Assembly (NCBI RefSeq): GCF_037042905.1 | Contig: NC_087250.1 | Location: forward strand, 25,794,001-25,858,000 | Source: Lytechinus pictus | Taxonomy: Eukaryota | Direction of reading: 5' to 3' | DNA: 64,000 bases | Shown here: positions 1-64,000 of the stretch, piece by piece | Layout of the letters: each line of letters opens with the position of its first letter | How positions within the stretch are numbered: the stretch's first letter is position 1 | Notes under the pieces: model-generated | Database searches by the model: none | What the model saw: the letters and a program-made list of their open reading frames with translations, nothing else | Told to the model about the DNA's origin: nothing | Made by a program: the position numbers and the translations under genes

Positions 1-660
1 TCGTGTTCCAACTCCGGCGGATGGAGAACAAATATCGGTGTTTTTTTTATTTGGAAAATAAACAACAATAATAATAATAAAATCAAACCTGACAGATAGG
101 TTAAGAGTAAAGAACAATATATGCCTTTAAGAATGATACACTGCAAAATATCTGGTGTTTATTTAACACCAGCCCTAAATCTATATATGTCCACACCAGA
201 GAAGTGTTGAACACCGGTTCTGGTATTAGTCTAACACCAGATATTTTTTTTTATTTTTTTTTATTTTTTTATTAATTTGTATTAAAACAGCATTGGTTTG
301 ATTCCAAACTGGTGTTTCAATACTTCTCTGGTGTGGATATATATATATAGATTCCGAGCTGGTGTTAAATAAAAAAGAATGTTACACATAACAAAAACCC
401 CAAGTAAGAACATCGACAAAAGTAAACGGTCAATTATATATCACCATGGTAACATAAGGGGAAATAATATCACCCAAAACATATTGCGTGAATTATTAAT
501 GATGTCCTCAATATTCTATGACAAAGTTATCGGTATCATTTTTTTTTTATCTAGTAAATAACAATGACAATTTCAGTAAGGCTTACCACTTTTCTATTCT
601 AAGCGCTTTGCTATGTATTCCTTAAGTAATGCTGTCGTGTTTTATTAGTCATAGTCTCCA
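1..660. repeat. Locally duplicated block: 1-350 resembles 3694-4192 (includes a CACTG-terminated MITE piece); 373-660 resembles 1830-2135
   Basis: Shared strings TGTTCCAACTC(C/T)GGCGGATGGAGAAC, CACTGCAAAA, GATTCCAAACTGGTGTT, TTGCGTGAATTATTAATGAT. Confidence 0.8.
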
Positions 661-684
661 ATTTGGTGAGTAAGAACTTTCCTC

Positions 685-1406
685 GTTTTTTTTTTTTTTT
701 TCTTACAATAATTTTATTCATCAAAATATCAACATATGTACAATATTTACATACACTCGGTACATGTATTATACATACCAATAAAATACTACACTCCAAA
801 CGCTTATACATAACAGAAAACTTTAAGTAAGAACATCAACAAAAGTAAACAGTCAAGTGTAAAACCACCACGGTAACACGTTGGCACCTTTGTACGAAGC
901 CTAATTCGACGAAAAGGCCCTCCCCCAACCATTACTCTAAGCCAGGTGATGTACTCACTCCCTTTAAAACTACCCGCTTATGAATCAAGGCTTGCACACT
1001 TGCCATTCTCTAAAATTTATTACTTTCCCTTTAAACCCAAAGCACCGGCCAGGACTGCCAAGGATAATGGGCCATTCAGCCAATTATGTGACATTCTTGC
1101 AATTTCTGAGATGCCATAAAAAAAAAACATTGTGAGGTCATGATAACTCACACAAAGTATATTCTAACTTTACCCCCTTCTATTGAACATAATCTTGACC
1201 CTTTTACCCACAGCTGTTCAAACTGTCCCCTAGGTACTCTGTTAAAATCTATCTCTAATCTTAATCTAATCTCATTTTTAATTCTCAAAATTAACCCGTC
1301 ATCTGTAATTCTTTCCTTCGAAAACAAAAACCCGCATCGCTTAGCCCAAATAGCATTTTTTACAACGGTAAAAACAAACCAGGTTCGAGGCCAAGTAATA
1401 AGACTC
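685..1406 (-). mobile_element. 5'-truncated L1/Tx1-like LINE 3' end (ORF2 C-terminus, 3'UTR, poly-A)
   Basis: Open frame 1406->1148 reads TWFVFTVVKNAIWAKRC...IRLRLEIDF...FEQLW...LCSI...VRIYFV*; AATAAA and A-tail at about 717-685. Confidence 0.65.
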
Positions 1407-2177
1407 TAACCGTACAGATTTCTAATTAATTACGTAAAGAGATGTTGATGAAATATTTATATTATTAATTATATATACTTTAGCAGGTTAATTCAATGTT
1501 TGCTTATCATTGCATTATGACATTATTTTACAGTTGATTTTTACCTTATTTGACTTTTCAATAAGGTAAAGAGGCAGATAGATAAAGGTGTTCGTTGATG
1601 CAAAAATGAAATCAAAATGAGAAAAGTAATTTACTAGCCAGTGTAATCGATTGTTATCTTCACAATTATTTTTTTTAAATATCAATTTGTAGCTCCCGAT
1701 CATTTAGCAATACATTTGTCTCTTAATGATAAGTCTTTTTTATTATTTCAGTGATTCTATTCATGGAAATATTAACACATATAGATTATTTACATACACT
1801 CAGTTCATGTAATGCATGCAATGCAGTAAAAGGAATGTTACACATAACATAAAAACCTTGACTAATTACATCGACAAAAGTTAACAGTCAATAATTATAC
1901 CACCAAGGTAGATAGAGGGGAAATAATTTCACTCAAAACATAATTATTGCGTGAATTATTAATGATATCATCATTATTCTATGACAAAATTATCGGTATA
2001 AAATATTTGTTGTTGGTTCTAGCATAAAACAATGACAATTCAAAGATGGCTTCTTACTTTACTATTCTAAACGCTTTGCTATGCATTTCTTTAATACTCC
2101 TGTCGTATTTAATTAGTCATATTCTCTAATTTGGCATGTAAAGTGATTACAACAGATCTGAGCAATATCTAAAGGGA

Positions 2178-2348
2178 TGTGTGTATTTGAGTTTTTGTCA
2201 GACGTGTATCAATCAGATATTATTCTTTACGTCTGGGACCGACCTTTAACGTCACCATCCGAAAGACGTGACCAGGGCTCGTACCTCTGCATCAATTTGT
2301 AACTTCCCCACATAGCTTGGATTACAGGCGCACGCCACAACGCCCAGT
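2178..2348 (-). mobile_element. SINE with 7SL/Alu-domain-like head, copy 1
   Basis: Minus strand begins ACTGGGCGTTGTGGCGTGCGCCTGTAATCCAAGCTA; central GTCTTTCGGATGGTGACGTTAAAGGTCGGTCC; CA tail. Confidence 0.8.
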
Positions 2349-4954
2349 TCATTGGCTCAGACATATTCTTTTAAAGATGTAAACATATGCAAGTTAAAGA
2401 TGAATTAGGTGGAGTATTGTTAGAAATACATTGAAAGCAGTTTAAGAGAAATAGAAAATTAGCGTTTTTATAACCGAAGTTCATTGTATTCACTCTATGT
2501 GGAGAAGTTTTAATAGATGAATATGTAATGTTAACAACAAAAAGAATGACAATGAAACTTTAATTTCTTGTCAAATTATTTATTTTCTATAAGCACTTAG
2601 AGACATTCTTTGTGATAACCGCTATATAAATGATGTTAATTGTTATTTTTACTAAACTTATTGTTATTTACAACAAAGTAAATGGATTTATTGAGCATAC
2701 ATGCATACACAGTGTAACACTCCACAAGAGTATTTTTTCTTATGAATGCTTTCTTGTTTTGTTTATTTGTTACAGGGTTAATCAATTCAGTTGTTGAATG
2801 GTGCTTGATGCTACAAGATATTAAAGAAATGAACATGAATCTCATTACACGCCTATTCTGAGATCTCTTCATTGCAACGAGAATTTGAGATGTGAAAGTA
2901 TGGTGATTGAGTGATTGAGTCCATTACAGGCACTCTTTTTTTACCGTGAGTAATTTCTCATACTTTTGGAAGTTAAACTAATGAATCTATGATATAACTG
3001 GAATAAAAGTACATCACGGCCGTAATTCAATTGTTTTATTTTCGTATCAGGCACCACGTAAACAATTTTGGTGCCAGACAAAATTTGGTATAGTTAAATA
3101 CACGGTAAGCAAATATTTGCCTTTAGAATATGAAAATACAACAACAAAATACATAATTGAGACAGTTACTTTTTACATTTTTATCAGTTGATGGTAAAAA
3201 ATTATTTTGCTGTCAACATTTTAAACATCCCTTTTTTTTTTTAGATAAAAAAACTAATAAAAAGGGTCATTATTGACAAAAAAATGAAATCAAACCAAAG
3301 AAAAGTAATATTATTTATTCCTCATAATCGATTATTGTCTTACTAAATATCGAACTCCAGACATATTAGCATTTGTTATTTGATTTGTTACATTTCATAC
3401 AAAATTCACATTACAGTAGTCAACCTTAATAATTTGACAGAATATGATCATATGGTAAAAGTTTTTTAATTAAGCAGGAGCGAACAGAAAGCATTGATAG
3501 TGCTTGCCTAACATAAAATGACACGCTCAAATTACACCGTTAACGCATTCAAATCCATCCATATTTATTGTTCGAAACAGACATGAAATGAAATACTCCG
3601 AAAATTTGCTTTGCCTTGTTGATCGTGGGTCCGTTGTAGCGGCCGATCCGGTGCTTAGCAGATACGGTGCTAGGATAACTATCTGAGGGCGGGTTGTGTT
3701 CCAACTCTGGCGGATGGAGAACCAATATCGTTCATGCTATCGTTTCTCGATCTGCATGCACATCGTATCTATTTCCTTCAAAATTATTTAGGACCTGCCA
3801 TTTATGTTTTTCTATTTTGATTGGAAAAAAAATACTAATAAAAAACAAACCGCGGCAACCTGGCAGATATGGTTGAGAGTAAAGAACAATATATGCCATT
3901 AAGAACAATACACTGCAAAAACTCCGGTGTTGATTTAACACCAGCCCTGGACCTATGTCCGCACCAGTTAAAGGCAATTTACGTGTTTCGGAATTACGAA
4001 CCTTCGGAATTACGAAGTGTAACCGATTTAACACCAGTCCTGAATCATTGTCCACACCAGATAAGTGTTAAACAACGGTTTTGGTATTAGTCTAACACCA
4101 GATAAGTGTTAATACAACACCAATTAGTATTAAAACAGCATCGGTTTGATTCCAAACTGGTGTTGTTTCAATACTTCTCTGGTGTGAATATATGAAGAGC
4201 TCACTTGCTATAGGGGTTAGGTCCATTTTTCATCAATTTTTTTTTTTTGTCTCAATGTATAGATTTTTAGTAGCTCTATAAGATGATTCCAAAGAAAAGT
4301 TAAAATTCTCATTAAAAAGTGATCTAAAATGGCAAAGAAAAATCCCTTTTTTCAAAAGGGGTTAGGTCCATTTCAGTTTGGTTGCAAAAGGGGTTAGGTC
4401 CACACAGTATTTTTTTGGAAAAGAATATTTAAAAAATATGAAGACAGGTAAATTTCTTTTATACCCAATTTTATGTTCTCATGGTAGGGTGTCATGAAAA
4501 TTTATTTTCGCATAAGAATGTTGCCATAATTATGGGAGAATAAAAAAAAAGATTTTCTAGGAGTGGACCTAACCCCTTTTGAAGAGCTAATTTGTCAAAA
4601 GGGGTTAGGTCCATTGTTCATAAATTTTTATTGTATTCTGTCTCAAAACCTCTAAATTTTAGTTATTCTGATGAAAACAACAAAAAATAGAAATTCACAT
4701 GAAAACGTGAATAAAAGTGGCAAAGACAAATAACTTTTTTTAATAAAAATAGATTGGATTCATTTCAGTTTAGTTGCAAAGGGGGGGGGGGGGGGTGGCA
4801 GGGTGGGCAGACTGCCTCCCTGACGAGTCACAACCCATGCAAGGGACGTATCCCTGCCCCCTTCCCCTGACGACCTGACGAGCCACCAGTGATCCCCTCC
4901 TTTTAAGTCGATAACTTCTAAAGAACTCACGGTAGGTTTCTTGAAAGCTAAAAT

Positions 4955-5355
4955 ATGGAGATTCCATACGTGTCGTACGGGACATTTTGTCAACCTTTTC
5001 TAGTCTCTTAGCTGATTGCTTGAGCAATGAAAAATTATAGTTGGTCAATAATAAAGTTAAAGTGGGTAGTCATGTGCAAAACTGATTACCAACAAAAAAA
5101 TATTTGATTATGGCTGAATTAACAGATTAAGGGCAAAGATGGTGTGTGTCGTATGGAACTCAGAAATGTCCCGTACGACACGCAACATTTTCACCTCTAA
5201 TTCAGCCATGGACAGCATATTTTTGTTGGTTGTCATTTTTTTACATGTATACCCAGTAGTAGTCTATTATTACCACAAAACAAATTGAGGTTCTTCGCTC
5301 GTTTGGAAAATAGGTTGAAAAATGGTGCGAAAATATTTCTAGCATGGAATCGCCC
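4955..5355. mobile_element. MITE-like repeat ending in ATGGAATCGCCC; related copy at about 46325-46663
   Basis: Terminal GGAGATTCCAT / ATGGAATCGCCC inverted match; internal CTCAGAAATGTCCCG(T/C)ACGACAC shared between copies. Confidence 0.6.
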
Positions 5356-6164
5356 AGTAGCAGTTTTTTCTCTTGTATGCAGATGGACATAAAGCAGTCG
5401 ATTACCATGATAGCATAAAATGAAATATTTGTTTACAATTATTGTTTACAATATTAACTTGAATAATACACATCATCCAGGAAGACTACAAACATATTTT
5501 TATTAATGATTTTTACTTTTATTCATTAAAAAAAAAATGTTTCTCAAAACACGTGGTTTCTTTGTAAATTATTTTTTTTAAACAGTGCGGATTACTTTTA
5601 ATTTCAACTGTGTATATATATTTTTTATTTTATATTACTTTCCATCCAACCTTATGTTACTGAATTTAATTAATAGTATCAATATAATACAGGCGAGCCT
5701 CAACAGGCTTTGTTGAAGGTAATTTAGCATTCCTGACCAAAAATAATGTTCACAAAATATAAAAGAAAAAGGGAAAAACTTTGCTAAATATTTGAGGAAA
5801 ATACTGTCAACGTAAATAAAGTTATGATATTCAAATTTGTTGATTTGTGACGTCATATACGAGCTGCTGTTCCATATATTATGTAATATAACACAATTGA
5901 AATAACAAATAATCCGCACACTTCTTAAGAAAAAAAATCGCATTTTGAAAACATTTTCCTTAAAAAATGAATAAATAAATTAAAAAAATAAAAATATGTT
6001 TGTTTTCTTCTTGAATGATGTGTATCATTCCGGTAAATCGTGATATTGTCAAAGATTATTAATTTCATTTCGATCATTTGCGGTTTGAATGTCAAAGGTC
6101 AAAGTTGTAGGTTCCAATCTAATCAAACAGTGCATAGTTACACCCCAATATGTATATAACTTCT

Positions 6165-6400
6165 GTTTCTGTTTCTGATTATGGTAACTCCCGTAAGACC
6201 TCGGCAGGACATAATTTTGTTCGTAAACGCCAAGCTGGTATATAACCAACTTACTTGGAAACATTTTATGTCTAGGTTAATCAGTCATAGCGGCTGACCA
6301 TATAGACGACATATATCCCTCTCGAGCCTTTTCAAAGTGGTCGAACTTACAACCTTGCGATTATGAGTACAGTGCTCTAACCGCTGGACCACACGACCCA
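6165..6400 (-). mobile_element. Degenerate tRNA-derived SINE
   Basis: Minus strand GGGTCGTGTGGTCCAGCGGTTAGAGCACTG...GTAAGTTCGACCAC (A/B boxes); CAGAAA tail. Confidence 0.6.
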
Positions 6401-6410
6401 TATACTAGTA

Positions 6411-7531
6411 CAGTGGCGTAACTACAGGGGGGGGGGGGCATGGGGGGGCACGTGCCCCCCCCCCCCCCCAATCGGCTGACAAAAAAAAAAAAACAAAAAA
6501 AAAACCGGGGTAAAGGAGAAAAAGAGGGAGAAAGGAAGAGAAACTAAATGGGAAAGAAGACATTATTGTTCATTATAATGAAAACCTCCCGTTTTCAAGT
6601 CAATATACACCAAACTGCCAAATATATTTCCTCGCACTTCGAGTAATTATTGTTTTATGTACAATAGTATGCTTCTTTTTCATGACTACTTAAAGTGATT
6701 GCCCCATTTTAAGGTCTTAATATAAAACATTTCCTGTCCATGATTACGTTCGCAGTAGTGGATTGGTGAAATAATGTCTGCTCTCCATGAATTCCTAGAA
6801 TCTGTCCTTAAAATGTCCCTTTTTCTAATCTGAATATCAAAAATTTTCAGCTCGCGCTTCGCGCTCGCATCATTTGGTTACTAGTAGTTAACTACGTATT
6901 GTCTTCGTGAATTCCTACATTTAAAATGCTCCTCTTCAGGTCTGAATTTCCTAAATTTTCAGCTCAGGCTTCGCGCTCGCAAGATTTGATTAGTGAGATG
7001 GGTATGTTAATCATGATTACAAGTGCTTTATGTGCATGTTTAGATGTAATTCTAACAAAATCAGCAAGCGCTTATTGGCACTCGCATTAGATGACTATGG
7101 TGAGATGTGTATACTCTTAATGGATTCCTAAAATATAGTCCTTAAAATCTTCCTGTTTTGGGGTCAATATTTACAAAAATTTCAGCTCGCGCTTCGCGCT
7201 CGCATTATGTAGCGAGACAGGTACGTATCATGATTACAAAAGATTGATTATAATGTCCCTTTTTATGTCTGAATATCAAAAATTTTAAGCTCGCGCTTCG
7301 CGCTCGCATTATTTGACCAGTGAGAGACATATCCGTTTAATGGCACTGTCCTTAAAATGTATATTAGGTCAGTATACCTGGCGACTGGGTGCGCTTTGCG
7401 CGCTCACTTAGTGACTCTAAATTTTTGCTGGTGCCCCCCCCCCCAATGCCGTGACCCGCGCTCACTTAGTGACTCAAAATTTTTGCTGGTGCCCCCCCCC
7501 CCCCCATGCCGTGACCCACGGTACGCCACTG
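6411..7531. mobile_element. Non-autonomous hAT-type DNA transposon
   Basis: TIR CAGTGGCGTA/TACGCCACTG; 8-bp TSD TACTAGTA; internal repeated GCTCGCGCTTCGCGCTCGC; related copy from 52074. Confidence 0.9.
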
Positions 7532-7631
7532 TACTAGTATATGTATCCCTTTGCATCTAACCAATATAACATAAGTCAATTCAATTTATGTTGATGATAA
7601 CTTCGGTCCAATCCCATATCTGTGTACAGTG

Positions 7632-7799
7632 CACTAGCGTACCTACGGGGGGGGGGGGCAGGGGGGGCACTCTGCCCCCCCTGACGAGTCACAACCCATG
7701 CAAAAACGTATCTTTGCCCCCCCTGACGGGCTTGAAAAACCTTTTTTGCCCCCCTGACGAGCTTTAAGACCTCTAATGCCCCCCTGACGAGCTTGAAGA

Positions 7800-7851
<52 letters not shown>

Positions 7852-7961
7852 TGTCAAATTTTTTCTGGAACGAAATCCTTTATTTGTGATCGAAGACCTT
7901 TTTTTTTTTTTTTGCTTGTCAAATTTTTTCTGGAACGAAATCCTTTATTTGTGATCGAAGA

Positions 7962-7998
<37 letters not shown>

Positions 7999-8058
7999 TG
8001 TCAAATTTTTGGGCGGACGGTTTTGCCCCCCCTGTGGAAAATCCTAGGTACGCCACTG
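7632..8058. mobile_element. hAT-type MITE
   Basis: Termini CACTAGCGTACCTA / TAGGTACGCCACTG; 8-bp TSD GTACAGTG. Confidence 0.9.
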
Positions 8059-8411
8059 GTACAGTGCATTATGCATGTTTCGTTTTCTATCATGCTTTTT
8101 CATGTTTAGCATTTTTTGTCTTTCTAAGATTATTACTGAAAGAAAATAAGTGTAATGATTCATCAAAGACACTACAAGAGTAAGATCGGACACTTCGGCG
8201 ATTTTTGAAACGCTCAATTCGCTTCTTCACATAAGCGCGGGATTAATAAAATTAAAAATAAAACATATGGGGAAAATAAGAGAGGGCACAAGAGCGACTC
8301 ATTAAATAATTCCACTTTTTCTTTCTTTGCCAGAAACCTCCAAAATATCTGATTTTATAAAAAAAGATATTGAAAAAATTGAAAAATCGTCTATTCCTTC
8401 GCCCCTCCACC

Positions 8412-8591
8412 CACTAGCGTACCTATGGGAAATGTCCTTTATATCCCGTTAAGGACCTTTTTTTTTTTGCTTGTCAATTTTTTTTCTGGTACAAAATCCT
8501 TTATTTGTGGTTGAAGACCCTTTGTTTGCTTGTCAATTTTTTGGCGGACGATATTGCCCCCCCCCCGTGGAAAATCCTAGGTACGACACTG
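8412..8591. mobile_element. hAT-type MITE, shorter member of the same family
   Basis: Same termini; 8-bp TSD CCTCCACC. Confidence 0.9.
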
Positions 8592-9213
8592 CCTCCACCT
8601 TTTCTCTCATGTGTTTTGTACACAACCATCTCGCGATACGCGATTGTCTATTTATTCAACGCTAGAGAGCGCTCTTTGCTCGATTACTTGTCCAGACTTC
8701 CTCTTGTAGTGTCTTTTATTTCATATTACACTTATAATTTATTCCCGAAAATCTACACATAATAGGAAGAATGCTATAGACATGATAATACTAACTATGC
8801 TATTAAAAAATGCCCAAGGCTGCGAAGGTTGCAACCAACCTAAATTTAGTTCGGAAACCATCTAGATCATTTCTTAGAATGCTTTATATTTGCTGTCCCT
8901 TTACAAGTAAATTCTTGATCAATGGCTGTCTTCTCTAACAAGAGCCTGTTTACCAATTCACCCATAAATGCACTTAGCAACTTTTTCCATTTCATTTACA
9001 TGGATTTTGGGGCTGTCTGCTGGACTGACATTTTTCTGATCATGCGTAGAATGGAACTATGAACTTGCTTATTGTCTCCCATTGCCCTGCTCCCATTAGG
9101 TAAATAATCTAATATCTTTTTTTTTTATTATACATGTCAAAACTAGCCATGTAAATCGTCAGATATACACAATGGATTACCATTCGCACAGATTTGAGTT
9201 TTTTGAGAACTTA

Positions 9214-9246
<33 letters not shown>

Positions 9247-9251
<5 letters not shown>

Positions 9252-9401
9252 CAAAAACTGTGGTGTTCACCGGTGTACATAGAGGACCACACCAGTTATT
9301 TTACACCAGCGTTAAATTGGTGGTGTTATTTTAACACCTCAGGGTGTGGTCCTCTATTAACACCAATTGGTGTCAGTTTTAACACCACAGTTTTTACAGT
9401 G
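9247..9401. mobile_element. CACTG/CACAG-terminated MITE inserted in (TA)n
   Basis: TIR CACAGCAAAAACTGTGGTGTT / AACACCACAGTTTTTACAGTG; TA flanks. Confidence 0.85.
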
Positions 9402-9977
9402 TATATATATATATTAAAGGGTATCTACTTGTATCTACTATATATACTAAAAGGATCCACTTGAACTTTGAACTTTATTTGCATATTTCTGTCTACCCCC
9501 TTCTGGGTATGAGAAATTTATATTTAGCATGTATAATATATTGTATGATACAAGACGACGGCATTTAAGAGAAAACATTAAAATATAACACACCCTTTTT
9601 TACAATATGGCAGTTAACATACATGTACATGACATGCAGGTTTGCATAACATACTTGTAAAATCCACTTTCTAAAATCAGTCAGTAGGTATTATTTTTAA
9701 AAACTAGGCAAGTCTTGACAACACCATTGGGTCATTGGTATCAAATAGCATGGATTTATTCTGCGTATTTGGGCAAATTCTAAAATAAGATGGAATATAC
9801 TTAATCCTGTCATCTGAGAAAAAAAAAAGGATTTCGGAAAATAAAATGAAATTAATCTCCCATTATATTAAATTCACATCGGTTACTTCCCTCTGGTGTA
9901 GGAATGTTTGCCTAACGACCAGTAATACACGGAAGACGGTGATAATAAATTTACCCGGAGTTCGAAAACCAGCTAAT

Positions 9978-10399
9978 AGCTGGTTTTCGCCCAGCGTCGT
10001 ACGACGTAGAACGTAAGGGTCGTGTGCAAAAATTGCCAACTTCCATGGAAACAGAGGCCCAAGCGATCTTGAGCTCAAATCACGGACGGTTCTTCCGCAA
10101 ATTAGCGGGCGTCCGCATTAGAACGTAGGATTTGTCAACAGCCGTCAACAGCCAATCAGATCGCTTGTAGAGCGAGCAAGCTGAGCTGAGCCGCGCCGAC
10201 AGCCAGTTTATAGAGCGCGGGCGCGGGATTTTCCCTAGTAGTGGTGACGTCATGCAGTCTACATACTTCCGGTCGATCCGGCCGCGATCAGCGATTTGCG
10301 AAACTGCTTACAAGCGAGAGTTGAGCGCGACGGACGCACGAACCAAGAGATCGTTCTACGTCGTTGATAGCGTCGTACGACGCTGGGCGAAAGCACACT
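9978..10399. mobile_element. CpG-rich PIF/Harbinger-like MITE
   Basis: 22-bp perfect inverted repeat TTTCGCCCAGCGTCGTACGACG (9985-10006 / 10371-10392); AAT on both flanks as 3-bp TSD. Confidence 0.7.
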
Positions 10400-11009
10400 A
10401 ATACCAGCGCGGAAACACGGCGAAAGGAAGAATCTGTTCTCACATGGTCTGACTTTTGTAATCTTGTTCAACACCGAGCAAATGAATGCTGGTGCCGGAA
10501 AAAATGGGGTTATTTTGCACTCAACCCATAGGTGATAATTGCGGAGTGGAAAGTAAAGAATATATAAACAATATAGTATATAATTTTAATAGTTTACCAT
10601 CATATAATAACTTTTTTTGGTATCGTTATGGTAAAAAAAAAATTTTTTTTACAAAAATCAATTTATTTTATAATTTTATTAAGAAACAAATAGTGAAATA
10701 GGCAAAAATACGGTTTGTTAATGTAAAAAGGAGAAAAAATTAACACATTACAAATGTCACTAATTTGTAATCGATTATGTATTTTCCGCATTTATTTTGT
10801 GAACACCCCCTCAGATTGATGTCTCGCTAATGGGGCATTACAAGAAACTTAGGATCAATTGCCGGTCTTTTTTTATAAATTCTATATATTTTGTTCTTGC
10901 TGAAGTGTCTCAGATTGACAAAAAAAAAAAAAAAAAGGTTTAGTTCTTTTTAATGATAATTATGGTTCGACAGTGAATTTCATTTCACTACATTTTCAAG
11001 GAAATAAAC

Positions 11010-11698
11010 AAAGAAAGAGAAAGTCGATGATGTACATCACTTACTATTTCTTGTGTTTTTGTATTGTTTGAATAATACAATATTTCAATTTTTACAAATT
11101 TAACAATAAGGACCAAACTTAACTTGGTGGTGGTGGTGGTGGTGGTGGTGGTGATTTTTTACCTGATTGCTAAGAAAGCATGAATGCTTGTAAGCAAGCA
11201 ACCAGAGGACCGACGGCTTAAGGTCCTCTCCGAAGGACCTGGTACTGAGGATTAATGCCTTACCAAAGGGCACTAGCGCACCAAGTGGGAATCGAACCCG
11301 GGTCACCGGAATACAAGTCCCCCGCTCTACCGACTGAGCTATCGCGCCTCCATAAACTTAACCTCCATAACTTAACCATAAACTGTTAATATAATGGTAA
11401 TTCCATATGTTCAGGGAGCAACAAAACTTTTTTTCACTTGCCAAAGAGGAGAAAATTATAATTTTTCATATTTCATACAATGAAATACAAAAGAAATAGT
11501 GATTGGGTGACGTCATCAGTCTGCCAATTTGCATACCGACCAGGATGTGCATGCAACTGTTTTGTGAAATTAAGCGAAACATTAAAATGTCATAACTTTC
11601 TGATTTTACATCCGATTTTGATGAAATTTTCAGTGTTTTGCTTGTTGGATTTTTCTCCTTTTTTTCAAATTAACTTTTTGTTGCGGTGGACTTGTCCT
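11010..11698. mobile_element. Partial TTAA-flanked (Kolobok-like) MITE interrupted by a SINE
   Basis: Ends GTGGACTTGTCCT|TTAA; same family as 24216-24794 and 30995-31587. Confidence 0.75.
11124..11351 (-). mobile_element. tRNA-derived SINE with (CAC)n tail; degenerate copies at about 12752-12925 and 45388-45466
   Basis: GGAGGCGCGATAGCTCAGTCGGTAGAGC (A box), GGTTCGATTCCC (B box), non-tRNA body. Confidence 0.88.
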
Positions 11699-14600
11699 TT
11701 AAGAAAAGCGTTTACTTACTCAACGCTGTGGGCGCCCTTCCCATAAGCGTAATCGATCGTTTGAAAAAAAAAATCGCCTAAGTGACCGGTCTGTCTTTCC
11801 CTTATAGTGTGTTAGCATAGAGATGTATACTAATTAGGCATATATCTATGTGTGTTAGATGCTAGCTATTGCAGGCAACACTCGCGGTCCAGTGCACACA
11901 GCCAGTTATTAGCTTGACTGGTAATTTTTTTACTTTTAAGATCAGATTTATTGTCAAATGTCCGAATAGGGTTGGAAACTTTTAATAACAATGATAGTAA
12001 TATTAATTCTAAATGCAATAACGTTGATTATGATAACGATAATATAATTATAATGATCATAATCACATTGCTTATATTGATTAAAATACTAATATTGCAA
12101 CTAATAAGAATAATAAACATATAATAATAATAACAATTATAATACCAATGTTGATAATAATAACAATGATAATAATAAAACTATGATAATAATAATCAAC
12201 AATAATGGTATGACAATAATATGTTCATTTCTAAAGTGCTGTTACGATATATACATAATCAACTGCTTTTATAACAACAGCAATAATGAAAATGATAATT
12301 TTTATAAACATGCAAATGAATTAAATAATTGCGAGGCCTATTTTAAATATAATTATAATCGATTCCTTTAAATTGGCTTTTATAATGATTTACAGCCCCA
12401 AGATAATCCATGAAAATAAATAACAATTATCAACAGTTATCAATATAATAGGATAATTTCCAAAATCATTTTCCTAATGCTTATATGAAGGAAAAATGAC
12501 CATCAAGTAGGTTTTTTTTTTTTTTTTTTTTTTTTTAAATTCGAAATAGCTGTTTTAAATTAAGCATTAATTACATTTAATCACTAACGATTGCTCTTAT
12601 TGCTGTGATTTTAACATCCGAACATAAAAACACAATCTTTGGGCGAAGCATCAGTGCATGGTCGATAGTGATACTCCATTCATGAGAATCCATTCAATAT
12701 TTTAACATATGTGAATGGTAACGGAAAGAGATGTTTATTTTTATTTTCTTTTACCTGACTTTCATGAATGCTTGTAAGCAACTAACACGGGGACAATGGC
12801 ATATGGTCCTCTCCGAGCGAAAGAGATCTGGTAGTTCCAAAGCGCACTAGCGCACCAAGTGGGAATCGAACCCGGGTCCCCGCAGTCCGAAGCCCCCCGC
12901 TCTACCGACTAAGCTATCTCGCCTTCTTGCAGGGTTGATCTGTTGCAGAGCAAATCCAAGTCGGACGCACTTAAGAACGTAGAAAATCTATTGTGAAATG
13001 GCTTTCTTGACAAAGAGCAACAAAGATACGTGTTTCCAAAGAGAAATTTCGTTCTGGACTGTGGACGTACGACATTATTATTTGCATTTGTTTCTCCCCC
13101 TCTGAACCTTATGAGGAACCTGCTGTTCCGATTCAAACATTTTCGACAAAGACGTTTACTGTGTGTTTTAATACGTTCTGCTTTGCAATGCGAAAACTTT
13201 TTTAATTTCAACTCTCCCGACAGGGCTCGACTATAACGGGGGCCCGGGGGGGGGGGGGGCAATGGCCACCCGAAACGGAGTAGGGTCATCCCAACAGGTC
13301 GGAACAGAGGCCAGGGTGGCCACCCAAAAATAACAAAATGAAAAAAACTAAATATCATTATTTATTTGGCAAAATGAAAATTACATAAAGAATGCAGACA
13401 ATTCAAATGTCAAGAAAAATAGGCCTATTAATCAAAATTTTGAAGTTGTAGACGTGTCTTTTTTTTCAATCATGCATGGTTTCTGTCTCTGTGTTTTTTT
13501 TCTGTAGGCTTTTTTTTAATTCTAGGTGCTCCAATCGCAATCCTGGTACAGTTTTTATGGGGAAAAAAATCATCATAGATTGCTTTTCGAAACGGAGCTT
13601 AATAACATCCCAAATCACTTAAACTCGTGAATTACAACTTGTTAAGTTCTTTTATATTTCTTTGTGGAGGAGGAAGTAAATATCAGATGATAAATCATCA
13701 AACAACAAACTTAAAGGTTGTCGGGACTTACTCTCTTGAGTATGATTGACGCTTGTGCAGTTAAAAGCTAGCCTCTCTGCAAAGCCCAAACTCCGGGGGG
13801 GGGGGGACAATCTCTCAGTAAAGGCACCAGTGGATGGTAATATTCTGTAAACTTTTAAGTAGAGTTTACATTTCATGTTAATTTTGAAAACTGCTGATAA
13901 AGGTTGATGATTTTTTTCATTGTGTTGTATATTTAACTTATTAATGAATGTATTCTCACTGAATTTAGACTCCCCCAGAAAGAAATGCAATTTTCGTGGA
14001 GATCTGCGTTTTGAAATAACTTCTGAAAACGTAAGGTGCATTTCATTGGTCTACGGATTTTATACTTAAAATACTGTTATATGGAAATAAATAAACAGAT
14101 CAATTTGCTAGAAAGATTACGGCCAGTGATTTTTATAATCGATCTAATTGGTCTGTAAATGCGAAGGGGTGAATTAATTTCAACTTTTTTTTTTATCTTA
14201 CTATAGTTGCAGAGCTATGTCCGATTTCTGTATTTTGACTATTTTGTATCAAATTGCATTCATTTTTAAAAGACTGTTACAACAGTCATGACTTGTGATG
14301 TTTAAATGTGCAGTGTGATCAGTTTGTGGTACGAGAGAGAGAAAATATCGTCGATAAAAAGCAGAGGATTAGAAATTGATTTGTTTGCAGCAAACATATT
14401 TTGAATAATCATTTTTAATATTTGGATGTAATATTTATTGAATTATACTAAAAACGAGAACAAGGATGTAATTTCGATTTTACATTTTATTAGGTAAAAA
14501 TAGTATTGTCAACTGTTTTATAAATATAAAAAGATTATATATATAAAATGGAATACAATGAATATTTTGTCTTAGTTAAGACTAATGATCCAAATCTCTT

Positions 14601-15243
14601 TTTGATAAGGCAAGTAATACGATCACTTGTCTTTATTACTACTATGCACTTCAAAAGGAAAATAAGAAGCGGGAAAGAAAAGAAGGGGTGGGTTGGAGGG
14701 AAAGGGAAAAGAGAGAGCGAGAGAGAGAGAGAGAGGGGGGGGGGAGGGGTAAAAGAAAATGAAAGGGAAAAACGTTTGACCAATTATTTCACGTAAGCTC
14801 CTCCACTAGCAGTTCTTCGGTGCGCAACGCACAATCATTTGAAAAGTATCCGTCAAATGACAATAAACAATTTGGAGATCTTTAAAAAAGAATAATCAAT
14901 CGGAACAGCAGCAGTTTCCTCCCAAGATTCGCAGCGAAAAAAACTGAAGAAAAAATGCAATTCTATGTCATATTTTTTGTAGACTCCAGGTCGAAGCCAC
15001 TATAATATCATTCCTTTCTACACAATTCTACTGACAGATAGAAGATCAAATGCTTTTACCTTCATGCAAACAGCTATAGCTTTACGTTTTATTATTATTA
15101 TTATTATTTTTTTTTTTTTGGGGGGGGGTTATTTTTTTATTCATGGAATTAGTGCGTTCCCTCTGTTATTGTTCTGTGTTATCACTTTATACCCTCATAT
15201 CTTTCTTTTTTTTTCAACAAGTGCACATCAAGTTAGCAATAGT

Positions 15244-15540
15244 GGAGCGTTGTGGCCCAGTGGATTAGTCTTCGGACTTTGAAACAGAGGGTCGTGGGTT
15301 CAAATCCCAGCCATGGCGTAATTTTCTTCAGTAAGAAATCCATCACTGCGTGGTGCACTCGACCCAGGTGATGTTTATGGGTACCGGCAAGAAGGAATTC
15401 CTAAAAAAAAGCTGTGTGCGCCTTAATCGGCTGCCTAGCTTAGCCGGGGTAATAATAATAGCAGTGCCTTTTTAAAGCGTCATGGGCGCCGAAAGGTGGA
15501 GCTGTGCGCTATATAAGTTGCCACGATTATTATTATTAGT
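15244..15540 (+). mobile_element. tRNA-derived SINE; related copy at about 57290-57564 (-)
   Basis: TGGCCCAGTGG A box, GGTTCAAATCCC B box, GTGCACTCGACCCAGGTG core, (TAT)n tail. Confidence 0.85.
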
Positions 15541-15587
15541 GTTATTGTTAATGCATATAGTTTTCCATTTATTTGAAAGCAGCACTG

Positions 15588-15871
15588 TACATTAAATGCT
15601 TTGCTCACGGGCATAGGTGCCGCGGCCGGGGATCGAACCCCGGACTTTCTGTGTATAGCCAGGCGCCTTAGACCACTCGGTCACATTTTGTTTTAAACAA
15701 GTGCATACCAAGTTAGCAATAATGTATATAGCAATTCCATTTGCTTGAAAGCAGGATAAAAGAGCAATGTACATTAAATGCCTTGCTTACGGGCATAAGA
15801 GCCGCGGCCGGGGATAGAACCCCGGACTTTTCTGTGTATAGCCAGGCGCTTTAGACCACTCGGTCACGGCC
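15588..15871 (-). mobile_element. Two tandem tRNA-derived SINE heads (15588-15684 and 15768-15871)
   Basis: GTGACCGAGTGGTCTAA...GGTTC(G/T)ATCCCCGGCCGCGG...TATGCCCGT occurs twice. Confidence 0.8.
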
Positions 15872-18800
15872 CTTTTTGTAATCGATATATTGACGTTTGT
15901 AATCGATCTAATCGGTTTATTCTTGGGATATGGTACTATAATTATGGTTATTTATTGTCAATAACTTCAACCTTCTTTTTTCTCTTAGACTGTAGATGGG
16001 TAACACCGTGCTTATATAATATTTGTGTATTTTTTGTACTTTGTAAATGACGGTTACATCAGGCATGACTTGTTCTGATTAAATATGCAATATGATCAGC
16101 TTGTGTTACGAGATAAAAGAACAAAACCACTGTAAAAAATAATTAAAGCGAAACAGGAAACAGATCATTAGAACTGGATTTGTTTGCAGTAAACGTAGGG
16201 TACCTTATAAGTCGTGACAACTTTCGTAAAAACAAAAATTGTATTTTTTATGCACAATAGATGATGAAATGCATGTTATCCGTTGCATATGTTCCTTGCT
16301 CCAAAAAAATACGCATAACTGTTTTTAAAATTTATTTTATTCATATATAATAAAAAGGTTTTCCTATCTGTGATCTAGCTCGTCGGTATTTTTATAATAG
16401 TAACTTACTCTATTTGGCAAGACGAGTAATACGTTCAATTGTCTTCAACAACGTGAATTCACTGGAACAATGCGACCTTTTCGGACAGTAATGTGGTGTA
16501 ACACGGGGGGGGGGGGGGGGGGATGGGAAAGGGGAAAGCAAAAACGTAGAAAGAAGAAAGTACAAATTAAACGAAGGAGGAATAAAAGTAGATCAGAAAA
16601 AAACTCCCGAAATACTAATAAATGAGTGAGAGATGAGAGATAAATTAAGAAATGGCAAAATGGAACGGAAATTTAAGGCGGGTAAGGGAAAGAAAAGAGA
16701 GTGGAGGGATTCTGATCACTAGACGGGGAATTGTTTAATTTTAATTCGACTGTAAGCATACTGCTTCTCATCCGTTCAGAGGGGGTTTTGCACAACAACG
16801 GCGAATGTATCCCACAATGCACCAATTCCTTCGAAAAAAATGCAAGTCAAATCATAACTGTTGAGAGACGATAAATCAAAGCAATAGTTTCTTTCGTTTT
16901 TGTGACTCTGGACTTACGAAATATTCATAATTTTTAGTCTGCTCTGAAACGTCATACGAAGCTGAAGCTCAGATTCAGCGAGCCTCGACAAAGACCTCGC
17001 TGTGATTTGAGTTGCAATTTTCAAATAAATTGGTGCTTTGTAAGATTCATTCTGCGTAGCTTTGCTGAACATTCCCTACCTCAAAATAAAGGTAACTCAG
17101 ACACATAGTGACGAAAAAATGTTGTTGAAAGCCCCTCCCCGTTACCATTACCTGAAATGACTTGTCGTATGTTATCGTCTGACAATGAACTTAGTAACAT
17201 ATGTCAATCAGGTCCGCATCTTACAAAGAGTTACGATAGATCCGATCTATCACAACTATGGAAAGCCAGCAACGTCAACATCTTAAATGCATGTTTGTTT
17301 GAAATATGCTATATATTAATACATTCATTGTTTTCTTGAAATTTCGAATGTGCTTCTCTTTGTTTGCAAAGGTCCTTGGCCAGTGATTTTGATAATCGAT
17401 CTAATTGGATTAGGTATGTGAAGGCATATAGTTTTGTCGTGTCAATCAATAATTTTAACCTTCTTTTTCTTTCACAATCAAGAGTTGCACATGGCTTATA
17501 TACGATTTGTGTATTTTGACCATTTTGTATCAAAATTGCATTATTTTGTAAATTACTGTTACAACAGTCATGAATTGTGATGTTTAAGTGTGCATTGTGA
17601 TCAATTTGTGTTACGAGAGAAAATGAACAAAAACATCGTAGTTAAAAAGCAGAGGATTATAAATTGATTTGTTTGCAGTAAACATATTTTGAATCATCAT
17701 TTATAATATTTGCTTTAAGTATTCTTTGAATTACACCCAATACGATAATGAAGTATGTATTTTTCCATTTCAAATTGTATAAAATTAAAATAGTATTGTC
17801 AACTGTTTTAAAAGAATAATAAAAATACATTATATATGAATATTAATTTCCTTAAATTGTCAATTCTTTGAAGACTCTTCGAAAAATCTCTTTTTGTTAA
17901 GACAAGTAATACGATCACTTGTCTTTATCAATATTTGTATATTTCTACAAACCGCTGCGGACGTAAGAGGCAGCTAGCTCGCAAGGAAAATAAAGAAAAA
18001 GCGGGAAAGGGAAAGAAAGGTGGGGGGGGGGGGGGAGGAAAGGAAATTGAAAAACGTAAGACCAGTTATTTAATGTAAGCTCACCCACCCTTAGGTCACT
18101 AGTAGTTCTTTGGTTCGCAACGCACAATGATTTGAAAAATATCCTTCAAATGACAATGAACAACTTGGAGATAATAGTTAAAACGGAACTGCAGTTTCCT
18201 CCCAAGATTCTGAGCGAAAAAACGCACGAATAATTGCAATTCTATGTAATTTTCCCCCCATAATCCATGTCGAAGCCACTATCATGTCATTCCTTTCTAC
18301 ACAATCCTACTGTCAGACAGACAACCAAATATTATTACCTGCATGCAAACAGCTATAGCTTTACCTTTCCGTTTGTGGTAGTGTTTGAATTTATGGTATT
18401 AGTGCGTTCCGTCTGTTATGGCTCAGCGTTTATTAGTGTTACATCACTTATATCCTCAGATAAATTTTTGTAACCGATACATTGCTGTTTATAATCGATC
18501 TAATTAGTTTAGGCATTGATAGTTGTACTCTTAAAGGATTTTTTTCTTGTCAATAAGTTCAACTTTCTTTTTCTCTCACACCGTAGAAGGGTAACACATT
18601 GTTTATATATTTTTTTCGTATTTTTACTACTTTTTAAATGACGGTTACGACAGCCATGCCTAGTGATGTTTAAGTGCGCGTAATAATCAGTTTGTGTTAT
18701 GAGAGAAAAAAACAACAAAATACTTTAAACAAAAAACAGCTAAGAGCTTAAGAACTTGATTTGTTTGCGGTAAGAAACATCGGTTACCTTGTAAGTCGTA

Positions 18801-20498
18801 ACAACATTTAGTGTTGAAATTTTTGTATATTCTATGAACAAAAGATGATAAATTGCATGTTACCCGTTTCATATGTTACTGTGTCGAAAGTAAATCTACT
18901 AAATTAAAAAAAAAATATTAAATTTGCATTAATAAAGAAATGTTCCTTGAATAAGTGATTCAAGTCGTCGGAAGTTTTATAATAGGAATTTCACTCTTTT
19001 TGGCAAGACAAGTAATACGTTCACTTGTCTTCAATAACATAATTTTTTTCTCTATCAATGCAACCCTTCCGGACATGTGTGTAAATGGCGGGGAAGGGGT
19101 CATTCCCCTCCTAATGGCAGAGCTAACCAGGAACATGAAGAAAATAAAAAAAAAACGGGAAAGGGAAAGAAAACGGGGAAGAGTGGGGGGATTGAAAAGG
19201 GTAAAGATAGGGGAAAGCAAAAACATAAAGAGAAGAAAGGTAAAATTATACGAAGAAGACCATGTTGGAATGAAAAAAAAAAACATCCCGATATACTGAT
19301 AAATTAGTGAGAACTGATAAATAAATTAAGAAATGGCAAATTGGAACTGGAATCCATGGCGGTAAAGGGAAAGAAAAGAGACCAAAAGGGACGGAAAATA
19401 AGGATAGGATGGAGTGAGATAAAATGCTAAGGTAAAACTAAATTGAAAAAAAATAAGGAAAAAATAAGAAAAAAGGAGAAGTATCTAAAAACACGGCCTG
19501 CCTGCCGAGGTTTTAAAATAGTTTTTGTAAGATTAAATTTAAAAAAGCGCCAACGGGTACTTAAATGGAATCCACCCTTGGTCATAAAATGTTGCGTTGG
19601 AAAGGGGGAAAAGGAAAAAAAGAAAGTTATGGCTGCTTTAAAATTGAGTTCCCTAAGACTAAGTATATTTCAAATTGGTAACTCGGTAAGTAAATTATTC
19701 CAAATTAAGGGGCAAGGACAACTTTCATAATAGGCAATTAGGGATTCGCGATTTTCTCCCTACTACCCATTCCGCTGAGACAGTAGTCTAAGTACAAACC
19801 AGCTCGTATATTGTTTTATGTTTTCAAGAAATAAACATGAATAAACAGAAGAATAGTCATTGCCTTACATTACGAAAACATCACAGATGCATCCGATTCG
19901 AAGTGTCCATGGGTATAATGATCAACATTATTTTACAACTTTTGAAAAATCATAATGTTCGTATTGTTTGCCCGATATTGTTCAAACTTTTATACATACC
20001 AACTAATCTGATTTTCTATTTCCTCTGAAACAAATTTTTATTGGGTTGATTCCCCAGTATTGTGTAATTGCTCAGAAATTATTGCCTTTCAAAAAAATAC
20101 TTGACCAATCACGTGGCAGGCTTTGCAAGCTACAAATGATAATCTCTTACAAATTCCAGTTGCTAAGAAATCTTGCGGGATTGGGCCTTTGCTCGTACAG
20201 GGCCTTGCCTGTGGAATTTTCTTTTACATAGTCTGAAAACCTAGACTTTAGTGACAATTTCCAAGGGAAACCTGAAAACATACCTGTCAAAGATTGCTTT
20301 TTGATAGACATTGACTTATTGTTCAGACATGTATTATATGTAAATAGTTTTTGTTGTTCTGCTCTGAAGAAGCGCCTTGAGCATCAAATCAAGATGGAAA
20401 GAGCGCTATACAAATCTCATGTATCATTATCATGATAAATGTGTCGGTCTACATATATGAATTTCACATTCTTAAATATATTCTTTTATCCAGTCCTA

Positions 20499-21345
20499 GA
20501 GCAGTGAACGAGAACGACGCAGCAGTCGTCTGATCGTTTGAGTCAACGTCGCGACGTCGTCTGCCCTTGTTCACTACAATTGCGAATACTTCAGATTTCA
20601 TTCGACTTGTACATGTACGTACGTCCACGTGAAACAGCGCGATAACCAGCGGGTCATGACACGCTGCCCGTCCCGGAAGATCTGGCGTACCATCGCCTGG
20701 CGACCCGGTCGGATGATGCGAAGGTGCAACTTGTGCACACGTGCCCTTTCACTTGCTTTGATTCCTTTTTACTCGAGTAAGGATATATATCGATATAAAT
20801 TTTTGAGGTCAGAAAGCAATTCCAAATATGATAAATACAATGCATCGTACAACTTCATGCTTCATGCTCCATGCTGGGCTTGAACGGTCAAAATGACGTC
20901 ACTCACGTACACGTCCACTATGATTTAGGAGAACCGCAAAATGGATGTGGCGAGGTTCTCGATTCTGATAGTGGACGTGTGTGAGGACCTGAGGCATATG
21001 GAACGCCAAAAAATGACGTCATCTCGTACCAGTCGACTATGTGGACGTACATTTCTAAAAGTGCTCAGTAAAGACACTGAGCACTTTTAGAAATGTACTT
21101 GTGCACAAGTTGCACATTCGCATCACCCGACCGGGTCGCCAGGCGATGGTACGCCAGATCTTCCGGGACGGGCAGCGTGTCATGACCCGCTGGTTAAACA
21201 TGGTTATCGCGCTGTTTCACGTGGACGTACGTACACGTACAAGTCGAGTGAAATCTATAGTATTCGCAACTGAAGTGAACAAGGGCAGACGACGACGTTG
21301 ACTCAAACGATCAGACGGCTGCTACGCCGTTCTTGTTCACTGCTC
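20499..21345. mobile_element. Foldback element/MITE with ~245-bp inverted arms (PIF/Harbinger-like)
   Basis: GAGCAGTGAAC...GTTCACTGCTC termini; CTA on both flanks; arms near-identical in reverse complement. Confidence 0.88.
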
Positions 21346-22504
21346 CTAAAACTCTCCAATAATATCAATGGGACGTCAGTTTCGACAGCGCACCAACGTC
21401 CCAACACAAAAACATTTCGAAATAAAGTTGACAACTAAACCTCTCTTTTGTTTAAACATATACAAAGAAAAATTAGATTAATTTAAAACGGTCAACCACT
21501 AAATTAATCTTCATAAATAAACAGAAAATCATAATGGTGTTTTTGGAACTATGATTTTTATTTTTTATTTTATTTTAGAAATGCACGATAAGCATGCTAT
21601 TCTGTTAATAACTATTTGTTGTTCTTGTAACAAATTATCTTGGGATTGCGAATTAGTTGTTATTGAATAAAATTGAATCGATTATAATTTGATGGAAGGT
21701 GAATAGGGTACATTTCGTTAGACTACGTCTGACATGTTCGTAGAACTGACGGGTAAATTCCAACGCACTGATCAACTGGACTGGTTTGTCACCATGGTCA
21801 TGATCAGTAAAATGATGCGCTATGTCGAGAACATTCCAATCTCTCTTCTTGAACGATATTTCAAAGCATTCTTTAAGAAAAAAAATCGAGGCAGGACTGA
21901 AAATTTTAAGTCCAAGATAGTCTGGTTCAAAGTCTCCAAAACAGGGTTAGCCCTTATCGTAATGGGACAGAGAAAAAAGATAGCGAATGGCAATACCACT
22001 TTTTCTTCACGATTATTAAATATGTTTTTACTAAAATTTCGTTACTAATGGCATAACTGGGACCTCATGTCTCAATTGAAACCAAGAGCTTAGGAAATCG
22101 TTCATGCATGGCAGAATACAAACAATAGATATTGAGACATATCACAAACGATTTGCGCAGAAACTTGCGTGTGAACCTGAATCTACTCTCATTTCAGGGA
22201 TCAGTGAGAGAATCCTAACAAAGAATACAAAAGAAATGCGAATGAGCCAATCGTCGAATAAGCACGGTCGTCGTATCACGAACCAGTCTTGTCCAATTTT
22301 TCTGCGCAACGTTGTTTTGACTTTAAAATTTCTAACTCGTCTTGCTCATTAATGCGTGAGGTGTTCGTATCATATATTAAATGCTGTAACTCCCGAATTT
22401 ATAAGATGAATAATAGCTATGTATGAGTGTTTTTTTTTCACTGTTTCGTATTCAAAGTTGATCTAAACAATTTGAGGTAACGATGTTGCTTAGAATTGCT
22501 TACA

Positions 22505-22675
22505 ACTGGGCTTTGTGGCGTGCGCCTGTAATCCAAGCTATGTGGGAAAGCTACAAATTGATGCAGAGGTTCAAGGTTCGAGCCCTGGTCAGGTCTTTCG
22601 GATGCAGGTGACGTAGATAATCATATCTTATTGATACACGTCTGACAAAACTAAAATACACACACACACACACAC
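22505..22675 (+). mobile_element. SINE with 7SL/Alu-domain-like head, copy 2
   Basis: ACTGGGCTTTGTGGCGTGCGCCTGTAATCCAAGCTA head, B-box-like GGTTCGAGCCC, (CA)n tail. Confidence 0.8.
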
Positions 22676-22850
22676 GCGCTCAGAAAATGAACTGTACTTT
22701 TACTTTTTATTTTCGAAAAAAACCTCTCAGCTGGCCATTATGATTTGAACTGCATTTACAAACGAGTTGGTGCTTTATAAAAAGCGCCTTCGAATTAATT
22801 GCAAGAATAGGCAAATCTTTTAGCTTAGATGTCAAGGCGAAGGGAGTTAA

Positions 22851-23237
22851 AGTGATTGTTTAACATTGATTTGACTTTTTAAAAATCTGAGCTAGAAGGT
22901 CACACTTGTCACCTGTGTCTGTGATATGTTACAAAAATGAAGCCCAGAAAAAATTGCGTTCGAAAATAATTATTAAGTGCTTCAAAAATTGAAATATAAA
23001 GTGACCGGAAACACCACCTTAATTTCATACCATACACTTATCCTGCTTATGTGTACTATTTAGGCGTCTATTAGACGCCTATTTACAAAATCAGGGTTTG
23101 CCTTGTAGTTTTAGCTTTTCATTGTCAATAATGGTTGTTTTTAGGGTTTATTAGTTATAATACAAGCACTTGTACACATGTTTCATCTTGGTTTAAGAAT
23201 TTTTTAAATCGGCTGCTCACAAAGTTAAACGATACCT
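22851..23237. mobile_element. TTAA-flanked (Kolobok-like) MITE
   Basis: TTAA|AGTGATTGTTTAAC...GTTAAACGATACCT|TTAA; sibling tandem units lack it. Confidence 0.8.
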
Positions 23238-23471
23238 TTAACAACAATTGCATTTTGGGGGCATTCACAAGCAGTACTTAATAGGGAAATTACATAATCG
23301 ATGAATAAAACAAAGTTATTGCATATTTTGGTCCTTATTTCATGTGTTAACATAAAAAATCTTATACTTATCTGCCTATCTTCCTTACTTATAAAAAAAA
23401 ATATAAAAAATATATATGAACATTATGATGATTTCAACAAACCTATAATAAATAAATACAATGCTAACCTG

Positions 23472-23638
23472 GGGGCCGTTTCATAAAGCTGTTCGTAAGT
23501 TAAGAGCGACTTTAAGAACGACTGGTGATCCTTTCTTACGCGCTAAACCGTCGCCAAATATACAATTTAACACAAGAAAGGATCACCAGTCGTTCTTAAA
23601 GTCGCCTTAACTTACGAACAGCTTTATGAAACACCCAC
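23472..23638. mobile_element. Palindromic MITE with CTG TSD (PIF/Harbinger-like)
   Basis: GTTTCATAAAGCTGTTCGTAAGTTAAG and its reverse complement; CTG both sides; empty site AACCTGATATATTATG near 24995. Confidence 0.88.
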
Positions 23639-24215
23639 CTGATATATTATGTTTTTTTTAATTGTTATTAATACATTTTATTAGCACTAAAGTGTATTAG
23701 CAAGAAAACTGCAGTGTCGACACATTCTGCCGGACACCTGCATGATGCAAAGAGGTGTTTAACATATTTATAGGGATATGTAAATTAGGGTATTATTATT
23801 TAGAGTATATAGAGACAACGTGCATCTTTAAACGTTGCTGAAAGTGACAAACGATTTATAAATTGTAACGGTTGGTCCTTATTGTCTCTTTGTGCGAGGA
23901 AAGCGAGAAATGTGGTTAGAATTGTAAATTGAAAAATTAGACATCAAATAGTTATATTTAACATCTACGAATATTAAGCATGGGTTGGACCTACATGTGA
24001 CTAAGTTTAACAATCTGAAAGAGGTGGGTTTTTAATTGTATTTTGAATTTCTCAAGCTTTCTTTTAACTTTCGACAAAAACCTCTCAGCTGTCCATTATG
24101 ATTTGAATTGCATTTAAAAGGAATTGCAAAAATACGCAAATATTTTTGCTTAGATGTCAAGGCGAAGGGAGTAAACAGTGATCGCATTTTGGGAGCATTC
24201 ATAAGTAGTACTTAA

Positions 24216-24794
24216 AGGTCAAGTCCACCCCAGAAAAATGTTGATTTGAATAAATGCAGAATAATCTAACCAGCATAACACTGAAATTTTCATCAAAATT
24301 GGATGTGAAATGAGAAAGTTATGACATTTTAATATTTCGCATGTTTTACTCAAACCGGTCATTATTCACAAGTCAGTGTTGTCCATCATTTATTATTTCT
24401 TGTGTTTTTTTATTGTTTGAATTATACAATATTTCAATTTTTACAGAATTGACAATGATATAAGACTTTTTTGAACCACATAATGTTAAGCAATGTTAAT
24501 TTTACATGTAAGGGAGGAATAAAACTCCATTGCACATGGAAGGGGGGGGGGTCAGAATATTTCCTATTTCCTATAATAGAATACAAAGGAAATAATGAGT
24601 GGGTGACGTCATCAGTCCCCTCATTTGCATATCGACCCTGATGTGCATATTACTCTTTTATGAAATTAAGCGAAATTCAAAAATGTCATAACTCTATTAT
24701 TTTACATCCGATTTTGATAAATTTTTCAGTGTTATGCTTGCGGGATTTTTCTCTTGTTATTCACATCAACTTTTTGTTGGGGTGTTCTTGTCCT
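24216..24794. mobile_element. TTAA-flanked (Kolobok-like) MITE; paralog at 38548-39023
   Basis: TTAA|AGGTCAAGTCCACCCC ... CTTGTCCT|TTAA. Confidence 0.85.
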
Positions 24795-26089
24795 TTAATA
24801 CGCAAACTCATAATCGATTAATCTCAAAATGAAATATTGGAAATTTTCTGTTCTTACGTCATGTGTTAACAGAACAAAATCATGTACTTATCTGCATATC
24901 TTACTTTTTTGTTATCAAAACAAAATAATTAGAAGAAAAATATTCCAAAATTATGGTGATTTCAAAAATTTTATCATAAATATATACAATGATAACCTGA
25001 TATATTATGTGTTTTTATTGTCATTAAAACATTTTATTATTCATATGACTTATTGCTCCAAATTTTGCCACACATGTACATGATGTATGAGGTGTCTTTC
25101 ATGTCATCGGGATTTGCACATTATGGTCTGGTCATTAAAAGTGTATAGAGACAAAATACATTTTAAACTTTGCTAAATGTGACAAACGATTATTAAATGG
25201 TAACGGTTGGTCCTTATTGTCGTTTAAAAAAAAAAATGAAATATTGTATAAATCAAGCCATACAAAAACATAAGCAATAGTGAGTAAGGGCATCGTCGAC
25301 TTTTTCATTCGCAATCCACTGATTCGTGCACATAACTGTTTTGTGAGAACAAAGCATTAAAATGTTATAGGTTTCTTATTCTACATCCGTGATCCAATTT
25401 TCATGACACTTTTATCGATATGCTCGCTTGATTTTTCTGTACTGATTTAAATCAACATTATATCTGAGAGGACTCGACCTTTAAATTTCGACAAAAAACC
25501 TGTCAGTTGTCCATTATGATTTGAATTGTATTAAAAAGAAATTGGTGCGTTATAAAAAGTATCTAAGAATTAATTGCAAAAATAGGCAAATCTTCAAGCT
25601 AAGATGTCAAGGCGAAGGGAGTCAACAACGATCGCATTTTGCGGGCATTCGTAGGCAGCAGTAGTTAATGGGGAAAATACATAATCGATTAATTTAAAAA
25701 GTAAAATTGTTGTACATTTTTGGTTCTTATTTCATGTGCAAAATCCTGTACTTATCTTCTCATCTAATTTACTCAAACATTTTTAAAAAAATTACAAGAA
25801 AAATCAAAATGAATAAAAAATGAACATTCAAACAATGCAATGATCAATTAACAATACAATGCAATGATGAATACTTACAATGCTCACTTGTTATAATTTA
25901 TTTTTCATTGTTATTAATACGTTTTATTGACCTCAATGTTTATCTATTGTATCAACAACATAATGAATTAGCACATTTTGTCAGACACGTACACATATCT
26001 TGTGATGAAGTGTCTTATAATTATAGTCAGGTTATATAGAAATAAACAGAGCGAGTATCCCATACGTCTTCAAAACGTCTTCAATACTT

Positions 26090-26400
26090 GAAGTGGTACA
26101 CCCTCAATTCTAGACGGAATTATCTTTTGATGAGTTTTATTGTTAAAGTATTATTTTGCCTCATAAAATGTGAAGCTGTTGAATATAATATCCATGTTAA
26201 TCCCAGATATTTTGAAGTGATTCAATTCAAACATCTAAAAGCTCGCACCCAAAGATTGCATGGTTCTGCTATTCATACATTTCCTCGTGTGTGGGGTTCA
26301 CTACCTTCTACCTTAAAGGTAGATATTGTACTACTGTCCTTTCACACCTGGTTTAATAAATTAAAACAACATGTATTATCAACCGGTTGAATGTAAACTC
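26090..26400 (+). mobile_element. LINE (CR1/L2-clade-like) ORF2 C-terminal remnant
   Basis: ARTQ...SAIHTFPRVWGSLPSTLK...FNKLKQHVL resembles the W-N-S-L-P...F-K-x-K-L-K end of CR1/L2-group ORF2. Confidence 0.6.
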
Positions 26401-27254
26401 ATTTTATTTTCAACGAATTTAAATTTTAGCTCTGACAGCTTTCCAGATCTTTGTAAGCTTTATGTTGTGCAGTGTACATGAGACTCTGACGTGGTTTTTT
26501 TTTTTTTTTTATTGTTCCAAATTCCTTACATTGATCATAATTATTCTCAGTTTACATCAATGAATTTGTAAAACTTGCTTTTGGTCATATATTGCGGGGG
26601 GGGGGACCAGTAATTTCTTGTCTCAATCATAATGTTGGCTTTTCAGCCTACATGTATAGGGTCTAATCAAACTTAATTTATATGCCAATCATTTTGTAAA
26701 CATGCATGCTAAATCATTTATTGCACAGCGCCCTCTTCATTCAAATTGTGTCAATCTGGGCACGTGCTCACATTTAATTATTATTTGAATTTTTTTTTTC
26801 TCGTGAGCTCTACTTCTACCCAGGTTGACACTTCTTCTTTTTAATTCTTGATTTAATTCTAATTTAATTTGTTGTCATCTTCAACAACTATATAGTTGTA
26901 TTTTACTATTTTGTAGTACATGTATGTATGTTATTTTTGTAAAGTCACATGGATTGGAAAGGAAGACCTTCGGGTTATAGTTATTTAGTTAATCTTTTTC
27001 CTTTCCCGGCATCCATGTGACTCTCCTATTCCTATTGTTTGTATATGTTGTTTATGTATTATGCCGAATAAATAATAATAATAATAATAATAACTGTGTT
27101 TTGTCTCTCATTGACTGTGTTTTATGCCTACATAGTTGTTTAATATACCTGTTCAGATATATACTACGGAGAATAAATTGACCTTTTATTTCAACTGTTT
27201 TCCTAATTGGAAACATGATTATCGCGGTATAACTGTATCAAGTGGTTAATTAGC

Positions 27255-27422
27255 GTGTGCGTGCGTGTTTGAGTTTTGTCAGACGTGCATCATTCATATA
27301 TCATTATTTACGTCTGGGACCGACTTTTAACGTCACCATCCGAAAGACGTGACCAGGGCTTGAACCTCGAAATTCTGCATCAATTTGTAACTTCCCCACA
27401 ACCTAGATTACAACGCCCAGTA
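27255..27422 (-). mobile_element. SINE with 7SL/Alu-domain-like head, copy 3 (small head deletion), 7-bp TSD
   Basis: Flanked by AATTAGC at 27248-27254 and 27423-27429; the paralogous site at 40831-40837 has one AATTAGC and no insert. Confidence 0.85.
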
Positions 27423-28477
27423 AATTAGCATGTTATTATTCAAGTGGGTCTATATAACTAGACTATACTAGCATTATGGGTCAGGAAACTGGCAAGGTAT
27501 GAGTAGGTGAGGACTCCAGATGGCGCTATTTTTGAAAAATTACTATCAAATGTAAAACAGTTATTCCTTATCGTCTCTTATTTAAAAATTGAAATATTTT
27601 ATATATCAGGCAAAGACAAAAGAGACTTTTTATTCTTATATATTTGTGCACGTAGCTGTAGTTTGAAAAACAAACGAAGCATTAAACTTTCTTATACTAC
27701 ATCCGGAATTGATGAAAATGTCTGCGATATGCTTGGATGATTTTTCTGTATTGATTCAAATCAACATTATACCTGGAGTGGACTCGAAGGTATTGGTGCG
27801 TTGTAAAAAGCGTCTGAGAAGTAATTGCATAAATACCCCAATCCTTGAGCAAAGATAGCAAGGCAAAGAGAGTCAACAATCGTACTTTTTGGCATTCTCA
27901 ATAAGTACTTTAACAAAAATAAAACAACAACAGAAAAAAATATATTTATTGTGGGCCGAATCGTGAAAGTGTGAACTGAGGTATGATTAGGACGGTATCG
28001 TTTATTACAATGCAATAGCAAACTAAATCGAATCTTTCACGATTCATTCACATCATTTTGGTGTGGGGTATGTAAGACAGATGGAAATACTGCTTGCACG
28101 CGATTGTCATGGCTTAACAAAATGCTAGCTTACATTAATAAGCTGTTTTAGATATCTGTAAACTGTGGCTTAACGGTGGGGGGGGGGGGGGGGGAGGGGG
28201 GTAGTTTGATTATTTTTATGACGTCACAAAGCTCAGTTCATGTGCCGGATCTAGACCTTTGATGACATGACCATTAACATTGGTTTGGCAGACTTTCTAG
28301 AGAGCGTTTCATCAACTTTTGTCCTACAGATCTGATAACTTTCCTTGATTCTGATTGGCTGAGAGGTAACTGGTTCTATTGACGGATAAAACAGGATTTG
28401 TCGAATAAAAATCCTTTCATGAAAGACTCCCCTGATGAAGTAGGTGTTTACTGAAAGTACATTTATTTATCTAACCA

Positions 28478-28661
28478 CCCTTTCACAAGTTAAAAAAAAA
28501 TAGTAATTTGAATAATGATTCCAGTGTAAAATAAGGCTAATGACGATTATTTAGCACGTGTGAAAGCAAACAAGAACATGATTAGAATCACGAACGCTAA
28601 TCACAGTCACGATAACAATCATCATTACAATGATGATTCAAGATTCACGTGTGAAAAGGCC
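28478..28661. mobile_element. MITE; related copy at 61943-62131
   Basis: CCCTTTCACA...TGAAAAGGCC termini; shared GAACATGATTAGAAT(C/T)ACGAACGCTAATCAC. Confidence 0.7.
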
Positions 28662-28689
28662 GTTATTTTCATAGCAAGGCTTTGAAAAT

Positions 28690-28728
<39 letters not shown>

Positions 28729-29842
28729 CACTGTAAAAGCCTGTTTAGAACTTCAGACTGTAATTCTCAAGCAGGTGGTACAGTTGTATGAGACAACGTT
28801 TATAATGTGTATACTGACCAAGGAAACCAACGAGTGTTTTTTGGCCTTACAATCAGGTAGCAAGCCCGGCATGCCATAATTGCTGCATCTTTGTTAAGTG
28901 TAATTAAATAAAAAGAAAAGTGCATAAATCTAAATTTGCATTATCAAATAATTGTCTTAGGGAAAAAATGATACTAAAATCGTTTTAGATTCATCTTAAT
29001 ATTTTATACTAGGTGACATAATCTCATTTAAAGCATGTGTTATATATTTTTTTATTTTAAATTGTGAAACAGTATAAAACTCAACACTATTTCTATAGAA
29101 AAGACGTGTGGATTGAAATTAAATCGACTTTAATGATGCTGTTCATATCTGAAAGGTTAATGGGCCAGATTTTTTAGGTGTGGGGGGGGGGGTAGGAGGA
29201 TTCGGATCGCTAGAAGGTGGGGTATTTTATGAAGGGATAAGTCTGTTGTTATATCTGGCAGAATTAGTTTTATCCGACCATAAGTATACTAAGAACTTGG
29301 CTGTAGATATGCCGTTATAACAAAGGTGCCCCCCCCCCCTGATAGCGAAGACTTTTTTTGCTTGTCCATTTTATAAAAAAATAAAATAAATTTCGAGCAC
29401 ACATAATCAATTCTGAATAATTAGTGTATAGATTATGGGATGTGTTTTTGAGACATTTTGTGTTAAGAAATTTGATATTAGGATAACAAAAATGTAAAAA
29501 AATTACACGAGTTGGTAGTAAAATAATGATCAACCCCCCCCCCTCCTCCCCTTCACAAGTTCACTCAAGAACGTCCACCATCATTACTCATCATGGCAAT
29601 AGCGTTACAGAACTTTTTTTTGGGGGGGGGGGGCAGACATGCCAATGGGGCAAATATTTTACAATTTGTTCAACAAGATTTTTTCACTGTTTTGATAGGG
29701 CAAACTGGTATTATGATATATTTTGACATACTATTAAGAAGATTATGAAAATAATGAAATGTTCATCCCCTTTCTTTTATTATTTTCTTCATTGAAAAAC
29801 AGGTAAGGGGGATAGGAGAGATGAATAAAGAGGTAGAGGGGA

Positions 29843-29876
<34 letters not shown>

Positions 29877-30994
29877 CGAGAGCAACATTTGCTGACAGGA
29901 GATTTTATCAATGTGTGGTAAATGAATGAATACAATGAACAAAATATCGTACTAAGTTTGTTTAATATACTAAATTCACTATAGTAGGCCTTTAATAACA
30001 GTGTTATTGTACAATTGCATAATGACGTCCATAAATGGAAGTCATATTTGCTTAAGCAAATTGCTACATCGTTAATTAAGCGACCAAAGTGAAACTGATA
30101 ATTGGTTCCATGCGCCTTATAATAGCAAGCGTTATGTACATACGACTTACTGAGTTTTACCATTCAATTTAGGCCAACGCGATCAAAACAAGTGTATCGA
30201 ACCACTGGCAATTAGAATAACGCTAATTACCACTTAACAGAAACGCTTAAAAAGGGTCTCCCATGCTTTATTTAATTAATAGGCAGTTTTCGCTGCTCGG
30301 CGGACAACGAATTCTAGAACACAGTTTATGTATTGAAAATGCTTGCAAATGACAATGAACAGCTGGGATGTTTTGTCAAAAATTCTTGAACTGGAACAGC
30401 AAGTTAGTCTTTCATGTAAGTTTCGGAGCTGACGAATAATTGCAAATATTTCGTTTACTCGTCCAGAGTCCGGGAAGAAACTGCTGTTTCGATTCACCAA
30501 TTTTCGACAAAGACTTCTGCGTTGCTCTTTGACCTGAATGCAAGGGCGGAAATCTCTCCCCAAGCAAAAATAAGAAGGTTATCACCCCAAAAGGTCATTT
30601 CAACCAAAATAAATTTGACAAGCCCCCCCCCCCCAAAAAAAAAAAAGAGAGAAAAAAAGTTAATCATCCAATCATCCAAAATACATGTTTTATTTCGAGT
30701 TTTAGTGATGTATTAATTCCATCATAAAAGACCAAACATAGTCGGGGGACATTTCATATAGAACTGTATGTATTATTTTAAGTATATATTGTTTTGAGGG
30801 GCAAATCATATTTTAACCACACCCCACCCCCTCCCGATTCAAAAAAAAAAACGAACAAAGAGATGAAGCAAAAAGAATGACATTTTATGTAAATTTATTA
30901 CTTTTAAAATAAATACACACTAAAATTTGTAAAACAATGTAATCTTGTTACCTGTCCCATGTCCTTTAGTCATGACTGTATAAATATGATTGAA

Positions 30995-31587
30995 AAGTCA
31001 AGTCCACCCCAGAAAAATGTTGATTTGAATAAAAAGGAGAAAAATCAAACTAGCAAAACGCTGAAATTTTTCATCAAAATCGGATGTAAAATAAGAAAGT
31101 TATGACATTTTAAAGTTTTGCTTATTTTTCACAAAACATATGCACAACTCAAACGAGACAGTCGATGATGTCCCTTACTCACCATTTCTTTTGTTTTTCA
31201 TTGTTTGAATTATACAATATTTCATTTTTTTTATAGATTTGACAATAAGGACCAACTTGACTGATCATATAGTATTAAACAATGCTCATTCCACATGTTC
31301 AAGGAGGAATTAATCGTTCTTTCACTTGACAATGAGGAGAAAAATTGAATATTCCATATTTCATACTATAAAATACCAAATAAATGGTGAGTGTATGACG
31401 TCATCAGTCACCTCATTTGCATATCCACCAGAATGTGCATATAACTGTTTTGTGAAATTAAGCAAAACTTAAAAATGTCAATACTTTCTTATTTTACATC
31501 TGATTTTGATGAAATTTTCAGTGTTATGCTTGTTGGATTTTTCTCTTTTTATTCAAATCACCTTTTTGTTGGCGGTGGACTTGTCCT
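30995..31587. mobile_element. TTAA-flanked (Kolobok-like) MITE
   Basis: GTCAAGTCCACC ... GGTGGACTTGTCCT|TTAA. Confidence 0.85.
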
Positions 31588-34500
31588 TTAAAGAGGTACA
31601 TGGATTCAAATAAAACATATTATTTATATCCTAAATGAATACAATATACATGTACCTCAATCAAGTGTACAACTACAAACATGATACATAATAATACATC
31701 TTTAAAAACAAGAATAACTAAATCCTATTTTTATGCTTAATAAATATTTTCATTTAAAAGAGACAAAGATTTATGTAATATCATGAAGAGGAACTCACAG
31801 TGATGTTATTTATTCTTCTCCTTTTCTCCTCTTCCACCCCTCCTCTTCTTTTTCTTCTTCATCTTCTTCTTTTCCTCCTCCTTTTTGGTTGTCTTATTTT
31901 CTACTTATTGTTCATTTGTATTATTATGACCTATCATCATTAACATTATAATGATTTTATGATAACAATCATAAAAAGATATCCACAATGGCAATATGAT
32001 TATTATCTCTGAAAAAATGAAAATTAGTACTTTTGTTAATTTTCAAATCTTAAAGATAATACTTCAGGGTACAGCCAGATATTTCCCTTGCCATGTGCAA
32101 CCAGGTCCATGAAGTCACGTCTTCAACAGTCTTGACTCTTGAACAATCTGAAATTAGAATAATCAGTGAAGACAACTTTAGCAACTCAACTTTATAATAG
32201 AAGAGTGTTCACATACATGTGCATTTATGATGTATCTCTTCAAGATTATGAAAGAGCCTTTTGAGATTGCAATGACAGGCTTAAATAACAAAAAATTATA
32301 TAATGTAAAATAAAAAATGGGTTAATAGTCTCCGAATATTATTTTTTATACCCTTATATGGTTGTAAGAATATATTTTATTTCAATCAAGTCATTGGAGA
32401 AAATGTTCATATGTGGCGAAAAAATACAACACAAAATTGAGGTCAAGGTCATGTTTATGTTATCAACTTGCCACCTCTCCCTTCTACTCCTACCACTATT
32501 TCATTCTTAAATGCACTTATATTATGTTTATGCTTGTAAGCTCACGTTGTTAGTCTCTTTGTTGAGATTCTAATGAAAAATATAAATCAACTGAATCTGA
32601 ATCTCTTGCAAAAGTTAAGTGGAAAATAACTGTTACAATAGTATGGATTCTATAGTCTTCCTAGATTTTGTTTTAATTTTGACGTGTTACATTGTTTTTG
32701 CTCTTACATATTTTTGAGAATGCATTCCATAATTATATTGTCATTAATTGAAATATTAAGAGAGCTCAGTTGTCAATTAAAACTTGACTTTCAAAAAAAA
32801 ATTAATGAGATTGATATCATCCATTTTTGTGAGTAAATTTAAGATGAAATTATTACAAGATGTGGATGAATTGTAAAAGAGATTCATATTTGAAAATGAA
32901 TGATATATAACAGTACATCACATTTACAACCGCTCTTAAAAACAATAAAATAAATTAGAATAAATATTACCGTACAGTATACTTGTATTTACAAGTAGAA
33001 TATTCAATTAACACAACTTTATATAAAAACTCACCTTCATACTAAGAGATTTCTTGTTCAATGGCACACAGTGGCAGAGTGTCTGGACTTCCATCTCCTT
33101 CCAGTTGCAATCCCCTTCTTTATTTCTACCTCTTCTCACCGTTTGTGTGGTTCAACTGTTAGGAAAGTGAATACCAAATTTTTTATAGTAACAGATGAGA
33201 ATGAATTCATATTTACATTTTGAATAAACTGAAGTCCCTTTAAAAAAATATTTTAATCATTACAGATTTTGTCAAATATATTTTGACAGGGGTGTTGGGA
33301 CAGTTTCACTGGCTATTTTCAGAACTGTGTAAAAATGAATTCTATCCATGAGTGCATTGAGAATACTAATCAAAGGCAAATAAGGTCTAGTCATTCAACC
33401 TTGAAATGGTTTGATAAAAACACTAAGAAGGTTCAGATTTGAACCTTAGGGGTTGGTACAATAAGGAGTGCCAATGAGAGCAATTATGCTCATTTGTGCA
33501 CCTTTATGGGTGTAGCAGATTTGAACCATGTAATAAAGGTTAAAAGATTTGAACATTTTTAATGTTTAAGTAATACTATTATGCACCTTAAAAGGTAAAA
33601 TGTTGCCCCTTTTATTGTGCAAACGAACATTTCTGGGTGCAAACAATAATTTTTGCACCTTTTATCACTTAAGGGTGCAATATTGCAAGGAGAGTACAAG
33701 TGTTTCATTAAGGCTTCAAATTCCTTCTTTCTGTTAGAAAAATATGTTAGAAAAATGATTTACACACGCAATATATGAATACTTCTAATGAAGAAAGGTT
33801 TTGATAGGTAAGAAAATTTTAGGCCTTATAATTCTATTATTTATACAAAAAATAGGGATTTAAAAAAATTCAAATTGCCAAGGTTTTTTTTCTAAAAAAA
33901 GCACCCCTTTAATAATTTATCTAAAAAATTCTTTAGAGTAAATAGGTAAAAGAAATAGAATATAGTATAAAATTTTTTTGATAACAGTCACCGAGAGAAT
34001 TTCAATTATCATGGTTATTTTTATCCACAGATCAGAAACCAAATCTTGTAGTTACCGGTAATGGAAATGCCTTTTCTCCAAGCATATTACTTGTGCATTG
34101 GTTTAAAATTAATAGAAAAGGCATTTGATAAGGTTTTTAACCTGTTAAACAAATCAAAGAACTAAAATGTGCACTATATCTAAACTTATCAAACAGGTAG
34201 CTTGTCTACAGGCCAGCAGCCAGCTCGCAGAGAATATATTCAAATCAGAAAACACAGAGGATACATACATGTAGATCTATTTTTTGTTGTTGACTGCATG
34301 TTCAACTCATTGCTTTTGTTAAAAATTGGAAGAGTCTAAAATATCAATCGAAGATGTACATTAATATCTATATTAGATATCAACATACAATGTAGTCATC
34401 AGTCTCATCAGACAAGTTTTTTGTGAAATTACATGTCTTTTCAGTTCAGTGTTTAACTTAATTAGTTCATTGTGTAATTCTTCTCCCCCCCCCTTTCTTT

Positions 34501-34599
34501 CCCTACCTGTTCAGTAGTCTCCAGTCTTTGTTAACACAGAGGGTGTCCCAGGGTTTTCTAGATTATTTTATCACCTTTATTACACACCAATCACTTTAG

Positions 34600-34702
34600 T
34601 TTTTTTTTGCTTTCTTTTGCTTTTTTTTTGCTTTTTTTTTTGCTTTTTTTTGCTTTTTTTGCTTTTTTTTTGCTTTTTTTGCTTTTTTTTTGCTTTTTTT
34701 TG
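34600..34702. repeat. (T7-9GC)n simple tandem repeat
   Basis: Direct reading. Confidence 0.9.
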
Positions 34703-36009
34703 GATATACAACTCGCTCCTAGGGTCTTATACTCTACATGTTATTGTAGTGCACATCTTCCAACTGATGAATCTTGACTAGATCTAGGCCTCTACCCCTG
34801 ACATTAGAAAACAATATTAGAGCTAGACTACCCTATTCCATAGCTCTATCATAAACCCAGGGGGCTCTACTACCGTAGCGTAGGCAGCAGAGGCCCCGCC
34901 TTCCAAAATGTTAGAACCTACAGTACTAGACTCAATTTGAATTTTAATGTCAGAGTTAAGAAGCCAGGCTAAAGATTAGACATAGAATGGATCTAGAGTA
35001 ACATTTGTAGTTCTAGTAGATCCATAATGTTAGATAATCTATGATAGATAGGCCCTACAAATGATTAGCTTACTTATGATGCAAAGAGTTTCAATTTTGG
35101 GCCCTAGAATATACAAATAAATTACAAGCGATCGCTCGTTCTGCCTGAGCTGCATCTAATTCAGATCTCTTGTATTGCTAAACTAGATTGGGTCCCGAAT
35201 TAGGTCTCCATTTTGATCTATAATAAAAGCATGAATGTAAGGAACCCAAGCCAGACCCGGTCCAGGGCTGCACCACCTCATTCCCTGGCCAGAACCAAGG
35301 CCCAAGCCGGGGTAGGCCTACATGTAGATCTAGTAAAGTAGTATTACAATGGTAGGGCCAGCTTAGCTAACCAAGACAAATTTAAATTTCTTAAATCTAG
35401 ATCTAGACCTGGGAGGTCTAGTGACTAGTCTAACTTAGACCCTAGATAGAAAACTAGATCAGAATAGATCTACTGACTAATGCAGATCTAGACTAGAACT
35501 TAAAAGGGGCCAAGCTAATATAGCTAATATAGCTAGGGCCTGGCCCTGCCTACCTCAGACGAGGGCTCGTATAGGCTCCAATACACTTCACTACCGCTAC
35601 CCTCCGCTCCACCTAGTGGAGCCTATACATGTAAGAACACTCGCTTGAGGTAGGTCATACCTAGGCTCTATTCTCTAGCCTAATTTTTTTTTATCTACTA
35701 ACATAGGCTCTGTTATAACTTATATAGGTCTGGCCTGGGCTATAGGCCTTAACTTATTCTTACTTAGTTTGTCTTAGTTACTGAGGAGTGAGGGCTAGAA
35801 AGTCTAGCGCCTGGTTCTGACGCGACGGTCAGTGAGTGACAGAGCTGGATAGACTCTAACGTTAGGCCCTAACTAGAAGGTCTAGTCGAGTCGAATCTAA
35901 CGCTAGGCCTAGACTAGATCTAACTTGTTAACGTTAGAATTTAGACTCTAGAAAGACTACTGACTAGATTTAGAATTTTCCAGAAAGGGCGGGGGTGCTC
36001 TAAAAAAAA

Positions 36010-36195
36010 CCTTAAAAATCAATGTCCAATATGTTGTGAAGATGAATTAAAACTGTTTTCTGTCGGTGTTCATTCCACGCATTATTCATGTTCATCCGAC
36101 ACAGGAACCTTAAAAACAATGTCCAATGTCGTGAAGATTATTTAAAACTGTTTTCTGTCTATTCTGACGGTGTTGATTCCATGCATTATTTGTCT
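36010..36195. repeat. Two-copy ~98-bp tandem repeat
   Basis: CCTTAAAAA...AATGTCCAAT...GTGAAGAT...AAAACTGTTTTCTGTC...ATTCCA(C/T)GCATTATT occurs twice. Confidence 0.8.
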
Positions 36196-36682
36196 TTGTC
36201 AAACGCCGGAACCTCCGGCTAGCACTGCCGGCCTTGTACGACTAAAAGCAGCCGGAGAGTTTACAAGCAATCATTGCATAAAATTGACGGCGATAATAAT
36301 TAATTCAAAATATCTCTTAATACTTAGAAACTTTAATTCTTAGTCAGAACGTGAGATAGATCTATTATCTATGATATATAACCATGAAAATTGGATACAT
36401 ACCAAAATATGCCTCTTTCCCGTCAAAATGGGAAGCCGATGACCCTTTTTCGCAAGAACTTGCTGCGGCTGAAAAATGACAACTTATGCCAAGTTTATGT
36501 CAACAGGCTCGTTCGTGACTATTCAGTTTATGTAATGATGATTAAATCGCGTCATAAGCTAAAACAATACATAGATATTTTTATGCAACAGAATTTATAT
36601 CAACGGCATAAGCTATGCATGATTTTATGTTATTATCGAAATTTATGTCATTATGACATAAATTTTTTTGCAACAGGGCCCA

Positions 36683-39600
36683 GAAAACATACCTGTCAAA
36701 GATTGCTTTTTGATAGACATTGACTTATTGTTCAAACATGTATTATATGTAAATAGTTTTTGTTGTTCTGCTCTGAAGAAGCGCCTTGAGCATCAAATCA
36801 AGATGGAAAGAGCGCTATACAAATCTCATGTATCATTATCATGATAAATGTGTCGGTCTAGATATATGAATTTCACATTCTTAAATATATTCTTTTAGCC
36901 AGTCCTAGAGCAGTGAACGAGAACGACGTAGCAGTCGTCTGATCGTTTGAGTCAACGTCGTCGTCTGCCCTTGTTCACTACAATTGCGAATACTTTAGAT
37001 TTCACTCGACTTGTACGTGTACGTACGTCCACGTGAAACAGCGCGATAACCAGCAAGTCATGACACGCTGCCCGTCCCGGAAGATCTGGCGTACCATCGC
37101 CTGGCGACCCGGTCGGATGATGCGAAAGTGCAACTTGTGCACACGTGCCCTTTCACTTGCTTTGATTCCTTTTTACTCGAGTAAGGATATATATCGATAT
37201 AAATTTTGGAGGTCAGAAAGCAATTCCGAATATGATGAATACAATGCATCGTACAACGTCATGCTTCATGCTCCATGCTGGGCTTGAACGGTCAAAATGA
37301 CGTCACTCACGTACACGTCCACTATGATTTAGGAGAACCGCAAAATGGATGTGGCGAGGTTCTCGATTCTGATAGTGGACGTGTGTGAGGACCTGAGGCA
37401 TATGGAACGCCAAAAAATGACGTCATCTCGTACCAGTCGACTATGTGGACGTACATTTCTAAAAGTGCTCAGTAAAGACACTGAGCACTTTGAGAAATGT
37501 ACGTGTGCACAAGTTGCACATTCGCATCACCCGACCGGGTCGCCAGGCGATGGTACGCCAGATCTTCCGGGACGGGCAGCGTGTCATGACCCGCTGGTTA
37601 TCGCGCTGTTTCACGTGGACGTACGTACACGTACAAGTCGAGTGAAATCTAAAGTATTCGCAACTGAAGTGAACAAGGGCAGACGACGACGTTGACTCAA
37701 ACGATCAGACGGCTTCTACGCCGTTCTTGTTCACTGCTCTTAAAACTCTCCAATAATATCAATGGGACGTCAGTTTCGACAGCGCACCAACGCCCCAACC
37801 CAAAAACATTTCGAAATAAAGTTAACACGCTAAATTTAGCAATTGTTTAATTATATACAAAGACAAATTAGATTAATTTTCATAAATAAACAGAAAATCA
37901 TAATGGTGTTTTTTGTACTATGTTTTTTTTTTTTTTTTTTTTTCAGTCTAGAAATGCACGATAAGCATGCTTTTCTGTTGATAACTATTTGTTGTTCTTG
38001 TAACAAATTATCTTTGGGTTGCGAATTAGTTGTTATTTAATAAAATTGAATCGATTATAATTTGATGGAAGGTGAATAGGGTACATTTCGTTAGACTACG
38101 TCTGACATTTTTGTAGAACTGACGGGTAAATTCCAACGCATTGATCAACTGGACTGGTTTGACATCATGGTCATGATCAGTGATGCGCTATGTCGAGAAC
38201 GTTCTAATCTCTCTTCTTAAACGATATTTCAAAGCATTCTTTTTGCAATTACTTTGTAGACACTTTTTACAAGGCAACAATTCCTTTTTAAATGCAATTC
38301 AAATCATAATGGACACCTGAGAGGTTTTGTCGAAAAAAAAAGAAAGCTTGAGAAAATCAAAATACAATTAAAATTTTTAATTGTATTTTGAATTTCTCAA
38401 GCTTTCTTTTTTTTTAAAAAGGAATTGTTGCCTTGTAAAAAGTGTCTACAAAGTAATTGCAAAATACGCAAATCTTTTAGCTCAGATGTCAAGGCGAAGG
38501 GAGTCAACAATGATCGCATTTTGGCAGCATTCATAAGCAGTACTTAAAGGTCAAGTCCACCCCAGAAAAATGTTGATTTGAATATAAAGAGAAAAATCTA
38601 ACAAGCATTACACTGAAATTTTCATCAAAATCGGATGTGAAATATGAAAGTTATGACATTTTAATGTTTCGCCTATTTTAATCAAAACAGTTATTATGCA
38701 CAAGTCAGTGATATGCAAACGAGAGAGTCGATGATGTCAATCACTCACTATTTTTTATGTTTTTTGTTGTTTGAATTATACAATATTTCAAGTTTTACAG
38801 AATTGACAATGATGTAAGACTTTTCTGAACCACATAATGTCAGTCCCCTCATTTGCATATCGACCTGGATGTGCATATTACTCTTTTTGTGAAATAAAGT
38901 GAAATTTAAAATTGTCATAACTAAATTATTTTACATCCGATTTTGATAAAATTTTCAGTGCTATGCTTGTGGGATTTTTCTCTTTTTATTCAAATCAACT
39001 TTTTGTTAGGGTGGACTTGTCCACGCAAATTCATAATCGATTAATCTCAAAATGAAATTATTGCATATTTTCTGTTCTTACGTCATGTGTTAACATAACA
39101 AAATCATGTACCAATCTGCCTATCTTACTTACTTGCCATTAACAAAATACAATAATAACCCGATATAATATGTCTTTTTATTGTGATATTTACATTTCAT
39201 TGGTTCAAAGGTATGATTGCACAAATTGTGTATTGTTACAAATTTTGCCAGACATCTACATGATATATGAGGTGTCTTACATGTCGTCGGGATTTGCACA
39301 TTGAGGTCTTATTATTTCAAGTATATATAGACAAAATACATTTTTAAACGTTGCTAAGTGACAAACGATTATTAAATGGTAACGGCTGGTCCCTATTGTC
39401 GCTTCTTTAAAATAAATGAAATATTGTATAAATCAAGCCATAAATAGAAAGAAATAGTGCATGAGGGTATCATCGACTTTTTCATTCGCAATTCACTGAT
39501 TCGTGCACATAACTGTTTTGTGAAAAACAAAGCATTAAATATTATAGGTTTCTCATTCTACATCCATGACCCAATTTTCATGACACTTTTATCGATATGC

Positions 39601-42600
39601 TTGTTTGATTTTTCTGTATTGATATAAATCAACATTATATCTGAAGTGGACTCGACCTCTAACTTTCGACAAAAAATCTCTCAGCTGTCCATTGTGATTT
39701 GAATTGCATTGAAAAGGTATTGGTACGTTGTAGAAAGAATCTGAGAAGTAATTAAAAAAAAAATAGGCAAATCTTCTAGCTAAGATGTCAAGACAAAGAA
39801 AGTCAACAACGATCGCATTTTTGGCATTCGTAAGCAATAGTCAAAAGGGAAATTACATAATCGATTAATTTAAAATATAAAATTATTCTGTTCTTATTTC
39901 ATGTGTTTACATGAACAAAATCCTGTACTTATCTTCTCATCTACTTTACTTAAATTTTTGCAAAAACTATACCAGAAAATTAAAATGAATAAAAAAATGA
40001 ACATTTGAACAATGCAATGATTAATACATACAATGTTAATTCGTTATATTTTGTTGTTTTATTGATATATATAGAAATAAATAACGTCGATAAGTACAAT
40101 CATTATTTCAAAAAATTTAATTCAAATTTCGCCAGACACCTACATATTACACGTAGTGTCTTACCATGGACGTCTTACATATTTGTAAGTTGTGTTACAT
40201 AGGAGCTAAATCGTTTTCTTAAACAAGAATCATGGTTACTCATGGCAAAAATTTGAAAAAATACTTGGTCCACATTGTCACTTCATTAACTCTAAAAGGA
40301 TCATTTGAGTTATATTTATAAACAGTACTTAATAAGGAAATTACATGATAAACTGAAAAAAGGTTATTGCATACTTTCTGTGTTTATTTCATGTGTTTAC
40401 GTCAAAAAAATCCCTTACTTATCTTTTTTGTAAATTATATCAGAATAAAAAAAAATCTAAATATGATAATTTAAACAATACAATACAATAATGAATACTT
40501 AAAATGTTCACCTGTTATATTGCATTTTTTATTGTTATTAATACATTTTATTGACCTCAATGATTATCTTTCTATCAACAAAATAATGAATTAGCAGATT
40601 TTGTCAGACACGTACACATTCCATGTGATGTAGTGTCTTTTATAGTCAGGTTATATAGAAATAAAGAGGGCGAGAACTGTATGTGGTCTCTCACTGACTG
40701 TGTGTTATGCCTACATAGTTTTTTAATATACCTGTTCAGATATATACTACGGAGAATGAATTGACCTTTTATTTTAACTGTTTCGCTACTTGGAAACATG
40801 ATTATTGCGGTATAAGTGTAGTGAGTGGTTAATTAGCATGTTATCATTCAAGTGGGTCTATATAACTAGACGAAACTAGCATTATGGGTCAGGAAACTTG
40901 CCAGGTACGAGTAGTTGAGGACTCGAGATGGCGCTATTGGTTCGTATCTGCTTTAAAACACGAAATTGAAAAATTACTATCAAATGTAAAACAGTCATTC
41001 CTTATCGTCACTTCTTTTAAAAAATGAAATATTGTATAAATCAAACAAAGACAAGAGAAACTTTTCATTCTTATATATTTGTGCACATACCTGCAAAGCA
41101 TTAACATTTCTTATTTTACATCCAAAATTGATGAAACTTTCAGCGATATGCTTGGATGACTTTTTTGTATAGATTCAAATCAACATTATATCTGGAGTAG
41201 ACTCGACCTTTAACTTTTGACAAAAACCTCTCAGCTGTCCATTATGATTTAAGTTTCATTTCAAAAGGTATTGGTACGTTGAAGAGTCTGAGAAGTAATT
41301 GCAAAAATACGCGAATCCTTTAGCAAAGATAGCAAGGCAAAGGGAGTCAACAATCATATTTTTTTGCATTCTCAATAAATACTTTTACAAAAATAAAACA
41401 ACAACCGAAAAAACATTTATCGTGGGCCGAATCGTGAAAGTGTGATCTGAGCTATGATTAGGACGGTATCGTTTATTACAATGCAATAGCAAACTAAATC
41501 GAATATTTCACGGTTCATTTCACACCATTTTGGCGTGGGTTATGTAAGACAGATGGAAATACTGCTTGCGCGCAATTGTCATGGCCTAGCAAAATGCTAG
41601 CTAACATGGATAAGCTGATTTAGATATCTGTAAACTGTGGCTTAACAGGTGGGGGGGGGGGGGGCAACAGCGTTTTTACAGTGTATGTGAAAACACTGTG
41701 TTCTTTCGAGCACAAATAGTATTATAGATTATGAAATGTATTTCTGAGACATTTTGTGTTAATACATGAGTAGGTCGTAAAATAATGATCACCCCCCTTC
41801 ACAAGTTCACTCAAGTACGTCCACCCTTACTCATCATGACAATAGCGTTACAGAAAGTTTTTTTTTTTTTTTGGGGGGGGGCAGACATGCCGTATGGGGC
41901 AAATATTTTATAATTTTGCCATCAAGATTTCTTTTTTACTGTTTTGATAGGACAAACTGGTATTATGATATATTTTGACATACTATTCAGAAGATTAATA
42001 AAATAATGGAATGTTCATCCCCTTTTTTTTATTTTTTTTCTTCATTGGCCTTGTAAAATAGGTGGGGGGTGGGAGAATAGGAGAGAGGAAGAAAGAGGGG
42101 GAGGGGAAGAGAGAGAGAGAGCAACATTTGCTGACAGGATATTCTATCAATGTGTGGCAAATACAGTGAATACAATGAACAAAATATCTTAGCTTGAAAC
42201 TAAGTTTTTTTTAATATACTAAATTCATTATAGTGCGCCTTCAATAACTGTGTTATTGTACCATTGCATAATAACGCCAATAAATGGAAGTCATATTTGT
42301 TTTAGCAAATTGCTACATCGTTAATTAAGCGACCAAAGTGAAACTGATAATTGATTCCATGTGCCTTATAATAGCAAGCGTTATGTACATACGACTTAAT
42401 GAGTTTTACCATTCAATTTAGGCCAACGTGAGCAAGACCAGTGTATCGAACCACTAGCAATTAGAATAACGCTAATAACCACTTAACAGAAAAGCTTAAA
42501 AAGGGTCTCCCGGGCTTCATTTAATTAATAGGCAGTTATCACTACTCGACGGAGAGCGAATTCAAGAACACAGTTCATGTATTGAAAATGCTTGTCAAAA

Positions 42601-43030
42601 TTAATGACAATGAACAGCTGGGATGTTTTGTAAATTTTTTTGAACTGGAACAGCAAGTTAGTCTTACGTAACGGAGCTCACGAAAAATTGCAAATATTTC
42701 GTTTACTCGTGTAGAGTCATGGTCGAAACTGCTGTTTCGATTTACCAATTTTCGACAAAGACTTCTGCGTTGCTCTTTGACCTGAAGGCAAGGGCGGAAA
42801 TCTCTCACTAAGGTAGGGTGGACAATGAGCTGGACAATTTGACACGCAAAAAAAAGAAGGTTATCACCACAGTAGGTCATTTCAACCAAAAGGAATTTGA
42901 CAAGACAAAAAAAAAAGGAAAGAAAAGTTTATCACCCAATCATCCAAAATACATGTTTCATTTCGATTCTTAGTGATGTATTTCTTTCCATCATAAAAGA
43001 CCAAACATAGTCGGGGGACATTTCATATTG
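36683..43030 (+). repeat. Segmental duplication, copy B (immediately upstream of the nAChR-like gene)
   Basis: Same anchors as copy A. Confidence 0.92.
36908..37739. mobile_element. Foldback element/MITE, duplicate of 20499-21345
   Basis: Same sequence and same flanks; copied with the segmental duplication. Confidence 0.88.
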
Positions 43031-43268
43031 TGTCCCCCTACTATTTTGAGTAGGGGGACGCCCCCTCCCCCCCTCCCGGGACAATACATTTGTTATGATC
43101 TTTAAAGCAGTCTGCGAAAACTCGCTACTGTTTGCCTAGAGTGAAGATCACAATTTATCTTTCACCAATATTACGAATAGCTATTATGCACTTAATGCGA
43201 ATAAAGTCGAAGGCGGTGTGCATTGTCCCGTAATCACTTATACTCACTCTGTTGACTCGGGGAAAGTG

Positions 43269-43276
43269 TATATAAA
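43269..43276 (+). promoter_or_regulatory. Possible TATA box of the nAChR-like gene
   Basis: TATATAAA about 175 bp upstream of the ATG; position only. Confidence 0.3.
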
Positions 43277-43447
43277 CATTGCGAGCCTCGTATACACGAG
43301 AGGTAACATCAGACCAACTCGGTTTTTATGGTTAGGGTTCGGAGTGTGGATCGGAACAAACCTCCTGGGATACGAACCCCGAACCTGCAGCTTCAAAGTT
43401 CTGAATCTAACATTTCTTGCACTTGACTTGTTAATGGAGTTATCGTA

Positions 43448-54924
<11,477 letters not shown>

Positions 54925-54991
54925 AGATAAACTGAATTCTTAATTTATTGACTGCATTGCTTGGTTGGTTACAGGACAGTGGTCTCAAGCT

Positions 54992-55180
54992 AGTCTCGAT
55001 CTAATGTGTACGTTCAGACTCATATTGGACACTTCAACCAATAACAGGTCTGGAGTTAAGACTAGACGCCAAAAGCTCTGTCTTTGTCAAATAGAGCCGG
55101 TCACAGTATTGAATCTCGTCCCACTACTCCAGAGTCTACTCGAATTGCGAAAACCAAAGGTCTGCGCATGCAGACTAGTC
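54992..55180. mobile_element. Repeat ending in GCAGACTA; related copy at about 63470-63799
   Basis: Shared AGACTAGACG and GAATTG..AAAACCAA.GGTCTG.G..TGCAGACTA. Confidence 0.55.
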
Positions 55181-58100
55181 TCAATCGGACGTTAGCAATA
55201 GATCTCGTAGACTAGCTAGATCCAAATTATCGATGAATAATACTGATTCATGTATATTATTATTACATGTATATGTACATGTATGTGAGTTTAAGTAAGT
55301 AAAGTAACAATACACTGGTATTGGCTTGGATTCTCTTTCGTTACATGATTTCGGTCTGTACACATTCACGTCACACTCCATTACTCACGGGTGCACTTTG
55401 TCACGTGACATAACACTCGTCAAGTAAAACACAACGTATAGAGCAGTTCGTAGTTACTCATGGACAATTTTGGTCAAATGACCTTTCATTTCTTTGATTA
55501 AGATAGGCAGATTTCAAAGCAAGATATTATATAAGCTTGCCTTACATAGCAGGATGAAGAAATTGAATAGACCAAGTGACTAGAATAGCACACCAATGAA
55601 CACTTTATCAAGGTATTTGTTGCTACTTTGAATGCATATAATAGCATGTTGCACGATGTACTTGGCAAAGTGTGAAATACCAGTCGTTCGTGGACGCATT
55701 GTTGTTTTTTGTGGATGTAAATGAAAACCACAATTCAAAAGAATATATGAATAATCAAGACATAAAGTTGGTGCTTATCTCATTAGATTTTAAACCATCA
55801 TGTCACTTTAGTACAAATGACCTTCCTCTGACCATGCGTATAATATTTTGATCATGCGCAGAACGGAACTACGAACTGGCTTATTACAAGCGACACAGAA
55901 TACACCAAATGAAGGGACTGAAAGTTTAAAGTTCAATATTAAACAGTTTAGTTGCTTTTTTATATATTTGGATAGTGTGTATCAACATAAAGGGAATCCT
56001 AATCTAGAAAACTAATATAAAAAGGCTATGAGCGTTAGGCCTACTGGGAAGACTGAACATTTTATCTGGTAGTTTTTAAGCAAAACAATCGTGAATTATT
56101 TCATGGTGATCAAAAAGGTGTTTTTCATCTCCTATTTCTTTTTCAATAGAAGGAACACTTTTCCCAATTTATTCATTTTTTTTTATTTTGTATTTTTGTA
56201 TTGAAAATGTGATAATCGCATATCTGTAGTAAACATGGTAAAAGATTACATTGTTAAAACCTGTTCACTTTTATCACATCTGGGTTTTGTCTTTCAAAGA
56301 GGTGCGATTGATCCAATCAACTACAACTATGGAAAGACAGCAACGTCAGCATAAAAAATGCATGTCTGTTCAAAATATTTTTTAACGACGACGTATATTC
56401 ATACATCCATGGTCTTCTTGAAAATTCAGTGTGCTTCTTTTTGTTCATAAAGGACATTTTTCAAATTTCTTTTAGAAAATAATTCGACAACGCTGGATTT
56501 CCATAGAATTGCGATTGATCGGGTCAATCGTAACTCTTTGTAAGACGGGGCCCTGGGATAAAAATAATCCAAGGTCTTTTTCCATTAAAGGTAATAGTAA
56601 AATCAATTACCTATTTTTTTCTTCTCTAATATTGAATTTCTTGTGCAAGTTTCTATTTCCAAAAACTCAACATAGTTCTCACAAATAAATTACTGCGGTC
56701 GTTAACTTTAATATCAGGTAGCTTCCGCTCCTCGATGAAAGACAGATTCAAGGACAAAGAAAAGCTATTGTCTAATTCCTCTCATGACAATGAATAACCA
56801 AGACGTCTATGTCAAACATTGGTGACTCAAAACTTCCGTTTCGTACAGGACTCTGGACAACGACGTATTTGCATTTTTGTCAGCTCTGAAATGCTGCTTC
56901 GATTTACCAATTTTCTACAGAGACCTCCAGGAAGTTGTTTGTCATTTGACAATAATTTTTAATACCTTTAGTGTACAGTATACTTGCGTCGCGACGCCAA
57001 AACTTCATGAAATGGCTTCTTAAGCTGGAAAGAAATCCCGGTAACACAAAAATTAGCAATCAATCGCAAAACGGACTGACCAATTATGTTCAATGTCACA
57101 CGCGCATTCACTTTAAAATATTGACAAGGAACCTATCAGAGGTGCTCTTTCATATTTGCAATTCATCGCTAATCCTTGTGTTACTGGGCCCTGGTCACTC
57201 GTTGTTTGAACCATGGACTGAGTGAAACAAACAATATTGTATAAATCCACACTGAATAATCAGATCTACACTAATAATGATAATACCAACGTAATATTTA
57301 CCCAGGGTAGCCACTTCAGTTCCGAAAAATGTTCTCCAAGCGGGCACTGTTATTCTTATTACCCGGCTAAGCTAGGCTACCGATTCAGTGCACACAGCTT
57401 TTCAGGAATTATTTCCTATCGCCACCCATTTACCTCACCTGGGTTGAGTGCAGCACAGCGAGGATACATTTCTTGTTGAAGGAAAACACGCCGCGGCTAC
57501 GATTCGAACCCATGACCCTCTGTTTGAAAGGCGAGAGTAAGAACCACTAGACCACGACGCGCCCACGCTAAATGCAAAAGAGCTATTATGGTTCCTAATC
57601 ACTCTCCTCTCACATGGCTCAAAGTGAGACGAAGGACCAATCATTTTGGAGTGGGATTTACATCCTTTGAGAGTGCATTATAGCTCCTTTTGTCGAATTT
57701 TTTAAACACATATACTGTTCACTCCAGAAGGAGCTATAATGCACCTTCGAATGATGACGATCACACTCTAAAACGACTGGTCACTCGTCTGACTTTTAAA
57801 GAAGTGTGTTTAGGGACCAGATCAGCTTTTTTTTTCATTTAGAGTGTATGTACATGTAATTACCATCTTAATCACAATTTATCCTTTTCAACAGTCATTT
57901 TATACTAACATCAAATAATAACTACTACTGTGACCACTGTGGGAAATTGTTGTTTATGAACAAATACATATTTACGTCCCCATCATTTTATAACATCAAC
58001 CTGTATCAATAATGTACAACTGTCTAGAGAAATTCCAAGTCAACCAACCTGCGGATAAGCGGATATCCGATGATCCTCGAATATCGGGGGAAGAACAACC

Positions 58101-59728
58101 AGAGATAAGATGAGATGTATGGGTACACTCTAAAAATATTGGGTAAAAGTGCTGCGTGAGGGTTATTATGTGTGCAACCAACATTAGACATTTCTTTGGG
58201 GCATTTTTATTTATCCAGTGTGATGAAAATTTTTGCCCAGTCTATAGTAATTGCTGCTTATTTTCTAACCTTACTGGACAATATGCTTCTCGCATGGGGT
58301 AAAATACTGTCACAAATTGGTTGGACACATAATTACCCTCGTGGCGGTAAAAGTTTTACCCAATATGTTTTTAAGGGTATCAACTATGCTATTAACATTA
58401 GCTATTTAGCTTAAAATTATTTATTCTTTTGATTTTTAATGAAACTATATCAATAACATTATTAGTCATATACATACTTGTTATTATTTTTGGCAATAAA
58501 CGATACAAAAAGCATACAAAATAATATCATAATAAACAAACAAAGAGCAATGCCTTCGATTGCTTGACTCTCCCAGTGGTTAACCAACTCCTTTAGATAT
58601 CTGATATGACGGAGAAATGGAAACAATTTAGGGAAGCCACTCTCTTATTGTAATTAAGCGATTACTCACATGTATTTACAACTGTATAATAGTTTATGAA
58701 TAAACAATAACTGTTAAAATCATAAAATTGTAATCCAGGCAATTCATACTTTGATAGTCATGTTCACTAAGATCAGATATGAACGTTCGCTATAAACTAT
58801 TTGCTATTATATTTACCATTTCCTATTTGGCTTCCATACTGGATTTTACAAAATCGGTGATTGGATTTTTGGGGTCAATTTTTTCGCCTGTTGACCACCA
58901 CAATCGTCATTTTGCAGGGTCAAGAAATTAACTGACATGAAAATAATGCTACTATATGCAACGGAAAATCGTCCGATTGAAATTTTGAAATGTATAAACC
59001 TTGCGTCTCACAAAAAAGGAAACCGAGTTTAATTTCCTATTCTAGCTTAGTAAAAAGATTTATATTGCATAATTATACACCAATATAAGAATACGTTTTT
59101 CCCCTCTTTATTTGAAAACTTCATGGGATCTCCAAACGATGACGCACCGATGAACAAGTCGATTTTGAAATTGATTTAACATTTCTTTCGAATTTTTCGT
59201 TTGTTCACTAGGCGGTACATGCCGAAAAAGCATAAAGGTCCCGTTTCACAAATGCAGTATTTTTATAACATGTTTACTATCAGCCAATGAAATAATATAA
59301 TTTTTAATAGCTTTTACTATTATTGCAAATTTTTCAGAATAATTAGTCTTATGAAACAAGCCCAAGTTTTTTTTTGAGCCAAGTAGGATGCCATTCTCTC
59401 AATTTTAAGATGTCATTGCTCTCTTATTTTACATCCAAGTTTTGATGAAATATGGTGCCTAATGTTTCTGAGATTTTCCCCTTTTCATTCAAACAATATT
59501 GTTCATGGGCTTGAATAGCCTCCACCCCCCCCCCCTCCCTGAAACAACGTTGTACATACATACTGAAGCATCATCGTTGCTTTCCATTTTCATTTTGCAA
59601 CTCATTTCTAAATGCTACATAAATGTCAATAGCTGCAAACTGACTGGAAAACATATCACCAATCATAATTCGCCAGGTATGAATAGGCATGAATGATACC
59701 CGCTCGTTCGATAATTCTTTTTATTTTC

Positions 59729-59806
59729 CACGTGAAACAATTACACGATTACACGTGAAACAATTACACGATTACACGTGAAACAATTACACGATTACAC
59801 GTGAAA
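59729..59806. repeat. 23-bp perfect minisatellite, 3.4 copies, overlapping the TRIM-like stop codon
   Basis: CACGTGAAACAATTACACGATTA x3 plus CACGTGAAA. Confidence 0.95.
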
Positions 59807-61432
59807 ATACTTTTTGTACACCAGAAGATTGTTGCCATCACAGCATACAAGGTTCCCCAGAGGAGTAGAAACGCAAGAGGGCGTCGCCGAGAATGTACGC
59901 CTTGATCTCTCGAATTCCACAATGCCTCTCGCCTGGAGGATACCGTCACGTGACACCTGATCAACAGCGGCGACTTTTTGCGGTCTTTCCCGCGCTTGCC
60001 TTTGCAAGATGTAGAGGGCGTCAGTCAGTTTGTCAACATGACACCAGGACCACGCCCACTCATCGTAGTGTAAGGCAGCCTTCTCTTCCCCCGATCGTGA
60101 GATTACAGTGAAGTCAGCAATACCTGTATTTACAACGATGTCGCCCGAAGATAAAGCTTGTATCTTGCCCCGAATCATCTTCCGCTGCAACGTAATGGTG
60201 CTAACTATTTTACTATCCACAGTATTAATGACGTAGATGTGAGACTGACCGTACTGAGCAGCGAGGATCATCCCATCCCTGTCAACATCAACATACACGC
60301 CATTAGAATGTTCATTTCCTGGTATGCTGATACCTCTAGTCGCCTTCAGTTGTCTGTCATAGAGGGTGACCAATTTCCTCGTACCACACACTATTACGTT
60401 GCCATCTATGGTGGCGCATGATGCAACGTCCCTACTATTGAATCCATTAATTACTTCCTCAATATGTCCCTTGTTGATGTTTATGATATGCATGGCCTCT
60501 TTGCCAAACACACACACCACACCCTCATCGATCAAAGCACGCATCCGTGGGTACTTCACATTCTCTGGAATATGGATTGACTTGACAAGTTTCCATTTAC
60601 CAATAAAACCATCCACCCTACCGTAGTATTTCCCACCAATCACACCTTCAGCAAACACCACTCTCTTAATTTCATCCTGCATTTTTTCAAGGCAATCACG
60701 TACATCTTGATGGACGTTCAAACCTAACTGTTCATCAATGGATGCAAGTACTTGAGGGGCTTCATTCACCAACGTTTCATCATGTTTGTTAATCCGCGTA
60801 ATACTTGATTCGATATTCTTCATAGTGTCTATTGCGTGTCTTATCTTACAAGTAAGATCCTCAATCTTTTTAGAAACGACTTCGCTTATCCCCTTCATAT
60901 CTGATGAAACTTTTGCTTCTTTTACTTTGATGACATTTTCCTCCTTTTCTCTCTCGACATTAGATGACTCGATCTGCTGTTCTCTCTTCTCATTAATGAG
61001 TCGTATTTCATCATCTGCCTCATTGTTTATCTTCTGCTCCAAGGTCACGTGTTTCTCTCCTATGCCCTTCAATTTGTTTAGGAATATCGCTTGCAGATCT
61101 TCAGTAACCGTGTCAAGGTGCTTTTCCGATGACGTTGCAACGGCTTCTATTTCGGATTCGACCGTCCGAAGTAGCAGTTTCGTTTCATCTATCTGAGGCT
61201 GTTTTTCTTCCAGCTTCCCCCTCCTCTCGAAGATCACATCCTCGATGTCGTCTAGCTCGCATGGTTTCTGGTGATTTTTGACAGCGCATACTTGACAAAC
61301 ATAAATTCCATGTTGTACACAGTACAATTTGATTGGCTCACCATGCTTGTCACATGACCAGGTCATGTCATGACCTTTCCTTGTACGCAGCTTGTTTTTT
61401 TCATCTCTGTCTGCTGGGAACTTGGACGCCAT
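59795..61432 (-). CDS. RING-less TRIM-like protein (B-box2, coiled coil, probable NHL-like beta-propeller), 545 aa, intronless CDS
   Basis: Uninterrupted 1638-nt ORF; B-box CDKH...YCVQH...VCQVCAVKNH; long E/K-rich heptad region; C-terminal beta-strand repeats (VDVDRDGMILAA, ALSSGDIVV, TPLGNLVCCD). Confidence 0.9.
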   Translation of the reverse strand: MASKFPADRDEKNKLRTRKGHDMTWSCDKHGEPIKLYCVQHGIYVCQVCAVKNHQKPCELDDIEDVIFERRGKLEEKQPQIDETKLLLRTVESEIEAVATSSEKHLDTVTEDLQAIFLNKLKGIGEKHVTLEQKINNEADDEIRLINEKREQQIESSNVEREKEENVIKVKEAKVSSDMKGISEVVSKKIEDLTCKIRHAIDTMKNIESSITRINKHDETLVNEAPQVLASIDEQLGLNVHQDVRDCLEKMQDEIKRVVFAEGVIGGKYYGRVDGFIGKWKLVKSIHIPENVKYPRMRALIDEGVVCVFGKEAMHIININKGHIEEVINGFNSRDVASCATIDGNVIVCGTRKLVTLYDRQLKATRGISIPGNEHSNGVYVDVDRDGMILAAQYGQSHIYVINTVDSKIVSTITLQRKMIRGKIQALSSGDIVVNTGIADFTVISRSGEEKAALHYDEWAWSWCHVDKLTDALYILQRQARERPQKVAAVDQVSRDGILQARGIVEFERSRRTFSATPSCVSTPLGNLVCCDGNNLLVYKKYFHV

Positions 61433-64000
61433 AATGACAGTAGAAATAAACCAGATCTAAGTCATGGGGGGGGGGGGGGTCATGAAATAAAAATCCATGA
61501 GATATCGTAAGAAACGTTTTATTTCAGGTTGTCCACGTAGTAAATACGTCTTTATTGTAACCTAGGTGTCATGATGCTGATACAAGCGAAATATGGTTCC
61601 ATGACATTTTCTCAGGCGAAAGTTGCTCAGGCGACAATTGCTCTGGTGTGAAATCTCCACATTAAACATAACATAAAACCTAGCCTCCAAAACTAAATAA
61701 ACCTTAATACCAATCATTACATTATTCATAACCAAAAACTCTATTACAATCCTAACTGTAATCTTACGCCTTCTGAGATGTTAACGCCAGAGCAATCGTA
61801 GCAGGAGAAAAGGTCGTGTTACTAATTTAAAGTATGTTGTGGGAGTAATGAAAAAGGGGGATGTGAGCAGAGTTCCAGAAGCAAAGCCGAGCATACATTT
61901 AAATTAGGGATCGGTCTGTTTATCACGACTAGATGACTATCCGCCCTTTCACACGGTAAACAAATCGTAGATCGAATGATGATTCCAGTGAAAAATGAGG
62001 CTATAAATGACGAATATTTAGCACGTGTGAAACCAAACTAGAACATGATTAGAATTACGAACGCTAATCACTGTCACGATTACAATAGCAATCAATACAA
62101 TGATGATTCAAGATTCACGTTTGAAAAGGCCCTCTGATTATGGGCCACGATTAGTTTTGGCATTTTAGATGGCACGTAATGATACTAATAATGTGATTTT
62201 GATATGAACGTTGTGAATCATTTAACATTCAGTACTACATTGCAAATTTTCATTGACTTTTAAAAATGATTTATGTTAACGTCATTGAACGTACAAGGCA
62301 CCATTGCACTGAATATGATAAATATCATAGCTTGAATCCCAAATTCCTTCTCATAAATGAAAACATCTCTAGCTATTAAACAATATCATGTCTTGAAATC
62401 TTGACTATTTATCTTTAAAAAAAAAACCTTAAAAACCGAGACCAGCATTAAAAGTAACCCTAGGCCATGTTCTTTATTTTGTTCACGAGAGGCAGTTTCA
62501 ATGTTTGAGATGGATTGATAAATATAGGTGGATTGAATCGAAAAAGAGCAATGGGACCAAAAACTTTTAGCATGGGTAGAACTAAAGTTCTGCAAAATCT
62601 TCAATTTCAATTCAATTTTCAATTTCATTTATTCACCATATAAAAAAATAATCAAGTACAATGCAAAATAACATATATAAATGCATACATGCAACAATAA
62701 ATATATACAATTCATGCATTCATATAAGACATCAACATAATTATGGTAAAAGGCAACTAAAAAGATACAAATCTTGTCAGCAGGTAACATGAAATTTACA
62801 AAATTTCCGATCCCTTGAATTCCCTGAACACATATCCTTTCAAATCATGTCCAAATAACATACTACACATATAACGTGTTTTTATTAAAATTGATGACTT
62901 GATATTACTTACTTCGTTAATTTGGTTTCTGTAAACGGAAGAAAAAAAAAACACGTTGCCCTTCCTGGAGAGAAAACTCGATTTGCTGAACACGAAATTT
63001 CGTAAAAGATGACAATCACAAACTAAGGACTGATTATATACACCCTTACTGCTTTTATCATGGTTATCTGTTCGACCAAATTCCAATTGCTTTTACTGGG
63101 GTCCGTAACACAAAACTTAGCAATCATCGTAGAACGATTGATTGCATTGACTACAATGTACAATCGACCGTAACAATCAAGCGTAAGATTAATCGCGAAC
63201 CTTTGTGTTATGGGCCCCTGATTATGTATTCTGGATAGTCTGCAAACGCAAACTCATATTCAGGGGCCGTGGAACGGTTTTAAAAGTGTGTGCGTGTGGG
63301 GGGGGGGGGGGGGCTGACCATGCAAAAACTACAATTATATGTCATTTTTACGTTCTTGTACACGGTTTTGGGAAAAAGTGTGTGTTGGAGGGGGGGGGGG
63401 GGTCTGCAGCCCCTCCCCGTTTCCGCTGCCCATGATATTTATTTTGACACGTTAAACAATTATACCATGTCTAGAGTGAGGACTAGACGAGACGTCACGT
63501 TTGTGACAAATAGCCTAGTCTACAGGCACAGACCCTGATTGAAACTTTGATCAACAAGTGTGTCTCCATGCAAAGGCGAGCACAACAAAACTTGCTGTTT
63601 CGATTCTGAGCGAGAGGTCCTTCATCACACAAGGCATGAGTAGGCTGCACATTCAGACCCCTAACTCGAGTGAAGGGTTTACACATCAGACTAAAAATAG
63701 CGTGCCACAGTACATAGTGAGTCTAGCCTCACTACTTCAGACTCTGCAATATTCCATATATCAGAATTGTTAAAACCAAGGGTCTGTGCGTGCAGACTAT
63801 ACTCTGGAATTTAAAGAAACAATCAGAAATATCATAAAGAAAGTAAAACTAGAATATAAAAACTATAATGATCAAATGTTATGGGATTTATGCAAGATTA
63901 AGATCAAAGAATATTCAATAAAATACTCAAAGACAATACAGAAGGACAGAAACCAAATATATCATACCTTGCAAAGTAAACTTGAAACCCTTTCGAAAGC

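Follow-up and report, generated by a model that had tools for sequence, protein, structure and literature searches.

A recently amplified SINE family in Lytechinus pictus with a head very probably derived from the 5′ domain of host 7SL RNA

We analysed a 64-kb window of the Lytechinus pictus genome (the whole stretch of 64,000 nucleotides, C6:25794001–25858000; coordinates are those of the window unless a contig is named) and characterized a short repeat that occurs in it three times. The copies lie at 2178–2348 (minus strand), 22505–22679 (plus strand) and 27253–27422 (minus strand), the places at which an initial annotation had put them, and the tail of copy 2 extends 4 nt past the end given there. 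They can be aligned over approximately 170–190 nt with a mean column identity of 76%. A BLAST search with the family consensus recovered the window copies at E values of 6e-80, 7e-54 and 1e-51, and found no further copies in the 64 kb. Copy 1 is a full-length element of the short form (six edits from the young consensus), with a head (nt 1–47; 2302–2348, minus strand) assigned to the 7SL 5′ domain on the basis of the RF00017 model and identity to host 7SL, a mutated B-box position (nt 64–74; 2275–2285, minus strand; GGTACGAGCCC versus the consensus GGTTCGAGCCC), a 3′ stem-loop (2201–2233, minus strand; GACGT...ACGTC with an inner AATCA/TGATT-type stem) and a terminal CTCAAAT motif followed by a short (AC)n tail (2178–2191, minus strand). 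Copy 2 is an old long form that carries a 7-nt GGTTCRA duplication and a 17-nt internal deletion; on the plus strand, it has a decayed 7SL-derived head (22505–22551; 11 bits, E of 0.63 with the SRP model), an intact B box (GGTTCGAGCCC; 22575–22585), a 3′ stem-loop (22610–22642) and the terminal motif with an (AC)n tail (22651–22679). Copy 3 is also old and lacks 15 nt of the head; its B-box position is decayed (GGTTCAAGCCC; 27356–27366, minus strand), and the 3′ stem-loop (27282–27314, minus strand) and the terminal motif with a degenerate (AC)n tail (27253–27273, minus strand) follow. Copies 2 and 3 are 43–44 edits from the consensus. The B-box-like motif reported approximately 70 nt into the repeat is present in the consensus (nt 64–74, or 71–81 in the long form), but is intact only in copy 2 among the three window copies; the reported CA-type tail was seen at the window copies. 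The window also contains a tRNA-Thr (TGT) gene at 11276–11347 (minus strand), the sole tRNA that ARAGORN finds there, and an open reading frame of 553 residues at 59795–61456 (minus strand), for which the nearest protein clusters are B-box zinc-finger proteins, some with NHL repeats; the two best clusters (feature scores of 0.98 and 0.96) are commonest in Echinodermata.

All three repeats in the window are members of a single interspersed SINE family. When copy 1 was used to search the 812-Mb assembly (368 contigs) at the DNA level, 1,689 first-look candidates were obtained, and all 40 that were scored matched; among 40 matches at other loci, 39 have 97–98% identity to the query along its full length. 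Exact motif counts across the whole genome gave 899 occurrences of a 24-nt head-to-body junction, 919 of a 24-nt tail motif, 757 of a 21-nt body motif and 705 of a 20-nt head motif—the last two patterns included one extra filter base, which passes about three-quarters of sites—and reversed-pattern controls gave 0 matches in every case. The motif matches listed fall on contigs C1 to C28 and are therefore interspersed. Contig C1 carries 58 junction matches and 60 tail matches, of which 39 are paired, and capture–recapture puts the family at approximately 89 copies on C1 and approximately 1,400 genome-wide, with old copies probably undercounted. The three copies counted initially are thus too few for a family on the order of a thousand by both motif counts and capture–recapture, and the repeat is not confined to these few loci (705–919 exact motif matches). 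With SINEs defined, as in SINEBase, as interspersed elements of <1 kb with at least 100 copies, this element of 171–178 nt falls within the class. Head and body occur together: among 100 head matches listed, 96 continue into the SINE junction, three are the 7SL genes on C1 and one is broken; among 100 body matches listed, about 90 carry the head on a by-eye reading, with truncation, interruption or rearrangement accounting for the others.

Two forms of the element were distinguished by the spacing of the paired matches on C1, which is 99 nt in 18 of the 39 pairs and 106 nt in 15; the long form (approximately 178 nt) differs from the short form (approximately 171 nt) by the addition of a 7-nt GGTTCGA duplication. 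Several variants of the helix-4 loop in the head are found across copies. Among the 32 best-scoring copies, a sample biased toward young copies that was used for the analyses of both age and duplications, 6 are equal to the 168-nt consensus and 18 more are one edit away (24 of 32 within one edit). This shows that the family is young and was amplified very recently, and it may still be active, given how many copies differ from the consensus by at most one edit. A variant copy (L097; C1:43042180–43042440, minus strand) has a different sequence after the head (...CTGATTCAGCCGAGGACGCAGGTTCGAAACTGAATCGCGTC...), where pairing between GATTCAG and CTGAATC would be feasible, and may represent an older or side subfamily.

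Some copies are found in larger arrangements. Head-to-tail dimers, with monomers approximately 190 nt apart, are present at no fewer than six loci: L039 (C18:1364626–1364910) and five others (one each on C1, C2 and C4, and two on C7). The dimers at L039, C1:19237001/19237197 and C2:61992466/61992650 consist of two distinct monomer types, the same pair each time, and another locus (L040) has the flanks of L039 yet holds a single monomer; the dimer seems to move within a larger repeat or to form by unequal exchange. Copies or tail fragments with identical flanks also recur every approximately 2.5 kb at C1:22736800–22744468 and at four loci over approximately 0.18 Mb at C6:2.83–3.01 Mb; the element has thus multiplied passively inside larger repeats as well.

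To identify the source of the head, we compared it with the host 7SL genes. The Rfam Metazoa_SRP model (RF00017) detects seven full-length 7SL genes in the genome (272–283 bits): three in tandem on C10, three on C1 and one on C12 (L037). Nucleotides 1–30 of the SINE are identical to the C12 gene and one base off the other six, and in an older copy (L038) 35 of the first 36 nt match the majority 7SL gene. The SINE remains homologous to host 7SL as far as ...GGAAGT, at nt 47 in the 3′ strand of helix 2, and the sequences are unrelated from there on. The head of copy 1 aligns to RF00017 positions 1–44 (29.6 bits, E of 2.6e-6), an old copy scores 32.5 bits (E of 3.4e-7) and, genome-wide, there are 18 weak matches at 31.9–34.9 bits, with all three of those inspected being SINE copies; these scores fall under the 70-bit cut-off of the model because 44 of its 299 positions are present. 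The Rfam mir-1268 model, which we take to represent an Alu-derived family, also aligns to the 7SL-like head region. By the SINEBase rule for 7SL SINEs (60% or higher identity to 7SL across 60 nt or more of overlap, as worded in the accessible text of PMC3531059), the element falls marginally within the class: a 62-nt by 62-nt alignment counted by hand gives approximately 46 matches in 66 columns (approximately 70%), with identity concentrated in the first 47 nt. Two of the checks that the initial annotation had proposed—the SRP covariance model (positions 1–44, 29.6–34.9 bits) and alignment to the 7SL of the species itself—agree with its reading of the head as 7SL-derived, and its counter-case, a better fit to tRNA or 5S RNA, did not materialize, as neither a tRNA or 5S model nor ARAGORN gave a match. 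We therefore regard it as very probable that the head is the 5′ domain (helices 2–4) of the host's own 7SL RNA and that the element is a recently active SINE. The suggestion of an independent origin for an Alu-like retroposon also stands, because the head matches the 7SL of this host, and we infer that the family was born independently of Alu/B1, hagfish SINE1 and shrew-mole Urop.

The secondary structure of the head was examined in the same alignments. The covariance-model alignments pair three helix-2 positions, helix 3 and three modelled helix-4 pairs; one helix-3 pair is non-standard and sits in the stretch that is identical to the host 7SL genes. In helix 2, the SINE and the C12 gene have ACU/AGU and the other 7SL genes ACC/GGU, and both strands have therefore changed together. 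The turn between helices 3 and 4 (CCUGUAAUCC) is unchanged in the SINE head. RNAalifold, applied to ten heads and genes, found no double-sided changes within its own predicted pairs. Minimum free energies were close to those of shuffled sequences for the head (z of 0.13) and the whole element (z of 0.26), as they were for the genuine host 7SL 5′ domain (z of 0.18).

The element comprises four modules. Module 1 (nt 1–47) corresponds to 7SL helices 2–4, and includes the 7SL box-A region (nt 5–14), which is identical to that of a host 7SL gene, and the UGUAAU turn of helices 3 and 4. Module 2 is approximately 30 nt of non-7SL sequence with the consensus tRNA-type B box GGTTCGAGCCC (nt 64–74, or 71–81 in the long form). 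The body, which contains a small hairpin (GGTCACGTC...GGTGACG), forms module 3, and module 4 consists of the 3′ stem-loop, ACAAAACTCAAAT and an (AC)n tail of variable length; the stem-loop (CAGACGU...ACGUCUG with an inner AAUCAU/GAUUGA stem) is present in both the minimum-energy and centroid folds. We found no 7SL 3′ part in the body when nt 49–171 were compared with 7SL from nt 46 to the end (543 and 592 of 1,000 shuffles scored as high), and the score lies at the shuffle mean, as expected of the non-7SL body that had been described. The SINE accordingly does not keep both 7SL ends around a central deletion, and the Alu-like head that had been proposed holds in part: the 7SL 5′ domain is present, but the whole Alu domain is absent—as the 7SL 3′ strand is missing, the complete Alu-domain fold cannot form. 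The B box (nt 64–74) occupies the Alu-like position that had been noted, given that the boxes of human 7SL are at 6–15 and 76–86 in the accessible text of Kojima 2020 (PMC7245038). The layout of the A and B boxes is Alu-like and constitutes a predicted RNA polymerase III promoter.

Signs of retroposition were analysed at the same 32 best copies. Of the 32, 6 have flanking direct repeats of at least 7 nt (3.7% among 988 mismatched-flank controls) and 26 have none of that length; at a length of at least 10 nt, the figures are 3 of the 32 and 0.1% of the controls. Several further copies have 5–6-nt repeats that abut the tail, and most copies have none detectable. Copies that are truncated at the 5′ end and retain the last 25–60 nt and the tail were found repeatedly, some with duplications. 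A simple-repeat tail, short duplications and 5′ truncation fit LINE-mediated retroposition by an element of non-L1 type. Five whole-genome pattern searches for the tail or hairpin beside non-SINE bases found no autonomous LINE with the SINE 3′ end. These gave 19, 4, 31, 92 and 5 matches (11 of the 19 and 15 of the 31 loci were inspected and the others judged by match string), which appear to be truncated, interrupted or one-base-indel copies of the SINE or single unrelated sites; the searches reach partners of approximately 88% similarity or more, and one that shares (AC)n alone would escape them. Individual candidates were rejected as partners: a diverged fragment that resembles the body (L096) is next to an unrelated repeat (approximately 1,400 first-look matches) and has no long open reading frame, three loci with fragments of reverse-transcriptase/endonuclease open reading frames (L044, L067 and L092) are unrelated, and a LINE-like open reading frame (L075) ends in a (GAA)n tail. 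At two loci (L094, C1:22685500–22689500; L095, C2:25757000–25761000), the 3′ part of the SINE abuts an element with subterminal GATAAGAAC...TTTTCAGAATACC repeats. In both cases the junction follows GAGCCCTGG, an identical position in the SINE, and on C1 the 5′ portion of the SINE lies approximately 1.5 kb away. The abutting element is possibly a DNA transposon that prefers a particular site in the SINE.

On the basis of these features, we propose a mechanism of amplification. RNA polymerase III would start at nt 1, directed by the internal 7SL box-A region together with the acquired B box. The 7SL-like head is a putative binding site for SRP9/14, which would bring the SINE RNA to ribosomes that are translating a LINE; SRP9/14 is needed for Alu retrotransposition, as cited in the accessible part of Kojima 2020 (PMC7245038). 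The 3′ stem-loop, the (AC)n tail or both would then be recognized by the LINE reverse transcriptase, which would copy the SINE RNA into nicked DNA by target-primed reverse transcription. This sequence of polymerase III initiation, SRP9/14 docking and copying by a LINE is drawn from the layout of the element.

The host 7SL genes have further features in their flanks. Six of the seven carry GGTTCGAGTC(C/T) 19–43 nt past the gene end. This B-box-like element is also written GGTTCGAGTCC and, in the three tandem C10 genes (L031, L035 and L036), sits within a perfect T-arm-like hairpin (CCTGG TTCGAGT CCAGG). The downstream box of these six genes (L031–L036) may be an extragenic polymerase III promoter element for 7SL; it resembles the downstream B box of yeast SNR6. 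Upstream of each C10 gene, a decayed SINE copy ends approximately 35 nt from the gene, between a conserved motif (CCTCAATA.GACAATAAA) and a TATA-like CCTTAATTTCG. The SINE was apparently inserted into the 7SL promoter before the tandem triplication of the gene.

Two other identities were considered for the family. The perfect tRNA-type B box (GGTTCGAGCCC), and the older copies that read GGTTCGAATCC with a partial T-stem, could belong to an ordinary tRNA-derived SINE (SINE2) with a likeness to 7SL that arose by chance or from shared A-box constraint, and the sea-urchin SINEs in the table of PMC3747384 are, in its accessible text, all tRNA-derived. However, ARAGORN finds no tRNA at the three copies and permissive Rfam searches with two young copies and one old copy gave no tRNA-family match at E values of up to 10, whereas Metazoa_SRP matched at E values of 2.6e-6 and 3.4e-7 and one host 7SL gene agrees with the first 30 nt at every base. 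With a head that neither ARAGORN nor Rfam recognizes as tRNA-derived, this identity is effectively refuted and we assign it a negligible probability. The copies could otherwise be chimeric 7SL retro-pseudogenes that formed independently by template switching, or plain 7SL retrocopies of the P7SL_MD or P7SL_Cpo type; mammals are known to have both chimeras of this kind and 7SL retrocopies of full length, as described in the accessible text of PMC7245038. Here, however, the same 24-nt head-to-body junction occurs 899 times, and because the junction is uniform, independent chimeric retrocopies are excluded. The copies also form ordered subfamilies (short and long forms in 18 and 15 of the 39 C1 pairs), longer 7SL retrocopies are not abundant, given that only seven loci reach the SRP cut-off, and the element contains 47 nt of 7SL, not the whole RNA. 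We consider a retro-pseudogene origin highly improbable, and proceed with a SINE family headed by the host 7SL 5′ domain.

How this head was joined to the rest of the element is speculative, and two routes were weighed. One, the main alternative to the other, is a chimera of 7SL RNA and a pre-existing tRNA-derived SINE, in which the 7SL 5′ domain took the place of the 5′ half of the SINE, which retained its B-box arm (the 3′ half of the tRNA), body and LINE-type tail. The B-box region of older copies resembles a T-arm (GAGGTTCGAATCCTGG), and the same route has been described for hagfish SINE1-1_EBu in the accessible text of Kojima 2020 (PMC7245038). Against it, we found no element with the same body and tail and a different head: none of the 100 body matches listed has another recurrent head, and negative-selection searches gave only truncated or indel-bearing copies of this SINE. 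Nor does any tRNA model score on module 2. We regard this route as possible, with a probability well short of even. The other route is an internal deletion of a 7SL gene, from nt 48 to the terminator, that fused the 5′ domain to the B-box-like element downstream. Besides the presence of that element next to six of the seven genes, an old long-form copy aligns to a 7SL flank over 34 columns (5 of 500 shuffles scored as high), and in the variant copy L097 the similarity to the 7SL flank includes an additional GCCGAG. The alignment signal, however, is weak and uneven, with 5, 8, 36 and 120 of 500 shuffles scoring as high for the four flanks tested and between 1 and 552 of 1,000 for the seven genes tested; when the B box was left out of the comparison, 135 of 2,000 shuffles scored as high. 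Convergence would bring any functional B box to these 11 nt regardless of origin, and the 7SL gene nearest to the SINE head (L037) is the one without a downstream box. We think fusion to the downstream element unlikely. If it did occur, fusion to its own downstream box would have turned a polymerase III gene that relied on external assistance into an element whose promoter is fully internal. The proposal in full—a first invertebrate 7SL SINE, for which a 47-nt 5′ domain suffices, which is mobilized by a non-L1 LINE partner and which was born by fusion to a downstream B box—is likewise doubtful as a combined claim.

Judged against the literature, the SINE fits the 7SL class by its head and differs from it in architecture (no more of 7SL than the 5′ domain, together with a B box of tRNA type and a tail of non-L1 type). 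The accessible text of Kosushkin et al. 2026 (PMC13023118) places 7SL SINEs so far only in supraprimates, hagfish and one shrew mole and describes all published ones as having a central deletion of approximately 183 nt and a whole Alu-domain fold. The literature regards independent births of 7SL SINEs as extremely rare. Within the text available, Kojima 2018 limited SINE1 to Euarchontoglires, Kojima 2020 (PMC7245038) called hagfish SINE1-1_EBu the first clear SINE1 outside that group, and the 2015 Repbase Update paper covers one echinoderm species with 282 families. We found no invertebrate 7SL SINE in the literature searched, and an 18-nt string from the head had no match in its text. A young invertebrate family of approximately a thousand copies with helices 2–4 alone would take 7SL SINEs beyond vertebrates, and would test whether a 7SL SINE needs the whole Alu-domain fold or only a box-A promoter and the SRP9/14 contacts of the 5′ domain. 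It would also be the second case, after hagfish, of a 7SL head with a non-L1 partner. Its possible current activity makes the family experimentally tractable and could provide insertion-polymorphism markers for the species.

The closest parallel is SINE1-1_EBu of the hagfish Eptatretus burgeri, for which we rely on the accessible text of PMC7245038. In both elements the 7SL head fits the 7SL of its own host (the hagfish head fits it better than human 7SL), the family is young and its size is in the low thousands (2,363 copies in hagfish), and the tail is a microsatellite other than poly(A), (AAC)n in hagfish and (AC)n here. Both also have a LINE-type 3′ region that implies a non-L1, 'stringent' partner, and would have arisen apart from Alu and B1. 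The hagfish element, however, keeps 96 nt of the 7SL 5′ end and 44 nt of the 3′ end, which makes a whole Alu domain possible, whereas only 47 nt are kept here; its B box is that of 7SL and its partner has been identified as an RTE element, whereas here the B box is of tRNA type and does not derive from 7SL, and no partner was found. Alu, B1, FLAM/PB1 and Urop, as characterized in the accessible text of PMC13023118, share with the Lytechinus SINE a 7SL head with box A in the same place and a B box approximately 65–80 nt in, and are similarly non-autonomous and presumably transcribed by RNA polymerase III. They consist solely of 7SL sequence with the central deletion of approximately 183 nt, end in poly(A), and are mobilized by L1 with no need for a specific 3′ sequence; in the SINE described here, the 7SL 3′ end is absent and there are instead a body unrelated to 7SL, a 3′ stem-loop and an (AC)n tail. 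The tree-shrew Tu types and GarnAlu (accessible text of PMC7245038) are also modular, joining 7SL to sequence from another source, but they are fusions of whole SINE monomers within the SINE1 lineage of Euarchontoglires, whereas no tRNA monomer is detectable here. The sea-urchin SINE2-n_SP families, with CR1 or L2 partners (accessible text of PMC3747384), have the same overall plan of a polymerase III head, a body, a LINE-like 3′ stem-loop and a simple-repeat tail, with target duplications that are short or absent and 5′-truncated copies; the Lytechinus element differs from them in that its head is 7SL, not tRNA.

Follow-up and report, generated by a model that had tools for sequence, protein, structure and literature searches.

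A short interspersed element with a 7SL-like head, inserted into one copy of a local duplication in a sea urchin genome

A short element resembling 7SL RNA lies within one of two locally duplicated blocks of the Lytechinus pictus genome and is missing from the other, which raises the questions of how it came there, when it did so relative to the duplication, and what kind of element it is. An initial annotation of the locus held that the element had been inserted by target-primed reverse transcription after the duplication, that its family had been mobile relatively recently, and that it is not just a 7SL pseudogene fragment. The 64-kb stretch of DNA analysed here (the window) holds three copies of this SINE family, which are interspersed and not tandem, each shorter than 1 kb; their positions, with those of the other features on which the argument draws, are collected in Table 1.

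Table 1. Positions in the window of the SINE copies, their parts, the insertion site and the duplicated blocks.
Feature	Position	Strand	Basis or remark
TSD copy at the element's 3' (tail) end	27248..27254		single at the empty site, 40831-40837
SINE copy 3, whole insert, 168 nt	27255..27422	-	175-nt gap (168 + 7) against block B
Remnant of 7SL-like head, copy 3	27390..27421	-	13-nt and 2-nt deletions relative to copies 1 and 2
B-box-like motif, copy 3	27357..27366	-	19 nt before Deu core
5' core of Deu domain, copy 3	27311..27353	-	by-eye match to AmnSINE1 row; motif scan
3' stem-loop, predicted LINE-recognition signal, copy 3	27280..27316	-	invariant 7-bp stem
CA/ACGC microsatellite tail, copy 3	27255..27268	-	sequence
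TSD copy at the element's 5' end	27423..27429		sequence and alignment
Empty paralogous target, block B	40831..40837		alignment with block A
Host dispersed repeat split by the SINE (limits approximate)	27092..27530		contigs of public runs
Block A, local direct duplication	24029..30759	+	colinear match
Block B, local direct duplication	38374..43028	+	colinear match
SINE copy 1, full head, SRP match 2302-2348, one B-box unit, no TSD found	2177..2348	-	
SINE copy 2, full head, 17-nt net deletion in Deu core, no TSD found	22505..22676	+	

The window also carries many copies, in both orientations, of a repeat of about 250 nt (11377-11703, 24212-25484, 30993-31591, 38544-39662 and 46653-46834) that has an octamer-like motif and is MITE-like. 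Exons of a ligand-gated ion-channel gene (PF02932) lie at 44288-49638 on the forward strand. At 59822-61453 on the reverse strand there is a B-box gene without introns, whose family is expanded in sea urchins; its product shares 90% identity with a protein of Lytechinus variegatus, and those named among its 115 matches are from Lytechinus and Strongylocentrotus. ARAGORN calls a tRNA-Thr(TGT) at 11276-11347 on the reverse strand, for which Rfam gives no match at the gathering score.

The copy under study, copy 3, is bracketed by exact AATTAGC direct repeats, as had been reported, and at these fixed boundaries the chance of a 7-nt match is about 1e-4 at the local base composition. The exact repeat ends at 7 nt, the bases beyond both AATTAGC copies not being alike; with one mismatch allowed it grows to 11 nt by taking in the last bases of the CA/ACGC tail, which are similar to the target, a likeness that may perhaps reflect pairing of tail and target at priming. 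When the region around the insert was aligned with 40620-41140 of block B, a single gap of 175 nt opened, and the paralogous sequence at 40825-40844 reads as the initial annotation had given it, with one AATTAGC and no insert. The ends of copy 3 are polarised, with a simple-repeat tail at the 3' end, and comparison of the two ends by eye revealed no terminal inverted repeats. A lack of TSDs at other copies, which the initial annotation had named as evidence against its reading, is in part what we see, as a flush repeat of at least 5 nt is present at none of four other copies (copies 1 and 2 and the related elements L001 and L002), none of which has an empty site to fix the ends of the element. 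No empty paralogs of copies 1 and 2 were found within the window, and copy 2 lies within a stretch that block B is without.

Blocks A and B match in seven pieces, in the same order and on the same strand, with 7.5-11% substitutions. The neighbouring pair 20271-21874 and 36680-38242 has diverged by only 3.4%, where the remainder of the duplication stands at about 10%, and its history may differ from that of blocks A and B; with a 240-nt inverted repeat (36907-37146/37501-37740) in its 36680-38242 copy, the pair is likely a DNA transposon copy or a conversion tract. Block A also carries a second insert (26056-27091, forward strand, 1036 nt), which lies 156 nt to the left of the TSD of the SINE. 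It has an (AAT)n end and no TSD, and its site in B, at 40674/40675, is exactly empty. Its 114-aa frame has no Pfam hit, and its Atlas matches are unnamed eukaryotic clusters; we take this frame to resemble the C-terminus of a LINE ORF2, and the insert is likely a 5'-truncated LINE. The tail of the SINE does not match the 3' end of this LINE-like neighbour (32/500 shuffles).

The polarity of the difference between the blocks was assessed by comparing contigs from four of 24 public runs (X1, X5, X2 and X13) with 27000-27700 at a likeness of 85. Run X13 gave only three contigs and was uninformative; 2843 (X1), 2574 (X5) and 2575 (X2) contigs matched the 701-nt stretch, along which their summed depth peaks over the SINE. 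The right flank (27432-27503) proved to be part of a dispersed repeat, with about 100 contigs at each of its variant sites in X1, X5 and X2. Contigs at the right TSD run leftwards into sequence like that of the left flank, not into the SINE (at least 36 + 21 in X1, 27 + 22 in X5 and 17 + 18 in X2), so the normal state of this host repeat is empty. The outgroup comparison that had been proposed for deciding between insertion and loss thus finds a counterpart in a target that is empty in dozens of contigs from three runs, which fixes the polarity as insertion. Among the contigs listed, none spans 27000-27700 or bridges a junction between flank and SINE, and the outer bins have no depth; contig joints that skip the SINE are indistinguishable from empty paralogs of the host repeat. 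That B is a sister copy of A and not a generic paralog is indicated by the letters at 27217, 27244 and 27456, which the two blocks have in common and which differ from the host-repeat majority; they lie 31 and 4 nt to the left and 27 nt to the right of the insertion site. The simplest reading is that the SINE entered A once the duplication had taken place. In X1 the summed depth over the host repeat (27092-27530; 40675-40960) is about one eighth of that over the SINE, and near the right end of this repeat block A is without 26 nt that B and the repeat family keep.

The flanks near the site differ between A and B at 83 of 904 positions (9.2%, or about 4.6% per lineage since duplication). Against the majority letters of X1 and X5, copy 3 shows no fewer than 8 differences over about 140 positions (5.7%, CI 2.5-10.9%), where the denominator is our own and one of the eight differences is of CpG type; pairwise divergence among copies 1, 2 and 3 is 7.7-15.9%. 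Unless copy 3 comes from a minor subfamily, insertion and duplication are of about the same age. With 5.7% set against 4.6% per lineage, the phrase 'relatively recently' overstated the case: recent here means a few percent divergence, not current activity. By the same figures, age alone would also accommodate an insertion before the duplication followed by precise loss from B, through recombination between the 7-nt repeats or conversion from an empty paralog, and many such paralogs are available as donors. However, B keeps the three letters that it shares with A, so that a conversion tract would need less than about 30 nt of flank, and the second insert of block A likewise has an exact empty counterpart in B. 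Moreover, short repeats rarely lead to precise loss. We therefore regard such a loss as unlikely, and even then the element would still have arrived by insertion. For insertion into block A the initial annotation is upheld, with target-primed reverse transcription after the duplication as the most likely mechanism and timing.

We next turn to the identity of the element. A 76-nt stretch around the head of copy 1 matches the Metazoa_SRP model of Rfam (4227 families) over positions 1-44 at 29.6 bits (E 9e-7), far below the Rfam gathering score of 70; the match spans 47 nt, extends from model position 1 to the close of the 5' domain, and keeps the closing helix through changed pairs. At gathering thresholds, Rfam gives no match anywhere in the window. 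The score of copy 2 is weak (11.5 bits), and copy 3, whose head lacks 13 + 2 nt, has no SRP match. These deletions disrupt both the first hairpin and the last part of the predicted A box, and, as 13 nt of its head are lost, copy 3 is likely a dead copy. The earlier term '7SL-like' thus fits copies 1 and 2 and the contigs but not copy 3 by itself. In copies 1 and 2 the full head runs on into the body, and it is also found in contig loose ends (at least 17 + 18 in X1, at least 13 + 10 in X5 and, with low agreement, at least 39 in X2); all three window copies begin alike and have their parts in the same sequence. The minimum-free-energy folds predicted for the heads are no more stable than those of shuffled sequences (z 0.17 and -1.01), covariation in the hairpins does not exceed that of shuffles (74-94/500), and the exact head pattern has no locus in viral and metagenome contigs. 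The definition of a SINE given by SINEBase requires 60% identity to tRNA, 5S or 7SL over at least 60 nt (PMC3531059), a length that the 47-nt SRP match does not reach. Judged from its sequence, the head is likely a 47-nt piece of 7SL RNA, the Alu 5' domain.

Behind the head, the family is built of a B box, a 5' Deu core, a stem-loop and a CA-type tail. The B-box-like motif lies 19 nt upstream of the Deu core in five of five elements, including the tRNA-headed L001 and L002. Its unit is single in copy 1 and a 7-nt tandem in copies 2 and 3, and the single form at 27368 is seen in at least 44, 36 and 21 contig loose ends in the three runs; the two states (27362-27375) represent either two subfamilies or recurrent slippage. 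The three window copies have no match to a tRNA-type A-box pattern, and none contains TTTT, a weak pointer to Pol III. By eye, the Deu core agrees with the AmnSINE1 row of Kojima 2020 (Fig. S4, PMC7245038) at 23/28 positions with one gap; about 43 nt are kept of the roughly 140 nt in the published alignment, the remainder being absent. A Deu motif derived from that alignment has two matches in the window, both in the 7SL-headed family, and none in 100 shuffles. The 7-bp stem of the 3' stem-loop is invariant in five elements and without covariation support. The family has lineage-specific forms: the majority letter of run X2 (organism B) at 27344 is peculiar to that run, in which a variant at 27289 is also common. 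As to abundance, there are three copies in 64 kb, more than 2500 contigs matched per run, and about 100-120 contigs at variant sites (at most 128 being counted at any one), but contig numbers are no copy count; an extrapolation from three per 64 kb to tens of thousands of copies per genome was dropped as too weak.

An exact 24-nt pattern from the Deu core identified two loci in metagenome contigs, L001 and L002, and none in prokaryote genomes and viral contigs. Over body and tail, these elements agree with copy 1 at 87/94 (93%, L001) and 82/85 (96%, L002) aligned positions, levels reached by 0/1000 shuffles in either case, and B-box position, Deu core, stem-loop and tail are as in the sea urchin family. 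Over the head, in contrast, neither resembles copy 1 (201/1000 and 94/1000 shuffles): unlike the 7SL-like head of the sea urchin family, their two different heads appear tRNA-like by eye and have no SRP match. One of them has an A-box match, and ARAGORN called no tRNA in either element. With body and tail in common and heads that differ, these relatives point to head replacement, in which the 7SL 5' domain was placed onto the 3' half of a tRNA head. In L002 (160-385, forward strand) the tRNA-like head is longer than in L001 and weakly matches the linker after the 7SL piece (23/1000 shuffles for copy 3), which makes it a lead to the ancestral head.

Three other accounts of the element were weighed against such a replacement. 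The head might be a degenerate tRNA 5' half or a chance likeness, and the family an ordinary tRNA-derived DeuSINE, for instance a relative of SINE2-3_SP, as the brevity of the match, which is under both the Rfam gathering score and the 60-nt rule, would allow. Against this stand the E-value among all 4227 families, the extent of the match from model position 1 to the close of the 5' domain, the agreement of 28/30 letters with a 7SL-derived head of hagfish, and the dissimilarity to the heads of L001 and L002, save for the weak linker match in the latter; we consider this account very unlikely. The copies might instead be independent chimeric retrocopies, produced each time the enzyme switched from a tRNA-headed Deu SINE to 7SL RNA, with no self-propagating family. 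Template switching onto small RNAs has been described (in the relevant part of PMC4494074), and tRNA-headed forms with the same body exist, but the junction and linker are identical in 3/3 window copies and in contig loose ends from three runs, where separate switches should yield varied 7SL lengths, making recurrent switching highly improbable. To the last account, in which the element is a processed pseudogene of 7SL or, as in Alu, a 7SL RNA whose 5' part was joined to its 3' part by an internal deletion, we give hardly any credence. TSDs are found on processed pseudogenes too, so TSD and empty site by themselves cannot decide the matter, and Rfam did align copy 1 along the entire SRP model, with the linker paired with the tail; this alignment was rejected as fill-in, as whole copy 1 scores 30.2 bits against 29.6 for the head alone and the sequence beyond the head adds 0.6 bit. 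Moreover, the tail is common to tRNA-headed elements without an SRP match, and the middle part is the Deu core. It is on this chimeric build and the tRNA-headed relatives that the earlier statement that the element is not just a 7SL pseudogene can stand.

What is seen at the locus and among its relatives is an insertion, a duplicated target, a multi-copy chimeric family, and tRNA-headed elements with the same body and tail. We suggest that copy 3 is likely a SINE copy that a LINE placed there through target-primed reverse transcription, around the time of the duplication and most likely just after it, and that its family arose when a piece of 7SL took the place of part of a tRNA head. Specifically, the 5' Alu domain of 7SL RNA would have replaced the 5' half of the tRNA head in an older Deu-type SINE, giving a hybrid promoter, with a 7SL A box and a tRNA B box as predicted from the sequence, that would be read by RNA polymerase III. 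Recognition of the 3' stem-loop by a LINE protein of the CR1/L2 type would then lead to priming at the target, to which the short match between tail and target may contribute. A partner of this type is likely, since the table in PMC3747384 gives a tRNA head and a CR1 partner for SINE2-3_SP, a DeuSINE of Strongylocentrotus purpuratus. By analogy with the Alu 5' domain, the 47-nt head may bind SRP9/14 and thereby carry the RNA to ribosomes. An Alu 5' domain of 46 nt is described as enough for SRP9/14 binding and one round of retrotransposition in HeLa cells (in the experiments concerned of PMC11760393).

The family was compared by eye with published SINE sequences of two known groups. A close counterpart in the first is SINE1-1_EBu of the hagfish Eptatretus burgeri (as presented in the main account of PMC7245038), which also has a 7SL head on the body of an older tRNA-headed SINE, a microsatellite tail and a non-L1 partner; the first 30 nt of the sea urchin head are identical to its consensus at 28/30 positions. 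However, the hagfish element is described there as having 96 nt of 5' 7SL together with a 3' 7SL part, a 7SL B box, a bipartite RTE tail and TSDs of about 17 bp, whereas the sea urchin family has about 47 nt of 7SL, a tRNA-type B box, a Deu core, a stem-loop and CA tail, a 7-nt TSD and an invertebrate host. Alu, B1, Tu and Urop, as characterised in the sections of PMC13023118 on these families, start like the sea urchin family with the 7SL Alu 5' domain, the part that binds SRP9/14, but they also have a central deletion that joins 5' and 3' 7SL, a poly(A) end and a reliance on L1, none of which is present here. Among the features of SINE1, then, a 5' end from the 7SL Alu 5' domain is found in copy 1, weakly in copy 2 and not in copy 3. 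A central deletion joining 5' and 3' 7SL is not seen in the family, its body being common to tRNA-headed relatives, nor is a 7SL-derived B box, the B box being in register with that of L001 and L002.

In the second group, the DeuSINEs, SINE2-3_SP, EbuSINE1 and AmnSINE1/SINE3 have the 5' Deu core in common with the sea urchin family (portions of PMC4824008 and PMC3747384; PMC7245038 Fig. S4), and in AmnSINE1 and SINE3, the nearest structural precedent, a new 5S rRNA head is described as having been added onto a tRNA-headed DeuSINE. The sea urchin family differs from them in its 7SL-like head and in having only about 43 nt of the Deu domain, with SINE2-3_SP compared by its tabulated description. 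The tRNA- or 5S-derived head of DeuSINEs is absent from the family, in which the B-box region alone looks tRNA-derived. On these sequence comparisons, the family is a chimera that was likely made by head swap, and it is not an Alu-type deletion of 7SL RNA.

In the passages of Kojima 2020 (PMC7245038) on its classification, the hagfish family is presented as the first SINE1 outside Euarchontoglires, and Kojima 2024 (PMC10886601), in its overview, gives primates, rodents and hagfishes as the hosts of 7SL-derived SINEs; to these Kosushkin 2026 (PMC13023118), which in its treatment of the group stresses the shared central deletion, adds the shrew mole. As far as the relevant sections of PMC13023118 and PMC10886601 extend, 7SL SINEs are known only from supraprimate mammals, hagfish and shrew mole, all via a central 7SL deletion. 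A search of the literature, separate from Repbase and Dfam, returned no description of a sea urchin 7SL-headed SINE, and the supplements of SINEBase and MetaSINE may hold sea urchin consensuses. We accordingly offer only tentatively, as something possible but rather doubtful, that this is the first invertebrate 7SL-headed SINE and is unlike those known, in that a minimal SRP9/14-binding domain of 46-47 nt was grafted onto a tRNA-headed, CR1-using DeuSINE and the product spread via SRP9/14 to ribosomes.

A TSD and an empty paralog are ordinary for a SINE, and the interest of the locus lies in the 7SL-headed family to which copy 3 belongs. The locus is direct evidence of the chimera moving as a unit, and a sea urchin family with the 5' domain alone shows a second route to 7SL SINEs, that of head replacement. 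The retained piece of 7SL RNA equals the 46-nt minimal domain defined in cell culture in the part of PMC11760393 cited above. With tRNA-headed relatives that have the same tail, it becomes testable whether the Alu domain promotes retrotransposition outside the L1/poly(A) system, and if the more tentative reading is true, these head-swapped sister families would be a natural experiment on the contribution of the Alu domain to mobility.
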